A DNA stretch of 64,000 nucleotides from an uncultured Candidatus Saccharibacteria bacterium (GTDB lineage Bacteria > Patescibacteriota > Minisyncoccia > UBA6257 > 2-01-FULL-56-20), in contig OZ246418.1 in the NCBI GenBank assembly GCA_965231155.1, positions 368,751 to 432,750 on the forward strand. Reading direction: 5' to 3'. A program made the position numbers and the translations under genes. The notes under the pieces are model-generated. The model made no database searches and was not told where the DNA came from. It saw only the letters and a list, made by a program, of their open reading frames with translations. Position 1 is the first letter of the stretch, and each line of letters starts with the position of its first letter. This document shows positions 1 to 64,000 of the stretch, one piece after another.

Positions 1-1
1 T

Positions 2-1165
2 CTTGATTATGCAGCTTCAACTCCAGTGGCGCCGGAGGTTTTGAAGGCGATGAAACCCTACTGGTCTGAACGATTTGGGAATCCCGGATCGTTACATTCT
101 TTTGGCCAGGAGGCGATGACGGCCGTCGATCAGAGTCGAGAGCAGATTGCCAATCTTATTGGCGCGCAGTTTCGGGAGATTATTTTTACTGGCTCAGCGA
201 CTGAGGCAAATAATCTTGTGCTTCGTGGCACGGTGATGGCTTGGAAAAAGAAAAATCCTCAGCTCACGCCACGGATTATTGTTTCAGCAATTGAACACGA
301 GGCCATTTTGGAGACAGCGCGTGATTTAGAAAAGGAGGGAGTGGAGGTGGTATATCTTCCTGTTGATGCAGAAGGGATGGTGCGAAGAAACGAGCTTATT
401 GCTTCTTTGAACGATCAAACAGTGTTGGTTTCTATTATGTATGGGAATAATGAAGTGGGGACGATTCAGTCGATAGAGGAGATTGTGAAAGTTATTAGTG
501 AGTTTCGTGCGGAGAGAGGATCTTTATATCCATTGTTGCATACTGATGCGGCGCAGGCTTTTCCTTACAGAAGTCTACGAGTGGATGAGCTGGCCGTTGA
601 TTATGCAACTTTTTCTGGTCACAAAATGTATAGTCCAAAGGGAGTGGGGGTGCTGTATGCTCGACAACTTACCGAACATCAACTTCTTTCGCCAGTAATG
701 ACTGGGGGTGGTCAGGAGTTTGGTTTTCGTTCAGGTACCGAGAACGTGCCTCTGATTGTTGGCCTGGCTCGAGGAATGATTCTGGCAGACGAGCACCGAA
801 CGAAAGAAGCGAAGCGCCTTTATGCTTTTAAAGATTTATTTTTTAAGGAATTAAGGAAGGCAGACCGAAAGATTTTACTCAATGGTTCGGCTACAGAAAG
901 AGGCCTGCCACACATTCTCAGCGTTTCTTTTTCTAAAATAGTGGCTTCCGATCTTTTGGTGTACCTGGATCTTCATGGCATAGCAGTTTCTACTGGTTCG
1001 GCTTGTCAGGCGAGATCACCGAAACCTTCCCATGTACTGAAGGCTTTGAGTTTCGAGGCGGGGCGTATTAATAGAAGTGTGCGGTTTGGTTTTGGACGGG
1101 AGACGACGAAAGGGGAGTTGAACGCCACGGTGCGGTTGATAAAAGGAAGGTTGGAGAGAAAATAA
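2..1165 (+). CDS. iscS: Cysteine desulfurase (class V aminotransferase, IscS/NifS family), 5' partial (gene starts upstream of window)
   Basis: Reading frame is open from base 2 (LDYAASTPVAPEV...). PLP-lysine motif SGHKMYSPKGVGVLY. C-terminal active-site region STGSACQA. Stop at 1165. Confidence 0.8.
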   Translation, partial: LDYAASTPVAPEVLKAMKPYWSERFGNPGSLHSFGQEAMTAVDQSREQIANLIGAQFREIIFTGSATEANNLVLRGTVMAWKKKNPQLTPRIIVSAIEHEAILETARDLEKEGVEVVYLPVDAEGMVRRNELIASLNDQTVLVSIMYGNNEVGTIQSIEEIVKVISEFRAERGSLYPLLHTDAAQAFPYRSLRVDELAVDYATFSGHKMYSPKGVGVLYARQLTEHQLLSPVMTGGGQEFGFRSGTENVPLIVGLARGMILADEHRTKEAKRLYAFKDLFFKELRKADRKILLNGSATERGLPHILSVSFSKIVASDLLVYLDLHGIAVSTGSACQARSPKPSHVLKALSFEAGRINRSVRFGFGRETTKGELNATVRLIKGRLERK

Positions 1166-1195
1166 AGAACTTTGTGTGTGCCCCAACGAGAGTTC

Positions 1196-1239
1196 CTGTT
1201 ATTTTTCCATTATGCCTTTTGGATATGGAAAAATAGTAG
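1196..1239 (+). promoter_or_regulatory. Long hairpin (about 15 bp stem) with the 14-nt loop TATGCCTTTTGGAT; the same loop recurs at 5385..5426
   Basis: cctgttatttttccat / atggaaaaatagta pair around the loop TATGCCTTTTGGAT. It is followed by GAGTC and TTGACT. Confidence 0.5.
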
Positions 1240-1251
1240 AAACACGAGTCT

Positions 1252-1280
1252 TTGACTGATTACCAATTTTTGTGTACAAT
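1252..1280 (+). promoter_or_regulatory. Sigma70-like promoter for clpB (TTGACT-N17-TACAAT)
   Basis: TTGACT at 1252-1257, 17-nt spacer, TACAAT at 1275-1280. clpB ATG is at 1304. Confidence 0.5.
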
Positions 1281-1303
1281 AGATTTTAAATCAATAACTT
1301 ATT

Positions 1304-3937
1304 ATGGCTAATTTCAATCGTTTTACTATTAAAGCCCAAGAAGCCCTACAGAACGCCCAGGAGTTGGCTGCGGTGAAGAATCATGGCGAACTGAAGGCTT
1401 TGCATTTACTTTCGGCGCTTATTGCGGATGGCCAGTCCTTGGTCCAGCCGGTCTTGATGCGCTCGGGTGTGAACCTTGATGAGTTGCAACGAGAGATTGA
1501 ACAGGCTTTAGAGCATTTACCGAAGATCGCTGGTGGCACCAGCGTTGGTCAACTCTATCTTTCTCAGGAGTTAATGAAGGTACTTGATCAAGCAGGGAAG
1601 GTGGCGGCCCAACAAAAAGATGAGTTTGTTTCTTGCGAGCATCTTTTACTCGGTGTTTTAGAAGTTACTTCTCAGGCTCAGGCACTTTTGCAACAGTTTG
1701 GCCTGAAACGAGATGCGGCCTTAAGAACACTGGCGCAACTTCGTGGTTCAACGCGCGTGACTGACGAGACGCCGGAATCAAAATTTCAGGTGTTTGATAA
1801 GTACGCAATTAATATGACCGACAAGGCTAAGGAGGGGAAGCTCGATCCGGTGATTGGTCGGGAGGAGGAGTTGCGTCGTCTGATTCAGGTTCTTTCTCGT
1901 CGTACCAAGAATAATCCAGTCTTAATTGGTGAGCCAGGCGTGGGAAAGACTGCCATTGTGGAAGGACTAGCTCAGCGGATTATTTCTGGTGATGTGCCAG
2001 AGTCGTTGAAGGGCAAACAGGTCTTGATGCTCGATCTGGGAGCGCTCATCGCCGGCACGAAGTTTCGTGGTGAGTTTGAGGATCGACTAAAAGCTTTTGT
2101 AAAAGAAGTAAAAAATAGTGCTGGCCAGATTATTTTGTTTATTGATGAGATTCATACCATTGTTGGGGCAGGCGCTGCGGAGGGGGCGGTAGACGCTTCG
2201 AATTTGCTGAAGCCGGCCTTAGCACGTGGTGAACTTCATGCCATTGGCGCCACGACAACTCGTGAGTATCAGCGATATATCGAAAAGGATCCTGCGTTAG
2301 AGCGACGTTTCCAGCCAATTGTGGTCGAGGAACCAAGCATTGAAGACAGTGTGACTATCTTGCGCGGTCTAAAAGAAAAATACGAAATTCATCACGGGAT
2401 TCGTATTAGTGATGAGGCGATTGTGGCCGCAGTAAATCTGTCGGCGCGCTATATTGCCGATCGTTTTTTGCCGGACAAGGCGGTTGATGTGGTTGATGAA
2501 GCAGCAGCAGCTCGTCGATTAGAAAGTGAGAGTTTGCCCAGCGAACTTGATCGTATTCGACGTGAACTTACTCGTCTTGAAGTGGAGCGACAGGCGATCG
2601 CCAAAGAACGCCACAAGGATACGGCTCGGGTGAAGGAGGTAGATAAAAAAATTGAGGAACTTAAAAAAGAAAACGACGAACTGTCTGGTCAGTGGCACGC
2701 TGAGAAGATTAAGTTTGAAACACTCCATAGTCTTCGTCAGAAAGTGGATAATTTAAAGCGAGAGGCCGAGGTGGCTGAGCGAGAGGGAAGTCTGGAACGC
2801 ATGGCTGAGATTATTTATGGCGAACTTCCTCAGTCGCAGAAAGATTTTGAGAGCTATGAGAAGAAACATTTTGGCGGTAAGAAGCAGAAAGGTGGCGATC
2901 AGCAGTTTATAAAGGAAGCGGTAGATAAGGATGATGTGGCCGCGGTGGTTGCTCGTTGGACAGGGATTCCAGTGCAACGCATGTTGGAGACTGAAGGCGA
3001 AAAACTTGTCCGTATCGAGGACGTCCTCCATGAGCGGGTGGTTGGACAGGATGAGGCAATCCAGGCGGTGGCTTCGGCCTTACGTCGCGTACGCGCTGGT
3101 TTGTCAGATGAGAATCGTCCTCTTGGCTCTTTTATGTTCCTTGGGCCAACGGGTGTTGGTAAGACTGAGTTAGCTCGCGCGCTGGCTGAGTTTATGTTCA
3201 ACGACGAGAAGGCAATCGTTCGTATTGATATGTCGGAGTATATGGAGCGATACGCCACGAGTCGTTTGATTGGTTCACCGCCGGGCTATGTTGGCCATGA
3301 GGAAGGTGGACAGCTGACCGAGATTATTCGTCATCGCCCATACAGCCTGATTCTTTTTGATGAAATAGAAAAAGCTCATCCCGAAGTCTTCAATATATTA
3401 CTTCAGGTTTTAGACAACGGCCGGTTGACTGACAGTAAAGGAAAGACGGTGAACTTCAAGAACACGATTATCATTATGACCTCGAACGTGGGAAGTCACT
3501 ACTTGAAGTCGATTGCCGATCTTGGGTTCAAGAGCGACAAGGGCAAGGGAGAGAAGTCGGAGAATAATGACTACCGAAGCAAGGTTTTGGGCGCCCTAAA
3601 GGAGTCGTTCCGACCAGAGTTCCTGAATCGTATTGATGAACTGATTGTGTTTGATCCATTGCGCGAAGCGGCTATGCAGAAAATTGTGGATATTCAGCTA
3701 AAGGCTATCGAAAAGCGTTTGGCCGATCGACGCATTGTGTTACAGATCGATGATAAGGCCAGAGAGTATCTCGCCAAAGAGGGTTTTGATCCTGAGTTTG
3801 GGGCGCGACCGATCAAACGTCTTATTCAGAAAGTTATCTTAGATCATCTCGCAAATCGTATAATTAAAGGTGAGTTAAAAGATGGAGGAAAAATTAAAAT
3901 TAGTTCGCGCGCTAATTCCCTGGTCTTTAGTAGTTAG
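1304..3937 (+). CDS. clpB: ATP-dependent chaperone ClpB (two AAA+ modules with coiled-coil middle domain)
   Basis: 877 aa. Clp_N repeats at the N-terminus. Walker [19 protein letters not shown] and second Walker [16 protein letters not shown]. Long coiled-coil M-domain ([13 protein letters not shown]...). Sensor/arginine-finger regions present. Confidence 0.95.
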
Positions 3938-3950
3938 GGGAGCGGTTTTT

Positions 3951-4589
3951 GGGGTGGCCTGGTTTTTCCTACCATTCCTCTTTTTCGTGGCCGTCGCTAC
4001 TTTCCTTTTCTTACAGCCACCATTTCAGGCCTGGCGTTTTTTCCCGGTTTTTTTTCTGATTATTTTCCTTGCATATATGATCCCCGCCAGTTTCTGGGCG
4101 GGCTTATTACTCTCGATCCTCTTCCTGACTACCCTAGGCATAAAGAATCTCCTGCTTGTTGACCGTGAGCTTTCGGCGGAAGTTTTTTTGTTTATTATTT
4201 CATTTCTTCTGTGGTTCCTTCTTTTTACCACTCAGGCACGGGGAGACTTTGCTTTCTTTCTTCTTGCGCTTAGCGTAATTGGCGCACACCTTCTCCTTCT
4301 CCGATTTCTATTTAAGGTGAGTCAAACAACAGTCCTGGCTACTGGTTTCTCATTTCTGTTGATGCTTTTCGGCCTATTATCTTTGCAGTTGGTATGGGTG
4401 ACCAGCCTCCTGCCTCTTTCCGCCATCTTTGCGGCGTTATTCCTAGGGCTTTTCTCTGGTGTTTTCTGGGAGTTTTTGTTGGTTTACTACCTACATCTTT
4501 GGAATCCTCAGAAAACCAAGATAATTATCTCTGGTATTGTTTTCTTAGTGGGTATCTTTATTTCTCCGGCCCTTTCCTTTTTAATGTAG
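3951..4589 (+). CDS. Polytopic membrane protein, function unknown. Start uncertain: GTG at 3951 just after the clpB stop, versus ATG at 3882 which overlaps clpB by 55 nt.
   Basis: Highly hydrophobic ORF with multiple predicted TM helices. AGGGGAG Shine-Dalgarno-like sequence upstream of GTG 3951. Confidence 0.4.
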   Translation, partial: GVAWFFLPFLFFVAVATFLFLQPPFQAWRFFPVFFLIIFLAYMIPASFWAGLLLSILFLTTLGIKNLLLVDRELSAEVFLFIISFLLWFLLFTTQARGDFAFFLLALSVIGAHLLLLRFLFKVSQTTVLATGFSFLLMLFGLLSLQLVWVTSLLPLSAIFAALFLGLFSGVFWEFLLVYYLHLWNPQKTKIIISGIVFLVGIFISPALSFLM

Positions 4590-4591
4590 TG

Positions 4592-5368
4592 ATGGAAAAG
4601 ATCACCACCCTGGTTTTGCCCATGGCTGGTCGGGGAATGCGCCTGAGGCCACTGACTAATGATCGGCCCAAGGCACTTGTGCCTCTTTTCGGGAAACCGC
4701 TTCTGGAATATTTTCTTGAGGAAGCCGTTCTCTCTGGTATCAAAGATGTGGTGCTCATTATTAGTCCGGAGTATCGAGAGCAACTGAGTGAATATACGAA
4801 AAATGTAGCTGATCGTTTTTCCGGGCTGAACTTCCATATTTATGATCAAGTTGAGCCATGGGGACATGGTCGAGCTGTTCTTGTTGCATACGATTTCTTA
4901 AAGGGGAAGCCTTTTATTATTCGTTTTTCTGACGATGTGATATTTGGAGACGAACCGGCGACGGCTTCGCTTTCCCGTCTTTTCGACGAACACAAACAGC
5001 CACTTATCCTCCTCGAGCCTGTACCTCACGAAAAAGCTTCCTCGTACGGAGTGGTTGGTGTGGTCGAGTCTTTGAACGATGACCTCCATCGCATCTCTCA
5101 TCTTGTCGAAAAACCAAAAGATCCGCCATCAAACCTGACGGTAGTGGGAGGCTATGTTATCACTCCAGACCTCCTTGAGCATCTGAAGCAGGCGGATGTG
5201 ATTGCACCACAGGTTGCTGACGGTCTTCTTATTAATGAAGCGTTTTATCGTGAGCTGGGGAGAGGGGGGAGTATTTTAGGCTGGCAGTTTACTGGTCGTC
5301 GTTTTGACTGTGGGAATCTTGAGGGATTTTACGAAGCCGAAGCGTTTCTGAAAGAAAAGAATTCCTAG
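4592..5368 (+). CDS. Sugar-1-phosphate nucleotidyltransferase (UTP-glucose-1-phosphate uridylyltransferase GalU-like)
   Basis: N-terminal LVLPMAGRGMRLRPLTNDRPKALVPLFGKPLLEY matches the G-x-G-T-R nucleotidyltransferase signature. VEKPK motif present. ATG at 4592 is in frame with ORF 4394, whose upstream part overlaps the preceding membrane gene. Confidence 0.7.
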   Translation: MEKITTLVLPMAGRGMRLRPLTNDRPKALVPLFGKPLLEYFLEEAVLSGIKDVVLIISPEYREQLSEYTKNVADRFSGLNFHIYDQVEPWGHGRAVLVAYDFLKGKPFIIRFSDDVIFGDEPATASLSRLFDEHKQPLILLEPVPHEKASSYGVVGVVESLNDDLHRISHLVEKPKDPPSNLTVVGGYVITPDLLEHLKQADVIAPQVADGLLINEAFYRELGRGGSILGWQFTGRRFDCGNLEGFYEAEAFLKEKNS

Positions 5369-5384
5369 CTGAATACTTTCACTT

Positions 5385-5426
5385 TCTTTAGTTCTCATTA
5401 TGCCTTTTGGATATGAGAACTAAAGA
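5385..5426 (+). promoter_or_regulatory. Second copy of the hairpin with invariant loop TATGCCTTTTGGAT (different 13-14 bp stem)
   Basis: tctttagttctcat / atgagaactaaaga pair around the identical 14-nt loop. Followed by GAGTCCGTTGACA (-35-like TTGACA at 5441-5446; possible -10 TAAACT at 5465-5470). Confidence 0.5.
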
Positions 5427-5551
5427 GAACCCTGAGTCCGTTGACAGGGTTTCTTCAACTCTGTTAAACTGGGCCATCTACTAGATAGTTCGTACTCCCG
5501 CTCGCTACTATCTCCGACTTCTTCTAGGGATCGCTTTAGTTCCTCATTTTT

Positions 5552-6346
5552 ATGAAAGAAGATTTCGACCGCAGTCCATATACCAAGAAAGCTTTTGAAC
5601 TTGCCTATGCCATGTTGCGAATAGGGGAGTCTTTAGAAGCAGGTAGTGTGCGTTCACGACTGGATCTGTTGGCTCATCAGATTCTTGAGGTTTTCACAGA
5701 AAGTCAGTACAAGAAGGCGCCGAATCTTATTGAGGGGGCGGGGTGGTTTGTACGGTTATGGACCGACTCAGAAATTATTCACAGGCATCTCGGCGAGGCC
5801 TTATTGGTGGAACTCTCTAAACTAAAAAACTTGGCTGAGGTGGCAGAGAAAGAGAAGTCTCGAGTTGATGATTTTTATACGCTTACACCACCTTCTTCCG
5901 GCAATTCTGTTTCGTCTCCTGCCGAACAGAAGTCTCAAACTAAAAAAGACCGTCCAGTTGCTAGGATAATTGATCGTACTTTGCCGGATAGATTGCCGAA
6001 TGAGAATAATGCCCATCACTACAACTCCTCCTCGAGGCAGTCGGCTATACTTGCCTTTTTTAAGGGAAGGCCGTCATCCGGCAACATACTGCCCGTTTGC
6101 CGAATGAAAGATATACAGGAAAGTTTTCCGAATGTCAGCGAAAGAACGCTTCGGTATGATTTGCAGAAACTGGTTGAAGAAGGAGCTATTGATCGAGTCG
6201 GGGCTGGACCAATGAGTGCGTATCGCTTGGCGAGAACCGCCTCTCCGGTCGTAACTTTACCTCCAGACAATCGTTATAATAGTCAGCTTCTCCAGAAAGG
6301 GCCCCTTGGAGAGGGGACTGGAAAAGTTCTCGAGAATTCGTTATAG
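5552..6346 (+). CDS. Hypothetical protein with C-terminal DeoR-type winged helix-turn-helix (possible transcription regulator)
   Basis: C-terminal SERTLRYDLQKLVEEGAIDRVGAGPMSAYRL resembles the DeoR-family HTH (vSerTiRrDL..Le..G.l.Rv.GGA). Low-complexity Ser/Asn linker. N-terminal helical region. Confidence 0.55.
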   Translation: MKEDFDRSPYTKKAFELAYAMLRIGESLEAGSVRSRLDLLAHQILEVFTESQYKKAPNLIEGAGWFVRLWTDSEIIHRHLGEALLVELSKLKNLAEVAEKEKSRVDDFYTLTPPSSGNSVSSPAEQKSQTKKDRPVARIIDRTLPDRLPNENNAHHYNSSSRQSAILAFFKGRPSSGNILPVCRMKDIQESFPNVSERTLRYDLQKLVEEGAIDRVGAGPMSAYRLARTASPVVTLPPDNRYNSQLLQKGPLGEGTGKVLENSL

Positions 6347-6449
6347 TGGTTCCCAAGTTGTTCAGTGTGAGGCTGAGCAAAGATCGTGTTCTTAGGGGAT
6401 ATTCTCCTAAGACTCTATAGGCACTTTTGTGCCATCTTTGTTTATAAGC

Positions 6450-6478
6450 CTCGCCTCACAGCGAGTTCTTTTTTTTGT
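6450..6478 (+). terminator. Candidate rho-independent terminator (short stem plus U-tract)
   Basis: cctcgc-ctcaca-gcgag followed by ttcttttttttg. Confidence 0.4.
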
Positions 6479-6654
6479 TATGGCGTTGGCTGTCTCCTTG
6501 GTTCCTTCCCCCTCATCCTCACTGGTGGGCGATGGGTCGAAAACGCGGAGAGTAGTCATTCTGAAATAGTATTTTTCCTCAAAGGTCGAGGATCAATGAA
6601 TAGGAATCTATTCTTTGGTCGATACAACAAACAAATAAGTCAATTAATTAATAA

Positions 6655-9600
6655 ATGAGTAAATCAACAAAGAAAGTTCTTTCCGCAGCGCTTTCCGCGA
6701 CCACCGCTGTGTGGATGTCGGGAGCGATGCTTCTTGTTCCTGTTGCTCATGCTCAGTCAACTGCTGACTTAACTGCTCAGATCTCTGGTCTTTTGGCCAT
6801 GATCCAGCAGCTCCAGGCTCAGTTGAATGCGAAGGGTGGCACAACAATGCCAGCTTCTATTCCTTCCAGCGACCTCACCGTTGGTTCGAAAGGTGCTGAC
6901 GTTTCTGCCCTCCAGCAGATTCTGATCAATGGTGGCTATCTCAAGATTGCCGCTCCGACCGGAACCTTTGGCCCTCTTACAAAGGCGGCCTTAGCAGCAT
7001 GGCAGGCAGCGAATAATGTTTCTCCAGCCGCTGGTTATTATGGTGCGAAGACTCGTGCAGCTTTGGCTGCTTCGATGCCAACGAATCCTACTAACCCAAC
7101 GAATCCTACTAGTCCAACGAATCCAACAGCTCCAGCTTCTGGATTGGTCGTAAGCTTGGCTTCCGACAACCCAACTGCTGGTTCTCTGATTGCAGGTGCT
7201 GGTCGCACCCCAGTTTTGGCGGTCAATTTGACTGCTGGAAACTCGAGTGGCGTAACCGTATCTGAAATCAAGTTCACCAAACAGGGTGTTCTCTCTGACA
7301 CCGCGATCTCTGGAGCGTACCTCGTCGAAAACGGCAAGGTGCTCTCTCAGTACAGCTCGTTGAACCAGGGAGTTATCTCTTTCTCTGGTGTTAACTTGAG
7401 TGTAGCTGCTGGTCAGACTCGCAAGGTCTGGTTGGCAATTGATCCAGCTTCAACTCTCGCAGCCGGTAACACGGTTTCGTTTGCAGTTACTGCTGGTAGC
7501 GTGATGGCAGTTGATGCTGCCAATACGGTTGTTACCCCAGCTGGTAACTTCCCATTGAATGGCAACGTCTTCACCGTAACCACCGTTTCTAGTCCATCGA
7601 TTGCTACCTTCGGCTTGACCGCGGTATCAGTTGGTGCATCAGTCACGGCCGGTGAGATGGCTCGCCCAGTGGCTCAGTACACTTTGGTTCCAGTTAACAG
7701 CCCAGTTATCCTGAAGTCTATCAACTTCCGAGTGACTGGTTCAGCCAACAAGAGTGACATCAGAAATGTCAAACTTATGCTGAACGGTCAGCAGGTTGGT
7801 GATACCTTGCCACAGGTGGCAGCTGATGGAAGTGCCTATTTCAATCTTGAAAATGGTTCAACCTCAGTGAAGATCAACACTGGTTCTTCTAACTTGCAGG
7901 TTCATGCAGACATCATGGGTTCTCCGAGCTTTACCTTTAAGTTCCAGCTCTTGAACGGTTTTGATGTCCTCGCCTTGGACTCGCAGTATGGTGTTCCAGT
8001 GGCCGCTTCTGTAACGACCACCAATGAGACTCAGATCACGATTGCTCAGGGTAAGATCACCTTATCCTTGGCTTCGGATACACCAACTGGTCAGATTGCA
8101 AAGGGTGGTTCGGCCACAAACTTGGCCAAGTTCACCTTGTACGCAGCTGGTGAGCCAATCCGGGTTAAGTTCTTGAGCTTCACGTTGACCTTCACCGGTA
8201 CAACGACGACCTTGTCGTCAATGATTAAGAATATTGCCTTGGTTGACGATGCCGGTGCTCAGGTTGGTTCAACGATTAGCACTCCAACAAGTGGAAACAC
8301 TTGTAGCGTTGGTGGTTCGACCGTAACGGCCGGCTACAATGCTGCAGGAACAATCTACACAGATTGTTTCGGAACTGCTTCTTCGCCAATCAACTACACC
8401 GTGCCAGCAAACACGACTCGGGTACTCACCCTCCGGGGCGACATCCAGTCGGGAGCTGGTTTCACGACGATTTTGGGAGGTTTGTCTAGCCACGCTGGAG
8501 ATTCAAACATCCAGGGTATGACTTCAAGCCAGACCAATTCGACCGCTCAGGTTGCAGGAAGCGCGCTTACTTTGGTAAGCAGCACCTTGACCTCAGCAGC
8601 CAACTCAGCAATCGGTACCCAGACAGTTTCTACCAACCAGGCTAATGTGTTGATCGGTTCCTACTCTTTGAAAGCTTCAACAGCTGAAGGAGTGAACTTG
8701 AACACCATTCAGATCACCACGAGTGCTTCGGGAACCTTGTTCTCGAACCTTCGCTTGATGGTCGGTAATGTCCAGTTTGGTACGACTCAGTCGAGTGTTG
8801 ATGCCAGCACTCCTTACAGTTTCTCTGGCACCTTAAACATTCCTTCTGGTCAGACCAAGATTGTTGATGTGTATGCCAATGCACTTTCTTCGATTGGTAG
8901 CGGTACGACCTATCCAGCCATTACCTCCCTTACCGGATGTACTGGTCAGGGTGCAGTCACCTATACTTCGGTGACTGGTTGTACAGCGACTGGTCAGAGC
9001 GTTCTTGGTGCAAGTGGTGCAACCATCACGGCTACCGTTGATGCTTCCTCGCCTCAGGCACGTCAGATCGTGGCAGGATCAACTCAGGTACCGTTGGCTA
9101 CCTTCCGCTTCAACGAGACTTCTAACGTTGAAAACGTGAAGATCAGCAACTTGGTTGTCTTCCAGCAGGTGTCCGCTACTTCTTCCGTGAAATCGACGTT
9201 TAGCGACCTCGGTATCTACGTCGGAAGTGAGACTTCACCTCGCGGTACTTCCCAGAACGGAACTGCGGCTGCTTCTAGCTCGAACCCTGGTGCTGGTTAC
9301 TACCACCAGTTCTCCTTCGCTGACCCATTGGTTGTTCCTAAGAATGGAGCCCTCTTGGTCACTTTGAAGGGTAATGTTGGTACCTTCAGTAACAGCGGTG
9401 TGACTGACAATGCTACCTTCGTCTTCAAGATCGCCACGTCCACCGATTCGGTGAACGACACGACTGCGGAGACAGTTGATGCACGAGGTCTCACTTCGAG
9501 CATTGCAGCGACAACTACCCTTAACTCGGCAACTGCAAACACAGTTACTGTCTTGAGGAACAAGTTGTCTGTCAGTGCGGCTTCCTTGAATCCTTCGACC

Positions 9601-10122
9601 AGCAACGCGGTACACACCAAGGGATCAAACGATGATCTTGGTATCATTACCTTTGCTGCTGACTCGACTGGTTCAGGCGGTGCAGTTCTGAACACAGTAA
9701 CTGTGACCTTCAGTGGTACAGCCCCATCTATCTCGACCTTCCTTGATGGAGTAACCCTCCGTTATGGTGGTACAGATGTGACCACGGCTGGTACCTTGGC
9801 TGGTATCACAGTAACTTCCGCTACTTCTTCGGCTTGTAATGGTAGCAATAACCTTACTTGTACCAAGTCGTGGAACTTCGGAACTGGACCTACCTCTGGC
9901 TTAGCGATCTCTCCTGGAACAAGCGTTGCCTTTACGCTCCAGGTTGACTCGACCAAGACTTTGGCGGGAACTTCCGGTGTGTCTCAGTCGCTCTCTGCCG
10001 CGATCGCCTCAGCGTCTGGTGTCCAGTTCTACACTGCACCTGATTCTACCGGCGCCGGACCAGTTAGCCTCCAGGCTAATGCGGTTCCGCTCACTATCAA
10101 CTCGGTATCTTACAACCCGTAA
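6655..10122 (+). CDS. Giant secreted cell-surface protein: signal peptide, PG_binding_1 peptidoglycan-binding domain, PT-repeat linker, and about 1000 aa of Ser/Thr/Gly/Ala/Val-rich beta-rich repeats
   Basis: 1155 aa. N-terminal hydrophobic signal (AVWMSGAMLLVPVAHAQ). LTVGSKGADVSALQQILINGGYL...FGPLTKAALAAWQ matches the peptidoglycan-binding domain pattern. PTNPTNPTNPTSPTNPTAP linker. Strongly compositionally biased remainder. Antisense ORFs inside are artefacts of the bias. Confidence 0.75.
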   Translation: MSKSTKKVLSAALSATTAVWMSGAMLLVPVAHAQSTADLTAQISGLLAMIQQLQAQLNAKGGTTMPASIPSSDLTVGSKGADVSALQQILINGGYLKIAAPTGTFGPLTKAALAAWQAANNVSPAAGYYGAKTRAALAASMPTNPTNPTNPTSPTNPTAPASGLVVSLASDNPTAGSLIAGAGRTPVLAVNLTAGNSSGVTVSEIKFTKQGVLSDTAISGAYLVENGKVLSQYSSLNQGVISFSGVNLSVAAGQTRKVWLAIDPASTLAAGNTVSFAVTAGSVMAVDAANTVVTPAGNFPLNGNVFTVTTVSSPSIATFGLTAVSVGASVTAGEMARPVAQYTLVPVNSPVILKSINFRVTGSANKSDIRNVKLMLNGQQVGDTLPQVAADGSAYFNLENGSTSVKINTGSSNLQVHADIMGSPSFTFKFQLLNGFDVLALDSQYGVPVAASVTTTNETQITIAQGKITLSLASDTPTGQIAKGGSATNLAKFTLYAAGEPIRVKFLSFTLTFTGTTTTLSSMIKNIALVDDAGAQVGSTISTPTSGNTCSVGGSTVTAGYNAAGTIYTDCFGTASSPINYTVPANTTRVLTLRGDIQSGAGFTTILGGLSSHAGDSNIQGMTSSQTNSTAQVAGSALTLVSSTLTSAANSAIGTQTVSTNQANVLIGSYSLKASTAEGVNLNTIQITTSASGTLFSNLRLMVGNVQFGTTQSSVDASTPYSFSGTLNIPSGQTKIVDVYANALSSIGSGTTYPAITSLTGCTGQGAVTYTSVTGCTATGQSVLGASGATITATVDASSPQARQIVAGSTQVPLATFRFNETSNVENVKISNLVVFQQVSATSSVKSTFSDLGIYVGSETSPRGTSQNGTAAASSSNPGAGYYHQFSFADPLVVPKNGALLVTLKGNVGTFSNSGVTDNATFVFKIATSTDSVNDTTAETVDARGLTSSIAATTTLNSATANTVTVLRNKLSVSAASLNPSTSNAVHTKGSNDDLGIITFAADSTGSGGAVLNTVTVTFSGTAPSISTFLDGVTLRYGGTDVTTAGTLAGITVTSATSSACNGSNNLTCTKSWNFGTGPTSGLAISPGTSVAFTLQVDSTKTLAGTSGVSQSLSAAIASASGVQFYTAPDSTGAGPVSLQANAVPLTINSVSYNP

Positions 10123-10174
10123 GACCGCTTAGTAGTGATATCGTGTGACAGATGTGATTGCTGTCACAACCCCA

Positions 10175-10205
10175 AACCCCCTCTTTTCAAGAGGGGGTTT
10201 GCATT
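10175..10205 (+). terminator. Rho-independent terminator after the giant surface protein gene
   Basis: Perfect 11-bp stem aaccccctctt / aagagggggtt with a 3-nt loop, followed by a T-rich tract. A second hairpin (gtgtgacag...ctgtcacaa) lies at 10143-10168. Confidence 0.7.
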
Positions 10206-10230
10206 TGGGGGTGGGTTTCTTACAATTCAT

Positions 10231-12471
10231 ATGGTTATGCAACCGACAAAAGTTATAAAAATATTGCAGTGGTTGATTTTCGGCATTGTTTTTTTAGTGC
10301 CGCTTTTCTATGTGCGTCAGAGTGTCTATCCATACACTTTCGCGAAAACTCTTTTTTTCCAAGCCTTAGTAGAGATTGCTTTCTTTCTTTGGCTAGCTCT
10401 TGCGGTTAAAGATCAACGATTGAGACCTCGTTTTACCCCGATTACCCTTGCGGTGGGGGGTTTTCTATTGGTGGCTGCCACGACCGCCTTCTTTGGAGTT
10501 GATTTTTGGAGAAGTCTTTGGTCAACCCAGGAGAGAATGGTAGGAATTATTACTTTTCTCCACTTGGCGGTGTTTATGCTGGTAGTCAGTTCTCTTCGAG
10601 AGCACATTTCTCGACAGTGGCTCCTTTTTACTTCAGTTCTCACAGCCGACATAGTTAGTTTTTTGGCCTTCCTCCAACTCAACGTGCCAAATCTGCTTCT
10701 TACTGAGTCGGTGGGAAGTCGTCCCGGGGCGACCTTTGGAAACCCGACGTTTTTCGCTGGGTATCTTCTTTTTCATATCTTTATTGCGCTCTATTATTTT
10801 CTTTTCGAGAAAAATGCTCCGTCTTCAGCAAGTTGGTATAAATGGTTCTTTGGAGGGTCGTTTGTGTGTTTATCTATTGCACTTTTCATTACTCAAACAA
10901 GAGGAGATATTTTAGGGTTTGGGTTGGGAATCCTTACTCTTTTCTTTTTGTTCGCTTTGCAGCCACCGCTCTCTTCGGGGATCGGTGCTCGGCGATCTTT
11001 TTATTTTGGCTGTCTAGGTATTTTTGTTTTAATAGTTTCGGGATTTTGGCTTACTCGTTCGGCATCAGTATGGAAGGGAGTTCCTGGTCTTGAAAGATTT
11101 CAGAACCTGACTTTTTCGAGCAGTGAAATTGAACCGCGCCTCTTTGCCTATCGGGCTGCCTGGCAGGGTTTTTTAGAACGGCCTACTGGCTGGGGTTGGG
11201 AAAACTTTAATGTGGTTTCTAATAAGTATTATCAGCCAAGCTTATTGCAGTATAACTATGTGGAAACAAGATTTGATAAGCCACACAATGTCTTTCTTGA
11301 GTACTTAGTGACCGGCGGCGCCTTATTGCTATTGGCTTATTGCGCCATGTTAATCGTTCTCATCAAGCAGGCTTGGCGGAAAGACGATCTATTATTTGGA
11401 CAGATCGTTGTCGCTATCGTTGTGAGCTACTCTGTAAGGAATCTGTTCGTATTTGAAACGCTTGGACCATTGCTTATACTTTTTCTCCTTCTCGGCCTGG
11501 TTGATGGTGCATACCGAAGAGGTTCTGAAAATACAACAGCAAGACCTAAGGGAAACTCACGAGGAGCACATTCTTTTAGTAGTCCATGGCCAGGCTTAGT
11601 AGTTGGCTTGATGGTGGCGTATGGTATGTTCGTCATTCCACTACAAGCAACATATCACCAGTTTTGGGGGTTCCATCTTTTCATTCGTAATCAATCTCAG
11701 AAAGCAGTCGAGAGCTTTGAGAAGGCGATAGCACTTCCTACGCCATATCGTTGGAATATACAGAGAGATTATGCTGCAGCTATTACCCAGGCCTACTTTT
11801 ATAATCCAACTTCGGTGTCTGTAGAGGCGGTTCGAAGAGCTATCAAGGGAATGGAAGAGGTGGCCGAGAAACATCCATTAGATGCGTATAATCATTATGC
11901 ATTAGTTGATATGTACAACGAGGCCTCTGATGCAGATCCTCAGTATCTTAGTAAGGCTGAGAAGCAAGCAGAGATTGCTTTGAGTCTCAGTCCAAATCGG
12001 CAACAGGTGCTTTTCTCATTAGCTAAAACAAAAACTCTCAAGAAGGAGAATCTGGTTGCTCTAGATATTTTGAAGAAAGCTCTTGATCTTGAGCCCAAAG
12101 TCCCAGATGCGCATTTCTATTATGGTCTTTTGGCTCACGTGGTTGGTCAGAAAGATCTTGCATACAAAGAGCTGAAGGAGGCCATTGCTATGGGTCGACA
12201 GTGGAAGAATGTGAATGAACCGATACTAGTAGGGAATTTCTTTGCTGATCAGGGACACTTGAGTGATGCGATTATGGCTTACAAACAGGCAGGATTAATG
12301 GATCCAGAGAATCTTGAGGTGATGGCAAAGTTGGGTGTCGCTTACTACTTCGCTGGAGATCGAGATCTTGCTCGCATCGAGCTTCAGAAGCTCAAGAATA
12401 AAACTGATCTCCGTTCTTCTCCTGGATATGCAGATATGGCTCCGATTCTTCGGGCTCTTGGACTAGAGTAG
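10231..12471 (+). CDS. Wzy_C (O-antigen ligase / O-oligosaccharyltransferase-like) polytopic membrane protein with C-terminal TPR repeats
   Basis: About 10-12 TM helices followed by a large periplasmic-type loop (Wzy_C-like). C-terminal 300 aa has TPR-like helical repeats (AYKELKEAIAMG..., AIMAYKQAGLMDPEN). ATG at 10231 preferred over 10135, which reads CDRCDCC through the terminator hairpins. Confidence 0.7.
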   Translation: MVMQPTKVIKILQWLIFGIVFLVPLFYVRQSVYPYTFAKTLFFQALVEIAFFLWLALAVKDQRLRPRFTPITLAVGGFLLVAATTAFFGVDFWRSLWSTQERMVGIITFLHLAVFMLVVSSLREHISRQWLLFTSVLTADIVSFLAFLQLNVPNLLLTESVGSRPGATFGNPTFFAGYLLFHIFIALYYFLFEKNAPSSASWYKWFFGGSFVCLSIALFITQTRGDILGFGLGILTLFFLFALQPPLSSGIGARRSFYFGCLGIFVLIVSGFWLTRSASVWKGVPGLERFQNLTFSSSEIEPRLFAYRAAWQGFLERPTGWGWENFNVVSNKYYQPSLLQYNYVETRFDKPHNVFLEYLVTGGALLLLAYCAMLIVLIKQAWRKDDLLFGQIVVAIVVSYSVRNLFVFETLGPLLILFLLLGLVDGAYRRGSENTTARPKGNSRGAHSFSSPWPGLVVGLMVAYGMFVIPLQATYHQFWGFHLFIRNQSQKAVESFEKAIALPTPYRWNIQRDYAAAITQAYFYNPTSVSVEAVRRAIKGMEEVAEKHPLDAYNHYALVDMYNEASDADPQYLSKAEKQAEIALSLSPNRQQVLFSLAKTKTLKKENLVALDILKKALDLEPKVPDAHFYYGLLAHVVGQKDLAYKELKEAIAMGRQWKNVNEPILVGNFFADQGHLSDAIMAYKQAGLMDPENLEVMAKLGVAYYFAGDRDLARIELQKLKNKTDLRSSPGYADMAPILRALGLE

Positions 12472-12510
12472 GTGTGAAAGGGGGATTTGTGGCGTAAAAT
12501 CTCACTTATT

Positions 12511-12519
12511 TGCTATAAT
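12511..12519 (+). promoter_or_regulatory. Extended -10 promoter element (TGcTATAAT) upstream of hup
   Basis: tgctataat at 12511-12519, 50 nt upstream of the hup ATG. No good -35 box. Confidence 0.4.
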
Positions 12520-12569
12520 GGGGGTATAAGAAAGGTCGAGGCGTTCTTATTTCTTATTTATATATATTT

Positions 12570-12845
12570 ATGACTAAAGATGGATTGGCAGAAGCCATAA
12601 TGAAAGCGACTGGCATTGAGCACAAAAGCCATGCTAAGCAGGCCGTTGAGGCAGTCTTTGAGGTTATCACGAAGACTCTTGGTCGTGGTGAGGAGGTGGC
12701 CATCGCCGGTTTTGGTAGTTTCCGAGTGGCCAAGAGAGCAGCACGCATGGGAATCAATCCGAAGACTGGAGAGAAGATCCATATTGCCGCTTCGGTGAAG
12801 CCAAAGTTTCGAGCGGGGAAGGCTCTTAAAGAAGCCGTCGCTTAA
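12570..12845 (+). CDS. hup: DNA-binding protein HU (histone-like, HU/IHF family)
   Basis: 91 aa. MTKDGLAEAIMKATGIEHKSHAKQAVEAVFEVIT...GFGSFRVAKRAARMGINPKTGEKIHIAASVKPKFRAGKALKEAV is the canonical HU fold sequence, including the arm with RNPKTGE. Confidence 0.9.
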   Translation: MTKDGLAEAIMKATGIEHKSHAKQAVEAVFEVITKTLGRGEEVAIAGFGSFRVAKRAARMGINPKTGEKIHIAASVKPKFRAGKALKEAVA

Positions 12846-12871
12846 GATTTTAAATTTGAAGTTGAAGGTAA

Positions 12872-12906
12872 AAAAATACTTCCCTTAGAGGGGAAGTATT
12901 TTTTTA
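12872..12906. terminator. Bidirectional rho-independent terminator between convergent genes
   Basis: Perfect 10-bp stem aatacttccc / gggaagtatt with a 6-nt loop, flanked by A-run (5') and T-run (3'). Confidence 0.75.
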
Positions 12907-13658
12907 CTGGCGTCGCTGATCTTTAGAAGAACGGTGTACGACTGACTGAGTTTCTCTAGAGATTCTTTCGTGAATGCGTGACTTTTTTCTACTTCGTGAT
13001 TAGCGAGACTCTGCCACGCTTTTCTGTTTTGAAGTACTGCCTGATCAAAAATCGTGAGAGCCTCTTTTTCAAGAGCAACAATCTCGTGATCGCCAGGGAG
13101 GCTAAAGGCATCGAGTGTCTTTTTAATATCCTTAAATCGCTTTCCTCCAACTTCAAACAAGGCCTGGCTGTCCGTCCAATTAAGGAGAGTGCTGACAAGG
13201 GAGTCGAGAGGTTCGTCGATTTGCTTCCTTCTTTCGGAGATGTCTTTCGCGAAATCCTTAGCCCCTTTTAATCCAAGATTATCAATCTGGGTTTGTTTGT
13301 AGTTGTAAAAACTAATATTTTCTTCGATTTGTCGATGAATCCACTCAGCGAAAGCGCTTACTTCCGGAGAAGGATTTTTGATTTCAGACAGTTGGGCATC
13401 AAGATCATCAGCGTCTTTCTTGAGACACGAGAGAGTAATCTTGAGGATGTTCTTCCTGGCATTCAGTTCGCGTACGATACTTTTCTGATCGCCATCATTC
13501 GTGAGGGCCTGAATTTCTTTTAGCTTTGTAATGGTATCGCCAAAATCACAGGTGGTTGTTTGCGCCTGAGCTTGGTGGGGGAGTGTGGTTAATAGAGACA
13601 AAGAAAAGACCGCAAGGAGAGAAGCGGCGAGGGTCTTTGTATGGCGTGTAAATTCCAT
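12885..13658 (-). CDS. Secreted hypothetical protein (signal peptide, largely alpha-helical / coiled-coil)
   Basis: 257 aa. N-terminal signal TLAASLLAVFSLSLLTTLPHQAQAQ. Rich in Lys/Glu/Leu heptad-like segments. Confidence 0.55.
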   Translation of the reverse strand: MEFTRHTKTLAASLLAVFSLSLLTTLPHQAQAQTTTCDFGDTITKLKEIQALTNDGDQKSIVRELNARKNILKITLSCLKKDADDLDAQLSEIKNPSPEVSAFAEWIHRQIEENISFYNYKQTQIDNLGLKGAKDFAKDISERRKQIDEPLDSLVSTLLNWTDSQALFEVGGKRFKDIKKTLDAFSLPGDHEIVALEKEALTIFDQAVLQNRKAWQSLANHEVEKSHAFTKESLEKLSQSYTVLLKISDASKKILPL

Positions 13659-14134
13659 TATTCAGAGAGAAGTTCGAGAACATCCTCTATTGTGGGAGGA
13701 GTAGAGGTTTCTGCTTGAGGAGTTGAGGTGCTCTGCTTGGGAGCTATGATCGCTGTTCTGAGAGATTTCTTTTTGGCGATTCGGGAAGTGTTAGAAGTGG
13801 GTAGTGTGCTTGAGCTTTCAATATAATCGACGTCGAGGAGCTTGATCTGAATATCGATGGCTTCTGCCTCAGCTCGTAGACCACCCGAGTTCAAGCTTCC
13901 TGACTGAATTGGAGAGAAGAGAGAGTTTAAGGAAGAATTGCCAAGCATTACTAAAAAGAGAAGGCTCACAAGGGCAACCGCACTGCCATATTCAGCGATA
14001 TGTAAAAGAGTCAAAGACAGCCAACGCTTGGAGTTGCGAGGGCTCCCGATAATCGCGTTTAAAGAACGGTCAGTATAGCGCTGATCCGGTTCGATAGTTC
14101 TTAGCTTATGTAAAATGTGTTCAAGATTATTCAT
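13658..14134 (-). CDS. Putative anti-sigma factor (single-pass membrane protein), translationally coupled to the upstream ECF sigma gene
   Basis: Start ATG overlaps the sigma-factor stop in ATGAATAA (MNNLEHILHKL...). One TM segment (SAVALVSLLFLVMLG). The longer ORF to 14242 would overlap the sigma gene by 115 nt. Confidence 0.5.
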   Translation of the reverse strand: MNNLEHILHKLRTIEPDQRYTDRSLNAIIGSPRNSKRWLSLTLLHIAEYGSAVALVSLLFLVMLGNSSLNSLFSPIQSGSLNSGGLRAEAEAIDIQIKLLDVDYIESSSTLPTSNTSRIAKKKSLRTAIIAPKQSTSTPQAETSTPPTIEDVLELLSE

Positions 14135-14717
14135 TAACGAGAGAGCGTAATTTTTCCATAGCCCGATGCTGTAAAAGTTTGATTGATCCTTCGCTTTTTT
14201 TAAGGGCGAGGGCAACTTCCTTTGTTGAGTAGTCTTCGACAAAGCGCATGATGATCACGTCCTGATGCTCTGGCTTGAGCTTGAGGATCGCACTTCTCAC
14301 CGCTTGCACATCGAGATCGCGGTCGAGTTGATCGCTGATTTCGTTGCCTCCTGCGAACGCTTCTGGGTCGATATCGTCGATAGAGATATTGGCTTTCTTG
14401 GTTCGGTAGGAGTCGATGACTTGGTTTCTGGCCATACGGTAGAGCCAACTACCGAAGGGGAAACCTCGAGGCTTGAAATTTTCGATGTTCTGCCAGGCCT
14501 TCAGAAAGACCTGATGGGTGAGGTCCTCAGCCTCCTCACGACGGCCAACTTTAAAGTATATAAACCGATAAATTTTCGGCTGATAGTGCTTATAAAGTAG
14601 GCCGAAGGCTGAGGCCTCTCCCCGGATGGCGTTTTTTAGAATATCGTCCTCACCATCTATCATAGATAACGATTGGGGGTCACTTTGGTTACGGAATATG
14701 TAGGAAAAATCAGTCAT
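14127..14717 (-). CDS. ECF-type RNA polymerase sigma-70 family factor
   Basis: Region 2 (LTHQVFLKAWQNIENFKPRGFPFGSWLYRMARNQVIDSYR) and region 4 HTH (EDYSTKEVALALKKSEGSIKLLQHRAMEKLR). Confidence 0.85.
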   Translation of the reverse strand: MTDFSYIFRNQSDPQSLSMIDGEDDILKNAIRGEASAFGLLYKHYQPKIYRFIYFKVGRREEAEDLTHQVFLKAWQNIENFKPRGFPFGSWLYRMARNQVIDSYRTKKANISIDDIDPEAFAGGNEISDQLDRDLDVQAVRSAILKLKPEHQDVIIMRFVEDYSTKEVALALKKSEGSIKLLQHRAMEKLRSLVNE

Positions 14718-14756
14718 TTTGCCAATTCACCTTATTATACGACTTTTCCGTTTTTT

Positions 14757-14830
14757 TGGAGCGGGATACCAGAATCGGACTGGCGCCTCGTCCTTGGCAA
14801 GGACGTGTACTACCACTATACGAATCCCGC
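14757..14830 (-). tRNA. tRNA-Gly (anticodon GCC), CCA encoded
   Basis: Minus strand GCGGGAT...ATCCCGC acceptor. D-loop TAGTGGTAGTA. Anticodon stem CGTCC/GGACG with loop TTGCCAA. Discriminator U then CCA. Confidence 0.85.
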
Positions 14831-14914
14831 GAATAGTTCAGGTAATCGGCGAGAATTATTCTAGCTGGTACCAGGCAAGAAATCAAACATTGGGTTTGGG
14901 GAGGCTTCATTTTA

Positions 14915-15373
14915 GTGTATTCTAGAGGGATGAAGAAGTCTTGGCTGTCGAACGGTGAGTATTCACGGATATTTTCTAAGGTGCCACGAGTGGCTGTTGA
15001 CTTGGTCTTGGAGACTGAGGCTGGCCTTTTGTTGAGTTTACGGAAGATCGCTCCGTACAAGGGCTACTGGCATCTTCCTGGTGGACGAGTAAATTTTCGG
15101 GAGTCTCTTTTCTCTGCAGCACAGAGGATTGCTCAGGAGGAGTTGGGTTTGTCGGTTCGACCTCTAAAGATCTTGGGGACGATGGAATTTCTGAAAGAGG
15201 TGCAGCACGGTGAGTCCCGTCATACGGTCAGTACTGCGATTGCAGTCGAACCACTATCGAAGGATATTGTGCTTGATCACCAGGCTTCGGCCGTTCGTTT
15301 CTTTAAGAAACTCCCAAAGAAGACGGTTTTGGAGCAGCGTAAGTTTTTAAGAGAAATTGGATGGAAGATTTAA
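14915..15373 (+). CDS. NUDIX hydrolase
   Basis: Nudix box GGRVNFRESLFSAAQRIAQEELGL (GX5EX7REUXEEXGU). Confidence 0.8.
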   Translation: MYSRGMKKSWLSNGEYSRIFSKVPRVAVDLVLETEAGLLLSLRKIAPYKGYWHLPGGRVNFRESLFSAAQRIAQEELGLSVRPLKILGTMEFLKEVQHGESRHTVSTAIAVEPLSKDIVLDHQASAVRFFKKLPKKTVLEQRKFLREIGWKI

Positions 15374-15425
15374 GTGGTATTGTAGAATTCTCTAAAGGAG
15401 GCTATATTTTTAATCGTTTCCGAAA

Positions 15426-15497
15426 GCCCTCGTCGTTCAACGGATAGGACACGGGATTGCGAATCCCGTAATGCAGGTTCGATTCCTACCGAGGGCA
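15426..15497 (+). tRNA. tRNA-Arg (anticodon GCG), no encoded CCA
   Basis: Acceptor GCCCTCG/CGAGGGC. D-stem GTTC/GGAC. Anticodon stem CGGGA/TCCCG with loop TTGCGAA. T-loop TTCGATT. Discriminator A followed by CCG. Confidence 0.8.
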
Positions 15498-15504
15498 CCG
15501 AGAG

Positions 15505-15532
15505 TAAAAATAAGCCGTAAGGCTTATTTTTG
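15505..15532 (+). terminator. Rho-independent terminator after tRNA-Arg
   Basis: aaaaataagcc-gtaa-ggcttattttt. Confidence 0.65.
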
Positions 15533-15600
15533 ATTGAGGGGCTAAGGTAAGAATAGCGGAGCCTTCCTACCGAGGGCACTGCGATTTCCTTAGGATATTT

Positions 15601-16065
15601 TTAGAACCTTACCAGTCGTTCAATGACGTCGGAAAGTGTCGGCTCCATCTCTTTTTTTCGTCCGTGGAGTTTCAGTCTTTGTTCGATTGGTTTTTGTAAC
15701 TCTTTGGGCATCAGGATTCGCATCATGGGGCGGATCTTTTTAAAGGCTAGGCCAATCTCCATATATTTTTCTTCTTCACCGAGATCGATGAAACCGAAGT
15801 GATCGAGTTCTTTTAATGGATGGTTCTCTCTTTTCTCGATAATTAAACTTTTATCGTTCAGTTCGAATAAGATTTCTCGAGGCGGTCGATTACCCCAAAC
15901 GAGAACCAGGACTTCAGCAATGACAATGAAAATTCCGAACAGAAAGTTTTGAGAGAGGATGGCGGTGGTGAGGAGAATTATGGCAATAATGATAGAGGCC
16001 CAAGACCAGAGGACTTCTTTCTCGTGATGTTCAAACTCTGGGGCGGTCCAGGTAATGTCTTCCAT
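15601..16065 (-). CDS. Small membrane protein, function unknown (start taken at the internal Met; the upstream part of the ORF looks non-coding)
   Basis: Two TM helices (WASIIIAIILLTTAILSQNFLFGIFIVIAEVLVLVW) then a charged C-terminal domain. Confidence 0.4.
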   Translation of the reverse strand: MEDITWTAPEFEHHEKEVLWSWASIIIAIILLTTAILSQNFLFGIFIVIAEVLVLVWGNRPPREILFELNDKSLIIEKRENHPLKELDHFGFIDLGEEEKYMEIGLAFKKIRPMMRILMPKELQKPIEQRLKLHGRKKEMEPTLSDVIERLVRF

Positions 16066-16108
16066 GTATTTACTATAGCATACGAGGAGATTTGATATAA
16101 TCTGACTA

Positions 16109-16666
16109 ATGGAATCCGAAAACTCTTTTAGGCTTTCGAAACAAGAGGTGCTACCTCTGGTAGTTGAAAGTTTTGACTTACAAAATATGAGCCTAGGGCT
16201 TCGAGAGGAACTTCGGGCTTTTGTTAAAGAAGAAGGAGAAGCAGTTGCTCTCTTTACTGTTGGCAAAGAGCCAAAAGATCGAAAGGTGATGGAGGGACTT
16301 CAGGCTGTTGCTAATCATGCGATCTATATTTTGGGATCTCTCAAAGAAAAAAATCTTGAGGGCGCAATTACGATCGTGCGGGGAGGTGCCGATAGTAAAA
16401 TCATAGGGGTTGGAGTGATTCAGCTATACATGTCTCGAAGAGACCCAGACAGAGCTCGGTTGTATTTTGGGAGAGCGTGGAATGCAGTAGGAGCTGGTGT
16501 AGCGAACGCCATACTTAAAGAGCAGCTTGTTTATTTAAAATCGCGTGGCATCAAAACTTATAAAGCGCGTGTTTCGGATGCGTCCCGGACGGTGTATCAA
16601 AGAGTTGGAGTTTCCTATGAAGAAGATCCAGAGAACTCAAACGAGTTGCTTGTCTCTCTTGTCTGA
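16109..16666 (+). CDS. Hypothetical protein, possibly GNAT-fold acetyltransferase-like
   Basis: 185 aa. C-terminal RAWNAVGAGVANAILKEQLVYLKSRGIKTYKARV...YQRVGV loosely resembles GNAT motif A/B. Confidence 0.35.
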   Translation: MESENSFRLSKQEVLPLVVESFDLQNMSLGLREELRAFVKEEGEAVALFTVGKEPKDRKVMEGLQAVANHAIYILGSLKEKNLEGAITIVRGGADSKIIGVGVIQLYMSRRDPDRARLYFGRAWNAVGAGVANAILKEQLVYLKSRGIKTYKARVSDASRTVYQRVGVSYEEDPENSNELLVSLV

Positions 16667-16681
16667 GGTTCTACATTAGCT

Positions 16682-17422
16682 TCAACGGGCGATGGTGAGG
16701 GCCAGAATGGTTTTCACTCCAGCTGTTTTCAAATTTTTGGCGGCACTGCGGAGCGTGGCACCAGTAGTGGTGACGTCATCAATTAAAATTACTGGTCGGT
16801 TGATGAGGGATTTTTCGGAGACTACAGAAAAGATATCTTTGGCATTTTCTTCACGCTCTTTTTTATTTTTTGTCTGGCTTTGAGGGAGTCGGTGTTTCGT
16901 GCGAACGAGTATGTTTTGAAGGATTGGGATATTGAGTTCTTTGCTAAAAGAGTTTGCGATTTCGGTTGCTTGATTAAAACCACGCTCTCGAAGACGTTCT
17001 CGGCTGAGGGGGATGGGAATAATAACAATATTTTCGTGGGAAATTATTTCTGGGTGGGGATTGAGTTTTTTAATGTAGAGAGCGAGTTGTTTCCCCAGAA
17101 ATACACCAGTGCTTTTGAGGCCACGAAACTTAAGTCCGTGAATCAACTTTTTTGCGAGAGGATTTTCGTACTCGAAAAGACTCCCAAGAAGATAGGGGGT
17201 GTCTTGGTGGCAGATTTTCTTGGCGAGAGGTAGACGCGCACCACAGACACCACAGAAAAGAGTGTCTGGAATAATAATTTTTTTCTGGCAGGCGAGGCAG
17301 AGTGCTTCTTCTTGGTCTGCAATGCTTTTCTGACAGTCGAGACAGCGGGCTGGAAATAAAAGATTAAAGAGACTTGCAAAATAATTCATGAATGAAGTAT
17401 TTTTCTGTGATACAATGTACAT
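16682..17422 (-). CDS. comFC: ComF-family protein (ComFC-like phosphoribosyltransferase with N-terminal Zn-finger), DNA-uptake associated
   Basis: N-terminal CxxC...CxxC (CLDCQKSI...CLACQKK...CGVCG). PRTase signature VILIDDVTTTGATL. Lies divergent to pilM. Confidence 0.8.
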   Translation of the reverse strand: MYIVSQKNTSFMNYFASLFNLLFPARCLDCQKSIADQEEALCLACQKKIIIPDTLFCGVCGARLPLAKKICHQDTPYLLGSLFEYENPLAKKLIHGLKFRGLKSTGVFLGKQLALYIKKLNPHPEIISHENIVIIPIPLSRERLRERGFNQATEIANSFSKELNIPILQNILVRTKHRLPQSQTKNKKEREENAKDIFSVVSEKSLINRPVILIDDVTTTGATLRSAAKNLKTAGVKTILALTIAR

Positions 17423-17428
17423 ACTACG

Positions 17429-18535
17429 ATGCTTGAATGGCTTAATCCACTCACTGCCTATCAGTCTTTCCGAAGGAGTATGTTTCCTTCGTATTTAGGT
17501 GTGGATATTGGCACAACTTCGATTAAAGTGGTCGAGGTGAAGCCAGGCAAAAAAATGCCGGCTGTGGTGAACTATGGATTTTCTGAGGAGAGTAAGTTTC
17601 TGGGTCGACCAACTTCGGCGATTCAGACAAGTAATCTTAAGCTTTTTGATCAGGAGGCGGCGGAAATTCTCACTTCGATTATTCGCAATATGAAGCCTCA
17701 GACGACTCAGGTGATCGCTTCTTTTCCAATCTTTTCTGCATTCGTGACGGTGCTCGATTTGCCTGATATGACTTCGAGCGAGTTGCAGTCCTCGATTGCT
17801 TTTCAGGCGAAGCAGTATATTCCTTTGCCGATTTCAGAAGTAAGTTTGGAGTGGATTAAAGTAGGTGAGTACAATGATGATAAAGGGTATCGTCATCAGC
17901 AGATTCTCTTACTTTCAGTTCCGTTGGAACATATCAATAAGTTCAAAAAGATTTTTGAAGATGCGGGATTGGAGTTGCGGTGGCTTGAGTTGGAGAGTTT
18001 GAGCTTGGGGAGGATTTTGATTGGCAGTGATCCGACACCAACCGTTGTGGTTGATATAGGGAGTCGATCAACAAACATTGCTTTCTTTGAAGGTGGACAG
18101 TTGCGTTTCAACGGACAGAGCGATTTTGGAGGTGCGGCACTAACACAGGCCTTGGCTTCAAGCTTGAACGTGAATCCGAGGCGAGCTGAAGAGTTAAAAA
18201 AAGAACGAGGGTTGGTTGGTACGGGCGCCGAGTACGAGTTGTCCACAATAATGCTACCGTTTTTAGATGCTATAATAGGAGATGTCAAGAAGAGCGAGTT
18301 TAATTACAAGGGGCAGTTTGTGAATGCCAAGCCTGTTGAGCGGGTGATTCTTTCCGGTGGGGGGGCGAATCTTTTGGGAGTTGAGAAGTACTTCGAAAGA
18401 GAGCTTAGTCATCCCACAGTGAAAGCCTCTCCATTCCTTCGGTTTGAGTATCCGCCAATCATGGAACCCTTGGTGCCACAACTAAACTCTTTTTTCACCG
18501 TGGCGTTAGGTTTGGGAGCGAAGGAACTTATCTAA
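17429..18535 (+). CDS. pilM: Type IV pilus assembly protein PilM (actin-like ATPase fold)
   Basis: LGVDIGTTSIKVVEV N-terminal actin/FtsA-like motif. 368 aa. First gene of the pilMNO-BTC operon. Confidence 0.85.
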   Translation: MLEWLNPLTAYQSFRRSMFPSYLGVDIGTTSIKVVEVKPGKKMPAVVNYGFSEESKFLGRPTSAIQTSNLKLFDQEAAEILTSIIRNMKPQTTQVIASFPIFSAFVTVLDLPDMTSSELQSSIAFQAKQYIPLPISEVSLEWIKVGEYNDDKGYRHQQILLLSVPLEHINKFKKIFEDAGLELRWLELESLSLGRILIGSDPTPTVVVDIGSRSTNIAFFEGGQLRFNGQSDFGGAALTQALASSLNVNPRRAEELKKERGLVGTGAEYELSTIMLPFLDAIIGDVKKSEFNYKGQFVNAKPVERVILSGGGANLLGVEKYFERELSHPTVKASPFLRFEYPPIMEPLVPQLNSFFTVALGLGAKELI

Positions 18536-18544
18536 AACTATTGC

Positions 18545-19234
18545 ATGGCTCTTCCCACTAAAGTTGTTGAACAGTTAAGCCGAGCTCCTGCACGAACTCC
18601 AGGCTGGTCCAGTCGCGTGCTTCTTTTTAGCGCGACTTTTTTTATTTTAAGTCTGGGAATATTTTTGGGGATTCAGTTTGGATATCGACCGTTCCTAGAA
18701 GGGCAGGTCCTTCAGTTAGATAAAGATATTAAAAATTTTTCTGATCAAGTTTCGCCGGCCCAACAAGAAGAGCTCGTTACTTTTTATTCGCAGTTAGACA
18801 ACCTGAGTAACTTGTTGGCTCACCAGGTGCAAACGTCAAAAGTTTTCCAGTGGATTGAGACGAACACAAACACTCAGGTTCAGTTAACCAGTCTTTCTTT
18901 TAATGCGACAACGAAGACACTCACTCTCTCTGGACAGGCGAAAACTATTCTAAATCTTGGAGAACAGTTAAATCGGTTTCAGGCTCAGTCGGAAATTATC
19001 AGCTTGCAACTTTCTCAGCTGAGTCTAAACCAAGGGAGTGGGGGATGGAATTTCTCAGCAACCTTAGTGTTCAACAGGAAATATTTTGATCCGAACCCAG
19101 TCGTTCTTGAGCCAGTAAATAACGAGGATGTTTCACAGGAAGGCGTTCCAGGAGAGACTTCTAATACACCTACTGAGCAATCCTCGACGACGGCGACTTC
19201 ATCTTTGGCGACCACGACAATACCTACTCAGTAA
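18545..19234 (+). CDS. pilN: PilN-like pilus assembly protein (N-terminal TM, periplasmic coiled-coil)
   Basis: Single TM LLFSATFFILSLGIFLGIQFGY after a short cytoplasmic N-terminus. Position right after pilM. Confidence 0.6.
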   Translation: MALPTKVVEQLSRAPARTPGWSSRVLLFSATFFILSLGIFLGIQFGYRPFLEGQVLQLDKDIKNFSDQVSPAQQEELVTFYSQLDNLSNLLAHQVQTSKVFQWIETNTNTQVQLTSLSFNATTKTLTLSGQAKTILNLGEQLNRFQAQSEIISLQLSQLSLNQGSGGWNFSATLVFNRKYFDPNPVVLEPVNNEDVSQEGVPGETSNTPTEQSSTTATSSLATTTIPTQ

Positions 19235-19243
19235 TTTATTTAT

Positions 19244-19819
19244 ATGAAACAAGGAACTAAAAGATTGCTCAGTATGGCAGGTGCGCTTGCAATGATTGTT
19301 GGCGCATTTGTCGTCTATTTTGAACTTACTCAGCCTGCGTATAGGGATTTAGAGATGGCTCAGGGAAAGCGTCAGGGACGAGAGAAGTTCTTGGCTGAGC
19401 AAAAACCAGCCGTTGATAAGGTGCAGGCTTTGATTGCTGAGTATACCGGGGAAGGCGCTGGAGATTTGAAACAGGCTCTTTCGGAGAGTTTGCCTCTAGG
19501 ACCGAATCCGAGTGCTCCGCTTGTACAGCTTGAGGGATTAGTTCGGGCCAGTGGGCTTAGCATTCAGACACTCACACCTCAGCCAAATCGTGCTTCAGCA
19601 GTGCCTTCGGTGGGAGGGCTGGTAAAACCAGTCGGTACGCTGACTTTTAAAGTTTCTTTTGTTGGTTCGTATGAGCAAATGAAAGACTTTTTCTCTAAGA
19701 TGGAAAGCAACGTCCTCCTCTTCGAGGTTCGATCTTTAAACATACAGCCATCAGGAAAAGCTGGATTTAACTCTTTTAATGGCAACGTAGAAATCGTATC
19801 CTATTATCAACAATCATAA
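19244..19819 (+). CDS. pilO: PilO-like pilus assembly protein
   Basis: N-terminal TM (AGALAMIVGAFVVYFEL) and coiled-coil. Synteny after pilN. Confidence 0.55.
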   Translation: MKQGTKRLLSMAGALAMIVGAFVVYFELTQPAYRDLEMAQGKRQGREKFLAEQKPAVDKVQALIAEYTGEGAGDLKQALSESLPLGPNPSAPLVQLEGLVRASGLSIQTLTPQPNRASAVPSVGGLVKPVGTLTFKVSFVGSYEQMKDFFSKMESNVLLFEVRSLNIQPSGKAGFNSFNGNVEIVSYYQQS

Positions 19820-19822
19820 ACC

Positions 19823-20116
19823 ATGGCTATTGTCGTTGAAGAAGAAAAAGATCGTGGTGGAGTCATCGTCCTTATCGGCTGGCTTGTGGTCATTGTCACT
19901 ATAATCTTGGCTATCTATCTAATTTTCTTTAAGAATCCAGAGATTGTGGAGAATGTGGCACCTTCGAGTTTTCGCCAGACCGCGCAGGTAGCGAAAATTG
20001 ATCTTAAGGTAGGCGTATTTAAAGATCCAGCATTTACTATTCGACAGACTTCTGGTCGACACGTAGAAGGACCAGGAGAGGGGACTTCAGGGAAGGCTAA
20101 TCCGTTCCTGCCCTAA
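19823..20116 (+). CDS. Small membrane protein in the pilus operon (possible PilP-like component)
   Basis: 97 aa with one TM (VIVLIGWLVVIVTIILAIYLIFF). Tight coupling to flanking genes. Confidence 0.35.
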   Translation: MAIVVEEEKDRGGVIVLIGWLVVIVTIILAIYLIFFKNPEIVENVAPSSFRQTAQVAKIDLKVGVFKDPAFTIRQTSGRHVEGPGEGTSGKANPFLP

Positions 20117-20138
20117 TAATTTTTTTAGAGAGTAATTT

Positions 20139-21860
20139 ATGGACGCACAACGATTTTTGAAAGAAGTTGAGACTGCTGGCCTCCTTAATCAAGGGGACTT
20201 TGAGTCACTGAAAAAAGAAGTAGAACTTTCCGGACGTCCGGTTGAGGCGGTGGCAGTGGAACGTCGCTTGGTTGATGATGGTAAGTTGGCACAGTTGAAG
20301 GCGAAGGTTTTAGGAGTTCCATATAAGAAAGTAAAAACAACAGATGTTCCTACAGAACTTTTTGAACTTTTTCCAGAAGAGACAGTCAGAACTTATACTG
20401 TTGTGCCGATTGAGAAACAGAATGATTTATTAGTTGTTGGCATGGTTGATCCGGATGATCTGAAGGCTCAGGAGGCGATTAAATTTATTGCGCGACGGGC
20501 TCACCTCAATCTTGGTGTGTATGCTATTTCTTGGAGTGATTGGCAGTCGGTGTTACAGCGCTACTCTCCATATAAGAGTGAGATTGAAGCAGCTATTCGG
20601 TCTTTGAATTTGAAATCATCGGCTGGTCGTGATTTGGTGAGCTTGGAAAAAGGTGCCTCGGCCGCGCAGGATGGACCAGTTATCCGAATCGTGGCGGAAA
20701 CATTCCGCGAAGCGATTACGCGAGGCGCTTCGGATATTCATATTGAACCTCAGCAAAACTATCTTCGTATTCGGTTGCGCGTTGATGGAGAGTTGCGCGA
20801 GGAAGCTTCTTTGCCCGTCGAACTTTCTCAGCCGGTAGTTTCTCGTATTAAAGTCATTTCTGATTTAAAAATCGACGAGACGCGCATTCCTCAGGATGGT
20901 CGTTTTCGAACAACAGTTTTTGGCAGGAATATTGATTTTCGAGTTTCCACATTTCCGACTCCGTTAGGGGAGAAGGTGGCCATTCGTGTCCTTGATCCGA
21001 CCACCGGCCTCAAGAGTTTTGAGCAACTTGGTCTGATGGGCAAAAATTTGGAGTTTGTGAAAGAAGGACTGAATAAGCCCTTTGGTATGGTTTTGGTGAC
21101 TGGTCCAACTGGCTCTGGTAAAAGTACGACGCTCTATGCCTTGCTTCAGGCCTTGAATCGCGAGGGAGTGAATATTGTCAGTCTTGAAGATCCTGTTGAG
21201 TACTTTGTGTCGGGGGTGAATCAGTCCCAGGTACATCCCGAGATTGGCTATGACTTTGCTTCTGGTTTGCGTCAGATTCTTCGTCAGGATCCAGACGTGA
21301 TTATGGTTGGTGAGATTCGAGATACCGAGACAGCCAGTCTTGGAGTGCACGCGGCGCTCACTGGTCATGTGGTTCTTTCAACACTCCATACCAACAATGC
21401 GATTGGTGTGATTCCTCGATTGATCGATATGAAGGTTGATTCATTCCTCATTCCGGCGGCTTTGAATCTGATGCTCGGACAGAGACTCGTTCTTCGTCTC
21501 TGTGAGAAGTGTAAAGAACCCCAGCAAGCTTCTCCGGAACTTCAGACAGCTATTAAAAAGGCGTTAGCCGGCATGCCCGCAGAACTGACCGCTGAATTCA
21601 AAGATCCCTATACTATATATAAGGCGCCAGGGTGTAATGCCTGTCGAGGTAAGGGGACTGTTGGTCGGATGGCAGTTTTTGAAGTGTTTCGAATGACTCC
21701 AGAACTGGAAAGTCTTTTAAATAGCGGTTTCAGTATGCAACAGATTATGGCTGAGACGAAGCGACAGGGGATGATCACGATGCGTCAGGATGGAGTTCTG
21801 AAGGCCTTAGCGGGAATTGTTTCTTTGGAGGATGTCTTACGTGAGACTACTGAGGATTAA
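20139..21860 (+). CDS. pilB: Type IV pilus assembly ATPase PilB (GspE family)
   Basis: Walker A GPTGSGKSTT, Asp box, His box. N-terminal GspII_E N domain. C-terminal tetracysteine (CEKCKEP...CNACRGKG). Confidence 0.95.
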   Translation: MDAQRFLKEVETAGLLNQGDFESLKKEVELSGRPVEAVAVERRLVDDGKLAQLKAKVLGVPYKKVKTTDVPTELFELFPEETVRTYTVVPIEKQNDLLVVGMVDPDDLKAQEAIKFIARRAHLNLGVYAISWSDWQSVLQRYSPYKSEIEAAIRSLNLKSSAGRDLVSLEKGASAAQDGPVIRIVAETFREAITRGASDIHIEPQQNYLRIRLRVDGELREEASLPVELSQPVVSRIKVISDLKIDETRIPQDGRFRTTVFGRNIDFRVSTFPTPLGEKVAIRVLDPTTGLKSFEQLGLMGKNLEFVKEGLNKPFGMVLVTGPTGSGKSTTLYALLQALNREGVNIVSLEDPVEYFVSGVNQSQVHPEIGYDFASGLRQILRQDPDVIMVGEIRDTETASLGVHAALTGHVVLSTLHTNNAIGVIPRLIDMKVDSFLIPAALNLMLGQRLVLRLCEKCKEPQQASPELQTAIKKALAGMPAELTAEFKDPYTIYKAPGCNACRGKGTVGRMAVFEVFRMTPELESLLNSGFSMQQIMAETKRQGMITMRQDGVLKALAGIVSLEDVLRETTED

Positions 21861-21977
21861 TCGCTTTCATTTTCAGAACACGTATAAATTCTGCTGAATT
21901 TATACTATACTGCGCACCGACGTGCTCCATAATGTTCTCAAAATGAAAGCTCATGAGGAGTGTGAGGAGGTATATGG

Positions 21978-21983
21978 TATAAT
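21978..21983 (+). promoter_or_regulatory. Extended -10 (TGgTATAAT) positioned 6 nt before the pilT ATG, which suggests a leaderless transcript
   Basis: tggtataat at 21975-21983; ATG at 21990. No Shine-Dalgarno sequence at suitable spacing. Confidence 0.35.
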
Positions 21984-21989
21984 TTTTTT

Positions 21990-23066
21990 ATGGCTGAAGA
22001 TTATAAACAGAAACTTGATGAGTTGTTATTAACGACTGCGAAACAGAATGCTTCTGACCTTCATTTAAGTGTGGGTCGTCGTCCGACGTTGCGTCTGGAC
22101 GGTGTGCTGGTGGCATTACAGAAAGAAGAAATTATGACTCCAGAGATTGCCGAGGGTTTGATTTCTGCCCTCCTTACTCCTGAGCAGAAAAAAAGATTTC
22201 TTGATGAACGCCAGCTCGACTTTGCCTATAGCTATGAAGACAAGGCGCGTTTTCGTGTGAATGTGTATTTTCAGCGTGGGTATATGTCGGCGGCACTTCG
22301 TTTAATTCCACCTCATGTAAAAACACTCGAAGAGTTATCTTTACCGCCAATTCTTCATGATTTTGGAAAGCTCACCCAGGGATTTATTTTGGTGGTGGGT
22401 CCGGCTGGTCATGGGAAGTCGACAACATTGGCCGCTATTCTTGATGAGATCAATCACACGCGCACTGATCACATCATTACTATTGAGGATCCAATTGAGT
22501 ATGTCTTCGCTCAGGATCGAGCCATTATTTCTCAGAAAGAAGTAGAGAGTGATATTCCCAGTTTTAGCGCTGGTCTTCGCACGATTCTTCGTCAGGATCC
22601 AGACGTGGTGATGATTGGTGAAATGCGAGATGCTACTTCTATCGCCACCGCCATGACTGCTTCGGAAACTGGTCACTTGGTTTTTTCCACACTACACACC
22701 AACTCAGCGGCGCAAACTATTGATCGTATTATTGATTCTTTCCCTCCCGAGCAGCAGTCACAGGCGATGTCACAGCTGGCTGCGACATTAGTAGCAATTG
22801 TATCTCAGCGTTTAGTTCCGAGATTGTCTGGTGGGCGTGTTCCGACAAATGAAATCATGATTGTGAATCCTGCAATTCGCAATCTTATTCGTGAGCGAAA
22901 GATTTACCAAATTGATTTGGTTATTGAAACAAGCGTCCAGGAGGGGATGATGACCCTCAATCGCTCCTTGGCTACTTTGGTGAAGAATAAAGAGATTTCT
23001 TTGGAAAATGCTGAGTTGTATTCACTGAATCCTGCCGAGCTTAGAATCTTATTGGAGAGGATGTAG
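21990..23066 (+). CDS. pilT: Twitching-motility / pilus retraction ATPase PilT
   Basis: Walker A GPAGHGKSTT. 358 aa. PilT-type Asp/His boxes (TIEDPIEY, HLVFSTLHTNSAAQTIDRIID). Confidence 0.95.
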   Translation: MAEDYKQKLDELLLTTAKQNASDLHLSVGRRPTLRLDGVLVALQKEEIMTPEIAEGLISALLTPEQKKRFLDERQLDFAYSYEDKARFRVNVYFQRGYMSAALRLIPPHVKTLEELSLPPILHDFGKLTQGFILVVGPAGHGKSTTLAAILDEINHTRTDHIITIEDPIEYVFAQDRAIISQKEVESDIPSFSAGLRTILRQDPDVVMIGEMRDATSIATAMTASETGHLVFSTLHTNSAAQTIDRIIDSFPPEQQSQAMSQLAATLVAIVSQRLVPRLSGGRVPTNEIMIVNPAIRNLIRERKIYQIDLVIETSVQEGMMTLNRSLATLVKNKEISLENAELYSLNPAELRILLERM

Positions 23067-23089
23067 GAGTTGTTCATTCGTATTCTTAT

Positions 23090-24301
23090 ATGAAATTTAA
23101 GTACCAAGCAAAAACGCGAGAAGGAGAGCTCCAGGTGGGCTATGTTGAAGCGGGTACTAAAGATAGTGCGGCCAGTATTCTTTCTAGTCATGAACTTTTC
23201 CTTCTGACGCTCGAAGAAGCTGAACACGTTCGTTGGTATGATCGATTATCAAGCTACTTCAGTTCTGTTCGCAAAAAAGACTTTGTTATCTTTAGCCGAC
23301 AGCTGGCTCTTCTTTTGAATGCGCGATTACCGTTGGGTGATGCGTTGAGAAATCTGGCAGAGCAGACACAGAACCCAACGCTTAAGGAGTCGGTGATCTT
23401 AGTCTCAGAAGATATCAATTCCGGTCTATCTTTTTCGCAGGCCTTGGAACGACAGGGTGGGGTGTTCTCTGAGTTTTTTGTAAGCTTGGTACGTGCTTCT
23501 GAAGTGACGGGAAACTTGGCTGAGGCCGCTTCGTTTTTGGCTGATTACTACGAAAAAGAATCGATTATTAGTAGCAAGGTAAAAGCTGCCTTGATGTATC
23601 CGATAATCGTCATTCTTCTATTTGTTGGCGTATCGGTTCTTTTGATCACTGTTGTCTTCCCACAGATCGGTCCAATCTTTGCGCAAGCGAAAGTGGAACT
23701 CCCTCTCTTCACGAAAATTCTTTTGAACAGTGGTGATTTCTTGAGTCGGTGGTGGTTGGTCCTGGTTATCTGTCTCACGGTGATCGTTGCCACGATTCTT
23801 GACTATGCACGAACGACCGAGGGGAGGGGAGTATTTGATGAGCTGAAGATTCGATTACCAATTGTCGGAAAGGTGTATATGCCCCTAATGATTACTCGTA
23901 TTTCCAATAATGCAGCCATTCTTTTGCATGGTGGTGTGCCGATGGCGCAAACGTTAGAAATTGTCAGTCAGACAGTTGATAACGCGGTCTACGAAGAACT
24001 TCTTCGTGACATTAGTAATGGTGTTCGTCAGGGGGAACCACTTTCGAAGGCGATTAGTCAGCATCCTGATTATTTCCCGACACTTATTTCCCAAATGTTA
24101 GCGGTTGGTGAAGTGACTGGACAGGTTGATGAGATATTCACACGTGTAGCTACCTTGTACGGTCGAGAGCTGGATGATACAATCAACAACATGACCGAGC
24201 TAATTCAGCCGGTCCTGATGGTGGGCTTGGGACTTCTGACTGGATTATTATTCGGTTCGATTCTCATCCCGCTCTATAAGTTAGTTTCTACATTCCAGTA
24301 G
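23090..24301 (+). CDS. pilC: Type IV pilus inner-membrane platform protein PilC (GspF family)
   Basis: Two T2SSF repeats, three TM helices. 403 aa. Confidence 0.9.
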   Translation: MKFKYQAKTREGELQVGYVEAGTKDSAASILSSHELFLLTLEEAEHVRWYDRLSSYFSSVRKKDFVIFSRQLALLLNARLPLGDALRNLAEQTQNPTLKESVILVSEDINSGLSFSQALERQGGVFSEFFVSLVRASEVTGNLAEAASFLADYYEKESIISSKVKAALMYPIIVILLFVGVSVLLITVVFPQIGPIFAQAKVELPLFTKILLNSGDFLSRWWLVLVICLTVIVATILDYARTTEGRGVFDELKIRLPIVGKVYMPLMITRISNNAAILLHGGVPMAQTLEIVSQTVDNAVYEELLRDISNGVRQGEPLSKAISQHPDYFPTLISQMLAVGEVTGQVDEIFTRVATLYGRELDDTINNMTELIQPVLMVGLGLLTGLLFGSILIPLYKLVSTFQ

Positions 24302-24346
24302 AATAGAGAAAAGGTCGAGATTCGCTAGACATATACACGAAAAAAA

Positions 24347-24760
24347 ATGAACAAAAAAGGTTTTACACTTATCGAACTCTTGATCGTTGTGGCGATTATC
24401 TCCATCTTGGCGGGTATTGTGTTAGTTGGTCTCCGACCAAGCTTAAACACCGCTCGAGATGCGCGGCGAATTGCTGAAATCAAACAGATTCAGACTGGTT
24501 TGCAGTTGTACTATAATCGAAACGGTGTGTACCCAGATTCTCTTCAGGACGTCCTTGATTCTGGAGTAGTGACTGCAATGCCATTGTTGGATCCTGGACA
24601 GGCTCCATATGGATATGCCAAAGATGCCGCTACCGGAGGATATATTTTGGGTACAATTTTTGAGGAACCTAACTCAAAATCCACTCAGAATCAGGTTACC
24701 ACTGGCAGTGCTGGTACCGTCAACTGTGGTGATGAGAAAGCTTACTGCGTAAGTTTCTAG
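24347..24760 (+). CDS. Type IV (major) pilin
   Basis: Prepilin leader and methylation motif MNKKGFTLIELLIVVAIISILAGIV (G|FTLIE). C-terminal Cys pair (CGDEKAYC). Confidence 0.85.
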   Translation: MNKKGFTLIELLIVVAIISILAGIVLVGLRPSLNTARDARRIAEIKQIQTGLQLYYNRNGVYPDSLQDVLDSGVVTAMPLLDPGQAPYGYAKDAATGGYILGTIFEEPNSKSTQNQVTTGSAGTVNCGDEKAYCVSF

Positions 24761-24764
24761 TTTT

Positions 24765-25616
24765 TTGACAAGTATGGCGTTTTACCCAATCCTTTTCTTT
24801 CTTGGACTAGCGATTGGCAGTTTTCTAAATGTCATAGCCGTTCGCTATCAGCCGGAGAAGAATCTTCTTTGTGCCGGTACGCTCGGAGGCCGCTCTCACT
24901 GTTCCCATTGCGGGAAACAGCTACGATGGAAAGAACTCATTCCACTCGTTAGCTTTTTAGTGCAGGGCGGCCTTTGTCGTTTTTGTCATCATCAGCTGAG
25001 TTTACAGTATCCTCTGGCCGAGCTTTTCTCGGGAATTATTTTTATTATGGTGCCGTGGCGATTAGGTATTTTTTCTTCGATGCCAGTTCTTGTGCTCTGG
25101 ATATTTATCTTTTCAGCCTTACTTCTAATAGCCCTTATCGATATTCGGATAAGAATTATTCCTAATGAGTTGATTGTTTTTCTTTTTTTGGTGGCCTTGC
25201 CACTAGTGGTGCTTAGCGCCCAATCATTTGATCTGACTAGTGGATCTTTTGTCGGGCATTATGCCTTACTTTTCGGCGGACGAGAGAGTATCTGGCTGAA
25301 TCATCTTTTTGGGGTCTTAGCCGGAGCAGGTTTTTTCTTGGTACTTCTCTTCATCACCAAGGGAAGAGGAGTGGGTGGGGGAGATATTAAACTATCCGCC
25401 GTTCTCGGACTCATCTTTGGTTGGCCAGATGTCTTGATACTTATTCCTCTTTCTTTTATTCTGGGAAGTTTATTTGTTTTACCACTACTCATCACTGGCC
25501 AAGCTGGGAGGAAGGATATGGTTCCCTTCGGACCGTTTTTGGTTTTTTCCTCAGTTCTTGTTTTCCTTTTTGGTTTCCAGATGGTTGATTTTTACTTTCA
25601 CCTCTTTCGCATATAA
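24765..25616 (+). CDS. pilD: Prepilin peptidase PilD (A24 family) with N-terminal zinc-finger
   Basis: CSHCGKQL...CRFCHHQL tetracysteine. Polytopic membrane domain with catalytic Asp-containing loops (GGGDIKL). Confidence 0.9.
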   Translation: MTSMAFYPILFFLGLAIGSFLNVIAVRYQPEKNLLCAGTLGGRSHCSHCGKQLRWKELIPLVSFLVQGGLCRFCHHQLSLQYPLAELFSGIIFIMVPWRLGIFSSMPVLVLWIFIFSALLLIALIDIRIRIIPNELIVFLFLVALPLVVLSAQSFDLTSGSFVGHYALLFGGRESIWLNHLFGVLAGAGFFLVLLFITKGRGVGGGDIKLSAVLGLIFGWPDVLILIPLSFILGSLFVLPLLITGQAGRKDMVPFGPFLVFSSVLVFLFGFQMVDFYFHLFRI

Positions 25617-25623
25617 TGAATAG

Positions 25624-26235
25624 GTGAAGTCATTTTTTCATGCGCGTAGGGGATATACATTGATCGAACTACTGGTGGTAGTAGCTATTATGGCGATTAC
25701 CGCTGGCACGTTAGTTTCTTTTAGTAAGATTGGTCAGGATCAAACTACACTTTACATCGAAGCGTCGAAGATTATCGACGTGGTCCTTCGGGCTAAGGCT
25801 TTAGCTATTTCTGCCTACAAAGATCCTAATGATACCCGTATTTCTTGCGCTCATGGCATCACCCTTGATCTCAGGCCAGGAGAAAACAGTTTTAGTCTCA
25901 CTCGTTATCTGAGAAAGAGTCCAACTGACGAAGCGTGTGTCACGATGGGCAATAGCAATCCGCTTAGCCTTGGAGATCGTTTTGAAAGAGCGGTAGCGGA
26001 ATCATCGGTGTATACTCTATCGAAGGGGATTGTTTTTGATCTGGCAAGTACCACAATTTCTGATATTGCTTTTCGTCCACCAGATCCTCAGATTTTCTTT
26101 TTCGATAAAAGTGGCATGTTGCCGACTCCTCCACTGAGGAGTGGAACAATTGTGATTATGGATGAAGGTGGTCAGTCTCGGATCCGGATTGTTATTGGTC
26201 AGGGTGGGCAGATTACTTATAGTTTTATTAACTGA
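25624..26235 (+). CDS. Pseudopilin / minor pilin
   Basis: RRGYTLIELLVVVAIMAI class-III signal peptide. Confidence 0.7.
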   Translation: MKSFFHARRGYTLIELLVVVAIMAITAGTLVSFSKIGQDQTTLYIEASKIIDVVLRAKALAISAYKDPNDTRISCAHGITLDLRPGENSFSLTRYLRKSPTDEACVTMGNSNPLSLGDRFERAVAESSVYTLSKGIVFDLASTTISDIAFRPPDPQIFFFDKSGMLPTPPLRSGTIVIMDEGGQSRIRIVIGQGGQITYSFIN

Positions 26236-26236
26236 C

Positions 26237-26830
26237 ATGAATCCTGTTTCTTTGCATGCTTCTCGGGGGGGACAGACCATCATGGAGATGGTGGTGGCTT
26301 TAGGTATACTGACGGTTGGTTTTTTGGGAATCGTGAACTTGCTCAATAGCTCACTAGGATTGCACCGAGTGATTGCTGATGATTACAAGGCGACCTATCT
26401 TGCTGCTGAAGGAGTTGAGTTGATAAAGAATATGGTTGTTACCAACGCTGGGAATCAGGCCGGTTCTTTGCCTCTTACTCCGGTTGCCTGGTGTTCTGGT
26501 CTACCTGCTGGTAGTTATGAGATTGATCACACATTGGAAGTTCCTAGTAGTAGGCCGGATGATTGTAACACCTCATATCCGGGACTTTTTGCCGTGACTG
26601 GTCGTCCTCTCTTTTTTCATCCTGCAACTCACTTGTATGACTACGACACTACTGACTCGCAGGAAACTCCTTTCCGTCGTACAGTAACTATCTCATATGG
26701 CAAGGAGGCTATTCCGTTCGCCACGGCAGATGACCAGATGACTGTTCAGTCGGTAGTTCGTTGGCGAGATAAAACTGGAGATAATGAAGTTAACCTTATT
26801 GATTATATTTTTAACTCTTCTTCTACATAG
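26237..26830 (+). CDS. Pseudopilin / minor pilin
   Basis: MNPVSLHASRGGQTIMEMVVALGILTV (G|QTIME, Glu at +5). ATG at 26237 immediately follows the upstream stop. Confidence 0.65.
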   Translation: MNPVSLHASRGGQTIMEMVVALGILTVGFLGIVNLLNSSLGLHRVIADDYKATYLAAEGVELIKNMVVTNAGNQAGSLPLTPVAWCSGLPAGSYEIDHTLEVPSSRPDDCNTSYPGLFAVTGRPLFFHPATHLYDYDTTDSQETPFRRTVTISYGKEAIPFATADDQMTVQSVVRWRDKTGDNEVNLIDYIFNSSST

Positions 26831-26834
26831 GTTT

Positions 26835-27416
26835 ATGAAAATACATCTGACAGAGACGAGGGGAGGATTTACTCTAGTAGAGTCGCTGGTGGCGATTTCT
26901 ATATTCGTTATTGTTTTTTCAGTGGCTATTGGTGGTTTTGTGGCTGCCTTGCGTACTCAACGTCAGATTCAGGCTTTGATTTCAGCAAACAGTAATGCCA
27001 GTTTGATTATCGAGCAGATGGCCAGAGAGATGAGGACGGGATTGGGATTTCGAGCCCTTGCTTCGGCTGACTGTGTTTCTCCAGCGTTACCGTGTGAGCT
27101 TGATTTTACAACTGGTCGGAACGAGAGTGTGGCCTATCTATGGGATAAAACTAACGGCAGTATTGTGCGTCGGGGTGATGCGGGAGACCTCGTGCCGATT
27201 ACTGCAGAGAATGTGGCGGTGCGGTATTTGGGTTTTAAAGTACTAGGAGAGTGTGCCAGTGCGGGAGATTTTCCATCACACGGTCCACGAGTAACAATTG
27301 TGTTGGGTATTAGTCCGAAGGGAGAGCGTGGAGTCAATGACACGGTGACTGAGATTCAGACAACCGTGGCCTCTCGCCAGGGTTTTATCTGCGGGTATCC
27401 AGTTCCGGTTATCTGA
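26835..27416 (+). CDS. Pseudopilin / minor pilin
   Basis: MKIHLTETRGGFTLVESLVAISIFVIV (G|FTLVE). Confidence 0.7.
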   Translation: MKIHLTETRGGFTLVESLVAISIFVIVFSVAIGGFVAALRTQRQIQALISANSNASLIIEQMAREMRTGLGFRALASADCVSPALPCELDFTTGRNESVAYLWDKTNGSIVRRGDAGDLVPITAENVAVRYLGFKVLGECASAGDFPSHGPRVTIVLGISPKGERGVNDTVTEIQTTVASRQGFICGYPVPVI

Positions 27417-27453
27417 TCGTCCTGTAGAAGTTGCGTATGATATAATTAGGAAA

Positions 27454-28488
27454 ATGACTAGCCGTTTTTTATCTGGACTTTTCTTTTCCTTCCTGACTGT
27501 TCTTGTAATAGGTGGAGTGTTTTACTCCATAGATTTAGTGTTTGCGAGTTTTGGTCCAGCCGATCTTCCGTTGAAGGGTTACGTCTGGGGAGCCGATAAT
27601 GGCCAGGGTGTTGGTTTTATTAGTTTTTGTGGTGGGCAGGGAACGCCGGAATGTCCAGGGAGTAGCGTTGAGTATCAAGTGGTAATTGATAACAATACCG
27701 GAATTTTCAGAGGGTATGCCTGGTCCCCAAATTTTGGTTGGTTGAGTTTTAATAAGAGTGAAACTCAGTCTCCGCCCTATCCACCATTTAATAGTGGAGA
27801 GTCTTATATCGCGAAAATTGATCCCACAAATCCAGGCGAGAAGCAGATGGAGGGTTGGGGTCGGTTTTTGTCTGCCTGTGATTTTATAGATGGACCTGAT
27901 GCTGATTCTTTTCCAGATCAGTGTGCATCCTCTGGCCCGGGAGCAAATAGTGGCGGTTGGGATGGTTGGGTAAACTTTTCTTCAGGAACCGCGACGGACG
28001 GAAATTACTACAGAGGATTTGTAGCTACGAGTAGTGCGGGAGCAGGTTATCTTTCTGGATATGCCTGGGGAAGTGATAACGTGGGAGTTATCGAGGCCAG
28101 TACCAGCCCCGCTTTCTTGCAACCTCCACGGGTACCACTTCCGCAAATTAGTGTTAATCTGACGGCCAGTCCGGTGACTGGAAAAGTTCCACTGGGAGTC
28201 ACTTTGACGGCTACGGTAACTACTAATACGAGCTCTAGTATTACTTATAAATTTTTCTGTGATGAGGGAGGTAAGAATCGAGGGTCATCGACAATTGATA
28301 CTTTTGCCACGACAGCATCATTCCAGTGTATCTATAGCGTAGCGGATAGTTATAAGCCCGCTGTTGAGGTTTATCAGGATGGAGTTTTTGCCAAAGCTGC
28401 TAATTCTTCTTATCTGACGAACGCCGGACCAGGACAGACTATTCAAGCTAAGCCAGGAATTATTATTGAGATTGCCCCTGATGAGTAG
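27454..28488 (+). CDS. Pilus-operon-associated large protein (N-terminal TM, repeated GY[AV]WG motifs); candidate pilus tip/adhesin component
   Basis: 344 aa. N-terminal TM LFFSFLTVLVIGGVFY. Repeats GYVWGADNGQGVGFISF / GYAWSPNFGWLSFN / GYAWGSDNVGVI. Confidence 0.5.
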   Translation: MTSRFLSGLFFSFLTVLVIGGVFYSIDLVFASFGPADLPLKGYVWGADNGQGVGFISFCGGQGTPECPGSSVEYQVVIDNNTGIFRGYAWSPNFGWLSFNKSETQSPPYPPFNSGESYIAKIDPTNPGEKQMEGWGRFLSACDFIDGPDADSFPDQCASSGPGANSGGWDGWVNFSSGTATDGNYYRGFVATSSAGAGYLSGYAWGSDNVGVIEASTSPAFLQPPRVPLPQISVNLTASPVTGKVPLGVTLTATVTTNTSSSITYKFFCDEGGKNRGSSTIDTFATTASFQCIYSVADSYKPAVEVYQDGVFAKAANSSYLTNAGPGQTIQAKPGIIIEIAPDE

Positions 28489-28912
28489 TTTCTCTCGCCA
28501 TATCGAAAAATTTGATCCTCGTTCCGGACAGGCGATGCTTCTTACGGTGATCGCTCTAGGGGGTACACTGCTTGGTGCGACCACGATTGCGGGACTTCTC
28601 ATGCTTTATCAAATTCGCCAAGCGACGGACTTGAAAGATTCTAATAAGGCGATTTTTGCGGCTGATGCTGGCATAGAGATGGTTGGTTATTATTTGGCTA
28701 ATGCTACTGGAGGAGAGGAGCCTCTGGTTCCTCAAGATATGGTTGATCACAATGGGGTAACTAATAAAGCGAAGATCTCTCGGGTTGTCTGTTATAGTGC
28801 AACGAGTACTGATCCGACAACAATCATTCCTTGTTCGCAGGGTTCTTCAAGCGCTGTAGTGCTTCGATCATATGGAGAGTCGGGGAGAGCCAATCGGGCG
28901 TTTCAACAATAA
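28481..28912 (+). CDS. Pilus-operon-associated membrane protein (pilin-like N-terminal helix without Glu5)
   Basis: RSGQAMLLTVIALGGTLLGATTIAGLLML hydrophobic N-terminus. Last gene before the strong terminator. Confidence 0.4.
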   Translation: MSSFSRHIEKFDPRSGQAMLLTVIALGGTLLGATTIAGLLMLYQIRQATDLKDSNKAIFAADAGIEMVGYYLANATGGEEPLVPQDMVDHNGVTNKAKISRVVCYSATSTDPTTIIPCSQGSSSAVVLRSYGESGRANRAFQQ

Positions 28913-28922
28913 AGTTGCGTTC

Positions 28923-28970
28923 TTAGAACGAGAAAATAGGGGACTTCCTTTACCTATTTTCTCGTTCTGA
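28923..28970 (+). terminator. Strong rho-independent terminator ending the pilus operon
   Basis: Perfect 16-bp stem agaacgagaaaatagg / cctattttctcgttct with a 12-nt loop, followed by a T-rich tract. Confidence 0.8.
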
Positions 28971-29032
28971 CTTATTTATGGTGCAAACTAGAGGGGGGTG
29001 AGGGATTTCTGAATTCGAGGTAAAATGGGGGA

Positions 29033-31075
29033 ATGCTGACGAAGATCGAGGCTAAGGAGCGTATCGAAAAACTGAAAAAAGAGATTACGCGATATCGTCA
29101 TAGTTATCACGTTCTTGACGTCTCGCTGATTTCTGACGAGGCCCTGGACTCCTTGAAGAAGGAGCTTTTCGACTTAGAGTTGGCTTTTCCTGAGTTTGTT
29201 ACCGCTGACTCGCCGACTCAGCGGGTGGCGGGGGAGCCTTTAAAAAAGTTTAAGAAGGTGACTCATAAAATTCGTATGAGTTCGCTGAATGATGCGTTTT
29301 CGAAAGAAGATGTCGAAGCCTGGTGGGAGCGTCTTCATAATTATCTTGGCCAGGAAGTCATCCCCACTTTTTACTGCGATCTGAAGATGGATGGCTTGGC
29401 GGTAGAGTTGGTGTATCAAGATGGTATTTTTGTGGAGGGGAGTACTCGCGGAGATGGTTTAGTGGGTGAGGATATCACCCAGAATCTAAAAACTGTAGAA
29501 GCGATTCCCCTGAGCCTCGAGGGCAAACATGTTGGTGAAGTACGTATACGGGGTGAGGTTTTTTTAATGACCAAGGATTTTGTGCGGATTAATAAAGAGC
29601 TCGAGAAAAAAGGAGAGAAGACATATGCGAATCCCCGGAATCTCGCCGCTGGCTCTCTTCGTCAACTTGATTCTCAGATTACCGCCAGTCGTAAACTTTT
29701 CTTTTATGCCTATGGAATTTCTGGTGAAGGGGAAGGGTACTTGAGGCAGTATCCCACTCATCAGAAGGAGTATGAGGTTTTGCGCAGTTGGGGTATCGCT
29801 CCGAATCCTCAGGGAGCAGTTATGCATTCTTTGGAAGAGGTTTTTGATTTTCATCAGAAGATTCTGAAAGAGCGGGAAAAACTACCCTATGAAATTGATG
29901 GCGTTGTGGTTACGGTAAACGATAATCGGATTTATGAGATGGCGGGGATTATCGGGAAGGCGCCTCGCGCCGCGATTGCTTATAAGTTTTCTCCACGAGA
30001 AGCGACGACGGTTGTTGAGGACATTAAGGTGCAGGTGGGTCGCACTGGAGTGTTAACTCCGGTTGCGATTATGCGTCCGGTGGAGGTGAGTGGGGTGACG
30101 ATTACTCATGCCACCTTACACAATGCCGATGAGATTGAGCGGTTGGGATTGAAAGTTGGCGATACGGTAATTATTAGTCGAGCAGGGGATGTGATTCCTC
30201 AGGTCTTGAGAGTGCTTAAGGAATTGAGGACTGGGAAAGAGAAAGTTTTTAAGATGCCGTCTCGTTGTCCAGTTGACGATTCGCCAGTGGTGCGCGATGG
30301 TGTGGCCTATCGTTGTTCGAGTAAGAGTTGTAGCGCCCAACATCGTGAAGCACTTTATCACTTTGTATCTCGTGGCGGGTTCAATATTGAGGGTCTTGGA
30401 CCGAAAATTATCGATCGGTTTTTGGACGAAGGTTTAGTTTCAGATGCTTCGGATATCTTTACTTTAAAGAAGGGAGACATTGCAGTGCTTGAGAGATTTG
30501 GAGAGAAGTCAGCGGAGAATATTATAAAAGAGATTGAAGATCGAAAAGAAGTTGAGTTGTCGCGATTTATTTATAGTCTAGGGATTTTTCATGTGGGCGA
30601 GGAGACTGCTCGGTTGCTAGCCAGTCGGATGCCTTTTCCTCGTTCGGGAGTTTTGATGGTGGGGGAGGTGGCAGATTTCTATCGAGCACTCTCACTTGAA
30701 GATCTTCAGAAGTTTCCGGATATTGGCCCAAAAGTGGCGGAGAGTATTTATGATTGGTTCCATGAGAAAAGAAATTCCCATCTCCTTGGCGCTTTAGGGA
30801 AAGCAGGTGTTAGCGTCCGTCATGAAAGGCCGAAAGGGGAGACAAATAAATTTATTGGTTTATCTTTTGTGTTAACGGGTAGTTTGATGAGCTTGTCGAG
30901 AGATCAAGCCAAGGAAAAGATAAGAGCTTTAGGCGGAGAGGTTTCTGAGTCGGTTAGTAAAAAAACTTCGTATGTGGTCGTTGGGGCAGAGCCGGGATCG
31001 AAGTATGAAAAAGCCCAGAAGCTTGGTGTAAAGATTCTTTCCGAGGCTGAGTTTCTAAAACTTACTACCAATTGA
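29033..31075 (+). CDS. ligA: NAD-dependent DNA ligase LigA
   Basis: Adenylation motif KMDGLAVELVY (KxDG). OB fold. Zn-finger CPVDDSPVVRDGVAYRCSSKSC. HhH and C-terminal BRCT (FVLTGSL...KAQKLGVKIL). Confidence 0.95.
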   Translation: MLTKIEAKERIEKLKKEITRYRHSYHVLDVSLISDEALDSLKKELFDLELAFPEFVTADSPTQRVAGEPLKKFKKVTHKIRMSSLNDAFSKEDVEAWWERLHNYLGQEVIPTFYCDLKMDGLAVELVYQDGIFVEGSTRGDGLVGEDITQNLKTVEAIPLSLEGKHVGEVRIRGEVFLMTKDFVRINKELEKKGEKTYANPRNLAAGSLRQLDSQITASRKLFFYAYGISGEGEGYLRQYPTHQKEYEVLRSWGIAPNPQGAVMHSLEEVFDFHQKILKEREKLPYEIDGVVVTVNDNRIYEMAGIIGKAPRAAIAYKFSPREATTVVEDIKVQVGRTGVLTPVAIMRPVEVSGVTITHATLHNADEIERLGLKVGDTVIISRAGDVIPQVLRVLKELRTGKEKVFKMPSRCPVDDSPVVRDGVAYRCSSKSCSAQHREALYHFVSRGGFNIEGLGPKIIDRFLDEGLVSDASDIFTLKKGDIAVLERFGEKSAENIIKEIEDRKEVELSRFIYSLGIFHVGEETARLLASRMPFPRSGVLMVGEVADFYRALSLEDLQKFPDIGPKVAESIYDWFHEKRNSHLLGALGKAGVSVRHERPKGETNKFIGLSFVLTGSLMSLSRDQAKEKIRALGGEVSESVSKKTSYVVVGAEPGSKYEKAQKLGVKILSEAEFLKLTTN

Positions 31076-31111
31076 TTTTTCTTTGGTTTCCCGTACAATA
31101 GCCTAGGTATT

Positions 31112-31186
31112 GCGGTCGTAGCTCAATTTGGTTAGAGCACCGCCCTGTCACGGCGGGGGTTACCGGTTCGAGTCCGGCCGACCGCG
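31112..31186 (+). tRNA. tRNA-Asp (anticodon GTC), no encoded CCA
   Basis: Acceptor GCGGTCG/CGACCGC. D-arm TAGCTCAATTTGGTTAGAGCA. Anticodon stem CCGCC/GGCGG with loop CTGTCAC. T-loop TTCGAGT. Discriminator G followed by CA. Confidence 0.9.
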
Positions 31187-31440
31187 CAGAAAAAAGAAAA
31201 TAATAGAGACAGTATAAAAAAGACAATCCCCAGAGCACGGAGTGTCTAGGGTTTGGGTTTGGGTTGCTGACTGATTAGGTCAGCCAGGTCTGCACGAAGT
31301 GCGGGAAGGGGGTGCCCGTAGAACGGGCGGGAGGGGCGGTGGTATTGGTCGTCTGTAGGACTGACTTAATCTTAGCGCTCTCACAGGAACCGACAAGGGG
31401 CGAGCTGTGGACAAGTTTTCGTAGGATTTTTTTAAATACC

Positions 31441-31469
31441 GAGCATCTTTTTTTACTAAAAAAGTGCTC
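31441..31469. terminator. Bidirectional terminator hairpin between tRNA-Asp region and convergent gatA
   Basis: gagcatcttttttt-act-aaaaaagtgctc (A/T-rich 12-bp stem with one bulge). Confidence 0.55.
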
Positions 31470-31537
31470 TACGCTCTCACATCGACATGTTCCGAGAGTT
31501 ATTTTAAAAAGATCCTACTCCAGCAGAGGGGGAGGAG

Positions 31538-33010
31538 TTAGGAGTTGAGCTTTTCGTAGTACTGACCGAGGCCGAGGATATCTGCTTCGTGAAATGGTTT
31601 ACCAATTAACTGGAAGCCAATAGGGAGGTGCGTTGAATCGTAGATGGTGCCTGGTGGTTCGGTGGGCATGGAGAGCGCGGGAAGGCCAGCGAGGTTCACC
31701 GGGATAGTAAAGATATCAGCCAGATACATAGCTAGAGGATCGGACATTTTCTCCCCCATCTTGAAAGGAAGCGAAGGGTAGACTGGCGTGAAGATGACAT
31801 CAACTTCTTTGAAGGCGTTATCGAAATCCTGTCGAATGAGAGTGCGAACTTTTTGAGCTTTGGCATAGTAAGCGTCGTAGTAGCCAGAGGAGAGAACGAA
31901 TGTGCCAAGAATGATGCGACGTTTTACTTCTGGACCAAATCCGAGACCGCGTTGTTTGCGATAGAGATCGGCTAGTGATTCTGATTCTTTGAGGCCTTGT
32001 TTTAGTCGAGAGTAACGGATGCCATCAAAACGGGCGGTGTTTGAACTGACTTCGGCGGGTACGATGATGTAGTAACAGGCTGGCGCATACTCGCTGTGTG
32101 GCAGAGAGATTTCTTTGAACTCCACCTTCATTGATTTGAACGCAAAGATAGTTTTTTCTAATGCATTCATCACTGCTTCGTCGACGCCACCATCTTTGAA
32201 GTACTCTTTTGGCAGACCGATCTTTAAGGAGGTTACGGTTTCGTATCGAGGATGGAGAAGTTCTTTTGTTTTGTACGCAGTAGGTGCGCTGGTGGAATCA
32301 TAGCCATCCTGGCCATAGATTCCAGAAAAAAGAATTGTGGCGTCTTCTACTGTTTTTGTAATTGGTCCGATCTGATCCAAACTCGAGGCCATAGCAGTGA
32401 GACCGTAGCGGGAGACAGCGCCATAGGTTGGTTTCAGTCCGACCACTCCACAAAACGCGGCCGGTTCGCGGATCGAGCCACCAGTGTCTGAGCCCAAAGC
32501 ACCGAGCGCCATATCGGCAGCGACGGCGGCGGCTGAACCACCAGATGATCCACCAGGTACTCGCTCAGGGTCGTGAGGATTGCGCGTCATTAATAGCGCC
32601 GAGTTTTCTGTCGAAGCGCCCATAGCGAACTCATCCATATTTGTTTTTCCTAAAAATATGGCGTCCTGCTCTTTTAGTTTTTTAATGACCGTGGCGTCGT
32701 AACTGGCGGTGTAGTGTTCGAGTATCTTTGAGGCCGAAGTGCAGGGGAGGCCTTCGATTAAAATATTATCCTTGATAGCCAGTGGGGCGCCAGCTAGAGG
32801 AGAGATAGGTTCATTTTTAGCGATCTTTAGATCGACTTGTTCAGCCTGACGAATGGCGGTTTCTTCGTTGAGACTGAGATAGGCGCCGATTTTTTTGTCA
32901 GCGTCTTTGATTTTTTCGAAGAGACCCTGGACCACCTCAAGCGCCGAGAATTCTTTTTTAGTAAGACCGGTATGGAATTTTTCTAAGGTGAGTTCTTTAG
33001 GATTTGTCAT
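31538..33010 (-). CDS. gatA: Glutamyl-tRNA(Gln)/Aspartyl-tRNA(Asn) amidotransferase subunit A
   Basis: Amidase signature GGSSGGSAAAVAA with catalytic Ser-cisSer-Lys context. 490 aa. Confidence 0.95.
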   Translation of the reverse strand: MTNPKELTLEKFHTGLTKKEFSALEVVQGLFEKIKDADKKIGAYLSLNEETAIRQAEQVDLKIAKNEPISPLAGAPLAIKDNILIEGLPCTSASKILEHYTASYDATVIKKLKEQDAIFLGKTNMDEFAMGASTENSALLMTRNPHDPERVPGGSSGGSAAAVAADMALGALGSDTGGSIREPAAFCGVVGLKPTYGAVSRYGLTAMASSLDQIGPITKTVEDATILFSGIYGQDGYDSTSAPTAYKTKELLHPRYETVTSLKIGLPKEYFKDGGVDEAVMNALEKTIFAFKSMKVEFKEISLPHSEYAPACYYIIVPAEVSSNTARFDGIRYSRLKQGLKESESLADLYRKQRGLGFGPEVKRRIILGTFVLSSGYYDAYYAKAQKVRTLIRQDFDNAFKEVDVIFTPVYPSLPFKMGEKMSDPLAMYLADIFTIPVNLAGLPALSMPTEPPGTIYDSTHLPIGFQLIGKPFHEADILGLGQYYEKLNS

Positions 33011-33302
33011 GATGAAAAACTGAAGGGACTTTAAGGTAACCGGCGGATTCTTCGGGGAAGCTTTCTACTCCATGTTGTTTCTGAGTGTCGAGGCGTGCCG
33101 TATCTTCACGAAAGATGTTTTCGAGAGAGGTACCGCCATTCATTGCCGGGACATTTTCGGTGTCGAGCTCCTGGAGCTTTTCAAAGTAAGAGAGAATTGA
33201 ACGGAGGTCGTCGATGAGTTTTTTCTCTTCTCGGTCAGAAAGTTCGATACGAGCCAGATTGGCCAGGTGTTTTAATACTTTTTGGTTAATAGGAGAGGCC
33301 AT
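32997..33302 (-). CDS. gatC: Glu/Asp-tRNA amidotransferase subunit C
   Basis: About 100 aa. LANLARIELSDREEKKLIDDLRSILSYFEKLQELDTENV typical of GatC. Overlaps the gatA start by 14 nt. Confidence 0.8.
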   Translation of the reverse strand: MASPINQKVLKHLANLARIELSDREEKKLIDDLRSILSYFEKLQELDTENVPAMNGGTSLENIFREDTARLDTQKQHGVESFPEESAGYLKVPSVFHHDKS

Positions 33303-33333
33303 AGGGAGGATTGTAGCACTCTTTCGAGCGATT

Positions 33334-34692
33334 TCAATTATTCAATGATCTTCTTAGAATTATTTGAAATTCTTTAGGAACAAAGTTCTGTTTATTCCAG
33401 GATACGAGGAAGGACTTATTGGGCTTCTTTTTTGCATAGAATTCCTTACGATAGCGCTCGAGGAGAAGGGGGAGTGGCATGTGTATTTTCTCATATTTTT
33501 CAATAGTGAGTTCTAGTGCAATTCTTGTTTCTTCTATTGTAGAGATGCAGTCAAAGGGGCGGTGTGCGGATTTTCCCAAGAAAGCAGGAATATATGACCA
33601 GAGGTGAGGGTTATTAAGGAGATTTCCCTTAAATATTTTTTGGAGTTCTTTTTCTTCTAAAAATGGAGAGAGAAGGAGGTAGATAGTGAAACACTTAGGG
33701 CATTTTTTGCACCAGGAATTTTCTTTTAAGTTTACGTTGCAACTTTTGAAAACTGAGAAGTGTTTTTGGTATTGAGAAAATATGTAAGCAATTTGCAGTT
33801 CGTGGACAGGACGGAGAAGGCTGAAGTAGTTTATTTCTTTCGAAAGATATTTGGATAAATACACGCGGAATTTCTTTTCAAACAAAAAACTCTTGGAATA
33901 CTGATGATTGATTGTTCGGTTTCCTTTTTTTAGGTTGCCTTCATCCGAACTTCGTTCTTGGGAAATGGCAATGTGTCGATAATCGAAGACTACTCCACAG
34001 AGTACGGTGAGAAAAGCTAAATAGCTTGAGAAAGGAGTGTGGCCATTGAGGTATCCTTTTTTATTGAGCGAGATAAGACTTGGATCGATTTTTCTTTGGA
34101 TGGTAATTGGTGGAAGATTTGAAACGGCTCGACTGGCATTGAGGGCAGCAGGAACGTTTCCTAAGACTAGAGTGCAAAACTGTGCTTTTGATTCTTTTAG
34201 TATTTCAGCAGAAACGAATGAGTCCTTTCCTCCTCCCATAGGAACAAGGTATCGATTTTTCAGTGAGAGATGATTTGAGGCGATAGTCGGTTTTTGAGCA
34301 GACGAAGTTATGTTCACGAACTTTTTGGAAAAAGGGATTTTATTTACATAGAAGAATTCAGCTAAACCATTTTCAAGTAGGTCCTGCCACCAGGTAATCT
34401 GTGATTTGGAGAGATATCCTGCCTTAATGATAATCTGAGGACTCGTGGTTGCTTTCCAGTAGCTAGGGATTTCGGCTAGGCCAAGATGGAAGATGAGGTT
34501 TTCGAGTAGTTCAGGGTTTATATTCTTTATCCTTTTTTCATCTATATTTTCTATAACTACTTCTGGTTCGAAGCGAATATTTGGAGAAACGGAAAAAGAA
34601 AAGCGAATGACCAAATCCTTCTTTTTAATATAGTAGGAATAAGATTCATACGTGAAGGTTGGGTGTTTTTCGCGGAGAGCTTTATAGGTCAT
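33334..34692 (-). CDS. PP-loop (adenine-nucleotide alpha-hydrolase superfamily)-like protein with C-terminal CxxC-x-C cluster, function unknown
   Basis: 452 aa. YLVPMGGGKDSFVSAEIL resembles the SGGxDS PP-loop. C-terminal CNVNLKENSWCKKCPKC. Sits between murD and gatC in one transcription unit. Confidence 0.5.
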   Translation of the reverse strand: MTYKALREKHPTFTYESYSYYIKKKDLVIRFSFSVSPNIRFEPEVVIENIDEKRIKNINPELLENLIFHLGLAEIPSYWKATTSPQIIIKAGYLSKSQITWWQDLLENGLAEFFYVNKIPFSKKFVNITSSAQKPTIASNHLSLKNRYLVPMGGGKDSFVSAEILKESKAQFCTLVLGNVPAALNASRAVSNLPPITIQRKIDPSLISLNKKGYLNGHTPFSSYLAFLTVLCGVVFDYRHIAISQERSSDEGNLKKGNRTINHQYSKSFLFEKKFRVYLSKYLSKEINYFSLLRPVHELQIAYIFSQYQKHFSVFKSCNVNLKENSWCKKCPKCFTIYLLLSPFLEEKELQKIFKGNLLNNPHLWSYIPAFLGKSAHRPFDCISTIEETRIALELTIEKYEKIHMPLPLLLERYRKEFYAKKKPNKSFLVSWNKQNFVPKEFQIILRRSLNN

Positions 34693-35966
34693 GATCTTAA
34701 AGATTTTACGGTTGCTTTGAATTGCTGGCCTCTGTCTTCGTAGTTTTTGAACATATCAAAACTTGCAGATCCAGGGGATAGGAGAACGACATTATTTTTT
34801 TCTGATTTTTTGGCGGCAATTTCCACTGCCTTTTTTAAAGAGGATGCAGTAAGAGTCGGGGTTTTTTTTATATGTTCTTGAATTTTTTTCTTATTCTCTC
34901 CGATTAGAATAATTAATTTAACAGGAGGTCTGTCCATGGCTTTGGCCATAGGTCGGTAGTCGAGATTTCTGTCTTTTCCTCCGGCGATAATGATGATTGG
35001 TTCTTTGAACGCTTTTATTGCGGCAATGGTAGCGAGGGGATTGGCTGAGGCTGAGTCGTTATAAAAAGAGACACTGTTGATTTTATCGACTAGTTCCAAG
35101 CGATGTTCATAGCCTCGGAATTTCCGAACGGCCTTCTTGATTGTTGTTTCGGAACAGCCAAGCTTTTGTGCAACGGCAACGGCAAGACTGGCGTTGTGGA
35201 TGAGATGTGGCGCGGGGAGGTAGAGATCGGAAGGAGAGAGGAGTGGGTTAATTTCTGAACCAATGGAAACTTTATGCCCAGAGCTTTTGTTGGCGATCAG
35301 CTGCGCATACTTATTGCGACTATCATAAAAGACCCAGTCGGTTTTTTTCTGGAAACTGGCGATATGAGACTTTGCCTGAACATACTCTTTGAAGTTTTTA
35401 TGGGCATCGAGGTGGTCAGGAGCGATTCCTAACACAATGGCGATATGCGGGCTGGTTTCTAAATCCTGGAGCTGGAAACTAGAAAGTTCGAAAACAACGA
35501 GAGAACTCTTTTTTATTTTCGGCAAGAGATCGAGCGCTGGAGTGCCAATATTCCCGACTAGATATACGTCTTTTTTTGACGCTTTCAGAATTTGATAGAG
35601 AATCGTGGCGGTGGTGCCTTTTCCTTTAGTGCCGGTTATACCAATAATTTTTGCTGGGCAGTATTCAAAAAATATTTTGGTCAGACTCGTCATTTGTACA
35701 CCTGCTTTTCGGGCCGTCTTCAGTTCTTGGCGGTTATAGGGAATGCCAGGGGAGCGGATGATAATATCGAATTCTTTGAGTGAGTCGAGGTATCCTTTGC
35801 CAGTTTTTGAGTGGATGCCTGTAGGAATTTTGAGATCGGTTTTGTAGTCGAGTACCCAGTATTCGATATCTTTTTGTGGAAGCCCAAACACTACTTTCTG
35901 TTTTCTAAGAAAGCGAAGCGTGGAGATTCCCTCGCGACTGAACCCAAGAATGGCAACTCGTATCAT
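34689..35966 (-). CDS. murD: UDP-N-acetylmuramoylalanine--D-glutamate ligase MurD
   Basis: Rossmann-like N-domain. P-loop GITGTKGKGTT. ELSSFQL. FYNDSASANP (MurD DSKATN region). C-terminal LSPGSASFDMFKNYEDRGQQF (SPAcASfDqFknFeeRG). Confidence 0.85.
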   Translation of the reverse strand: MIRVAILGFSREGISTLRFLRKQKVVFGLPQKDIEYWVLDYKTDLKIPTGIHSKTGKGYLDSLKEFDIIIRSPGIPYNRQELKTARKAGVQMTSLTKIFFEYCPAKIIGITGTKGKGTTATILYQILKASKKDVYLVGNIGTPALDLLPKIKKSSLVVFELSSFQLQDLETSPHIAIVLGIAPDHLDAHKNFKEYVQAKSHIASFQKKTDWVFYDSRNKYAQLIANKSSGHKVSIGSEINPLLSPSDLYLPAPHLIHNASLAVAVAQKLGCSETTIKKAVRKFRGYEHRLELVDKINSVSFYNDSASANPLATIAAIKAFKEPIIIIAGGKDRNLDYRPMAKAMDRPPVKLIILIGENKKKIQEHIKKTPTLTASSLKKAVEIAAKKSEKNNVVLLSPGSASFDMFKNYEDRGQQFKATVKSLRS

Positions 35967-36032
35967 GAGATAAAAATACCCCGCTTCGCTGTTTACGCCA
36001 AGAGGGGTATTTGAAATCAGTAACCGAGGCGA

Positions 36033-36839
36033 CTATTCTCCCTGATTGGTGAATCGAGCGTCAGCGTACTCCCAGAATTTATTTGAACCACCAATTGAGC
36101 TGGCACACTCGCTTTCCTCAGCATAACTCATGGCAAAACGATGAATACTGGTGAGTGGAAGATGGCGATAGATCCAGGCGACTTGTCCTTTTTCTCCGTA
36201 CTCGGCCATGACTTGCTTCATGGTTTCGTGGAAAGCCTGGCAGTAAGGACACTCAAAGTCAGAGAATTCAACAATTTTCACTGGAGCATTTTGGTTTCCA
36301 CGAATGTGGTCAGTACTGCTCACTGGAAGCATGTTGTAGATAGGATCATTTTTCTCTTTGGCGGTTGGTGGCGTGCTGGTACTGGCTAAAGCTTCTTCTA
36401 TAATCTTCTTCACCTCCTCATATGGATAAGCGCCGGCGATGAGGAACCTCTTTCCACTAGGGGCGATTACAATATTGTATGGCGTGCCTTGTCCACCGGC
36501 TTTTTCTGCATCAGCCATATGGCCTTGGATTTTTTCCGCGAATGATTTTTTTGCTAAGCAGGCTTCAACGGCGTCTTTTTTGAGTCCGATGCTCGCCATG
36601 ACATCAACTGGCTTGGCGGAGCCATTTTTCCCGGTGAATGAAGTAGGATCTCTATAGAGAATAGCAATGGCGACAAGGAGTCCAGCGCCAATGATAGAAA
36701 TAGGGATGAGGTAGGGGTTTTCTTTTTTATTTTCGAACTCGATATCTATCTTTTCGGGGATTGTGGTAATCGGATCCATTTCTTTCTTCATAGCTTTTAC
36801 CGCAACCGTTTTCTCTTTCGTGATTTTTTTTGTGGGCAT
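36033..36839 (-). CDS. DsbA-like thiol:disulfide oxidoreductase (thioredoxin fold) with N-terminal membrane anchor
   Basis: CPYC active site (FECPYCQAF). N-terminal TM IPISIIGAGLLVAIAIL. Confidence 0.75.
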   Translation of the reverse strand: MPTKKITKEKTVAVKAMKKEMDPITTIPEKIDIEFENKKENPYLIPISIIGAGLLVAIAILYRDPTSFTGKNGSAKPVDVMASIGLKKDAVEACLAKKSFAEKIQGHMADAEKAGGQGTPYNIVIAPSGKRFLIAGAYPYEEVKKIIEEALASTSTPPTAKEKNDPIYNMLPVSSTDHIRGNQNAPVKIVEFSDFECPYCQAFHETMKQVMAEYGEKGQVAWIYRHLPLTSIHRFAMSYAEESECASSIGGSNKFWEYADARFTNQGE

Positions 36840-37019
36840 AAAAATAGTATAGCATAACTTATTTTATTTTTTTATGAATATTTTTGAACACTAAGAACAA
36901 ACTTCTCCTTGAAGTGTATGATTTTTGAGAAGCTATCGGAGAAACTAAGGTTTTGAGATCCAGGGAAACTTTCAGTAGGAAGTTATCCCGGTTCACAAAA
37001 ATTGCATACTGAAGATTGT

Positions 37020-37089
37020 TGCGGGGGCCGGACTCGAACCGGCTCCACGAGCTTATGGGGCTCGCATGGTAACCCTTCCACCACCCCGC
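37020..37089 (-). tRNA. tRNA with anticodon CAT (Met, or Ile2-lysidine type), compact (about 70 nt), no encoded CCA
   Basis: Minus strand GCGGGG(T)...CCCCGC acceptor. Anticodon stem CGAGC/GCTCG with loop CCCATAA (C at position 33 is unusual). T-arm GCCGG-TTCGAGT-CCGGC. Confidence 0.75.
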
Positions 37090-37220
37090 GATATGACGGC
37101 TTATTATAGAAGGGAATGAGAGCAATTGTCAAAACATCAAATAGATGATACAAATTTCTAGTATTCGTAGCCCCGACGTTGCAGTCGGGATGGTGGAGCG
37201 AGTTTGTTTGTCTTATGAAT

Positions 37221-37292
37221 GCTGGCGTAGCTCAGTGGTAGAGCGAGGGACTCATAAACCCTAGGTCGGAAGTTCGATCCTTCCCGCCAGCA
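37221..37292 (+). tRNA. tRNA-Met (anticodon CAT; elongator vs initiator not resolved), no encoded CCA
   Basis: Acceptor GCTGGCG/CGCCAGC (G1-C72 paired). D-arm TAGCTCAGTGGTAGAGC. Anticodon loop CTCATAA. T-arm GGAAG-TTCGATC-CTTCC. Discriminator A. Confidence 0.85.
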
Positions 37293-37298
37293 CATCTT

Positions 37299-38024
37299 TC
37301 ATTTCTTGGTCTGCGTCGCAAACCTCATTTTTAGTACATTCACGAGGCCTTCTTTGATGATGGAGGACTTAAATTTTGAAGCACCGATTATTCTGTCTCG
37401 AAAGGTGATGGGGACTTCGATCATCGAATAGTTATTTTTTAGTGCTTGCCATTTGAGCCAGATCTGAAAAAAGTAACCGTCGAAAGTAATTTCTTCTTGG
37501 AGAATTTTTTGTAGAGTCTCTTTGCGCCACCCATTGAATCCACCAGTCAAATCTCGAATGGATATCTGAAGGATGCTTCGCGCATAAAGGTTGCCCAGTC
37601 GACTAATCATTTTTCTTTGGAAGTTCCAGCCTTCAATTTCCCCTTTTTTTGTGTAGCGAGAACCAACAACTACGTCGTACTCTCTGAGGGCGTTATAGAT
37701 CTTTGCAATATCTCGATAGTCGTGGCTCCCATCGGCATCCATCTGAACAATAGCCTCGGCCCCAAGATTGAGAGCGTAGTCGAATCCTTCTTTATATGAT
37801 TGTGCAAAACTCTTGGTTTGCTTTCGTTCTATAAGGTGGAGACGGGGTGTTTGTTTTTGGATTTCTCTTACCTCTCGTACTGTACTATCAGTTGAGTGAT
37901 CGTCGACAACAATAACTGAAGTAATATGTGGATCTTCAAGGAGGTGGGGGATGATCTTACTCACATTACCCGCTTCGTTCAGCGTGGGAATAACTATGAC
38001 CAGTTTTTTTATTGAATGGGGCAT
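37299..38024 (-). CDS. Family 2 glycosyltransferase, polyprenyl-phosphate sugar synthase type (DPM1 / GtrB-like)
   Basis: VIPTLNEAGNV, VVDDHSTDST, DADGSH (DxD-containing GT-A fold). 241 aa. Confidence 0.85.
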   Translation of the reverse strand: MPHSIKKLVIVIPTLNEAGNVSKIIPHLLEDPHITSVIVVDDHSTDSTVREVREIQKQTPRLHLIERKQTKSFAQSYKEGFDYALNLGAEAIVQMDADGSHDYRDIAKIYNALREYDVVVGSRYTKKGEIEGWNFQRKMISRLGNLYARSILQISIRDLTGGFNGWRKETLQKILQEEITFDGYFFQIWLKWQALKNNYSMIEVPITFRDRIIGASKFKSSIIKEGLVNVLKMRFATQTKK

Positions 38025-38473
38025 TATTCTCTGAAAACGACATACTTATATTGAAGGAAGTTTGAAAGGGAGCCACAGGCGATACCAAGTAAGGAAGCAA
38101 TGTTGGCCCATAGTTGGGGAGAAAGTTCTGCGGGGTGAATAGTGTGTACCAATAACGCAGCGATGCCGATGTTGATGATGCCACTGAGAAGGCTGGCGAG
38201 ATAAAATTTTTCAAATCGTTTTTCGTTCTGAGAGGAAAATACCCAGTGTCTATTCCAGAAAAAGTTGTGATAGACAGCTACAGAGAAGGAGAGGGTTTTA
38301 AAAACAAGGAAGGATGCTCCGGCGGAGAGGCCGGTAAGGAACATGGCCGTATTGAGGACGGTGAGGTCAATAATCACGCCAACGATACCAACGAGGGAAA
38401 AGGCAGCGATCTGATACCAACTCTTTGTGGCGTTGCGATGCCACCAGAAGGCCACTTCTTTTTTCTTAAGCAT
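38024..38473 (-). CDS. GtrA-family membrane protein (flippase-like partner of the GT2)
   Basis: Four TM helices. Motif FFWNRHWVFSSQ typical of GtrA. Start taken at MLKKKEVAFWW; the longer ORF to 38659 would run into the divergent promoter region. Confidence 0.7.
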   Translation of the reverse strand: MLKKKEVAFWWHRNATKSWYQIAAFSLVGIVGVIIDLTVLNTAMFLTGLSAGASFLVFKTLSFSVAVYHNFFWNRHWVFSSQNEKRFEKFYLASLLSGIINIGIAALLVHTIHPAELSPQLWANIASLLGIACGSLSNFLQYKYVVFRE

Positions 38474-38539
38474 TGTAGTGAGTGTTGTTTTAATAAAAAA
38501 CTGACGAGTGTCTATGGGATAGTATATAATTGATACATT

Positions 38540-41500
38540 GTGAAGAAAATAACGTCGCTTTTTATACTTGCTGGAGGAGTTTTTTTGTTTTCCGTTTATG
38601 TTCTCTTCGGCGCTCCTGGCTTGCTGACGAGAGTTCTGGTTCAGGCCCAAGTGGCACATACCGATATCATTACAAGTATCGTTGGCGGAGGCAATGGTGA
38701 CGGTTGTCCAGTGAAAAGTGCTGCAGAGATTATGGCTCAGGGCATGACAATCGATCGCAGTGGGAATCTTATGATAAGAGAGGGCTCTCTAAACCCCCGC
38801 TTACGAATTGTCTCTCCGATTGTTGGCAATGCCTTGAGTCCTGAGTCTATAATTTCGACTCCCTCTGGTCAGGAAGAGATTTTCAGGAATCCTTTCTATA
38901 TAAGTAATGCAGGAGGTGTTGCTTTTGATGCTGAGGGGAGGTGGTATGTCAGTGATGGTTACGCCAGGATCTGGAGGAGGTCTCCTGCTGGTCAGTGGGA
39001 AGTTTTTGCTGGAATGACCAGTCCTGGATACAGCGGTGATGGAGGGATACCGACAAATGCCGAGCTTTCTTCTCCTGCCAGTCTTACTTTTGATACTTCG
39101 GGTACTTTGTATATTGTGGAGGTAGGAAGTAATCGAATTCGAAGGATAAAGAATGGGATTATTGATACACTTCTCCAGTTCGATGTTGCCGATGCACGTC
39201 GTTTGGCGATGGACTCGGATGGTAATTTATTGGTAGTCAATCAGATTGCTCATGCTATCAGAAAGATTGATGTGCAAACTGGAGAAGTAACTCTCGTTGC
39301 AGGTACTGGTGTACAGGGATTTTCTGGTGATGGTGGTCCAGCAACAGCGGCACAGCTTTATTTGCCATCTGATTTAGCAGTTTCTTCGAATGGTGATATC
39401 TATATTGCTGATGCCGTGAATCATCGCGTGAGAAAGATTGCAAAGACTACCGGAATTATTACCACGGTAGTTGGCACAGGAGATTCTCGTGGAGCAGTGC
39501 GTGAAAACATTCCTGCCACCACTGCCTCTCTCGATAGTCCAATTTCTCTAGCAATCGATTCTCGTGACAGACTTTATATTGGTGAGGGTGGGGGAACTCA
39601 TAAGGGGATTAGAGTTGTGGAGAATGGGATTATTTCTTCTTTTTCTGGTTTGACGAATGGAGAAGGGTGTTTCGCTCAGAACGCTTTTCTTCGACCCTAC
39701 TCGATGCTTGTGGATGAGAGCAATAATTTAACCTTCATCGATTTTGATACTGCGAAAGTAATGAGGGTTCCTGCTCGTAATGGCGTGCAAGACGGGACTG
39801 GTGTGATGACGAGAATTACCGATTTTGATAGCTTGCAGGGCTCGACGACTTTTGCTTTAGCCAAAGATTCTGCGGGTATTCTATATGCTATTAATGGAAA
39901 TAGGATTTTGAAATTGCTCAGTCCTAATAATTGGGTTGTAGTTGCTGGAACAGGGGTGGCTGGATTTTCTGGTGATGGTGGTCCGGCAACAGCGGCAACG
40001 CTGAGAGATCCATATGACCTTCTGGTGGCTTCTGATGGTACAATTTTTTTCTCTGATCAAAATAATAATCGAATCAGAACAGTCTCTCCCACTGGGACGA
40101 TTGACACATACGTAAGTTTTCCGGTGCAACCTCGCGGAATCGATCAGGATCGGTTTGGTAATCTTTTCGTAGCAATCAGATACGGAAGTGTTTATAAAAT
40201 AGCCGCGGGAACCAGGGAAATTTCTGTTGTGGCAGGTGGCGGTTTGTCGAGAGGCTATCCAGATAGCGGAGAGGTTTCTGCGACCAGCACCTTTATTAAT
40301 TCAAATGACGTGGTCGTTGCTTCTGACGGAACTCTTTATATATCATCAGATCCTCAAACCCATCGAGTATTTCGCGTAACGCCTCAGGGCATGATGAGAA
40401 CTTTAGTCGGCTCTAATCTCTTTTATTCCACGCCGACAGGTGACGGTGGGCCGGCTGTCGGAGCATCACTTTCTGAACCACATCGTTTAGCTCTCGATCG
40501 ACAGGGAAATCTTTTTATTGCTGATTACGCCCATCGTCGGATCCGTAAGATTACGATGAGCGCAACTACCCCTCAGCCGAATCCTGTGCCAGTTCTCTCC
40601 GGACTCAGTCATTCTCAGTTCAATGTTGGTCAGTCAAGTTACTACTTTTATGCTAATGGGAGTGGTTTTGTACCGGATTCTGTCATTCGTTGGAATGGTC
40701 AGGATAGGCCTACGGTATACGTTTCTTCTCAGCAGATACGTATCGTGACTCAGGCTTCTGATATGGCGAATCCTGGAACGGTGGCGATTACGGTGTATAC
40801 GCCACCACCTGGAGGAGGGGTGTCTGGTAGTCAGACGCTTACAATTATAGATCCCAATGCTCCAAGCTCTAGTCAGCCGAGTATTACTAGCATTTCGCCA
40901 AACACAAAGGTAGCAGGTGGCGCTGGTTTTAATATGATTCTTACTGGTTCAAACTTTTCGAATAATTCTGTGGTGAAATGGAACAATCAAGTTCGGGTTA
41001 CTATCTTTGATTCGATCGCTCGTCAACTGACTGCCCAGATTCTTGACGGTGATATACGAGCCACGGGAACTTTCCCAGTAACCGTCGAGAACCCATCGCC
41101 TAGTGGAGGAGTGTCGGCTCCACTTATGTTTACAGTAACTGATCCTGCCTCACCACCTAACGAGACAACCTCTTGGCTTTCGAGTGGCGACCAACTTTAC
41201 ACAGCTTCTCAAGTGAGAAAGGTGGGCATTGGAACTACTGCTCCAGATTTTCCATTAACACTGCAGGCATTCGTAGGCGCCGACCCATTATTTTCTCGGG
41301 TGTTTTCTTTCCAGGATCAAAACGGTGTACGCAAGTGGCATCTTAATTTTCTGAATGGGGGATTGAACTTTGTGCAGTCTGGAGTGGCTGACTACAGACT
41401 GTTCTTAGCACAAAATGGAAATGTGGGAGTTGGTCTTGCAACTCCACAAGCAAAGCTGGATGTAAATGGCACAGTTAAGGTTGGTTCTCTTACTGCTGAT

Positions 41501-41605
41501 CCAACTGGAGAGAATGGAATGATTTATTACAATACCACTATGAACAAGTTCCGTTGTTACAAATCTAGTCAGTGGAGAAATTGTATTGCCGTGGTCATGC
41601 CTTAA
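38540..41605 (+). CDS. Large secreted NHL-repeat beta-propeller protein with IPT/TIG-like domains and a C-terminal about 125-aa Cys-containing module shared with the next two genes
   Basis: 1021 aa. Signal peptide. Repeated NHL motifs (YIADAVNHRVRKI, FIADYAHRRIRKI, FSDQNNNRIRTV, LYIVEVGSNRIRRI). Two Ig-like segments. C-terminal module TTSWLSS...GENGMIYYN...FRCY...W..C. Confidence 0.8.
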   Translation: MKKITSLFILAGGVFLFSVYVLFGAPGLLTRVLVQAQVAHTDIITSIVGGGNGDGCPVKSAAEIMAQGMTIDRSGNLMIREGSLNPRLRIVSPIVGNALSPESIISTPSGQEEIFRNPFYISNAGGVAFDAEGRWYVSDGYARIWRRSPAGQWEVFAGMTSPGYSGDGGIPTNAELSSPASLTFDTSGTLYIVEVGSNRIRRIKNGIIDTLLQFDVADARRLAMDSDGNLLVVNQIAHAIRKIDVQTGEVTLVAGTGVQGFSGDGGPATAAQLYLPSDLAVSSNGDIYIADAVNHRVRKIAKTTGIITTVVGTGDSRGAVRENIPATTASLDSPISLAIDSRDRLYIGEGGGTHKGIRVVENGIISSFSGLTNGEGCFAQNAFLRPYSMLVDESNNLTFIDFDTAKVMRVPARNGVQDGTGVMTRITDFDSLQGSTTFALAKDSAGILYAINGNRILKLLSPNNWVVVAGTGVAGFSGDGGPATAATLRDPYDLLVASDGTIFFSDQNNNRIRTVSPTGTIDTYVSFPVQPRGIDQDRFGNLFVAIRYGSVYKIAAGTREISVVAGGGLSRGYPDSGEVSATSTFINSNDVVVASDGTLYISSDPQTHRVFRVTPQGMMRTLVGSNLFYSTPTGDGGPAVGASLSEPHRLALDRQGNLFIADYAHRRIRKITMSATTPQPNPVPVLSGLSHSQFNVGQSSYYFYANGSGFVPDSVIRWNGQDRPTVYVSSQQIRIVTQASDMANPGTVAITVYTPPPGGGVSGSQTLTIIDPNAPSSSQPSITSISPNTKVAGGAGFNMILTGSNFSNNSVVKWNNQVRVTIFDSIARQLTAQILDGDIRATGTFPVTVENPSPSGGVSAPLMFTVTDPASPPNETTSWLSSGDQLYTASQVRKVGIGTTAPDFPLTLQAFVGADPLFSRVFSFQDQNGVRKWHLNFLNGGLNFVQSGVADYRLFLAQNGNVGVGLATPQAKLDVNGTVKVGSLTADPTGENGMIYYNTTMNKFRCYKSSQWRNCIAVVMP
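41163..41534 (+). repeat. 372-bp direct repeat, copy 1 (100% identical to 41730..42101)
   Basis: Base-for-base identity with copy 2 on manual comparison of all six 60-nt lines. Confidence 0.9.
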
Positions 41606-41641
41606 TTTGTGTATATGATAGAATACAGATAACTACGTTCC

Positions 41642-42157
41642 ATGGATATCCATAAAAAAATAGTACATTCATCGTTTCTGATTAGTGCTGTTATTCTAAG
41701 CCTCTTTTCTTTTACGATGGTTTTGGCTCAGACAACCTCTTGGCTTTCGAGTGGCGACCAACTTTACACAGCTTCTCAAGTGAGAAAGGTGGGCATTGGA
41801 ACTACTGCTCCAGATTTTCCATTAACACTGCAGGCATTCGTAGGCGCCGACCCATTATTTTCTCGGGTGTTTTCTTTCCAGGATCAAAACGGTGTACGCA
41901 AGTGGCATCTTAATTTTCTGAATGGGGGATTGAACTTTGTGCAGTCTGGAGTGGCTGACTACAGACTGTTCTTAGCACAAAATGGAAATGTGGGAGTTGG
42001 TCTTGCAACTCCACAAGCAAAGCTGGATGTAAATGGCACAGTTAAGGTTGGTTCTCTTACTGCTGATCCAACTGGAGAGAATGGAATGATTTATTACAAT
42101 AATTCCTTGCAAACTTTTCGTTGTTATGAGGCTGGAATGTGGAAGGATTGTTTTTAA
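41642..42157 (+). CDS. Small secreted protein consisting of signal peptide plus the shared C-terminal module (paralog of the NHL protein C-terminus)
   Basis: 171 aa. Signal peptide ends ...MVLAQ. The mature protein is identical over 124 aa to the NHL protein C-terminal module, then diverges in the last about 18 aa (NNSLQTFRCYEAGMWKDCF vs TTMNKFRCYKSSQWRNC). Confidence 0.6.
   Translation: MDIHKKIVHSSFLISAVILSLFSFTMVLAQTTSWLSSGDQLYTASQVRKVGIGTTAPDFPLTLQAFVGADPLFSRVFSFQDQNGVRKWHLNFLNGGLNFVQSGVADYRLFLAQNGNVGVGLATPQAKLDVNGTVKVGSLTADPTGENGMIYYNNSLQTFRCYEAGMWKDCF
41730..42101 (+). repeat. 372-bp direct repeat, copy 2
   Basis: Identical to 41163..41534. Confidence 0.9.
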
Positions 42158-42248
42158 TATTATTGCTAGGTGTGGATATCTAGACATATTATATTAAAAA
42201 AGGTGTTATAATTTTATCAATAAGTCGGGTGTGAAAATTTAAATAATA

Positions 42249-43583
42249 ATGAAAAAGACATCGTCGATTATTTGGTTCGCTGCGTTTTCTGTAGTGACCA
42301 TTCTCCTATCTCAACTTCCTGCAGTTGATGCTCAAACAGGAGACACATGGGCAGTTGATGCTAATAACAATGTTGTTACCGCGGTTGGTACTGAAAATGT
42401 TGGTATTCGAACAACTAATCCCGACCTTCCCCTAACAGTTCAGGCTAAGGCTGGAAGCACGGCCTGGCTTCGTTTTCGTGATAGCAGTGCAATTAACAAG
42501 TTTCATATCAGTGGTCTAAATGGTGGATTTAATATTGCAGAGTCTGGTGTGATAGATGGTCGTTTGTATCTTAAGCCTGGAGGAGCGGCTGGTATCAATA
42601 CAACCAGTCCGTTCGGTGGAACATTTTCTGGAAACGGCTTAGATATTAATGGCATCTTGAAAGTAGGGGGTCAGGGATTCAACGAGGCTACGACAGGCGC
42701 TGGTGGTATGATGTACTACAATGGAACAAAGTTTCGTTGTAACGAAGGAGGAAGTTGGAAGGACTGTGTGGTAGGTGGGGGTAGTGGAGGAGGTATCGGT
42801 AATGATGCGCCAAGTCCAAATGCGCTGCCAAGGTGGACGAGCACTGGTAATGCTTTTTTGACCAATAGTAATATTTCCGATAATGGCACTCAGGTCACTA
42901 TTAGCAAGCCCACTTCTATTACTGGTAGCCTTTCCGCGAGCTCTATCACGGTGACTGGTGGATCTCCAACAGTTTGTCAGGCTGGCCAAGTTCTGGCTGG
43001 AGCGACTGTTCGAGGAGGATTAGTGACGGGTGGTACTTGTTCCTCGTTCATTTCGAGCACTCCTGGATTTTCTTTGTGGGAGCAGATTCCTGGTACGGCA
43101 AAACTGAAGACTTCAGCAACGATTGATGCTATTGGTGTGGGAACAAGTGACGTCGATCTTCCTCTTACTATTAAAGGCGGTGGTCAGTCTGGATCAGCCT
43201 GGATTCGTTTGAAGGATAGTACTGGAGCTAACAAATGGCATTTCACTGGTTTTGGTGGTGGATTTAGTTTCGTGGAGACCGGTGTTGCTGGTGGTGATGG
43301 GAGGTTCTTCATTAAAGCGGGTAGTGGCAATGTCGGTATGGGAACAATTACTCCAGGGGCAAAATTAGAAATTTCAACTCCAACAAGCAATGCGCTACGT
43401 TTGCGTCGTGGAACTCCGGGTAGTGTTGATGTATTTTCTGCAGTAGGCAGTGGAACTGGAAATTCTTTGTGTGGTGTTCCAACGGCAGGTGCATGTCTTG
43501 CTGCTTTTGATAGTAGCCGTTCTTCCATTAGTTGTTCTGAGGGAGGAGCGATCCGTGCTCTTTGTGCCGCGGTAGGGGATTAA
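42249..43583 (+). CDS. Secreted protein with two divergent tandem copies of the same module followed by a Cys-rich tail
   Basis: 444 aa. Signal peptide. Copy A VGIRTTNPDLPLTVQ...GGFNIAESGVIDGRLYL...MMYYNGTKFRCNEGGSWKDC. Copy B IGVGTSDVDLPLTIK...GGFSFVETGVAGGDGRFFI...GNVGMGTITPGAKLEI. Confidence 0.6.
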   Translation: MKKTSSIIWFAAFSVVTILLSQLPAVDAQTGDTWAVDANNNVVTAVGTENVGIRTTNPDLPLTVQAKAGSTAWLRFRDSSAINKFHISGLNGGFNIAESGVIDGRLYLKPGGAAGINTTSPFGGTFSGNGLDINGILKVGGQGFNEATTGAGGMMYYNGTKFRCNEGGSWKDCVVGGGSGGGIGNDAPSPNALPRWTSTGNAFLTNSNISDNGTQVTISKPTSITGSLSASSITVTGGSPTVCQAGQVLAGATVRGGLVTGGTCSSFISSTPGFSLWEQIPGTAKLKTSATIDAIGVGTSDVDLPLTIKGGGQSGSAWIRLKDSTGANKWHFTGFGGGFSFVETGVAGGDGRFFIKAGSGNVGMGTITPGAKLEISTPTSNALRLRRGTPGSVDVFSAVGSGTGNSLCGVPTAGACLAAFDSSRSSISCSEGGAIRALCAAVGD

Positions 43584-43607
43584 AGGTTTTTTCAGCTTTC
43601 AACTCAT

Positions 43608-43640
43608 AAAACCCGTCCAAGAATTCTGACGGGTTTTATG
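43608..43640 (+). terminator. Rho-independent terminator
   Basis: aaaacccgtc-caagaattct-gacgggtttt followed by at. Confidence 0.7.
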
Positions 43641-43653
43641 ATAGTCTAGTACT

Positions 43654-44409
43654 ATGATTCTTTCGTTGAACCTTGTCCGAGAGATTGTTTTGTCCGACTA
43701 CAAGTTGAGATATCAGGGCTCTATTCTTGGTTTTTTCTGGTCATTTTTGAAGCCTCTTCTTATGTTTGGAGTGCTTTTGGTGGTGTTTTCAGAGTTTATG
43801 CGTTTTGATATTCCTCACTATCCCTTCTATTTGCTGCTAGGAATTATTATCTGGAATTTTTTTGCTGAGGCAACAACTTCTTCAAGCGCTAGTCTCTTAG
43901 CAAAAGGGGGGTTAATCAAGAAGATCTATTTTCCAAAAAGCACCATTGTTGTTTCTGCAGTTTTGACTGCCGCCTTAAACTTTTTCTTCAACTTTTTTGT
44001 TTTTTTCATAATTCTTCTTTTCAGGACGCAAGTTTTTTTGGGGGGACTATTGTTGTTTTGCGTTCTTTTTCTTGAACTGTTTTTCTTGTCCCTTGGCATT
44101 TCTTTTCTTGTTTCTTCTTTGAACGCTCGTTTAAAGGATATCGCTCATATTTGGGAGTTACTTCTTCAGGCTGGATTTTGGCTTACTCCAGTTGTCTATG
44201 CCAAGGAGATGATTCCGCCGAGTTATCAGTGGCTTATTAATCTGAATCCTCTGGCACAGATTATCGAGTATGCCCGGGGGGTACTCCTTTTCCAGACCAT
44301 ACCGTCATTTTTTAGCGTCGTGTCTCTCACGGTATTCGTCGGCGTTGTTTTTGCTATAGGATATTCTGTATTCCGCAGTCGAGAGAATTTTTTTGCTGAG
44401 GAACTATAG
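43654..44409 (+). CDS. ABC-2 type polysaccharide export permease (Wzm/TagG-like)
   Basis: Six TM helices. N-terminal REIVLSDYKLRYQGSILGFFWSFLKP is typical of ABC-2 exporters. Confidence 0.8.
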   Translation: MILSLNLVREIVLSDYKLRYQGSILGFFWSFLKPLLMFGVLLVVFSEFMRFDIPHYPFYLLLGIIIWNFFAEATTSSSASLLAKGGLIKKIYFPKSTIVVSAVLTAALNFFFNFFVFFIILLFRTQVFLGGLLLFCVLFLELFFLSLGISFLVSSLNARLKDIAHIWELLLQAGFWLTPVVYAKEMIPPSYQWLINLNPLAQIIEYARGVLLFQTIPSFFSVVSLTVFVGVVFAIGYSVFRSRENFFAEEL

Positions 44410-44410
44410 C

Positions 44411-45592
44411 ATGCACTTACCGGTAATAGAACTGAAAAAGGTCTCCAAGAGTTTCCTCATTCCTCATGAAAAGATGAGCACTTTGCGCGAGCGCTTTATT
44501 CATCTTTTTCGGCCAAGAACATACGAGTCGTTCAGAGCATTGTCCGACATATCCCTGGCCGTTCAGCCCGGTGAATTCCTTGGAGTTATCGGTGACAACG
44601 GGAGTGGTAAATCCACTTTCTTGAAAGTTCTATCGGGTGTACTGAGGCCTGATTCTGGTAAGGTCAAAGTGCGTGGCGTGATCTCTCCTTTCCTTGAGTT
44701 AGGGTTGGGCTTTCAGCCAGATTTGTCTGGTCGGGAGAATATGTTTCTTTATGGCGCTCTCCTTGGTCTTTCTAGGAAAGATATTCATAAGAAGTACCAA
44801 GAGATCGTGGCCTTTGCTGAGCTTGAGAGATTTATTGATCAGAAGATAAAAAATTACTCTTCAGGTATGCAGGTTCGTTTGGCTTTTGCGATTACCATCC
44901 AAGCTCAAGCTGATATTTTCTTAGTAGACGAAGTATTGGCTGTTGGTGATTATAAGTTTCAAGAAAAATGTTTTGAGGTATTTCGTCGGTTTAAGCAGGA
45001 AAAGAAGACGGTGATTTTTGTGAGTCATGATTTGGAAAAAGTTGAACAGTTTTGCGAACGTTCGATTTTGATCAAGGACGGTCAGTTAGTGAAGTCTGGC
45101 AGAACGGACGAGGTCGTTACTTACTACAAAGCCCAAAGAAGGGGTGGCGCTCCTTTCACTGAGAAGAGAGAGGGGGTGCTTGTCTCGGATGTGACCCTTC
45201 TCGATGGGAGTGGAAAGGTCTGTGCTGTGTTTCATCCCAATGAGCCAATGACGGCAACTTTTCGATACCATTCTTCTCAGGACTTCGATCAAGTCATTTT
45301 TCAGATTCAGATGTATACGGAGGGCGGTTGGCTTTGCGCTGGAGACAATACCGATCGGCATGGCTTGGTCAAAGAAGGGACGAGTGGAAGAGGAGTTGGT
45401 CGTATCCAGTACGATGCTATTAATCTTTTGAGCGGTCGTTATACTGTTTTCATAAAAATTTGGCCATCCGGTTTCTCTGGGCCGTGTTTTGAGTCTCAAC
45501 CCGTTTATTTTTCCGTAGAGAGTCGTCCGGAAGAGGGAGGGGCGATTTGTTATATGCCGGCTCGGTGGGAGATTGAGTCAAAGAACGAGTAA
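44411..45592 (+). CDS. Polysaccharide ABC-transporter ATP-binding protein (Wzt/TagH-like) with extra C-terminal domain
   Basis: Walker A GDNGSGKST. Signature SGMQVRLAFA. Walker B IFLVDEVLAVGD. About 150-aa C-terminal extension (possible substrate-binding domain). Alternative start 44393 overlaps wzm. Confidence 0.9.
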   Translation: MHLPVIELKKVSKSFLIPHEKMSTLRERFIHLFRPRTYESFRALSDISLAVQPGEFLGVIGDNGSGKSTFLKVLSGVLRPDSGKVKVRGVISPFLELGLGFQPDLSGRENMFLYGALLGLSRKDIHKKYQEIVAFAELERFIDQKIKNYSSGMQVRLAFAITIQAQADIFLVDEVLAVGDYKFQEKCFEVFRRFKQEKKTVIFVSHDLEKVEQFCERSILIKDGQLVKSGRTDEVVTYYKAQRRGGAPFTEKREGVLVSDVTLLDGSGKVCAVFHPNEPMTATFRYHSSQDFDQVIFQIQMYTEGGWLCAGDNTDRHGLVKEGTSGRGVGRIQYDAINLLSGRYTVFIKIWPSGFSGPCFESQPVYFSVESRPEEGGAICYMPARWEIESKNE

Positions 45593-46641
45593 TGAAATAC
45601 GGTGCTTTAACATATACCGATATCGCTCCTTTTTCTTCGGGGAATATTGGTGATTACATTCAGAGCCTGGCAGCTATTCAGTTCTTGCCTCGTATCGATA
45701 TTTTTTTAGAAAGGGAAAATCTTAAAACTACTCCAGAAGGAGAGGAGATTTTTGTCATCATGAATGGATGGTTTATGCATCGTCCAGAAAATTTTCCGCC
45801 ACCGAAGAATATTCGTCCATTTTATATTTCATTTTGCGTGGCTGACGAGAAGATGCTTTCTCCAGATGCTGTCGAACATTTAAAGAAACATGGGCCAATT
45901 GGTTGTCGCGATTATGATACGGTTGAGCTTCTTCGAGCCAAAGGAGTACCGGCTTATTTTTCGGGTTGTCTGACTCTGACTTTTGAAAATTTTTACAAGA
46001 AAAGAAACGGCGGTGTTTATCTTGTTGATGTGAAGGAAGGTTTTTTAGATTCTGTTCCTGCTGGCATAAGAGAGAGAGCTGTGGGACTTTCTCACGAGGC
46101 TATTCTTCCGCAAAGTTCGTTGGAGCTATTGAGGATGGGTAGGGTCAAGTATTTTGCTCACACAAAAAGAGCTAAAATACTAGATCTTTTTGTTCTTTTT
46201 CGCCGAATTTTTTCTTGGCGGTTTAGAAAGCTGTTGCCAAAAAATGATTATCGATTTAGCACTTTTAGTACATTTTTGAATCTAGTTCGCGCACAAAGTT
46301 TTCTGGATTTTTATGCCCAGGCAGATTTGGTCATTACGAGTCGTCTCCACGTTGCCCTTCCTTGTCTCGCTTTTAGTACGCCAGTTATTTTGTTCAAGCC
46401 TCACTACGAGGAGAATCATGATAGGTTCACGGCAGTCAAGGAATATCTCCAGTCTTTTTCCGAGAATGAGCTAGGTGCTATCAACTGGTATCCTCAGCCT
46501 CCCCAGGTAGAAGCTCACCAGAAATTCCTTCGTCTTATTGTGAGAGAGGCTGTCTTGATTGGTGATAATCCCTTGAAGAATCGAGATCTAGAGTACTTCT
46601 ACAAGGAGAGCGGTTGGTATCCTTCTTCTGGTGTTTTATGA
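45592..46641 (+). CDS. Polysaccharide pyruvyl transferase family protein (CsaB/WcaK-like)
   Basis: N-terminal GNIGDYIQ and C-terminal LVITSRLHVALPCLAFSTPVI match the PS_pyruv_trans pattern. Confidence 0.55.
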   Translation: MKYGALTYTDIAPFSSGNIGDYIQSLAAIQFLPRIDIFLERENLKTTPEGEEIFVIMNGWFMHRPENFPPPKNIRPFYISFCVADEKMLSPDAVEHLKKHGPIGCRDYDTVELLRAKGVPAYFSGCLTLTFENFYKKRNGGVYLVDVKEGFLDSVPAGIRERAVGLSHEAILPQSSLELLRMGRVKYFAHTKRAKILDLFVLFRRIFSWRFRKLLPKNDYRFSTFSTFLNLVRAQSFLDFYAQADLVITSRLHVALPCLAFSTPVILFKPHYEENHDRFTAVKEYLQSFSENELGAINWYPQPPQVEAHQKFLRLIVREAVLIGDNPLKNRDLEYFYKESGWYPSSGVL

Positions 46642-46673
46642 TAGGGCATAGGTAGATTCATAAGAAACTCATT

Positions 46674-47675
46674 ATGGATAAAAAGGAAACTATTCAAACC
46701 AGCTTCATCATCCCTTGTTTTAACTATGGGCAGTATTTACCCGAGGCAATTCAGAGTGTCCTAGATCAAACCTATCAAGATTTCGAAATTATTGTGGTCG
46801 ATGATGGGTCGACCGACGAGCTCACGAAAAAAGTTCTTGCTGAAATTAATTATCCGAAGGTGAGGGTTATTCATCAAGAAAATAAGGGTTTACCAGTAGC
46901 CAGAAATGTCGGTATTCGAGAAGCGAAAGGGGAGTTCATAGTGCCCCTTGATGCCGATGACAAATTGGATCCTACTTATCTTGAGAAGTGCTTGTGGATG
47001 TTTGAGCATAATCCAGGGATAGGGTTCGTATATACGGTCACCCAAACATTTGGTGATTATGAATATTTCTTTGGTTTTAAAGAATATAATTTTCGAGAGC
47101 TTCTTTCTGAGAATTTTATTCCTGCCACGGCATGTTTTCGGAAATCTGATTGGAGCCGTATAGGAGGATACGAAGAACGTTTATCTTCTTATGAGGATTG
47201 GGAGTTCTGGATTCATCTAGGTAAGGAGGGGATTTTTGGAGTTCTTTTGCCAGAACCACTTTTTTTCTACAGAAAACATGGAGATTCTATGCTTGAGACA
47301 AAAGGTAAGCCAAACCATGCAATGATTTATAGTCAGATAAAAGGACTGCATCCAGAACTTTTTCCTTCGGGGGAGATTGATGGAGATTATGAACATTTGG
47401 GAAGAGTCTCTTCCCAAATCATTTATCCGTCCCATGCACTTGATACTATCGCCAGTATCTTTAGAAAATTCCAAGATCGTCACATAGAAGATAGAGAAAC
47501 GGTCAAGAAGACATATCAAAAACTTCTCTTGCTGGAAGGAGGGTTGCGTGAAGAACGTGGTCACAGGATGGAGTTGCAGGGTGCTTTTGATAAAATTTTG
47601 CATTCTCGGGGTTGGCGAATAATTAGCTTTCTTCATAATGTAAGAATGAGAATTCCTTTACTTAGAGATCTCTGA
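46674..47675 (+). CDS. Family 2 glycosyltransferase
   Basis: SFIIPCFNYGQYLPEAIQSVLDQTYQDFEIIVVDDGSTD...DADD. Confidence 0.85.
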   Translation: MDKKETIQTSFIIPCFNYGQYLPEAIQSVLDQTYQDFEIIVVDDGSTDELTKKVLAEINYPKVRVIHQENKGLPVARNVGIREAKGEFIVPLDADDKLDPTYLEKCLWMFEHNPGIGFVYTVTQTFGDYEYFFGFKEYNFRELLSENFIPATACFRKSDWSRIGGYEERLSSYEDWEFWIHLGKEGIFGVLLPEPLFFYRKHGDSMLETKGKPNHAMIYSQIKGLHPELFPSGEIDGDYEHLGRVSSQIIYPSHALDTIASIFRKFQDRHIEDRETVKKTYQKLLLLEGGLREERGHRMELQGAFDKILHSRGWRIISFLHNVRMRIPLLRDL

Positions 47676-47694
47676 GAGGCTATGATCCATTAAT

Positions 47695-49800
47695 ATGAAA
47701 GAATCTGTGTCACACACTGCTGTGTCTGAACTGAAATCATTATTGTCTAAAGACTCGGGTCAGATTAAGGTAGTTTCTTTCGACGTGTTTGATACCTTGT
47801 TGGTCAGGCCATTTTTGAAGCCGACGGATCTTTTTGCGTTTATTTCTCCTCAGGTAGAAGAGATTATTGGTCGATCGATAGATTTTAGGAAGGAGCGCAT
47901 GACTGCTGAATATGAAACGCGTTTGGCCTTGTCTCATCACGAAGACATCACCATTGATGAGATATATGATCATTTTTTAGCTCTGCCACCTCAGCATCGA
48001 GAAACAATAAAAAAATTAGAGGTAGAAACCGAACGACGATTAATCTATGCCAAGAAAAGTGGGCGAGAGCTTTTTGAGATAGCGAAGGCTTCTGGGAAAA
48101 CTCTTGTTGCAGTTTCTGACATGTATCTTTCAAGAGTATTCATAGAAGAGCTTTTGCTTCGTGAGGGATACAGTTTCGATCGAGTATATGTTTCCTCTGA
48201 GCACCGGAAGGTGAAGGTCAGTGGCAGTATGTTTAACTGGGTAATGGAAGATCTCGGGGTAGCTCCTCATGAGATAGTTCACATTGGCGACAATCCCGTA
48301 TATGACGGTTCGGCAGTTGCGCGCCTGGGGATTAATACAATTTTAGTTGGTTTGAACCGAGAGACGATGATGTCGGGTTGGCCTCATAATCTTTTGTGGA
48401 GAAGGGGTTCTTCGGATTCTTCGGTGAGTGCAGTTTTGGGAGTTATCGCGAATCAACTTTTTGATAAAGATGCATCTGATTTTTCTTACGACAAGGATTC
48501 TATTTTTAATGGAAGTTCCTACAACGTTGGTTACTACTGGCTTGGACCAGTTCTTGCTGCTTTTTCTTTGGAGTTGATTCGCAATGCTAAAGATAGGAAT
48601 TGTCTGTACTTTTTGTCTCGCGATGGTTGGATCATGAAGCAGGTCTACGATATCATTGCTCCCTATTTTAATTCCTCGCCACAGTCCAAATATCTATATC
48701 TTTCTCGGAAGTCGACGGCCTTGGCACCAATTCGTTCTTTGGATGGTATGCGAGAAAAATTTGGCATTGTTTGGTTTGAGACAACTGTAGGAGAGTGGAT
48801 TAAAGATCGTGTTGGAATTGAGATCGAGCCGGGGGATGATGAGCTCGTTCGTAGATTTGGATTTGGAGATGGCTTGAAGAGTAAAATCAATCTTAAGAAT
48901 TGTTATAAATTCCAGGGAGTGCTTCTTGCGATCTCTCCGCGAGTGCTCGCTAAGGCGAAGAAACAGAGGAGTCTCCTTTTTGAATATCTCAGTCAGGAGG
49001 GAGTTGCTCGTCCGCATGGAGAAGAAGGAGACACCAACGAGAAGCTTGGTTTCGTAGACATTGGCTATCACGGGCAGACACCAAGAAATATTTTTCAGCT
49101 CACGGGGAATTATAATATTAATCTTTACTTCCTTGTCGCGGGTAAGGATATCTTTAGTCTGGTGGATGAGTTTGGAACGAGAGTGTACGGTTCTTATGGA
49201 GAGATGCGTCGAGGGACAAAGATATTGGATAGGAAATGGAAGAGCTTCTTCAGACATCACAAAATTTTCGAAACTTTTTTTATTACCACAGAAGGCAGTG
49301 TGACCGGATATTCTAGGGATAAGGATAATAAGGTAGTCCCTCAGTTCTATGAGATGAAATTTGGGAGGGAGCAGGAGATTGCAAAAAATGCTCATCAGGG
49401 GGCAGTAGATTTCGTTCGTGATTTTGCTAGTACCTTTGGTGGTCAGCTACAACATCTTAATCCTTCGGTCGACGTTCTCATGGAACCAATTTTGCTTTTT
49501 GCGAATTACACCTCGTCTCGTGATCTAGATATTCTTAGGGGTGCTTTTTTTGAGGATTATTTTTCTGGATTAGCACTTCAGGATGTGGAGTGGCCAGCTG
49601 GTAAATTAGCAAGGCGTTATCCTCGTCTTGCATCCCTGAGGAACTCTGTGTATTTTGAGATGAGGCGATTGTATGATATCCCTTCCATCGGTCGTTTCTA
49701 TGATAAGGGGTACGGCATAGCTTTGAAGATTTATCGTCGAGTTCGGAGAATATTTCGCTCATTTTTTATATTTAGAGAATTTTTTCCTAGGATATTTTAA
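47695..49800 (+). CDS. Large HAD-superfamily-like protein (N-terminal DxFDTL phosphatase motif), function unknown
   Basis: 701 aa. VVSFDVFDTLLVRPF (HAD motif I). No recognisable features in the remainder. Confidence 0.5.
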   Translation: MKESVSHTAVSELKSLLSKDSGQIKVVSFDVFDTLLVRPFLKPTDLFAFISPQVEEIIGRSIDFRKERMTAEYETRLALSHHEDITIDEIYDHFLALPPQHRETIKKLEVETERRLIYAKKSGRELFEIAKASGKTLVAVSDMYLSRVFIEELLLREGYSFDRVYVSSEHRKVKVSGSMFNWVMEDLGVAPHEIVHIGDNPVYDGSAVARLGINTILVGLNRETMMSGWPHNLLWRRGSSDSSVSAVLGVIANQLFDKDASDFSYDKDSIFNGSSYNVGYYWLGPVLAAFSLELIRNAKDRNCLYFLSRDGWIMKQVYDIIAPYFNSSPQSKYLYLSRKSTALAPIRSLDGMREKFGIVWFETTVGEWIKDRVGIEIEPGDDELVRRFGFGDGLKSKINLKNCYKFQGVLLAISPRVLAKAKKQRSLLFEYLSQEGVARPHGEEGDTNEKLGFVDIGYHGQTPRNIFQLTGNYNINLYFLVAGKDIFSLVDEFGTRVYGSYGEMRRGTKILDRKWKSFFRHHKIFETFFITTEGSVTGYSRDKDNKVVPQFYEMKFGREQEIAKNAHQGAVDFVRDFASTFGGQLQHLNPSVDVLMEPILLFANYTSSRDLDILRGAFFEDYFSGLALQDVEWPAGKLARRYPRLASLRNSVYFEMRRLYDIPSIGRFYDKGYGIALKIYRRVRRIFRSFFIFREFFPRIF

Positions 49801-49809
49801 CTTCTATAT

Positions 49810-50592
49810 ATGCATTCTTCCATAATCAATCTTTCGGCTATTATTGTCTGTACAAATGAAAAGAAGTTTTTGGAAGCTGCGCTTTCTTCTTTGTCGAAAT
49901 CGTTAGGTGGTTTCGACTCTGAAATCATTGTCGTGGACAATAATTCCTCTGATGGGAGTCGAGAGTTTATTAAAGAGAAATTTCCTGATGTTGTATTAAT
50001 CCACAATCGGGAAAATAGAGGAGCAGCGTATGCGCGAAATCGAGGGATCGAAAAAGCCCGGGGGCGGTATTTTCTTTTTCTCGATTGTGATACGGAAAGC
50101 GTGAAAGTTGTTCCGACCCTTCTTCTTTCTTATTTGGAAGAGCATCCTGAAATTGGCGTTCTAGCCCCTCGGTTGGTTTATCCAGATCGGAGTTTACAGT
50201 ATTCCTGTCGGCCATTTCCTAACTTAGCTACATTTTTTTTGCGAGTTTTAGACGGTGATTTGAAACTACTGTGGCGTAGAGAAAATTTTGTAACAGATTG
50301 GGATCATAGTTCTTTAAGAGAAGTTGATTGGACGATGTCGGCAGCGTGGTTGATGCCACGAACGACGATTGAGAAAGTTGGGCTGTTCGATGAGGGTTAT
50401 TTTTATAATTACGAAGATGTAGATTTTTGTTGGCGAGTAAAGAAAGCGGGACTTAAAGTCGTCTATTATCCAGAAGCTGAAGTTGTCCATCATTACCAGC
50501 GGTTGAGTGCTAAGGGTGGTTTCAGAAATCCGTTGAAGTGGTCGCATCTGAAGAGTGCCTTGCGATTCTTCTACAAAAAAGCATGGTCATAA
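49810..50592 (+). CDS. Family 2 glycosyltransferase
   Basis: IIVCTNEKKFLEAALSSL...IIVVDNNSSDGS...LDCD. Confidence 0.85.
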   Translation: MHSSIINLSAIIVCTNEKKFLEAALSSLSKSLGGFDSEIIVVDNNSSDGSREFIKEKFPDVVLIHNRENRGAAYARNRGIEKARGRYFLFLDCDTESVKVVPTLLLSYLEEHPEIGVLAPRLVYPDRSLQYSCRPFPNLATFFLRVLDGDLKLLWRRENFVTDWDHSSLREVDWTMSAAWLMPRTTIEKVGLFDEGYFYNYEDVDFCWRVKKAGLKVVYYPEAEVVHHYQRLSAKGGFRNPLKWSHLKSALRFFYKKAWS

Positions 50593-51677
50593 CCAAAGAT
50601 AGATTGCGTCAGATTTTTTTTCTTTTCGGGGATATTTTCAGTTTAGTCTTTGGATTTTTATTGGTTTTTGCGCTTAGAAGAAGAACGCCTTTTTTTCCAC
50701 CGCTCCAGGAGTTTTCTTTTTATAGCTCTTTCTTGTGGGTATATGTTTTTTCTTTTGTAGGACTTTTTTTTGCCTTCCGTTTTTACGAGAAAGAACGTCC
50801 ACAGTTTTCTTTGTCTTACCTCGCAGACTATGTTCGTGCCTTGCTATGTTGGGGATTTATTATGATCGGTTTTGCATTCCTCGCTCAGGCGAACTACTCT
50901 CGAGTGCTTTTGTTGTATGCGCTTATTCCAGGTTTCATTTTTCCTTTTCTGATTCGTTTAATAGTTGTTCGCGTGTTTCCTCAGACGAAGGTTTTTTCAG
51001 AAGAAGAGGAGATTGCAAAGAGAGCTCGTGAACTCATTGAGTTTCATCAGATCTCAACTCGAGAACTGGATGTTCTGGAGGGACTCAAAGAAGAACGGAC
51101 CGATTCTTATTTTTATCTCTTTGCCAAACGTTCTCTTGATATCGCCCTCTCCGTTTTTGGACTTTTATTTTGCATTCCCTTTATTCCCTTTGTGGCTCTT
51201 TGGATAAAGCGTGATAGTCGTGGGCCGATACTCATTACCCAGGAGCGTGTTGGTCGAGGGGGGGAGATTTTCTTATTGTATAAATTAAGAACTATGATTT
51301 TCGACACGCCCTTATATGCAGCAGCGCCTCGCGAAAGAAGTGATGAACGAATAACTTCAGCTGGTCGTTTTCTGAGGAGCTATAGTCTTGATGAGTTACC
51401 GCAACTGTGGAATGTCTTGAAGGGAGAAATGAGCCTAGTCGGTCCTCGACCAGAAATGCCATTTTTAGTGGCTCGACATAATGATTGGCAAAAACGACGC
51501 TTGCTGGTGAAGCCGGGAATTACCGGGCTTTGGCAAGTTCTTGGTCGGAAAGATTTACCGCTTTCTGAGAATCTGGAGTATGATTTTTATTATATTAATC
51601 ATCGCTCTTTCCTTTTGGATGTCGTTATTCTGCTAAGAACAGTGCCTGCGATCGTTTTGAAAAGGGGAGCATATTAG
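50583..51677 (+). CDS. Polyprenyl-phosphate sugar-phosphate transferase (bacterial sugar transferase, WbaP/ExoY-like initiating enzyme)
   Basis: N-terminal TM block. C-terminal conserved KLRTM, DELPQLWNVLKGEMSLVGPRPE. Alternative start 50538. Confidence 0.85.
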   Translation: MVITKDRLRQIFFLFGDIFSLVFGFLLVFALRRRTPFFPPLQEFSFYSSFLWVYVFSFVGLFFAFRFYEKERPQFSLSYLADYVRALLCWGFIMIGFAFLAQANYSRVLLLYALIPGFIFPFLIRLIVVRVFPQTKVFSEEEEIAKRARELIEFHQISTRELDVLEGLKEERTDSYFYLFAKRSLDIALSVFGLLFCIPFIPFVALWIKRDSRGPILITQERVGRGGEIFLLYKLRTMIFDTPLYAAAPRERSDERITSAGRFLRSYSLDELPQLWNVLKGEMSLVGPRPEMPFLVARHNDWQKRRLLVKPGITGLWQVLGRKDLPLSENLEYDFYYINHRSFLLDVVILLRTVPAIVLKRGAY

Positions 51678-51680
51678 AAA

Positions 51681-53711
51681 ATGCAGACTTACAATTCTTC
51701 TCTCTCGTGGTCGCGTGTTCGTCTGGCCTTTTTTGCATTGGTGATGGTAGTACTTCTCCCAGCAGTTTTTAGTGGCGGTCTTGATGATTTTGGTCGAGGG
51801 CTCTTTTTTGTACTTGCGGCGCTTTTTATTGTGCTCCAGCACTCATATTGTCCGAGAGACAAACAGATTCGTATCTTTTCCTACTTATCTATACTTTTTC
51901 TAGGATTAATTTTTTGCTCAGCATTTGTTTCCTTCGACTATCACAAAACGGTCAACGATTTTTTTGTGCTTATGGCGGCAGTGCTTGTCGGCTTCAAGAG
52001 CTTCTTTCTTTTCAAGGATGTCGGATTAGAAGATAAATTTTTCAGATGGCTTCTCGGGGGAACCGTTCTCTTCTCTCTCTATGGACTCTATATTTTTATA
52101 GGTGCCGATCCCTTATTTCGTCTTGGTTCAGTTTTCTACCAGCAAAATGCTTTTGCGGGGTTTATGTTGCCTTCTCTATTCTTCGTTTTCGGATCCCTTT
52201 TTATCACTCGGTCGAAATGGAGGTTTATTTTGTTTGGATCGATTGGTGTTTTATTAATCACAGTTTTCATCCTGACTTTTGCCCGAGGGGCTGCACTGGC
52301 GTTTTTGGGAAGTTTTGTGGTGACGGCGATGCTCTTACGGTGGTCTTTGCGTGAGTGGGTAAAAAATATTGGAATTACATCTCTCATACTTTTTCTCGGT
52401 GGCATCTTGGCGTTTACTGTTTTTAGCGCAAAGAATCAGAGGTTCGCTCAGACAGTTCACATTGCACCAAATTCTCCGGTCCAGTTCTTTGAGTACGAAA
52501 CGCCTCAGGAGAATGGCTTGATGGCTCGTTTTGCATTCCTGAAGGAAACTCAAAGAATCTTTTTCTTATATCCTTTGACTGGTGTCGGGTGGGGTGCTTT
52601 TGGAGATGCGTTTTTTATGCACCGAGAAGGACTTCGCAACTATACTGCCGATCCGCATAATCTCATTGCTCGAAGTTTTGTTGAGCTTGGTGTGATTGGT
52701 GGACTGATATTTCTTGTTCTTGTTGGCAATCTTTTCTACTTCGTGTGGCTGGTGGCGAGAAGGGATTATAAGGATAGGACGGAAAGGACTTTTTCGTTTG
52801 TTGTTATCGGAAGCTTTCTGGCTTTTTTCTTTCAGAATATGGTAAACGCCGACTGGCTTTTTCCGTCCGATGTTGTTCTTTTTTGGGTGATTGTGGCCCT
52901 ACTTGTAAGACGAGTTTACGAGAGAGAGACATCGGTTATTCACTCAGTTCGTTGGTTGAATAATTTGATTATTCTATTTGGTATTGGTTTGGCAGTAGTT
53001 GGTGGTACGCAAGTTCTTGCCAGAAGTTATTTCAATCAAGCTCACGAGCTCGTGTCTTTAGGGCGAAGCAGTGAGGCTTTTGACAGTTATCGATGGGCCG
53101 TGCGTCTTGATCCATGGGAACCTCTTTATAAACGCGACCTTGCGATGGTGCATATTGAGTCAATGAAGCGAACAAGAGATAAGAGCTTGGCGATCTTTCA
53201 TCAAGAACAGGCATTAGACGAGATCAATCAAGGATTAGCTATTCGTCCTTTTGATCCATATTTCTTCTTCCTGCGTGGGCAAGTGTATTTTTATCAAGGC
53301 GATACAGAGAGAGCGAAGACTGCCTTCCAAACAGCTCTACGATATGATCGTTTTACTTTGTTTGGTGCGTATCGCGAACTGGTTAATCTTTATTTTCAGC
53401 AAGAAGATTATCAGGCAGTTGTCGAACTTCTTCAGCCTATTGTGCGAGTGTATTCCGAAGAGGTTTTTGCTTCGGTCGCCTGGATCAATCCCCACAAAGA
53501 TCAATCAAGGAAAGAGGTCGCAGATCTGTGGTTGCGTCTAGGTTTGGCTCACCTCGGTCTTCGAGACTCTACCGCTGCCAGAACAGCTTTTGAGACGGCT
53601 CAACGGTTCGACCCAGAGAATGCGCAGGTGAAGAGGGCGGGGGATTGTTTTCAGCTCCAGCCTCGTTCCTTGGATGCTTTTAGGAGTTGTTTCTATTCTT
53701 CAGCTTACTAG
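51681..53711 (+). CDS. Second Wzy_C (O-antigen ligase-like) membrane protein with C-terminal TPR repeats
   Basis: About 11 TM helices with a Wzy_C-type loop (FILTFARGAALAFLG...). C-terminal TPR-like repeats (AFDSYRWAVRLDPWEP..., AKTAFQTALRYD...). Same architecture as 10231..12471. Confidence 0.7.
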   Translation: MQTYNSSLSWSRVRLAFFALVMVVLLPAVFSGGLDDFGRGLFFVLAALFIVLQHSYCPRDKQIRIFSYLSILFLGLIFCSAFVSFDYHKTVNDFFVLMAAVLVGFKSFFLFKDVGLEDKFFRWLLGGTVLFSLYGLYIFIGADPLFRLGSVFYQQNAFAGFMLPSLFFVFGSLFITRSKWRFILFGSIGVLLITVFILTFARGAALAFLGSFVVTAMLLRWSLREWVKNIGITSLILFLGGILAFTVFSAKNQRFAQTVHIAPNSPVQFFEYETPQENGLMARFAFLKETQRIFFLYPLTGVGWGAFGDAFFMHREGLRNYTADPHNLIARSFVELGVIGGLIFLVLVGNLFYFVWLVARRDYKDRTERTFSFVVIGSFLAFFFQNMVNADWLFPSDVVLFWVIVALLVRRVYERETSVIHSVRWLNNLIILFGIGLAVVGGTQVLARSYFNQAHELVSLGRSSEAFDSYRWAVRLDPWEPLYKRDLAMVHIESMKRTRDKSLAIFHQEQALDEINQGLAIRPFDPYFFFLRGQVYFYQGDTERAKTAFQTALRYDRFTLFGAYRELVNLYFQQEDYQAVVELLQPIVRVYSEEVFASVAWINPHKDQSRKEVADLWLRLGLAHLGLRDSTAARTAFETAQRFDPENAQVKRAGDCFQLQPRSLDAFRSCFYSSAY

Positions 53712-53775
53712 GCGGTCGAGTGAGGGGGTTGTTTTTATCTGGCTCTTCGGCCAGAATTTTGCTACCATCATTTTT

Positions 53776-54942
53776 ATGGATTCCATCTATAACTCCCCAG
53801 ATTTAGAGCCGAAGGAGTATCCTATTTCTCTTGAGAACGAGAAGGCGGTCTTACTTTCTTTGGCTGCTCGGAAGGATTTTGAGGCAGAGCGAATGAAGCG
53901 CTATCTTGGCATGCCTGATCTTTCTCGTACCGAAGGTAGTCCTCTTCATGAGATTGTAGCTCAGGCAAGGAGTGTGCCCGCGTTGAAAAATTTCGATAAT
54001 ATTATTATCCCGGAGATTGTGCCAGCTGATATCAGTTTTGATCTTTTTGATTTTGCCCCAGATCATCCAGCGCGAAGCACCTCTGATACCTACTACGCAG
54101 ATCCAAAGAATATTTTGCGTACTCATGACACGGTTATGTGGTACTACTATTTGAATCTTCCTGAGATAAAGAAAAAGATTGCAGAGAAAAAATCATTGGG
54201 AGTGACCTGCTATGGAAAGGTATTCCGGAAAGACGAGATTGATCGTCGGCACATGAATATTTTCCACCAGTTCGGTGGTCTGTATCTGACTCCAGATACG
54301 ACTGCGATGATTGAGATTGATGAGTTGAGGAATGTACTGACCCAAATTGTGAGGGGGCTTTTTGGTGAGAATATTCAGTATCGATTCCTCGATGACACGT
54401 TCCCATACACTGATCCTTCTCTTCAGGTAGAAATATTTGTAAACGATCAGTGGGTGGAAATCTTGGGTGGGGGAATGCCCAAGAAGAGCGTTTTAAAGAA
54501 GTTCGGAGTGGAGGGCTATAATGGGTGGGCGTTTGGCTTTGGTCTTGAGCGACTGGCAATTATTAGCATGGAACTGCCAGATATTCGATTGTTGTGGTCA
54601 GATGATCCACGAGTGACTAAGCAACTGAAGATGGGACAGAAGTTTCAGGAGGTGAGTAAATACCCACCAGCACCTCGTGATATTTCTTTTATCGTACCCA
54701 AGACATTTTCTCCAAATGATTATTTTGATTTAGTTCGTGATGTGGCCGGCGACCTTGTGGAGCAGGTAGAACTTTTGGACAGTTATGAGAATGATGCCAA
54801 GTTCGGTGCTGAGAGAAAGAGCTATACCTATCGGGTTATTTATCGGAGTAGCGAGCGGACATTGACCAGCGAAGAAGTTGATGCCATGCATAAAACACTT
54901 GAGCAAAAATCGAGAGAGCAGTTCGGCGCCGAGGTGCGGTGA
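53776..54942 (+). CDS. pheS: Phenylalanine--tRNA ligase, PheS-type catalytic domain fused to a C-terminal FDX-ACB anticodon-binding domain (monomeric mitochondrial-like architecture)
   Basis: Class II motif 2 (FRKDEIDRRHMNIFHQFGGLYL) and motif 3 (GWAFGFGLERLAII). PheS-type HPAR segment (FDFAPDHPARS). C-terminal YPPAPRDISFIV...LLDSYEN...KSYTYRVIYRSSERTLTSEEVDAMHKTLEQK...GAEVR matches the PheT C-terminal FDX-ACB domain. No long N-terminal coiled coil. Confidence 0.8.
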   Translation: MDSIYNSPDLEPKEYPISLENEKAVLLSLAARKDFEAERMKRYLGMPDLSRTEGSPLHEIVAQARSVPALKNFDNIIIPEIVPADISFDLFDFAPDHPARSTSDTYYADPKNILRTHDTVMWYYYLNLPEIKKKIAEKKSLGVTCYGKVFRKDEIDRRHMNIFHQFGGLYLTPDTTAMIEIDELRNVLTQIVRGLFGENIQYRFLDDTFPYTDPSLQVEIFVNDQWVEILGGGMPKKSVLKKFGVEGYNGWAFGFGLERLAIISMELPDIRLLWSDDPRVTKQLKMGQKFQEVSKYPPAPRDISFIVPKTFSPNDYFDLVRDVAGDLVEQVELLDSYENDAKFGAERKSYTYRVIYRSSERTLTSEEVDAMHKTLEQKSREQFGAEVR

Positions 54943-54949
54943 TGCTACT

Positions 54950-56467
54950 ATGGCAAAAAAATCATTATCGTTCTTATCTTTTAGCTCGATCCCAGAACAG
55001 GTTCAGCAAGTAGCTGGCGAGTTGGTGGCTCATGGTCATCAGGCCTATTTAGTTGGTGGATGCGTTCGTGACCTTATTCTTTCTCGAGAACCCAAGGACT
55101 GGGACATTGCCACCGAGGCGACGCCTGAGCAGATTCAGAAGATCTTTCCAGAGAGTGTCTATGAGAATCAGTTTGGAACCGTTGGCGTAAAGACTGAAGC
55201 AGTTGATTCTCGATTGAAAATTATCGAGGTGACGACATTTCGGAAGGAGGGAAAATATACCGATAAACGTCATCCAGACGAGGTGAGTTTCTCAAAGACC
55301 ATCGACGAAGATCTGGCCCGACGAGATTTTACCGTGAATGCGATGGCGTTACGGTACGACGAAGATCTGGCGAGTATAGATAGGGGATCTCTTGTTTCGC
55401 ATCTCGTCGACCCTTTTCATGGTCAGGAAGATTTGGAGGCGCGAGTGATTCGCACTGTGGGAAATCCCGAGGCGCGGTTCGATGAAGATGCGTTGCGATT
55501 AATGCGGGCGGTGCGGTTTGCCACGGAGTTGGATTTCCAGATTGATCTAGAAACTCGGCAGGCAATTGAAAAGAAGGCTGGTCTTTTGGAGATGATCGCT
55601 AAGGAGCGAGTTCGTGATGAGTTTGTAAAGATTATTATGAGCGAGCGAGCAGCGTCAGGCGTGTTGCTTTTGGAGGAGCTCGATTTGTTGCGATATATAC
55701 TTCCTGAACTTCGTGAAGGAATAGGGATGAGTCAGAACCTTCATCATATTTACACGGTGTTTGAACACAATCTTCGGGCCCTTGATTATGCGGTTAGACA
55801 GAATTATTCACTGGAAGTTCGAGTGGCATCCTTGTTGCACGACGTAGGTAAACCGAAGACGAAGAGGGGAGAGGGGAAGAATGCTACTTTCTATAATCAC
55901 GAAGTGGTGGGTGCGAAAATGGCTTTTGGTATTTTAGAGCGACTTCGTTTTGGTAAAGAGTCTATTGAACATATTGCGCATCTCATTCGGTATCATATGT
56001 TCTATTACAACGTCGGTGAGGTGACTGAGGCGGGAGTACGTCGATTTCTGGCGCGCGTTGGACCAGAGAATGTTGATGACTTAATGAAAGTGCGTGAGGC
56101 TGATCGAATTGGTTCAGGCGTGCCGAAGGCGGTGCCATACAAATTGCGCCACTTTCTTTTTATGATCGAGAAGGTAAAACACGATCCAATCTCGCCGAAG
56201 ATGTTAAAGGTGACGGGTAGTGATATCATGTTTCTTCTCAGCATCCCGCCAGGTCCGAAGGTTGGTTTTATTCTTTCTATTTTATTGGAAGAGGTTTTAG
56301 ATAACCCACACTGTAATTTGGTTGAGTATCTGGAAAAACGAGTGCATGAACTTGGGAAGCTTAATGAAAAAGAACTGAAGGCGATGGCCGACCAGGCCAA
56401 GAATCGTAAAGAAGAGTTTGAGACAGGAACCGAAGAAGAGATGAAGAAGAAGTTTTTTGTGAAGTAG
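54950..56467 (+). CDS. cca: CCA-adding tRNA nucleotidyltransferase (poly(A) polymerase head domain plus HD domain)
   Basis: YLVGGCVRDLIL (GGxVRD). NTP-transferase DxD region. HD motif LLHDVGKP. 505 aa from the ATG 8 nt after the pheS stop. Confidence 0.85.
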   Translation: MAKKSLSFLSFSSIPEQVQQVAGELVAHGHQAYLVGGCVRDLILSREPKDWDIATEATPEQIQKIFPESVYENQFGTVGVKTEAVDSRLKIIEVTTFRKEGKYTDKRHPDEVSFSKTIDEDLARRDFTVNAMALRYDEDLASIDRGSLVSHLVDPFHGQEDLEARVIRTVGNPEARFDEDALRLMRAVRFATELDFQIDLETRQAIEKKAGLLEMIAKERVRDEFVKIIMSERAASGVLLLEELDLLRYILPELREGIGMSQNLHHIYTVFEHNLRALDYAVRQNYSLEVRVASLLHDVGKPKTKRGEGKNATFYNHEVVGAKMAFGILERLRFGKESIEHIAHLIRYHMFYYNVGEVTEAGVRRFLARVGPENVDDLMKVREADRIGSGVPKAVPYKLRHFLFMIEKVKHDPISPKMLKVTGSDIMFLLSIPPGPKVGFILSILLEEVLDNPHCNLVEYLEKRVHELGKLNEKELKAMADQAKNRKEEFETGTEEEMKKKFFVK

Positions 56468-56521
56468 TATCGATTAGACTTTTTGTGCTGAAGAGAGTTA
56501 AATGAGTCAGAACGAATTCAA

Positions 56522-56592
56522 CGGGCTGTAGTATACCGGTAGTACGTGCGATTCGGGTTCGTAAAGACCGGGTTCGATTCCCGGCAGCCCGA
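56522..56592 (+). tRNA. tRNA-Pro (anticodon CGG), no encoded CCA
   Basis: C1-G72 acceptor CGGGCTG/CAGCCCG (typical bacterial tRNA-Pro). U8A9. D-stem GTAT/GTAC. Anticodon stem TGCGA/TCGTA with loop TTCGGGT (G37). T-arm CCGGG-TTCGATT-CCCGG. Discriminator A. Confidence 0.85.
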
Positions 56593-56878
56593 CAGACTTA
56601 TTCGTGAATTTCAAAGAGTCGAGATAAAATTGCTCCAGCGACAATTTTTCCCTGCCTCTCGACATAAAAATTTTGCTTCGCAAAAACCAATCTTTTTATG
56701 TCTCCGAGAGCCTCTTTGAAATTACGAATTGCGTTAGAGTTTCACTTAATGTAGCCGGGAATCGAATAGTGGAAGGGGTCGGGAAACCACGATTGGTTTC
56801 CCGTGTCGGAGATTATTCAGAACCGAGGGTTCTGAAAAGCGAACAAAGTGAGCGTGTGAGCTTACCGGCAGCCCGACA
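56593..56878 (+). other. About 270-bp hairpin-rich insert bounded by direct repeats of the tRNA-Pro 3' end (ccggcagcccgaca at 56581-56594 and 56865-56878); MITE-like or remnant of tRNA-targeted integration
   Basis: 14-nt direct repeat plus similar downstream ttcgtgaa. Imperfect terminal inverted repeats ttcgtgaatttcaaagag / ctctttgaaattacgaa and several internal hairpins. No credible ORF. Confidence 0.35.
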
Positions 56879-56899
56879 ATGTTTTATTTCGTGAAATGG

Positions 56900-56905
56900 T
56901 ATAAT
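56900..56905 (+). promoter_or_regulatory. Second TGgTATAAT extended -10 placed 6 nt before an ATG (leaderless arrangement)
   Basis: tggtataat at 56897-56905; ATG (MDNMPVPQ) at 56912. Confidence 0.35.
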
Positions 56906-56911
56906 AGAAAA

Positions 56912-57775
56912 ATGGATAATATGCCTGTTCCTCAGTCGGTGGTGAGCGGTTTGCCTGGAGCTCAGCAACTCCTAAGAGATACTTGGATGGTTCTTGTTGG
57001 TCACTGGAAAAACTTAGCTCGGTTTTCGGTGTTAAACGTCCTTCTTGGTTTTGGAGTGAGTGTAATAGTTGGATTTGGAGCTTTTGTAGTTGTCATGGGA
57101 GTTGAAGACAGCGCGACTAATTGGGGAAACATTGGAATCTTTGGCGTAGCCTTAGTTATTGGTTTTCTCATTGTGGTGACTCTATCTTTTTGGATCTCGG
57201 CCGCACTACTTGAAGCGATCCGGGCCATCCGTCAGGAAGGGAGAGATCTTAGTTTGGGAGAGGCTTTTCAGTTGGGACGAAGACGAATGTGGGCTTTGGC
57301 CGTTGTCGGGCTTTGGACGGGTTTGGCTATTACGGGCGGATTCATTCTCCTTATTATTCCGGGTATTATATGCGCCGTGTGGTTTGTGTTTAGTTCTTTT
57401 GTGTTTGTAAATGAGAATATTTCTGGGACGGATGCATTGCGACAGAGCAAGAAATACGTAGTTGGAAGATGGTGGGCGGTGTTTGGAAGGCTGATCACGC
57501 TGTGGGTTACTTTATGGATCGTTTCCATGGTGGCAGATTTTATCTTTAGAACGATTTTTCATTTTTCGTATACGCCCCAGCCATACACTGCTCCCTTTTC
57601 TTTTATTCCTACAGTAGCTCCTTGGTATGTGTTACTTTTTTCTATAAAATCATTCTTCCTAAGTATATTTTCCTCTTTAATGACTTTGGTGTATCTGCAA
57701 CTTCTTTACGAGGCATTGCGTGGCGGTGGCATTGCTGAGGTTCCATTGCCAGCTCCGGCAGTTACCGAGAGCTAG
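56912..57775 (+). CDS. Polytopic membrane protein, function unknown
   Basis: Multiple TM helices (VLNVLLGFGVSVIVGFGAFVVVMG, IFGVALVIGFLIVVTLSFWISAALL...). Start uncertain (56879 / 56912 / 56921). Confidence 0.5.
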   Translation: MDNMPVPQSVVSGLPGAQQLLRDTWMVLVGHWKNLARFSVLNVLLGFGVSVIVGFGAFVVVMGVEDSATNWGNIGIFGVALVIGFLIVVTLSFWISAALLEAIRAIRQEGRDLSLGEAFQLGRRRMWALAVVGLWTGLAITGGFILLIIPGIICAVWFVFSSFVFVNENISGTDALRQSKKYVVGRWWAVFGRLITLWVTLWIVSMVADFIFRTIFHFSYTPQPYTAPFSFIPTVAPWYVLLFSIKSFFLSIFSSLMTLVYLQLLYEALRGGGIAEVPLPAPAVTES

Positions 57776-57846
57776 TCACCTCATTTTTTGATCGTTGTCC
57801 GTTTTTTATGTCCTTCTGATGAAAAGGGTGTGGTATCCTTATCGAT

Positions 57847-58488
57847 ATGAAGAGCGTTAAGAAGAATAATCGAAGTTCGTCGAAGGATCTAAAAACCTTG
57901 GCGAACTTTATCTATGAGACGGGCATTCTCACAAAAACTCCTCGTTCCGGTTTGTGGTTTCTTGGGACTGGCAAACAGTCAGTAGCGGAGCATCTTTTCC
58001 GGACGACGATGATTGGCTATGTGTTGGCTCATCTTGTTCCGAAGGCCAACAAGGAGAGGTTGCTGTTCTTATGTTTAATGCACGATCTCGGAGAGGGACG
58101 GACGTCTGATCTGAATTATGTGCACCAGAAGTATGGACGGTTGGCTGAGTCTCAGGCAGTTTCCGATTTAGCCAAGACGTTGCCTTTTGGAAAAGAAATC
58201 GAGAATGCATATAAAGAAGAACAGGCACGATTAACTTTGGAGGCTAAATTGGCCAAAGACGCAGATAATTTAGAGTGGATGACAACGATGAGAGAGGAGG
58301 CGATTAAGGGGAATAGTAAGGCTGAGATTTGGGCTAAGTTGGCCTATCGACGACTGAAGACTAAGGAGGCTCAGAAGTTGGGAAAGGCTATTTTAGAGTC
58401 CCATCCTGACGACTGGTGGTTCGATGAGAAGGATACTTGGTATGTGAATCGTCCACAGTCGTCAAAGCGATGGCGGACACGTTCTTAG
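57847..58488 (+). CDS. HD-domain phosphohydrolase (YfbR-like 5'-deoxynucleotidase family)
   Basis: HD motif CLMHDLGEGRTSDL with upstream His (AEHLFRTTMIGYVLAHL). About 210 aa. Confidence 0.8.
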   Translation: MKSVKKNNRSSSKDLKTLANFIYETGILTKTPRSGLWFLGTGKQSVAEHLFRTTMIGYVLAHLVPKANKERLLFLCLMHDLGEGRTSDLNYVHQKYGRLAESQAVSDLAKTLPFGKEIENAYKEEQARLTLEAKLAKDADNLEWMTTMREEAIKGNSKAEIWAKLAYRRLKTKEAQKLGKAILESHPDDWWFDEKDTWYVNRPQSSKRWRTRS

Positions 58489-58497
58489 ATAAGATTA

Positions 58498-58959
58498 TTG
58501 CTAACTATTTCGTATTCATTTATTCTCAACTACGGAATTACAATTATGGAAATCATAGAAAAAATACTGCGATTTTTTGATAAGCTTGAAGATCGCGTGA
58601 GGAGCAAGCTGAGTCATATTCCTATTCTTTACGCCTTTATTGGTGGGATTGGCATCGTGCTTTTTTGGCGTGGGGTATGGCATACCGCTGACTATCTTTT
58701 AGTGCAGTCTGGCCCTTGGTGGGATGGTCCAGTTTCTCTACTCATTAGTACGGCGATCTTGCTGATGGTTGGTTTGTTCGTCTCGGCATTTATTGGTGAT
58801 AGTCTTATTCTGTCAGGATTAAAGAAAGATAAGAAGTTAGTTGAAAAAACTGAGATCGAAGTTGAGACGGAAGAGGATGTCCTGCATTCGATTCAGGATC
58901 AGGTCGAAGAAATTGAGAGTCATGTGCATCAACTGAAGCGGATGCATAAAGAAAAGTGA
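58498..58959 (+). CDS. Small membrane protein with acidic C-terminal coiled-coil tail, unknown function
   Basis: Two TM helices (IPILYAFIGGIGIVLFW; VSLLISTAILLMVGLFVSAFIG) then EIEVETEEDVLHSIQDQVEEIESHVHQL. Confidence 0.45.
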   Translation: MLTISYSFILNYGITIMEIIEKILRFFDKLEDRVRSKLSHIPILYAFIGGIGIVLFWRGVWHTADYLLVQSGPWWDGPVSLLISTAILLMVGLFVSAFIGDSLILSGLKKDKKLVEKTEIEVETEEDVLHSIQDQVEEIESHVHQLKRMHKEK

Positions 58960-59087
58960 TTATATGAAAAAAACTTTTGTGAGCGTCTTCGTGTTATTCA
59001 TCATTTTGAGCTTGTTGGCCCCTTTGTTTTACTATTAATTTCCTTTTGCCTTTTTAGTAACTATTCAGTACTCTAAGGAGGAATTTT

Positions 59088-59158
59088 GGGCCCGTAGTTA
59101 AGTGGTATAACGCGGCATTCGCATTGCTGAGGCGGGAGTTCGATTCTCCCCGGGTCCA
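59088..59158 (+). tRNA. tRNA-Ala (anticodon CGC), no encoded CCA
   Basis: Acceptor GGGCCCG/CGGGTCC with the G3:U70 wobble (alanine identity element). D-arm TAGTTAAGTGGTATAAC. Anticodon stem CGGCA/TGCTG with loop TTCGCAT. T-arm GGGAG-TTCGATT-CTCCC. Discriminator A. Confidence 0.9.
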
Positions 59159-59281
59159 CAAATGGAAAAAGAGTTTAGTGATAATTTCAGTCTGATTCTT
59201 TTTTAAGTCCACACCCTAGGACTTCCCTGTTTCGTATAAATAATTCATAATCTTGTCAGATCTTGAAGGAGGGTCTAAGTT

Positions 59282-59524
59282 ATGACGGAGGCAGTAGCTC
59301 TTATGGTGGTTTCGACTTTTGGTCTTCTGATTTTTCCCGGTCGTCTTGGTAGCGACTTGGTTGGAGGCGAGAGTCGGCAGAGGATAGTAGGGGATGCATT
59401 GCTATCGTTGCTCTGTTCCATTGGTTTTGCATATGGCCTCATCCTCTTCGGAGGCGGTTGGCCAGTTTCGGCTTCGTGTGCCGAGATTCCTGTTTGCCGG
59501 ATGGCTTTGTCTGGTGGTTTGTAG
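59282..59524 (+). CDS. Small hydrophobic protein (80 aa) with a strong Shine-Dalgarno sequence, followed by a terminator
   Basis: GAAGGAGGG 7 nt upstream of the ATG. Two hydrophobic segments. Terminator aatccc-aatgag-gggatt-ttttat at 59527-59552. Confidence 0.35.
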   Translation: MTEAVALMVVSTFGLLIFPGRLGSDLVGGESRQRIVGDALLSLLCSIGFAYGLILFGGGWPVSASCAEIPVCRMALSGGL

Positions 59525-59526
59525 AA

Positions 59527-59552
59527 TCCCAATGAGGGATTTTTTATTATTC
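59527..59552 (+). terminator. Rho-independent terminator
   Basis: gaatccc aatgag gggatt tttttatt. Confidence 0.6.
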
Positions 59553-59823
59553 GAGATACTTCTTACAATATGATGACATCCACCTTTTCTACTCACGAAT
59601 CGATAGCGAGCAAAATGTCGTTGAATTAGCTTTCGGAAGGTGGCGACCTGAGAACGCAAGGAGGCTTTTCAGTAGAAAAGAACTCCTGGTAATTCAACGA
59701 TTCTTTTTGCGAGTCAGTTATCCACACTCTTTTAGCCTTGGGTGTAGTAAAATTAAGGAAAGCCTTAGAGATTATCTAGGGAAAGGTCGAGCAGGTTCTT
59801 TTGATGTTTTTAATTTACTATTC

Positions 59824-60534
59824 ATGGATACTTCAACAGTAGCAAGCAACAACTTCAACTATTTTGCTGGACTTCTGGCGAACGCCTTCACGAACGTCTG
59901 GGGACTCTTCCTGAGTTTGACCTTTAGTCTCTTGGGAACGCTCGTCGTTCTTCTGATTGGTCTTTTTGTCGCCGCAGGGTTGGGCAAATTAGTAGAGAAA
60001 GTTTTTGAGACATTGCGAATTGACGAGGTGTTTGAGAATGCTGGACTGAAGCCATATTTTGAACGGGCTAATGTACGATTGCGTGTAGCCTATTTCTTGG
60101 GACGCACCGTCTATTGGTTTGTCATCATTGCTTTCCTTTTGGTTATCTCCGACTTCTTGCAACTCGCTGCATTTTCGATGTTCCTGGGTGATGTGCTGAA
60201 CTATATTCCAAACGTTATTGCCGCAGTCTTGATTATGTTAGCGGCAGTAGTCGTTGCAAGTTTCTTGCGTGGAGTGGTTCGCGCCTCAGTCATGGGTGCC
60301 AGAATGCATGCCGCCCAGTTTTTGGGAACAATCACTTGGTGGGCGATCGTGGTCTTTGGTTTCTTCACGGCTCTTTTACAGCTTCGTGTCGCAGAGACAG
60401 TGGTCAATGCGTTGATCACCGGATTTGTAGCGATGCTTGCGTTAGCTGGTGGTTTGGCTTTTGGTTTGGGTGGCAAAGATTACGCCGCTCATCTCTTGAA
60501 CAAACTACGCGAGGAGACAGAATCACGTCGATAG
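59824..60534 (+). CDS. Polytopic membrane protein (possible small mechanosensitive-channel-like or transporter protein), function unknown
   Basis: Five or six TM helices, Gly/Ala-rich. Start taken at MDTSTVASNNF; the longer ORF from 59707 has a non-protein-like N-terminus. Confidence 0.5.
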   Translation: MDTSTVASNNFNYFAGLLANAFTNVWGLFLSLTFSLLGTLVVLLIGLFVAAGLGKLVEKVFETLRIDEVFENAGLKPYFERANVRLRVAYFLGRTVYWFVIIAFLLVISDFLQLAAFSMFLGDVLNYIPNVIAAVLIMLAAVVVASFLRGVVRASVMGARMHAAQFLGTITWWAIVVFGFFTALLQLRVAETVVNALITGFVAMLALAGGLAFGLGGKDYAAHLLNKLREETESRR

Positions 60535-61095
60535 TTTTTTAAAAAACTGCTGTAGTTCGTCTCGTAATTTTTCGAGGAATACGGTGAGTGGTGATGCTGT
60601 GAGGGCGTTATCATATTACCTACACCTCCTCGAAAAATTACGGGATGAGCTCGGCGGTTTTTTTGTTTCTCTAAGAAATAAAAATAGAGAAGCGTTGTGC
60701 TTCTCTATGGAGAGATTCTGTCGAGACCAAACTGGCGGAGAACAACAGGATCTGTACATCGTTTCTGTGTTCGCCAGAGAATCTGATCTCTAACAGGGGA
60801 GTCTTCAGAGCTCATATCCTGGAGCATACCGTGCATCTCAAGATTTTCGAAGACTACTGCCCCGTGTTTTTCATAATGCACTTGAGGATAGCATTCGTGG
60901 ATGACGATTCCCCTGGAGAGATAGGCAAGGCGCTTACAGGAGAGTCGAAAGTGGGTAGTCAGCTTCTGGAACTTTCCCCAGACTTGCTTAGGTAAACTCA
61001 AGCTTCCATGTGCTTCCATGTTCGTGATTTCTCCTTTCGCTAGGCTGATTCTAGCATGTTTTTCTATCCCCAGGCTATGCACTTTGCGGGCTTTC

Positions 61096-61124
61096 TTGAC
61101 AAGGGGAGGGGGCTCGGGTACACT
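61096..61124 (+). promoter_or_regulatory. Near-consensus sigma70 promoter (TTGACA-N17-TACACT) about 200 nt upstream of the 23S rRNA 5' end
   Basis: ttgaca at 61096-61101, 17-nt G-rich spacer, tacact at 61119-61124. Several leader hairpins between 60561 and 60740 (for example the 15-bp stem cgtaatttttcgagg / cctcgaaaaattacg). Confidence 0.5.
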
Positions 61125-61321
61125 CTCTTCTACGTATGAGGACTCATAGAAACCTGTTGACCTAGAGTGGTTGCGCGAGGCTTTCTAAAGTCTTGGGTGC
61201 CGCTCAGAGAGCGGTTTTTTTGTTCCATGCGAGCTCGTTGAAATTTTAATGATTAAGTAATTAAGTAGGTTCGTCTTCTTGCTCCTCAAGGCAGGAAGCG
61301 AACATAAGTCAGCATTGGGAT

Positions 61322-64000
<2,679 letters not shown>

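Follow-up and report, generated by a model that had tools for sequence, protein, structure and literature searches.

The REP/BIME elements are imperfect palindromes which lie in the spacers just past genes, occur in either orientation, differ between relatives and are sometimes arranged in clusters or inverted pairs, and REPs form hairpins at the 3' ends of mRNAs. The hairpin family described in this paper resembles them in these respects. However, REPs have a stem sequence that is common within a genome, tens to hundreds of copies, a conserved 5' GTAG and RAYT (TnpA_REP) enzymes, and in this they differ from our family. The attC sites of integrons are likewise hairpin sites at gene 3' ends, and what defines them is their structure together with the extrahelical bases of one strand, not the sequence of the stem. 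They conserve the stem base and vary the tip, whereas our family does the reverse and comes with neither integrase nor cassette array. In the SECIS-SelB, IRE-IRP and MS2 operator systems an invariant bulge-and-loop tip sits on a freely varying lower stem, just as in our family, but the orientation within the mRNA is fixed and the lower stems are short, while here they reach 13-24 bp and some copies are antisense. SelB reads the SECIS hairpin via winged-helix domains.

Further likenesses are found at the DNA level. The subterminal hairpins of IS200/IS605 elements and those of rolling-circle origins are single-stranded DNA hairpins in which, as in our family, pairing outweighs the stem sequence; they are recognised through loop and bulged bases. 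Such elements carry the gene for an HUH enzyme of their own and have uniform copies, neither of which was seen here. CIRCE/HrcA is comparable as an inverted repeat adjoining a heat-shock promoter, but CIRCE conserves the arms (TTAGCACTC) and varies a 9-nt spacer, while our family conserves the centre and varies the arms. Finally, the TIGR-Tas systems reported in parasitic bacteria share with it variable palindromic stems and a loop with short conserved motifs, but differ by two variable loop spacers of 8-12 nt flanked by box C/D, by their organisation in arrays and by an adjacent Tas gene with a Nop domain (PMC12045711).

Two hairpins with the same tip

The window, i.e. the whole 64-kb stretch of DNA that was analysed, contains the 20-mer CATTATGCCTTTTGGATATG exactly twice, both times on the plus strand (1208-1227 and 5396-5415). 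The original prediction had described an identical 14-nt loop on two different stems, which is true, and the identity even spans these 20 nt. The 14-mer TATGCCTTTTGGAT contained in the 20-mer likewise occurs exactly twice on the plus strand of the window. With up to three mismatches allowed the 20-mer still has just two window matches, where shuffles expect 0.00, and a covariance-model search across the complete window, run without filters, recovered the same two hairpins, c1 and c2, alone.

Hairpin c1 (1192-1243, plus strand; 5' arm 1192-1207, tip 1208-1227, 3' arm 1228-1243) begins 26 nt past the stop codon of an aminotransferase class V gene (26-1165, plus strand) and is followed by clpB (1304-3937, plus strand). 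Its stem contains two G.U pairs and one mismatch, and its covariance-model score is 58.5 bits (E 2e-14). Hairpin c2 (5383-5428, plus strand; 5' arm 5383-5395, invariant tip 5396-5415, 3' arm 5416-5428) begins 14 nt past the stop codon of an NTP-transferase gene (4592-5368, plus strand, start as called on L042) and scores 63.7 bits (E 5e-16). The arms of c1 and c2 are unrelated in sequence, CAT/ATG pairs extend both stems, and a search for a third copy of any arm found none. Compared with shuffled controls, RNA folding gives z = -3.6 for c1 and -6.3 for c2, and DNA folding gives -3.2 and -6.5.

The hairpins lack defining features of several known classes. REP/BIME elements have many copies with a common stem, but there are just two in 64 kb and their stems are unrelated. 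The conserved terminal inverted repeats of a MITE are not found either, as arms and termini differ in every copy. For an integron attC site the core RYYYAAC ... GTTRRRY would be expected at the stem base; the stem bases differ, and the GTT...AAC of c1 is the reverse arrangement. Against a TIGR stem-loop array speak the 14 invariant nucleotides of the loop, and the Pfam scans of the window gave no Nop-domain protein.

Related hairpins in other Patescibacteria

Hairpins c1 and c2 belong to a small, low-copy hairpin family in a narrow set of Patescibacteria. The identical 20-mer tip is found on unrelated stems in other Patescibacteria contigs (L016, L029/L034a, L030a and L030b). The stems are site-specific, 13-24 bp long and often perfect, and they differ at every site; three copies (L034a, L030b and L036e) have perfectly paired arms of 17-24 bp. 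The tip of 13-20 bases starts with the pairs C-G/A-U/U-A and a bulged U, continues with A-U/U-A and a bulged G, and is closed by two C-G pairs under a UUUU loop. Variant tips are present in L036e, L030c and L034b, and they retain the bulged shape with the 5' U bulge, the 5' G bulge and the UUUU loop. In L030c (TAGGCCTTTTGGCTA) the G bulge and the UUUU loop are kept and the A-U/U-A pairs are swapped; by manual reading the U bulge is kept as well. L034b even tolerates a 7-bp hairpin inserted within the UUUU loop.

In a set of seven copies from four genomes 92% of the cells are paired and 12 of 21 pairs have changed on both sides, which was reached by none of 500 shuffles. This covariation, together with the shape kept in the diverged copies, supports the earlier claim that an identical loop on different stems indicates a selected structure. 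The strand bias is weak and not significant, with 7 sense versus 3 antisense G.U pairs, and five out of six imperfect stems are more stable in the sense orientation.

There are about 1-2 exact-tip copies and in all about 1-5 copies per genome. The whole GTDB MAG containing L016 has exactly one occurrence of the exact 18-mer, and each metagenome searched gave a single locus. Exact-tip copies cluster around a conserved block of clpB, membrane protein, NTP-transferase and wHTH genes. The family is so far undescribed: Rfam 15 returned no family at the gathering threshold, just generic miRNA-hairpin noise (E 0.26 or higher), and a literature search returned no description of such a hairpin element.

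Relation of the hairpins to the adjoining promoters

The original prediction had combined hairpin, GAGTC and -35 box into a regulatory module which defines a regulon of clpB and the wHTH gene. Its single elements were confirmed. The promoters claimed for clpB (TTGACT-N17-TACAAT, 1252-1280) and for the wHTH gene (TTGACA-N18-TAAACT, 5441-5470, both plus strand) are the two best sigma-70-like sites within 1100-6700; they adjoin c1 and c2, respectively, and are not part of the hairpins. GAGTC-N1-2-TTGAC is present after both hairpins (1246-1256 and 5434-5445), with three window matches versus 0.6 expected, the third of which sits in coding sequence.

The module itself could not be upheld, because the promoters persist without the hairpin and placement and orientation of the hairpins vary. 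In L033, L034, L036, L038 and L052 the clpB promoter is present as TTGAC-N17-TAMAAT, in none of them with a hairpin upstream, and throughout the clade the wHTH gene has an unchanged promoter, whether a hairpin is present or not. The distance between hairpin and -35 box ranges from 3 to 12 nt. GAGTC is absent beside L030b, and near c1 it resembles the native sequence of the clpB promoter region of L033. GAGTC is not part of the hairpin element. Close relatives have gained or lost the hairpin, duplicated it in tandem, inverted it or let it decay, while the adjoining promoters are unchanged. Because copies come and go in this way, the hairpins are not a fixed part of the adjoining promoters. The regulatory reading of the original prediction therefore mostly fails. 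By their varied placement the hairpins are nearly an element unrelated to gene starts, an outcome that would tell against the original prediction; the low copy number and the clustering at the clpB-wHTH block and at tig still speak for its idea.

A proposed role at transcription-unit boundaries

Most copies start 2-26 nt past the stop codon of one unit and ahead of the next transcription unit. In L030a, a copy in reverse orientation after the NTP-transferase gene, the distance is about 20 nt, and in L034a, in reverse orientation in an RNaseH_2/Aminotran_5 operon spacer, about 14 nt. The L016 copy lies 2 nt past a stop codon, between the convergent tig and SIMPL-like genes and downstream of tig. 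Our preferred explanation, which we put forward tentatively, is an evolutionarily unstable structured hairpin at the transcription-unit boundary, whose tip is a putative protein docking site. The upstream unit would carry the element at the end of its transcript, as a tail whose long stem would give a very stable RNA hairpin. Acting as a barrier against read-through, exonucleases or processing, this hairpin may mark the boundary of the unit or insulate it, and would not be an operator that belongs to the clpB or wHTH promoters.

An intrinsic terminator was rejected as a class, since the stems are AT-rich and the hairpin is neither followed by a T run nor preceded by an A run. With T prevailing in the 5' arm and A in the 3' arm, neither strand ends in a U tract, and for this reason the hairpins are not canonical terminators. 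As the U tract is missing, the hairpin alone would be unlikely to terminate transcription, which leads us to propose the invariant bulged tip as a candidate docking site for a trans-acting hairpin-binding protein.

Some observations stand against the boundary explanation. Two or three copies are antisense to the gene preceding them (L030a, L034a, and L016 with respect to the SIMPL-like gene), and therefore a sequence-specific RNA tip would be read there as its complement. The perfect arms of three copies point to a recent origin or to homogenisation of the DNA more than to an RNA long under selection. Finally, decayed copies (L034c, L036c and L036d) mean that some sites are not under selection.

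Gain and loss of hairpins between relatives

The turnover could also be that of a selfish hairpin insertion, i.e. a very small DNA element, mobile or duplicative but not autonomous, with no host function. By analogy to the HUH/Y1 transposases, which read hairpins, its single-stranded DNA form would be handled by a tip-reading enzyme, and the adjacency to promoters would merely reflect the sole free space in a compact genome. We consider this doubtful. In its favour, orthologous spacers differ in the presence of the hairpin between relatives with about 90% identical ClpB, both orientations are found, and the copies form an age series from perfect to mismatched to decayed. The identical tip is present in L030, whose ClpB C-terminus is just 73% identical, but absent from closer relatives. 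Direct repeats of 5 nt flank c1 (ACGAG, 1186-1190 and 1244-1248, plus strand, the right one overlapping the GAGTC discussed above), the L016 copy (TGAGC) and L036e (CGGAG). A filled and an empty site can be compared at the same position before TTGACA, where L036 has CGGAG-hairpin-CGGAG and L034 a single CGGAG. A strict repeat of at least 5 nt flanks two out of nine copies, a number reached in 98 of 5000 shuffles, and L036e is the third if the terminal base pair is counted within the repeat. However, such repeats might just as well have helped to delete the hairpin. Moreover, no arm or terminus sequence is common to the copies, even inside one genome, and we know of no transposase that tolerates this. 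Copies are very few (two in 64 kb) and clustered in a few spacers of one gene block, and the Pfam scan of the window proteins, which covers about 8% of the 808-kb genome, revealed no RAYT, Y1 or other transposase gene.

The clpB-linked winged-helix protein

The gene at 5552-6346 (plus strand), linked to clpB throughout the group, encodes a protein that combines a four-helix region at the N-terminus with a winged helix at the C-terminus. Residues 184-216 match the Pfam profiles HxlR and HTH_DeoR, both below cut-off, and homologues of the protein carry PF08220. In the AlphaFold model the N-terminal region is a four-helix bundle, and residues 159-226 are predicted as a winged helix with a pLDDT of about 90. 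Foldseek matches are DsrD, HxlR/YodB, ArsR/SmtB and the Z-alpha domain (probability about 1.0, E about 0.02). The label "DeoR-type" given in the original prediction is thus appropriate at the level of the domain, but not for the family: a full DeoR-family regulator was rejected, because the HTH lies at the C-terminus instead of the N-terminus, the score is below cut-off and Pfam gave no match to the DeoR sensor domain (DeoRC).

The hairpin might be a structure-specific operator, as DNA cruciform, DNA hairpin or RNA, for this protein, with autoregulation and control of proteostasis genes, but this we regard as unlikely. The spacer directly upstream of the -35 box of the wHTH gene holds most copies, in four genomes and often several in tandem, with counts biased towards this spacer by a locus sampling that was centred on the wHTH gene. 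Promoter-adjacent copies all have one orientation. Of the remaining copies, that of the window lies beside clpB, that of L034 upstream of Aminotran_5-clpB and that of L016 beside tig. The gene order clpB-membrane-NTP_transferase-wHTH is deeply conserved and survives even at wHTH identities of about 27-30%. As had been claimed, no CIRCE or CtsR operator is visible near clpB, and HAIR is absent as well: near 1100-1304 the consensus sequences of CIRCE, HAIR and CtsR had no match within 5, 3 and 3 mismatches, respectively, and with the consensus arms absent near the clpB promoter these operators were rejected as a class. In contrast, a CIRCE-like repeat precedes clpB in L047 and L048.

Against an operator speaks that no hairpin was found in L046, L033, L038 and L047-L052. 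In at least seven relatives it is missing although the gene and its promoter as well as that of clpB are retained, among them L046, whose wHTH protein is 86% identical. The spacing to the -35 box is variable, the L016 copy sits where two genes converge, the inverted copies L030a and L034a are away from promoters, and decayed copies persist in the same spacer. Furthermore, a double-stranded operator needs no complementary arms. We deem it very unlikely that the winged-helix protein recognises the bulged tip (as extruded DNA hairpin, cruciform or RNA), comparably to SelB with SECIS, and controls its own gene, clpB and tig in a lineage-specific proteostasis circuit replacing HrcA/CIRCE, in which extrusion or melting of the AT-rich stem would sense temperature or supercoiling.

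Plain intrinsic terminators, with loops that chance or a recent local duplication made alike, would account for two stable stems just past stop codons, but this highly improbable explanation is already contradicted by the present data. A terminator scan calls neither hairpin, and no T tract follows on either strand, while the real terminators of the window are GC-cored with T runs. The 20-nt identity is expected 0.00 times by chance, other genomes have the tip on different stems, and a duplication would also have copied the stems.

Significance of the hairpin family

Patescibacteria are mostly uncultured, and to our knowledge almost no cis-elements or regulators have been characterised in this group, the candidate phyla radiation. 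The present element is well defined and its signature is unusual: the bulged tip is invariant, the stems are unrelated and often perfect, copies are few, and turnover is fast near the deeply conserved clpB-wHTH block. For genome annotation it means that such hairpins should not be taken as operators of the neighbouring promoter. Should the tip serve for the docking of a protein, it would provide a direct biochemical handle on the control of gene boundaries or on a heat-shock circuit. If the element is selfish, it would gain its perfect stem anew at each site by a mechanism outside the known repeat families.

Two hairpins with one tip on unrelated stems

There are exactly two occurrences of the 20-mer CATTATGCCTTTTGGATATG in the window, 1208-1227 and 5396-5415, each on the + strand. 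Each caps a stem: c1, with arms at 1192-1207 / 1228-1243 (+), precedes clpB (1304-3937), and c2, with arms at 5383-5395 / 5416-5428 (+), precedes the gene of a winged-helix (wHTH) protein at 5552-6346. The exact identity of the 20-mer on stems of unrelated sequence bears out the original prediction, which had reported a shared loop on two different stems. A search of the window with up to 3 mismatches found nothing beyond these copies (0.00 expected), and a covariance model run with the filters off over all 64 kb returned only c1 and c2.

As RNA, both fold much more stably than shuffled controls (z = -3.6 and -6.3), and as DNA they likewise fold far better than shuffles. In the centroid structures of the RNA fold the tip, rather than staying open as a 14-nt loop, forms an irregular helix, with the order C-G, A-U, U-A, bulged U, A-U, U-A, bulged G, C-G, C-G and a UUUU loop. 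A comparison of G.U with A.C pairs gives a weak, non-significant preference for the sense strand as the one that folds: seven G.U pairs in the sense versus three in the antisense direction, and five of six imperfect stems stabler in sense.

Several readings of the tip were rejected. A small ORF from the loop ATG (MPFGY..., translated manually; 7, 9, 14, 15 or 67 aa) was dismissed because its length is not conserved and a Shine-Dalgarno sequence is missing. A pseudoknot of the loop CCUUUUG with an upstream CAAAAGG is found in L030 only, and a promoter within the tip (CATAAT, reverse strand) lacks a conserved -35, since the arms vary. Resemblances to DnaA box, IHF, sigma-54 and dif sites appear to be partial in every case.

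Further copies and covariation

Scanning 185,579 species genomes (GTDB) for the 18-mer gave 24 matches, of which one, in a Patescibacteria MAG (L016), is a hairpin; its stem is a third sequence, unlike c1 and c2. The other 23 are chance matches without stems. Three further copies came from a metagenome scan with the 20-mer: one at locus L029, on a perfect 17-bp stem, and two at L030, one per strand about 480 bp apart, whose stems are GC-rich and 24 and 13 bp long. Matches at L026, L027, L031 and L032 lie inside a coding gene without a real stem and were treated as chance, and viral contigs yielded chance matches only, again without stems.

Variant copies were obtained from loci fetched via homologues of the wHTH protein and of ClpB (letters denote copies within one locus). 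L036e has a perfect stem of 17-18 bp beneath the tip cTATATGCCTTTTGGATCTAg. L030c (tip TAGGCCTTTTGGCTA) retains G bulge and UUUU loop, with the two A-U pairs swapped; manual reading also retains the U bulge, whereas the DNA fold places a two-base internal loop there instead. L034b has a 7-bp hairpin (GCCTGCC/GGCAGGC) inserted within the UUUU loop, and L034c, L036c and L036d are decayed. The minimal invariant core is ATGCCTTTTGGAT.

In an alignment of seven copies 92% of the cells are paired, and 12 of 21 pairs have changed on both sides. None of 500 shuffles, and no slid register, comes near these values. The argument that a constant loop on differing stems marks a selected structure was therefore right.

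Two inverted copies at L030 flank a segment of about 430 nt (2290-2715) which contains a promoter-like TTGACG-N16-TATCAT and a short unit closed by a canonical terminator. It also holds a tRNA-like fold (GCCCGTGGAC ... CCGGGTGCAAATCCCGG ... GTCCACGGGC) that neither ARAGORN nor Rfam calls.

Comparison with known systems

Rfam scans at gathering and E-value thresholds found no family matching the hairpin, and a literature search (core sequence; CPR repeats and hairpins) returned nothing relevant except TIGR-Tas, which does not fit. In placement and behaviour REP elements are nearest, in design protein-binding hairpins such as SECIS or IRE, in which a bulged tip is set on a lower stem that is free to vary. 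attC and CIRCE are mirror images, as they conserve the parts that vary here. On the defining membership tests of REP, attC and CIRCE the hairpin falls outside each class.

As predicted, neither CIRCE nor CtsR operators lie near clpB in the window, and HAIR was likewise not found there. CIRCE-like inverted repeats upstream of clpB occur in two more distant relatives, L048 (about 5510-5540, TTAGCACTC-N9-GTTTGCCAA) and L047 (about 6555-6585, TTAGCAATC-N9-GATTGACAA, overlapping the -35); the clade of the window has none at clpB.

An unstable element in a fixed gene frame

The window belongs to a Patescibacteria genome; those ClpB homologues which bear names are labelled Liptonbacteria or Paceibacterota. 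All relatives share the block RNaseH_2 - Aminotran_5 - ClpB - membrane protein - NTP-transferase - wHTH protein - large PG-binding protein, and synteny holds down to about 27-30% identity of the wHTH protein. Within it the order from clpB to the wHTH gene (window 1304-6346; L033-L039, L047-L051) is kept across Patescibacteria. Gene order kept at such low identity suggests that the uncharacterised wHTH protein is functionally linked to clpB. The stretch 4394-4591 depends on the start chosen for the NTP-transferase: its mechanical ORF begins at 4394 and shares about 195 nt with the membrane-protein gene; gene callers on L042 place the start at the position equivalent to 4592.

The hairpin is unstable within this frame. 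Among the compared relatives only the window has it upstream of clpB, and only L034 has it, reversed, in the RNaseH_2/Aminotran_5 spacer. Upstream of the wHTH gene there is one copy in the window, three in L030, two to three in L034 and four to five in L036, and none in L033, L038, L046 (wHTH protein 86% identical), L047-L049, L050, L051 and L052.

Copies occur in both orientations and range from perfect through mismatched to decayed. Direct repeats of 5 nt flank c1 (ACGAG), L016 (TGAGC) and L036e (CGGAG), and L036 and L034 form a filled/empty pair, CGGAG-hairpin-CGGAG versus a lone CGGAG. These features resemble an insertion, and a selfish hairpin handled as single-stranded DNA by a tip-reading enzyme is a possible, though rather unlikely, explanation. 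What speaks against classical mobility is that arms and termini differ between all copies. A third copy of a stem arm, as templated copying might leave, was also not found in the available sequence at 12 nt or more, apart from isolated 12-13-nt matches in L020, L041, L047 and L051 which appear to be chance. In a test of fold-back origin, about 12 of 16 positions of the c1 3' arm agree with the native L034 spacer at equal distance from the -35, in AT-rich sequence. No transposase gene was found in the window. The element is not a high-copy repeat, since the window has two copies in its 64 kb, the entire L016 MAG has a single exact one, and each metagenome gives one locus.

Three observations concern intergenic spacers. 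At L036 4219-4280, corresponding to the reversed-hairpin site of L034 (4291-4390), there is only a short plain palindrome, atctatatagat, equal to the outer parts of the L034 arms; either L036 has lost the tip by deletion, or in L034 a hairpin was inserted mid-way into an older palindrome. L050 (1975-2135) has a 19-bp inverted repeat (gtttctattttgaaagaca / tgtctttcaaaatagaaac) around about 105 nt including a GC-rich hairpin, in the NTP-transferase/wHTH spacer that houses the hairpin family in other genomes. A motif CGGAG(Y)CTTG / GGAGTC recurs in spacers of the window, L042, L036, L034 and L038, for instance at L042 about 4370 (gcGGAGTCtttg), L036 9640, L034 9745 and L038 9945. It often lies at or adjoining a hairpin base, and could be a target preferred for insertion or a signal in its own right.

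Promoters and the wHTH protein

GAGTC-N1-2-TTGAC is indeed present 3' of both c1 and c2, and the two promoter-like sites proposed there score highest in that region. However, the promoters of clpB and of the wHTH gene are conserved with or without a hairpin, GAGTC is missing beside L030b, the gap from hairpin to -35 varies from 3 to 12 nt, and in L016 the hairpin follows the canonical terminator that tig has of its own, in the spacer where tig and a SIMPL-like gene converge. Therefore the hairpin is not a promoter component. The original prediction of a regulon comprising clpB and the wHTH gene is thus left largely unsupported, the more so as many relatives lack the hairpin.

That absence also speaks against a structure-specific operator of the wHTH protein, which we regard as improbable in spite of the low copy number, the clustering at the wHTH spacer and the nearness to clpB and tig. 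The protein combines a four-helix region at its N-terminus with a winged helix at its C-terminus, and is plausibly a nucleic-acid binder. Its Pfam matches to HxlR and HTH_DeoR are under the cut-off, a DeoR sensor domain is absent, and a PDB sequence search with its profile found no relative. Its tie to the hairpin is one of adjacency, nothing more.

A leader of about 75 nt separates the conserved GGGCCATCT, after the -10, from the ATG of the wHTH gene in the window (5471-5551) and L046 (about 215-270). In L034, L036, L038 and L050 the start codon follows GGGCCATCT by about 10 nt, and the L030 gene appears near leaderless.

Other features of the window

A noncoding leader, about 180 nt long (6478-6655), separates the terminator that follows the wHTH gene (6450-6475) from the gene of a 1155-aa PG_binding_1 protein. 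It is strongly conserved in L033, L034, L036, L038 and L050 and partly in L051, with conserved blocks including CCCTCATCCTCACTGRTGGGCGATGGGTCGAAAA and CCTCAAAGGTCGAGGA. Of the 36 pairs that RNAalifold predicts, 12 show compensatory changes, at a weak covariation term, and Rfam has no match; the stretch may be a structured leader or an ncRNA. At 61321-64000 the 23S rRNA spreads model positions 1-2168 over 2680 nt and therefore holds an insertion of about 500 nt; an antisense ORF in this region (62738-63370) has no Pfam match.

A putative boundary hairpin

The hairpins are not canonical terminators, and ordinary terminators are a very improbable explanation: neither strand has a T tract (the T-rich arm is the 5' arm), a terminator scan did not call c1 or c2, and the real terminators of the window look different. 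Most copies start 2-26 nt past a stop codon, which argues that they would be transcribed as the tail of the upstream unit. Our preferred reading, a tentative one, is that of a boundary hairpin. What has been demonstrated is the structure, its conservation, its position, its independence from the promoters and its instability; action as RNA, binding of a protein and insulation are inferred. Transcribed together with the upstream unit, its long stem would act in either orientation as a barrier to read-through, exonucleases or processing, and the invariant bulged tip may serve as the docking site of a trans-acting protein.

Follow-up and report, generated by a model that had tools for sequence, protein, structure and literature searches.

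A perfect 372-bp direct repeat in two adjacent secreted-protein genes of a Candidatus Saccharibacteria bacterium and its probable upkeep by gene conversion

Concerted evolution of paralogous genes by RecA-dependent gene conversion is known, for example, from tufA and tufB in Salmonella. Silent-cassette antigenic variation, as in Neisseria pilE/pilS, Borrelia vlsE and Mycoplasma genitalium MgPa, needs many variant, unexpressed donors, and diversity-generating retroelements (DGRs) are common in Patescibacteria. In Bdellovibrio bacteriovorus, the chains of mosaic adhesive trimer (MAT) fibres intertwine as trimers whose tips fold on their own and can be swapped; two such proteins, Bd1334 and Bd2133, share 75% identity along the fibre but diverge at the tip (PMC10769870). 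Here we compare with these systems a locus in a 64,000-nt stretch of DNA from a Candidatus Saccharibacteria bacterium (hereafter the window, meaning the whole stretch analysed), in which one beta-helix unit of the tail-fibre-like MAT type with a small C-x8-C tip occurs four times in three co-oriented genes; a first-pass annotation of the same DNA had counted three copies. The host genome, affiliated with the Patescibacteria, measures ~0.8 Mb.

Organisation of the locus

The first of the three genes (38540-41605, + strand) is an ORF for a 1021-aa secreted protein with matches to Pfam TEN_NHL, NHL and TIG and to NCBIfam CoaZ_rpt_PGGG (2.3e-49). Its putative signal peptide, likely cleaved between VQA and Q, is followed by an NHL beta-propeller at approximately residues 50-680, by two CoaZ/TIG Ig-like repeats at residues 682-865 (nt 40583-41134), by the fibre module, whose body at approximately residues 876-998 is copy 1 of the repeat (41163-41534, +), and by tip A (41535-41605, +; TTMNKFRCYKSSQWRNCIAVVMP and the stop codon), which bears a C-x8-C pair and is a diverged homologue of tip B. 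Signal peptide aside, Pfam and NCBIfam searches found no anchor domain or motif in this protein. The second gene (41642-42157, +) is an ORF for a 171-aa secreted protein consisting of a signal peptide (41642-41728, likely cleaved between VLA and Q), the module body as copy 2 of the repeat (41730-42101, +; residues 30-154) and tip B (42102-42157, +; NSLQTFRCYEAGMWKDCF and the stop codon), which is conserved in a relative (L003). Because no terminator-like site was found in the 36-nt spacer between the NHL stop and the start of this gene (41606-41641, +), the two genes are likely co-transcribed. The third gene (42249-43583, +) encodes a 444-aa secreted protein with 39% amino acid identity to the 171-aa protein and two diverged modules, an N-terminal one (42324-42803) with a C-x8-C tip and a C-terminal one (43059-43580) with four Cys. 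It is the conserved member of the family, with orthologues at 96% amino acid identity in L003 and 55% in a distant Saccharibacteria MAG (L007), and the layout of the 171-aa protein, in which a signal peptide cleaved between A and Q of AQT..W precedes module and tip, recurs at its N-terminus and in the L007 orthologue. A hairpin followed by a T-run (43604-43641, +), recognised from its palindrome and sequence, is the likely intrinsic terminator closing the unit of the three genes.

The module genes adjoin a DsbA-like gene, two tRNA-Met genes, a cell-envelope glycan cluster and type IV pilus genes. The tRNA-Met genes (37018-37090, - strand, and 37221-37293, + strand) form the left edge of a block (37299-42248) that comprises a GT2 glycosyltransferase gene (37299-38024, -; Pfam), a GtrA-like gene (38024-38473, -; Pfam) and the NHL and 171-aa genes, and that is absent from L007; at this edge 76 nt are 100% identical to L007. 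The gene for a DsbA/thioredoxin-like exported oxidoreductase (36033-36839, -; Pfam Thioredoxin_4 and DSBA) is syntenic with the 444-type gene in L007 as well, where the NHL and 171-aa genes are missing, and its product may plausibly serve as the oxidase for the Cys tips. Because the DsbA-like oxidase, the type IV pilus genes and the cell-envelope glycan cluster are their neighbours, the three module genes are reasonable, if putative, candidates for host or surface recognition.

The repeat, its borders and its relatives

Direct comparison of 41163-41534 with 41730-42101 gave no mismatches (372/372 nt), as the first-pass annotation had reported, and the identity could not be extended by one base on either side. 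The copies lie 567 nt apart from start to start, with a gap of 195 nt between them. In a self-BLAST of the 64-kb window this was the sole long repeat, every other repeat measuring 63 nt or less, and thus the identity is not a matter of chance. Simple tandem duplication was rejected, as the 567-bp unit recurs only in its first 372 nt and the spacer bears no relation to what precedes copy 1. Neither ORF is disrupted or out of frame, and both copies lie in codon phase 1; since 567 nt equals 189 codons, recombination between the copies would be in frame, so that the geometry of the deletion foreseen in the first-pass annotation, which would fuse the NHL protein to the alternative tip at the loss of the small gene, is correct. 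The repeat begins at the second base of the Gln codon that follows VLA in the 171-aa gene and of a Glu codon in the NHL gene; copy 2 had been said to start exactly at a cleavage site between AQ and TTSW, but the -3/-1 rule favours cleavage one residue earlier, between VLA and Q. At the other end the identity stops 23 codons before the stop of the NHL gene and 18 before that of the 171-aa gene, rather than 10 in each as first stated.

Short-read contigs from Logan (runs SRR14271366, SRR14271372 and SRR14271373) provided an independent view of the borders. Two contigs 100% identical to the window (L004 from SRR14271372 and L006 from SRR14271366) end at 41192, 30 nt into copy 1, and two others (L001 and L002, from SRR14271372 and SRR14271373) begin at 42072, 30 nt before the end of copy 2. 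The contigs thus break at k-1 = 30 nt inside each border, as is explained by a true repeat with two left and two right flanks in a k=31 graph, and both junction pairs are therefore present in the reads. This check covers the outer 30 nt at each border, while the exact identity of the repeat interior rests on one assembly, in which bubble-popping could have collapsed internal single-base differences. Because short-read contigs break within the repeat, neither the 171-aa nor the 1021-aa protein had an exact match in the assembly index.

The two proteins share the module and differ in their C-terminal tips, as had been proposed, each carrying its own C-x8-C tip after the identity tract. In register, tips A and B are identical at 31 of 53 nt (58%), and their differences include the synonymous pairs TTC/TTT and TAC/TAT. 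On the 5' side the identity stops where homology stops (linker versus signal peptide), and on the 3' side it stops where homology drops abruptly to 58%; there, the identity tract lies inside older, diverged homology, as expected of gene conversion. The tips would be old paralogous sequences too diverged for strand exchange, and every conversion tract would therefore stop at the same two places. Since tip A is an old homologue of tip B, the NHL gene would have had the module before the event.

A relative with approximately 12-15% divergence (L003, SRR31540316) is represented by a contig that starts at the window-equivalent position 42070, at the same codon, and carries the orthologue of tip B. 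Its 444 gene is 87.6% identical to that of the window at the nucleotide level, with 143 of the 166 differences at third codon positions, and its tip B, which is under purifying selection between strains, differs by six synonymous and two non-synonymous codon changes. The first 30 nt of the contig, which correspond to the repeat end, differ from the window at three sites. The break at the same codon points to a second repeat copy in L003, and together with tip B it places the two-copy state before the 12-15% divergence unless that state arose twice with the same border. Paralogous copies in the window are identical, whereas the orthologous repeat ends differ at these three sites, a comparison in which L003 contributes 30 nt and a second copy deduced from the break only. 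A complete 171-like protein of L003 was absent from the protein collection, as expected if the repeat breaks its gene in assemblies, and the 1021-aa query for its NHL orthologue returned only generic NHL proteins with at most 39% identity, proteins cut at contig ends apparently lying outside the collection. A scan of genome contigs for relatives yielded one distant MAG only; scans of metagenome contigs and of viral contigs found no close relative and nothing, respectively, and in the clusters of the upstream genes no relative reached 90% identity. A DsbA relative at 89% (L008, SRR29305604) has a different neighbourhood, and its contig stops short of the module locus.

The module and its homology to MAT fibres

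A Pfam search with the module gave no match, and Pfam detected no Peptidase_S74 in the module proteins. Sequence homology links the module to the MAT fibre chains 8ond, 8oml, 8on4, 8ol4 and 8ojn, the best match being PDB 8ond (Bd2133; E = 2.6e-11 with a profile and 1.2e-6 with a single sequence); these solved chains span tips only. In the alignment GNVGVGLATPQAKLDVNG of the module pairs with GNVGIGATAPTAKLEVAG, a putative capping-loop motif of the type h-G-h-G-T-x-x-P-x-x-x-L (published consensus V-G-G/N-pi-x-x-P-x-x-x-L), and a second motif, VGIGTTAPDFPL, stands at the module start. The 171-aa protein and the NHL C-terminus hold one unit each, bounded by the two motifs, and distant relatives hold 13-69 matched stretches; neither of the two is the many-unit fibre of ~1000 aa that typifies MAT proteins. 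PHROG tail-fibre families match the module weakly (E 1e-6 to 1e-4), and giant relatives of the module carry Peptidase_S74 or a sub-threshold match to Chlorovi_GP_rpt. An AlphaFold2 monomer model of the module from a 9-sequence alignment was poor (pLDDT 52), although the tip appeared in it as a three-stranded sheet (pLDDT ~77) too small for a fold search. Going by the Bdellovibrio fibres of solved structure to which it is homologous, the module probably forms trimers and displays a small disulfide-bonded tip, in which case the NHL and 171-aa proteins would share a stalk and differ in their tips. At other loci of the same fibre family, tandem paralogues commonly share segments of 85-95% identity (L053/L055 and L054).

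Origin of the identity and comparison with described systems

The identity at this locus is real, and most likely it records an event of a known kind, in which gene conversion has repeatedly copied an adhesin module of tail-fibre type from one old paralogue to another. We consider it probable, with some reserve, that the two copies are paralogous coding segments held identical by gene conversion between adjacent, co-oriented genes. Each segment would encode a single beta-helix unit in a surface protein of the tail-fibre-like MAT type, and homologous recombination without exchange between the neighbouring NHL and 171-aa genes would keep the segments identical. Conversion may be recurrent, its tract bounded by the ends of usable homology, since L003 has its right border at the same place as the window while 3 of the 30 nt at its repeat end are different; a lone recent conversion in each lineage would leave the same picture. 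Unequal crossing-over could delete or amplify the 567-bp unit as a by-product and not as a designed switch. Of the origins that the first-pass annotation had offered, ongoing gene conversion is the one favoured here; the old tips and the L003 border weigh against very recent duplication, and a functional cassette found no support, given one donor that is a complete secreted-protein gene, the lack of variation between the copies, and no recombinase or reverse transcriptase nearby.

The strongest competitor, which we nevertheless think unlikely, is that one event took place very recently and nothing has followed it: either a 372-bp patch of one gene took the place of its homologue in the other, or the NHL gene captured the mature part of the 171-aa protein, and substitutions have had no time to accumulate. 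It would account for the zero differences between the copies and for a 5' border that coincides exactly with the codon at which the mature small protein begins, as at a fusion junction, and the absence of both genes from the distant L007 marks the block as evolutionarily young. Against it stand the L003 contig, which is broken at the codon of the window's right border and includes tip B, and the age of tip A, which indicates that the NHL gene already had a module. Less likely still is identity under selection, whereby the NHL and 171-aa proteins would co-assemble through the identical module as mixed trimers with mixed tips, conversion supplying the identity and selection retaining it. MAT beta-helix units trimerise by intertwining (PMC10769870), the two genes lie close together with no terminator between them, both proteins have signal peptides, the NHL protein has no other anchor that was found, and tip B is under purifying selection between strains; yet conversion alone accounts for the nucleotide identity, which includes all synonymous sites and exceeds any need at the protein level. 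That the identical module might be an assembly interface at which the two proteins, transcribed and secreted together, intertwine, with for instance one propeller chain and two small chains per trimer, is doubtful to the same degree. An assembly artefact is very improbable, whether the assembler collapsed or duplicated a repeat or evened out two near-identical copies through consensus or bubble-popping. The genome is indeed one metagenome-type contig of 808 kb, but short-read assemblies made separately from three runs connect the repeat to its two left and two right flanks, at exactly k-1 from each border; the 195-nt piece linking the repeat end to its start forces the tandem order, and the two ORFs are uninterrupted and in frame.

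Programmed variation, by a silent-cassette recombination system or a DGR template/variable repeat pair, has scarcely any probability, for although it would suit a surface-protein gene that has a direct repeat at its 3' end and a lineage in which DGRs are common, the copies show no mismatches, hence no adenine-specific ones, and the second copy is a complete secreted-protein gene, not a silent cassette, and the only donor. DGRs were rejected because Pfam annotation of the genes at 27-54 kb and of the larger ORFs elsewhere showed no reverse transcriptase, and no recombinase either; a silent-cassette system was rejected because there is just one other copy of high identity and the gene that holds it is complete, signal peptide included, while the remaining two modules are only ~39% identical.

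If upkeep by gene conversion is the correct account, the locus offers a clean natural case of concerted evolution that acts on a single domain, and does so in a genome of very small size, with one structural module identical in two different proteins whose short disulfide tips remain distinct. It opens no new class of mechanism, and it places MAT modules, structurally characterised so far in the predator Bdellovibrio, in a Patescibacteria lineage. Should co-assembly hold, a genome-reduced episymbiont would need very little DNA to build surface fibres whose tips are combinatorial and whose propeller heads vary in number, and gene conversion would be the mechanism that matches the interface.

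Among described systems, the MAT fibres Bd2133 and Bd1334 share with this locus the module core W-x-h-N..G-L-x-F...R-h-x-h...G-N-V-G-h-G..P.A-K-L-x-V-x-G, homologous to their solved beta-helix units, secretion, and paralogues that have a common stalk but different C-terminal tips, which in the MAT fibres fold independently (PMC10769870); Bdellovibrio lives on other bacteria, and so, to judge from its Patescibacteria affiliation, would the organism studied here. The unit here is single in place of a fibre of ~1000 aa, stands free behind a signal peptide or is joined to an NHL propeller and Ig-like repeats, ends in a tip of ~20 residues with C-x8-C and no S74 domain found, and has a stalk 100% identical at the DNA level. 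Mosaicism of phage tail fibres and tailspikes (the Peptidase_S74 group and the Chlorovirus glycoprotein repeat) involves the same repeat motif and exchange at domain borders, but the present setting is chromosomal, with phage genes absent nearby, and no relatives of the GGLNFVESG subtype were found in IMG/VR. In silent-cassette systems, too, a partial homologue close by donates sequence to a surface-protein gene, in its 3' or variable part, through gene conversion, whereas the one donor here is a complete gene identical to the recipient, and the converted part cannot diversify. With tufA/tufB the locus shares a tract bounded by homology and would share paralogues that stay identical within one genome while orthologues diverge; it differs in that the tract is one domain of two otherwise unrelated proteins, with copies 195 nt apart in direct orientation.

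Extent and assembly of the 372-nt repeat

The repeat links two neighbouring genes: copy 1 (41163-41534) lies in the 3' part of the 1021-aa NHL protein ORF (38540-41605), and copy 2 (41730-42101) forms the body of the 171-aa ORF (41642-42157). As the first-pass annotation had stated, the copies are 100% identical, at 372 of 372 nt, and the identity could not be extended by one base at either end; a repeat scan of the window returned the first 300 nt of this tract. Because self-BLAST found no further repeat >63 nt in the 64-kb window, the 372-nt repeat is unique in its surroundings and far above chance. Identity had been said to stop 10 codons before each stop codon, but the actual distances are 23 codons in the NHL gene and 18 in the 171-aa gene. 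The proposed start of copy 2 at an AQ|T cleavage site was nearly right: the likely site is VLA|Q, and the repeat starts at base 2 of the first mature codon, which specifies Gln in the 171-aa protein and Glu at the matching place in the NHL protein.

The exact proteins were located on a single NCBI contig of 808,089 bp, and Logan short-read contigs from three runs (SRR14271366, SRR14271372 and SRR14271373) were 100% identical to the window. Two of these contigs, L004 (SRR14271372) and L006 (SRR14271366), stop at 41192, 30 nt inside copy 1, while L001 and L002 (SRR14271372 and SRR14271373) begin at 42072, 30 nt short of the copy 2 end. Since k-1 equals 30 nt in a k=31 assembly graph, breaks at this distance inside the borders mark both repeat borders as true branch points; two distinct left flanks enter the repeat and two distinct right flanks exit it. 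Furthermore, the 195-nt piece 3' of copy 1 runs back into the repeat, and tandem order is thus the sole linear solution. An assembly artefact is a very improbable explanation of the repeat; a few interior differences merged by the assembler are conceivable, the borders being the part seen in the short-read contigs.

Probable gene conversion and competing explanations

Directly 3' of the identity tract the two genes are alignable in register, with 31 of 53 nt in agreement; differences between tip A (the NHL protein's C-terminal end) and tip B (that of the 171-aa protein) include synonymous TTC/TTT and TAC/TAT changes, and F-R-C-Y....W...C is conserved. A recent whole-module duplication would have left the tips identical too, so their 58% identity disfavours the very recent duplication that had been among the options first proposed, and the abrupt fall from 100% to 58% at a single position reads as the signature of a conversion tract over older paralogues. 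At its 5' border the tract stops together with the homology, the linker PASPPNE of the NHL gene facing the signal peptide of the 171-aa gene.

Evidence on the age of the arrangement came from a relative (L003, SRR31540316), whose version of the 444-aa gene next to the pair is 87.6% identical to that of the window in DNA (143 of the 166 differences at third codon positions) and 96% in protein. Its tip-B orthologue carries 6 synonymous and 2 non-synonymous codon changes; tip B, at least, is under purifying selection. The 17-kb contig of this relative starts at window-equivalent 42070, which by the same k-1 logic places a repeat border at the same Asn codon, with 3 mismatches to the window in its 30-nt repeat end. 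No complete 171-like protein of this strain was present in the protein collection, as expected if a repeat cuts the gene on both sides. Read from this contig break, the second copy in the relative would place the origin of the two-copy arrangement, with this right border, before the 12-15% divergence. Because independent evolution would predict ~45 differences between the copies and 0 were observed, we infer that the copies were homogenised repeatedly, with the relative's second copy deduced rather than seen.

The identity jump and the border in the relative both favour gene conversion among the first-pass readings. The first-pass observation itself holds, and the interpretation holds in part. 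We consider it fairly probable that recurrent RecA-type gene conversion has acted between two adjacent paralogous modules resembling mosaic adhesive trimer (MAT) fibres, with tracts that stop where homology ceases to be usable; the two different Cys tips would persist through conversion. A single recent patch or fusion event is unlikely, and selection for an identical co-assembly interface, acting atop conversion, is more doubtful still. A programmed cassette or DGR, akin to the functional cassette suggested earlier, is barely credible, given that the neighbourhood contains no reverse transcriptase or recombinase, the copies show zero mismatches and a complete gene serves as sole donor. The recombination geometry described earlier was correct: both copies are in codon phase 1 with starts 567 nt (189 codons) apart, so crossing-over between them would cause an in-frame 567-bp deletion that puts tip B on the NHL protein, while the reciprocal product would gain an extra small gene with tip A. 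No sign that crossing-over between the copies is regulated was found.

Among metagenome loci fetched via the module, within-locus segments of 100-990 nt at 85-95% identity were common, several of them shared by tandem paralogous fibre genes: four adjacent S74-type genes share a ~220-320-nt segment at L053 and L055, and two adjacent genes share 365 nt at L054. At L053 (2283-7432) and L055 (JGI Ga0302292 / Ga0302288) the tandem genes are tail-fibre-like and encode ~300-360 aa, with the segment 85-90% identical and in the same relative position; these loci offer a comparable instance of tandem fibre paralogues that are partly homogenised. Perfect repeats would break such assemblies and hence be under-represented among these loci. 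Since these segments are common and several are shared by fibre paralogues, a shared stalk with a different end is a habit of the family, and the window is its extreme case. Many otherwise unlike proteins from unrelated metagenomes terminate in the C-terminal tip motif G-x-I/M-R/Y-Y-N/E-x(3-5)-F-x-G/C-x-x-G-x-W, mostly without the Cys pair (L013 4-168, ...GMIYYNTTTNKFRGYENGAWANLI*; also L029, L040-L043 and others); the mini-tip itself is a widespread terminal element.

The three-gene locus and its neighbours

Four modules, not the three first counted, are encoded by three co-oriented genes, all of whose products have a signal peptide. In the 1021-aa protein the signal peptide precedes an NHL propeller and a pair of CoaZ/TIG Ig-like repeats, after which come the module and tip A; in the 171-aa protein it is followed by the module and tip B. 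The 444-aa protein has two modules after its signal peptide, the first with a C-x8-C tip and the second, which is more diverged, with four Cys; a Gly-rich linker and a middle part lie between them. For the NHL protein, nothing beyond the signal peptide could be recognised as an anchor domain or motif. No terminator-like site was found between the three genes, and a strong hairpin with a T-run directly 3' of the 444-aa gene, made of a near-perfect 38-nt palindrome (43604-43641) and the TTTTAT after it, probably serves as the unit's intrinsic terminator; a consensus terminator scan did not list it. Within the NHL gene, 39296-39357 and 39941-40002 form a 62-nt internal repeat (82% identical, with a 36-nt core at 97%) encoding the blade motif VAGTGV.GFSGDGGPATAA; Logan contig L005 ends near it, at 39729.

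Upstream of the NHL gene lie GtrA-like, GT2 glycosyltransferase, two tRNA-Met and DsbA-like genes. A mechanical 211-aa ORF (38024-38659, -) overlaps the NHL gene start (38540, +), an overlap that disappears with the 149-aa GtrA-like product (38024-38473) called on Logan contigs. The two tRNA-Met (CAT) genes are divergent (37018-37090, -; 37221-37293, +), and a 76-nt stretch surrounding the first is shared at 100% identity with a distant Saccharibacteria MAG (L007), where the order is DsbA, tRNA-Met, tRNA-Met and a 440-aa orthologue 55% identical to the 444-aa protein. Since that locus keeps the 444-type gene and lacks the GT2, GtrA, NHL and 171-aa genes, the two-module gene is the conserved family member. 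By this comparison, the block at 37299-42248, which adjoins the tRNA genes and is followed by the 444-aa gene, appears lineage-specific and looks like an insertion. The architecture of signal peptide, A|QT..W, module and tip is common to the 171-aa protein and the 444-type N-terminus, which marks the 171-aa gene as a genuine paralogue as opposed to debris.

The DsbA/thioredoxin-like exported protein (36033-36839, -; 8207-9010 in L007) is the conserved neighbour of the Cys-tipped 444-type gene in both genomes and may oxidise the C-x8-C tips. In a strain from run SRR29305604 (L008 1-2100; DsbA 89% identical), the place of the tRNA genes beside DsbA is taken by a ParB_N protein, an ORF of 128 aa and another that is helix-turn-helix/excisionase-like, a difference suggestive of a mobile element or a rearrangement at this site.

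The genes downstream of the three form a cell-envelope glycan cluster, which encodes a Wzm/Wzt ABC transporter, a pyruvyl transferase, an initiating transferase, glycosyltransferases and a Wzy_C/TPR protein. On opposite sides of the surface-protein and glycan cluster, the window encodes two large Wzy_C proteins (10135-12471 and 51681-53711), both O-antigen-ligase-like and bearing TPR repeats. The window also holds type IV pilus genes at 20139-24301: two T2SSE ATPase genes, one PilB-like and one PilT-like, and a gene for a PilC-like T2SSF protein. A 63-nt stretch at 86% identity is common to both ATPase genes (21262-21323 and 22570-22631).

Relation of the module to mosaic adhesive trimer fibres

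No Pfam family was found for the module. A profile built from the four window modules and five database relatives matched solved MAT fibre chains of Bdellovibrio bacteriovorus (8ond, Bd2133, E=2.6e-11; 8oml, 8on4, 8ol4 and 8ojn), and a single-sequence search still gave E=1.2e-6; the aligned part is the core KWHLN..GGLNF..RLFL..GNVGVG..P.AKLDVNG. At E<=0.001 the profile matched 117,864 cluster representatives, including many giant proteins that contain dozens of units; of five representatives scanned, one carried Peptidase_S74 and another a sub-threshold Chlorovirus glycoprotein repeat match. PHROG tail-fibre families matched weakly, the module's specific subtype was absent from IMG/VR, and the complete module plus tip was restricted to this small lineage. 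The AlphaFold2 monomer model of the module was poor (pLDDT 52; tip alone ~77), as can occur for chains that fold solely as intertwined trimers.

MAT fibres consist of trimeric beta-helices that intertwine and carry recurrent capping loops; they end in S74 chaperone domains or other independently folding tips and show 'tip swapping', Bd1334 and Bd2133 being 75% identical along the fibre and divergent thereafter (PMC10769870). By homology, the module is most likely to fold into a short trimeric beta-helix presenting a small disulfide-stabilised tip on the cell surface; both tips keep the C-x8-C pair, and the DsbA-like exported oxidoreductase is the conserved neighbour. Candidate targets of the tip are a host cell or the cell's own wall polymer from the adjacent glycan cluster. 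On the favoured reading, the locus combines known phenomena, mosaic tail-fibre-like adhesin paralogues and concerted evolution. MAT fibres and the window genes are alike in having a shared stalk and a differing end; unlike the multi-unit relatives, however, the form found in this Patescibacteria genome is unusual in being minimal, with one unit that stands alone in one protein and is joined to an NHL propeller in the other.

What the first reader, a model, noticed from the sequence alone, without database searches (positions are those of the whole stretch)
38540..43583. Three consecutive secreted proteins share an uncharacterised Cys-containing module (possible cell-surface anchoring or lectin-like domain)
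Three proteins carry the same about 125-aa module: the NHL/IPT protein (C-terminal), the 171-aa protein (whole mature chain) and the 444-aa protein (two divergent tandem copies). The module has conserved blocks VGIGTTxPDxPLTxQ, W(H/I)..F.GGLNF..SGV.DYRLFL, GNVG(V/M)GxxTPxAKL(D/E)(V/I), YYN..FRC...W.(D/N)C. The GNVGIGTTsP...KLxV motif is reminiscent of repeats I recall from tail-fibre-like or lectin-like surface proteins, but I cannot assign a family from memory. In the NHL protein it sits at the C-terminus, and it can exist alone; both facts fit an anchoring or targeting module rather than an enzymatic one. The genes lie between the GtrA/GT2 pair and a Wzm/Wzt glycan-export locus, consistent with a glycan-binding (cell-wall or S-layer attachment) role.
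Basis: partly seen in the sequence, partly recalled or inferred. Interest (0 to 1): 0.6.

Follow-up and report, generated by a model that had tools for sequence, protein, structure and literature searches.

The report
Tail-fibre-like unit shared by three proteins
Three neighbouring secreted proteins of a tiny candidate-phyla (Patescibacteria) bacterium share a building block of phage-tail-fibre-like, probably three-chain surface fibres, already solved in Bdellovibrio; the kind is known, but it is used here in an unusual minimal and back-to-front arrangement.

Summary
Four copies of a roughly 140-aa module sit in three consecutive signal-peptide proteins (pairwise BLASTP E 1e-12 to 2e-32). The NHL-protein and 171-aa copies are 100% identical over 372 nt.

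The two GNVGIGTTxPxxKL motifs match the published "capping loops" that bound one beta-helix segment. The YYN..FRC..W.DC end is a short variant of a widespread element (PF26696-type).

Trimerisation is inferred from homology, not shown. The window proteins lack the MAT N-terminal domain and the S74 chaperone. In the NHL protein the unit is C-terminal.

Anchoring or glycan binding remains possible but untested. Across 79 distant loci there is no Wzm/Wzt link. In two related Patescibacteria the two-module protein again lies just upstream of Wzm/Wzt.

Verdict: a new variant of a known kind, of moderate interest.

The parts
38540..41605 (+). Gene for a 1021-aa secreted protein: signal or anchor segment, NHL beta-propeller region (aa ~45-680), two IPT/TIG = CoaZ_rpt_PGGG domains (aa 682-865), C-terminal fibre module
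   Evidence: ORF. Pfam TEN_NHL, NHL and TIG. NCBIfam NF058597 (E 2.3e-49).
41162..41602 (+). Module copy 1 (aa 875-1021 of the NHL protein)
   Evidence: Alignment A1. BLASTP vs copy 2: 91% identity, E 7e-101.
41163..41534 (+). Exact 372-nt repeat, first copy (gene-conversion tract inside module copy 1)
   Evidence: 100% identical to 41730-42101. Identity collapses after 41534.
41642..42157 (+). Gene for a 171-aa protein: signal peptide (41642-41728) followed by a single module and nothing else
   Evidence: ORF. No Pfam or NCBIfam family. The exact protein is on record from an 808-kb NCBI contig.
41729..42154 (+). Module copy 2 (mature 171-aa protein), the copy that was modelled
41730..42101 (+). 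Exact 372-nt repeat, second copy
   Evidence: Logan contigs L001 and L002 begin at window 42072, which is 30 nt before the repeat end.
41786..41830 (+). First capping-loop motif of copy 2 (KVGIGTTAPDFPLTL)
   Evidence: Aligned column block in A1 and A3. Same motif class as the published MAT consensus (PMC10769870).
41984..42031 (+). Second capping-loop motif of copy 2 (GNVGVGLATPQAKLDV)
   Evidence: Motif scan. HMMER alignment to Bd2133 'GNVGIGATAPTAKLEVAGT'. PHROGs tail-fibre hits cover this stretch.
42083..42151 (+). C-terminal end element of copy 2 (GMIYYNNSLQTFRCYEAGMWKDC), modelled as a three-strand beta meander with a C-x8-C pair
   Evidence: DSSP strands at mature residues 121-124, 129-134 and 137-140. 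Homologous ends occur in P0056, P0071, P0283, L010 and L028.
42249..43583 (+). Gene for a 444-aa protein: signal peptide, module copy 3 with end element, Gly-rich linker, small Cys-loop unit, module copy 4, Cys-rich C-terminal region
   Evidence: ORF. Orthologues in L083 (55-57% identity) and L085 = P0283 (37-38%) have the same architecture. AF2 confidence profile.
42333..42794 (+). Module copy 3 (including the YYN..FRC..W.DC end and the start of the Gly-rich linker)
   Evidence: BLASTP vs copy 2: 40% identity, E 2e-32. pLDDT 80-95 over the core.
42975..43040 (+). Cys-bounded loop (C243...C264) in the linker, modelled as a four-strand mini beta unit
   Evidence: Both Cys are invariant in the orthologues. 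Strands at residues 247-266, pLDDT ~60-72.
43056..43373 (+). Module copy 4 (core plus both capping motifs, no YYN..FRC end)
   Evidence: BLASTP vs copy 2: 39% identity, E 6e-16. Alignment A1.
43374..43580 (+). Cys-rich C-terminal region of the 444-aa protein (possible tip domain)
   Evidence: 81% identical to the L083 orthologue, against 58% for MurD. Not confidently modelled, pLDDT <50.
43654..45592 (+). Wzm (ABC2_membrane) and Wzt (ABC_tran + Wzt_C) glycan exporter, immediately downstream. Context only, not part of the module
   Evidence: Pfam. The same adjacency to the two-module protein is seen in L083 and L085.
45592..46641 (+). Polysaccharide pyruvyl transferase (context)
   Evidence: Pfam PS_pyruv_trans, E 2.1e-18.
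36033..36839 (-). Membrane-anchored DsbA-like thiol-disulfide oxidoreductase (context for the Cys pairs)
   Evidence: Pfam Thioredoxin_4 and DSBA. Conserved next to MurD in all relatives examined.
37299..38473 (-). GT2 (37299-38024) and GtrA-like (38024-38473) genes, divergent from the NHL gene (context)
   Evidence: Pfam. The same divergent arrangement is seen in L082.

Best explanation
The shared module is one structural unit of a phage-tail-fibre-like beta-helix fibre. This is the class solved in the Bdellovibrio 'mosaic adhesive trimer' (MAT) proteins and present in the stalks and tips of phage fibres that carry the S74 chaperone.

Anatomy of the module:
- an N-terminal strand (T.W...)
- a first capping loop (VGIGTTxPDxPLT)
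- about 50 residues of beta strands (..KWH.N..GGLNF.ESGV.D.RLF..)
- a second capping loop (GNVGxGxxTPxAKLDV)
- a 25-residue C-terminal beta meander (G.IYYN..FRC....W.DC), stapled by a lineage-specific Cys pair.

Shown here: sequence and fold homology to the MAT and S74 fibre units, the size of the family, the architecture of the three proteins, the exact 372-nt repeat, and the synteny in relatives.

Inferred by homology: three chains intertwine through this unit. On that reading the module acts mainly as a self-assembling trimerisation and fibre segment. The three Sec-exported proteins would then be trimeric surface structures of a Patescibacteria cell:
- a tri-headed NHL/IPT protein held together at its C-terminus
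- a minimal one-unit stub (171 aa)
- a conserved two-unit mini-fibre with a Cys-rich tip (444 aa).

The module is the constant part and the NHL head is the variable part. The head is almost unrecognisable in a relative whose MurD is 80% identical. I therefore infer that the module mediates assembly or attachment to something constant (self), and the head faces the environment.

Whether the groove between the two capping loops also binds a glycan, as reported for S74 fibre tips, is undecided.
For: Sequence homology to solved fibres:
- The profile of the four copies hits Bd2133 8OND (E 5.7e-9) and 8OML, 8ON4, 8OJN and 8OL4, with weak MyRF 7DC3. The alignment runs from KWH..GGLNF through the second capping loop.
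- The cap-plus-end profile gives 8OND at E 5.2e-12.

Fold:
- The AF2 model of the mature 171-aa protein has pLDDT 81.4 and is all-beta.
- The Foldseek PDB top 12 are all MAT fibre chains, probability 1.00 for ranks 1-10 and 0.99 for ranks 11-12.
- BFVD gives 56 viral hits at E<=1e-3, many named 'intramolecular chaperone auto-processing' or 'Peptidase S74' proteins.

Family:
- PMC10769870 describes the capping loops, the intertwined trimer and trimerisation as an invariant property of these fibres.
- 99,320 representatives match at E<=1e-3 and 2,902 at E<=1e-30. The top hits are 2-8 kaa proteins with 20-65 matched stretches.
- In P0038 the module lies directly before a Peptidase_S74 domain.
- Almost all Pfam domains found in 141 homologues are phage-fibre or trimeric-tip ones: Peptidase_S74 (6), Phage_T4_gp36 (4), Gp53-like_C, Phage_depo_C and C1q.

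Constant module, variable head:
- The relative L082 has MurD 80% and DsbA 90% identical, yet its head shows only ~25% repeat-level similarity. It still ends '...NVASWLTQSDQL', the start of the module.
- Exact 372-nt repeat.
- The orthologous two-module protein is conserved in L083 and L085.
Against: - Trimerisation was not tested. Only single-chain prediction was possible, and AF2 folded the monomer with fair confidence (pTM 0.67), so a monomeric form is not excluded.
- TM-scores to single MAT chains are modest (~0.4-0.45).
- The window proteins lack the conserved ~130-aa MAT N-terminal domain (and direct reading) and any S74 chaperone.
- In the NHL protein the unit is at the C-terminus, behind globular domains. 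This is the reverse of the known polarity (fibre first, tip last).
- No function of any kind has been tested for these proteins.
- How they stay on the cell is unknown.
Confidence: 0.7

Rival explanations
1. Cell-envelope anchor. The groove between the capping loops binds the cell's own glycopolymer exported by the adjacent Wzm/Wzt system, possibly pyruvylated. The module would then tether different surface proteins to the wall, functionally like SLH domains on pyruvylated secondary cell-wall polymer. This is compatible with the module also being a trimeric fibre unit.
For: - The orthologue of the 444-aa protein lies just upstream of Wzm/Wzt in the window, in L083 and in L085, at only 55-58% MurD identity.
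- PS_pyruv_trans follows Wzt.
- The module is constant while the head varies.
- The module occupies the C-terminal position after 'choice-of-anchor Z' domains. From my own knowledge of that naming scheme, its members usually carry a sorting signal there.
Against: - None of 79 module-bearing loci from other phyla has a Wzm, and only one has a weak ABC-ATPase hit.
- L086, another relative, lacks the arrangement.
- The pyruvyl transferase is not seen in the parts of L083 and L085 that were read.
- Synteny among relatives may simply be inherited gene order, since MurD and DsbA are also conserved nearby.
- No known wall-binding family or fold matched.
Confidence: 0.25
2. Distal adhesin. The N-terminal hydrophobic segment of the NHL protein is an uncleaved membrane anchor, and the C-terminal unit is the outward tip. 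As in mature S74 phage fibres, it would bind a glycan on another cell (the host of an episymbiotic Patescibacteria). The 171-aa and 444-aa proteins would be free or loosely bound mini-adhesins.
For: - In S74 relatives the module is the last unit before the cleavage site, that is, the mature tip (P0038).
- PMC10769870 links that tip's cleft to O-antigen binding.
- MAT fibres are prey-recognition adhesins.
- The N-to-C polarity would then match known fibres.
Against: - The module is the conserved part, even 100% identical between paralogues, whereas receptor-binding parts of fibres are normally the variable ones.
- The 171-aa and 444-aa N-termini look like ordinary cleavable signal peptides.
- There is no evidence about the organism's lifestyle.
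Confidence: 0.15
3. Docking or heterotrimerisation device. Because the modules of the NHL protein and of the 171-aa protein are identical, the two co-assemble into mixed trimers (for example one NHL chain and two stubs). Gene conversion would keep the interfaces matched.
For: - Exact 372-nt identity with sharp borders inside otherwise unrelated or diverged genes, 36 nt apart in the same orientation.
- Contig breaks at the module in independent Logan assemblies of this organism (L001 and L002 start 30 nt before the repeat end) and in an 80%-MurD relative (L082 ends ~10 codons into the module). These are consistent with repeated modules there too.
Against: - A recent conversion event needs no selective explanation.
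- The last 24 residues differ between the two copies.
- No stoichiometry data exist.
- L083 and L085 have no 171-aa-type gene in the region read.
Confidence: 0.15
4. Prophage remnant: the genes are phage tail-fibre genes left in the chromosome.
For: Weak PHROGs tail-fibre hits over the capping motif and many viral structural neighbours.
Against: - All three proteins have Sec-type N-termini.
- The neighbours are cell-envelope genes: GtrA, GT2, Wzm/Wzt, MurD and DsbA.
- The locus is syntenic in relatives.
- There is no compositional break.
Confidence: 0.03
5. Artefact: chance similarity of low-complexity Gly-rich sequence, or an assembly duplication.
For: The sequence is Gly/Thr/Asn-rich, and exact repeats can arise from mis-assembly of a MAG.
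Against: - Pairwise E-values down to 2e-32 with composition-based statistics.
- A confident AF2 core.
- Thousands of homologues.
- Unitig breaks exactly k-1 = 30 nt inside the repeat end in two other assemblies.
Confidence: 0.02

Closest known systems
Bdellovibrio bacteriovorus MAT (mosaic adhesive trimer) fibre proteins, e.g. Bd2133 (PDB 8OND), Bd3182 (8OJN), Bd1334 (8OML), Bd2439 (8OL4) - PMC10769870
   Same: - The same capping-loop motif (GNVGIGxxxPxAKLxV) bounding beta-helix segments.
- Sec-exported cellular proteins, not phage proteins.
- Cys-stapled 'G..I.F.G..F.C' hairpin elements also occur in MATs of Bdellovibrio sp. HCB-162.
   Different: - MATs are about 1000 aa. They have an invariant ~130-aa N-terminal domain, many fibre units, and a variable C-terminal tip or S74 chaperone.
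- Here there are only one or two units, with no MAT N-terminal domain and no S74.
- In the NHL protein the unit is C-terminal to the globular domains, and the variable part is N-terminal.
- The host is a Patescibacteria, not a predator with a known invasion cycle.
Phage tail fibres and tailspikes with the S74 intramolecular chaperone (K1F endosialidase stalk 3GW6, T5 L-shaped fibre pb1 4UW8; Pfam Peptidase_S74 PF13884)
   Same: - An intertwined beta-helix unit just upstream of the chaperone. Homologues of the window module sit in exactly that position (P0038, P0041, P0048).
   Different: - No S74 domain or SDxxxK site in the window proteins.
- Signal peptides are present.
- The genomic context is chromosomal cell-envelope genes.
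PF26696-type element (K-G-L-L-x-P-R-x-T..QR.AI..P..G-x-x-x-Y-N....F.FY.G..W), seen in Bacteroidota and other fibre proteins. The family name is not available in the local Pfam copy.
   Same: - The window's C-terminal end (VKVGSLTADPTGENGMIYYN..FRC....W) aligns with it.
- It is ~60% identical to the end of P0056, a protein that carries the precomputed PF26696 label.
- Flavobacteriaceae 445-469-aa proteins end in the same cap-plus-meander.
   Different: - The window version is shorter (the '..T..QR.AI..' stretch is missing) and has a C-x8-C pair.
- The window proteins carry no precomputed PF26696 label.
- The model itself could not be run.
SLH domains binding pyruvylated secondary cell-wall polymer (functional analogy only, from general knowledge of Gram-positive S-layer anchoring)
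   Same: - A constant module shared by different surface proteins.
- Encoded next to glycopolymer export genes and a polysaccharide pyruvyl transferase.
   Different: - No sequence or fold relationship.
- Binding was not tested.

Membership tests
MAT / tail-fibre-like trimeric beta-helix fibres (PMC10769870) | Capping-loop motif (published consensus V-G-G/N-pi-x-x-P-x-x-x-L; GNVGIGTxxPxAKLxV in practice) bounding beta-helix segments | tested here: met
   Two motifs per module in all four copies. HMMER aligns them to the loops of Bd2133, Bd3182, Bd1334 and Bd2439.
MAT / tail-fibre-like trimeric beta-helix fibres (PMC10769870) | Chain fold like that of a solved fibre beta-helix segment | tested here: met
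MAT / tail-fibre-like trimeric beta-helix fibres (PMC10769870) | Intertwined homotrimer | not testable with these tools
   Only single-chain AlphaFold2 was available. Trimerisation is inferred from homology.
MAT / tail-fibre-like trimeric beta-helix fibres (PMC10769870) | Conserved ~130-aa beta-rich N-terminal domain directly after the signal peptide | tested here: not met
   BLASTP of the first 214 residues of a Bdellovibrio HCB-162 MAT protein (L028), which include that domain, against the 444-aa protein gives only an 18-residue hairpin match. In the 171-aa and 444-aa proteins the module starts at the predicted cleavage site.
MAT / tail-fibre-like trimeric beta-helix fibres (PMC10769870) | Long multi-unit fibre (~1000 aa) ending in a variable adhesive tip or an S74 domain | tested here: not met
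   One unit in the 171-aa protein and in the NHL protein, two in the 444-aa protein. Only the 444-aa protein has a possible tip (aa 376-444), which was not modelled confidently.
Peptidase_S74 fibre proteins (PF13884) | C-terminal intramolecular chaperone domain with an SDxxxK autoproteolysis site | tested here: not met
   No PF13884 hit at E<=1 in any of the three proteins. It is present in homologues such as P0038.
PF26696-type terminal element | Match to the PF26696 model | not testable with these tools
   The model is absent from the local Pfam copy: labelled proteins P0052 and P0056 give no hit. Similarity was shown only by alignment with labelled proteins.
Lectin / carbohydrate-binding beta-sandwich | Beta-sandwich or known lectin fold or family | tested here: not met
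   No such family in Pfam or NCBIfam. No lectin or CBM among the significant fold matches.
Known surface-anchoring modules (SLH, LysM, LPXTG, PEP-CTERM, T9SS C-terminal domain) | Match to the family model or a C-terminal sorting signal | tested here: not met
   No hits in Pfam or NCBIfam. The C-termini have no hydrophobic or charged sorting tail.

The most novel reading that the evidence does not exclude
In Patescibacteria, a single tail-fibre-type beta-helix unit has been turned into a general C-terminal 'plug'. Through it, unrelated and fast-evolving surface heads (NHL/IPT proteins) would be trimerised. They would then be docked either onto a conserved two-unit base fibre (the 444-aa protein) or onto the Wzm/Wzt-exported, possibly pyruvylated glycopolymer. 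Gene conversion would keep the plugs of different genes identical so that they can co-assemble. This would be a previously undescribed surface-display and anchoring system for candidate-phyla bacteria, with the reverse polarity of phage and MAT fibres.
Probability: 0.15. Interest if true: 0.7.

Novelty: new variant of a known kind. Interest (0 to 1): 0.4.

Why it matters
The finding turns an apparently orphan 'Cys module' into something interpretable: a phage-tail-fibre-type fibre unit.

- The family has about 99,000 cluster representatives at 50% identity. It reaches from Bacteroidota and Bdellovibrio to Patescibacteria and DPANN archaea. It is still missed by the Pfam and NCBIfam copies searched here.
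- For Patescibacteria, whose cell surfaces and host-attachment machinery are poorly known, the locus gives three small, tractable proteins. The 171-aa protein may be close to the minimal self-assembling unit of this fibre class, which would suit structural or protein-engineering work.
- The locus gives a testable link between a conserved mini-fibre and a Wzm/Wzt glycan exporter.
- If the constant-module, variable-head arrangement proves general, it would show that cellular fibres can use the opposite polarity from phage fibres.

Tried and rejected
- Pfam-A and NCBIfam scans of the module gave nothing. PHROGs gave only weak tail-fibre hits over the capping motif.
- A single-sequence word-indexed search gave just 22 hits. 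The profile was needed to reach the family.
- P0001 could not be located by exact look-up, and cluster look-up returned no names. The organism was placed in Patescibacteria only through MurD homologues. The window genome is not among the GTDB species representatives scanned.
- The afdb50 fold library was unavailable.
- The PDB profile search with the cap-plus-end alignment matched only the capping-loop part, so no solved structure of the YYN..F.C..W element was identified.
- The promoter and terminator scan was at chance level and says nothing about operon structure.
- A literature search for the motif and for PF26696 found nothing.
- AF2 of the 444-aa protein left the C-terminal 80 residues unmodelled.
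- ORFs inside the 23S rRNA insertion region look spurious.
- Considered and rejected: lectin or CBM beta-sandwich, known wall anchors, prophage remnant, low-complexity artefact (see the rivals and the membership table).

Full report
**1. What is in the sequence**

Three + strand ORFs lie at 38540-41605 (1021 aa), 41642-42157 (171 aa) and 42249-43583 (444 aa), separated by 36 and 91 nt. Each starts with a Lys-rich, then hydrophobic N-terminus. The two smaller ones have AxA-type sites (VLA|QTTSW, VDA|QTGDTW). This is read by eye; no predictor was available.

The first protein has NHL repeats (aa ~45-680) and two IPT/TIG domains. NCBIfam calls these 'choice-of-anchor Z repeating domain' (aa 682-865, E 2.3e-49).

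The last ~147 residues of the first protein, the whole mature 171-aa protein, and two regions of the 444-aa protein align as four copies of one module (A1).
- Pairwise BLASTP E-values run from 1e-12 to 2e-32 for the diverged pairs.
- A six-frame motif scan finds the signature motifs nowhere else in the window.
- Copy 4 lacks the YYN..FRC..W.DC end and continues into a different Cys-rich 70-aa region.

**2. An exact repeat**

Copies 1 and 2 are identical at the DNA level for 372 nt (41163-41534 = 41730-42101). Upstream there is no homology (IPT linker versus signal peptide). Downstream, the last ~70 nt are only ~67% identical. That pattern indicates a gene-conversion or recombination tract within older paralogues, not a simple fresh duplication.

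Two Logan unitig assemblies of the same organism (L001, L002) start at window 42072. This is exactly 30 nt (k-1) before the repeat end, as expected at a true repeat boundary.

**3. What the module is**

No Pfam-A or NCBIfam family matches. PHROGs gives weak tail-fibre hits on the GNVGVG..P.AKLDV stretch.

A profile of the four copies, searched against all PDB sequences, hits the Bdellovibrio bacteriovorus fibre proteins:
- Bd2133 (8OND, E 5.7e-9), then 8OML, 8ON4, 8OJN and 8OL4, and faintly MyRF (7DC3).
- The alignment covers KWH..GGLNF..G....R.....GNVGxG..P.AKLxVxGT.

The paper on these structures (PMC10769870) calls them mosaic adhesive trimers (MATs). It describes them as follows:
- They are intertwined trimeric beta-helices.
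- The segments are bounded by 'capping loops' with the consensus V-G-G/N-pi-x-x-P-x-x-x-L.
- They are related to the stalks of phage fibres with the S74 chaperone (K1F 3GW6, T5 4UW8).
- Trimerisation is 'an invariant property'.

An AlphaFold2 model of the mature 171-aa protein (141-sequence alignment) has pLDDT 81.4 and is all-beta.
- Foldseek against the PDB returns MAT fibre chains as the top 12 hits, at probability 0.99-1.00.
- The viral structure library gives 56 hits at E<=1e-3, many named S74 or intramolecular-chaperone proteins.
- No lectin or CBM fold appears.

**4. Size and make-up of the family**

A profile search of the word-indexed database gave more than 3,000 hits. The exhaustive search of 1.84 billion representatives gave 99,320 at E<=1e-3, 29,622 at E<=1e-10 and 2,902 at E<=1e-30. 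The best hits are 2,000-7,900-aa proteins with 20-65 matched stretches.

In several close homologues the same core (PLTIQ...KWHLN..GLNF.E..VAD.RLF...GGNVGIGT) lies directly before a Peptidase_S74 domain (P0038, module then S74 at 177-235).

Among 141 homologues, almost all accompanying Pfam domains are phage-fibre or trimeric-tip domains: S74 (6), T4 gp36 (4), Gp53-like_C, Phage_depo_C and C1q.

Genomic loci with the module come from Omnitrophota, Elusimicrobiota, Bacteroidota, Verrucomicrobiota, Planctomycetota, Cyanobacteria, Bdellovibrio, Patescibacteria and DPANN archaea.

**5. The C-terminal end**

The stretch ..VKVGSLTADPTGENGMIYYN..FRC....W.DC is modelled as a three-strand meander. It aligns with:
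- the ends of P0056 ('GDPTGVNGMIYYNSSSKKFRVFENGSWRNM', no Cys), P0071 and P0283;
- the C-termini of Flavobacteriaceae 445-469-aa proteins;
- internal junctions of Bdellovibrio MATs.

Longer versions of the element (KGLLxPRxT..QR.AI..P..G...YN....F.FY.G..W) carry the precomputed label PF26696. That model is not in the local Pfam copy, so membership could not be tested.

The Cys pair is C-x8-C in the window copies and their orthologues. It is absent or differently placed elsewhere, so it is a lineage-specific staple. A membrane-anchored DsbA-like gene lies nearby and is conserved in the relatives.

**6. Organism and relatives**

The 171-aa protein is on record from an 808-kb NCBI contig. MurD homologues place the organism in Patescibacteria, with named neighbours in Liptonbacteria, Wolfebacteria and Paceibacterota.

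Four relatives could be examined.
- **L082** (MurD 80% and DsbA 90% identical) has the same divergent GtrA/GT2 pair next to a gene of more than 949 aa.
  - The propeller head of that gene is barely alignable with the window's (about 25%, repeat level only).
  - It still ends '...NVASWLTQSDQL', the start of the module.
  - Its contig stops there, again as at a repeat.
- **L083** (MurD 58%) has a 440-aa orthologue of the 444-aa protein. Identity is 55-57% overall, and 45% in module 1, 66% in module 2 and 81% in the C-terminal region. The gene order is orthologue, small membrane protein, sulfatase, Wzm, Wzt.
- **L085** (MurD 55%) has a 413-aa orthologue (identical to P0283) directly upstream of Wzm and an ABC ATPase.
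- **L086** (MurD 56%) lacks the arrangement.

By contrast, tblastn of the window's Wzm and Wzt against the 79 distant module-bearing loci (1.2 Mb) finds no Wzm and one weak ABC-ATPase match.

The family as a whole is therefore not tied to Wzm/Wzt. The two-module protein of this Patescibacteria lineage is.

**7. How it most likely works**

Shown: homology of sequence and chain fold to the MAT and S74 fibre units, the architecture, the repeat, and the synteny.

Inferred: three chains intertwine through the unit. On that reading:
- the 171-aa protein is a minimal one-unit trimer;
- the 444-aa protein is a two-unit mini-fibre with a conserved Cys-rich end;
- the NHL/IPT protein is a three-headed assembly joined at its C-terminus.

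The module is constant (identical between paralogues and recognisable in L082) while the NHL head has diverged almost beyond recognition. I therefore infer that the module serves assembly or attachment to something invariant, and that the head is the exposed, fast-evolving part. This is the reverse of the polarity in phage and MAT fibres.

PMC10769870 reports that the cleft between the capping loops of S74 fibre tips binds their O-antigen ligand. The conserved neighbourhood to Wzm/Wzt, and here to a pyruvyl transferase, would fit binding of the cell's own glycopolymer. None of this was tested.

A third possibility is that the identical modules allow the small protein and the NHL protein to form mixed trimers.

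**8. Comparison and membership**

The module works like, and is homologous to, the beta-helix units of MAT and S74 fibres. The three proteins are not canonical MATs:
- the invariant MAT N-terminal domain is absent;
- there is no S74 domain;
- they have one or two units instead of dozens;
- in the NHL protein the unit is terminal, behind globular domains.

They are best filed as a new architectural variant of a known fibre class.

**9. Verdict**

Interest is moderate (0.4). The kind is known and very common. The minimal forms, the reversed polarity, the conversion-maintained identity and the lineage-specific link to a glycan exporter in a candidate-phyla bacterium are new and testable.

Noticed in passing
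window 41163-41534 and 41730-42101: An exact 372-nt direct repeat lies inside two different genes, with sharp borders (a gene-conversion tract). Logan contigs of the same organism break 30 nt inside the repeat end. The contig of an 80%-MurD relative (L082) stops ~10 codons into its module.
   Followed up: yes
window 61321-64000 (+): A partial 23S rRNA covers Rfam model positions 1-2168 in 2680 nt, about 510 nt more than the model, so it has one or more insertions. No 16S lies upstream in the window. ORFs inside it look spurious, with no obvious homing endonuclease.
   Followed up: partly
L028 3907-13945 (Bdellovibrio sp. HCB-162, NZ_CP178861.1): Two MAT fibre genes (1512 and 1108 aa) are directly followed by a secreted 686-aa NHL-repeat protein. 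It is 29% identical to the window's NHL region (tblastn 1e-43). An NHL propeller is thus again associated with this fibre class, here as a neighbouring gene rather than a fusion.
   Followed up: partly
window 45592-46641 (+): A polysaccharide pyruvyl transferase (PS_pyruv_trans) lies directly after Wzt. It suggests that the exported glycopolymer is pyruvylated. From general knowledge, that modification makes secondary cell-wall polymers ligands for SLH domains in Gram-positives.
   Followed up: no
window 38540-41160 vs L082 2-2848(-): The N-terminal propeller head of the NHL protein is almost unalignable between two genomes whose MurD and DsbA are 80% and 90% identical. The head is either evolving very fast or has been replaced.
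   Followed up: partly
window 43374-43580 (aa 376-444 of the 444-aa protein): This Cys-rich C-terminal region is 81% identical to the L083 orthologue (MurD only 58%), making it the most conserved part of the protein. L085 has a shorter, different end. AF2 could not model the region. It loosely resembles the '...C.SG..GGGG...ICAKV' tip of several homologues (P0027, P0035, P0052, P0054).
   Followed up: partly
window 33334-34692 (-): This 452-aa ORF downstream of MurD has no hit in the local Pfam copy. Its positional counterparts in L085 and L086 carry PF26299/PF26298 (MurL N-terminal and epimerase domains).
   Followed up: no
window 37018-37293: Two tRNA-Met (CAT) genes lie on opposite strands about 130 nt apart, between the DsbA-like gene and the GT2/GtrA pair.
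   Followed up: no
window 47695-49800 (+) and L083 1-292: A large (~700 aa) protein with an N-terminal HAD-hydrolase domain is conserved in the Wzm/Wzt glycan locus of the window and of L083. Its role in the pathway is unknown.
   Followed up: no
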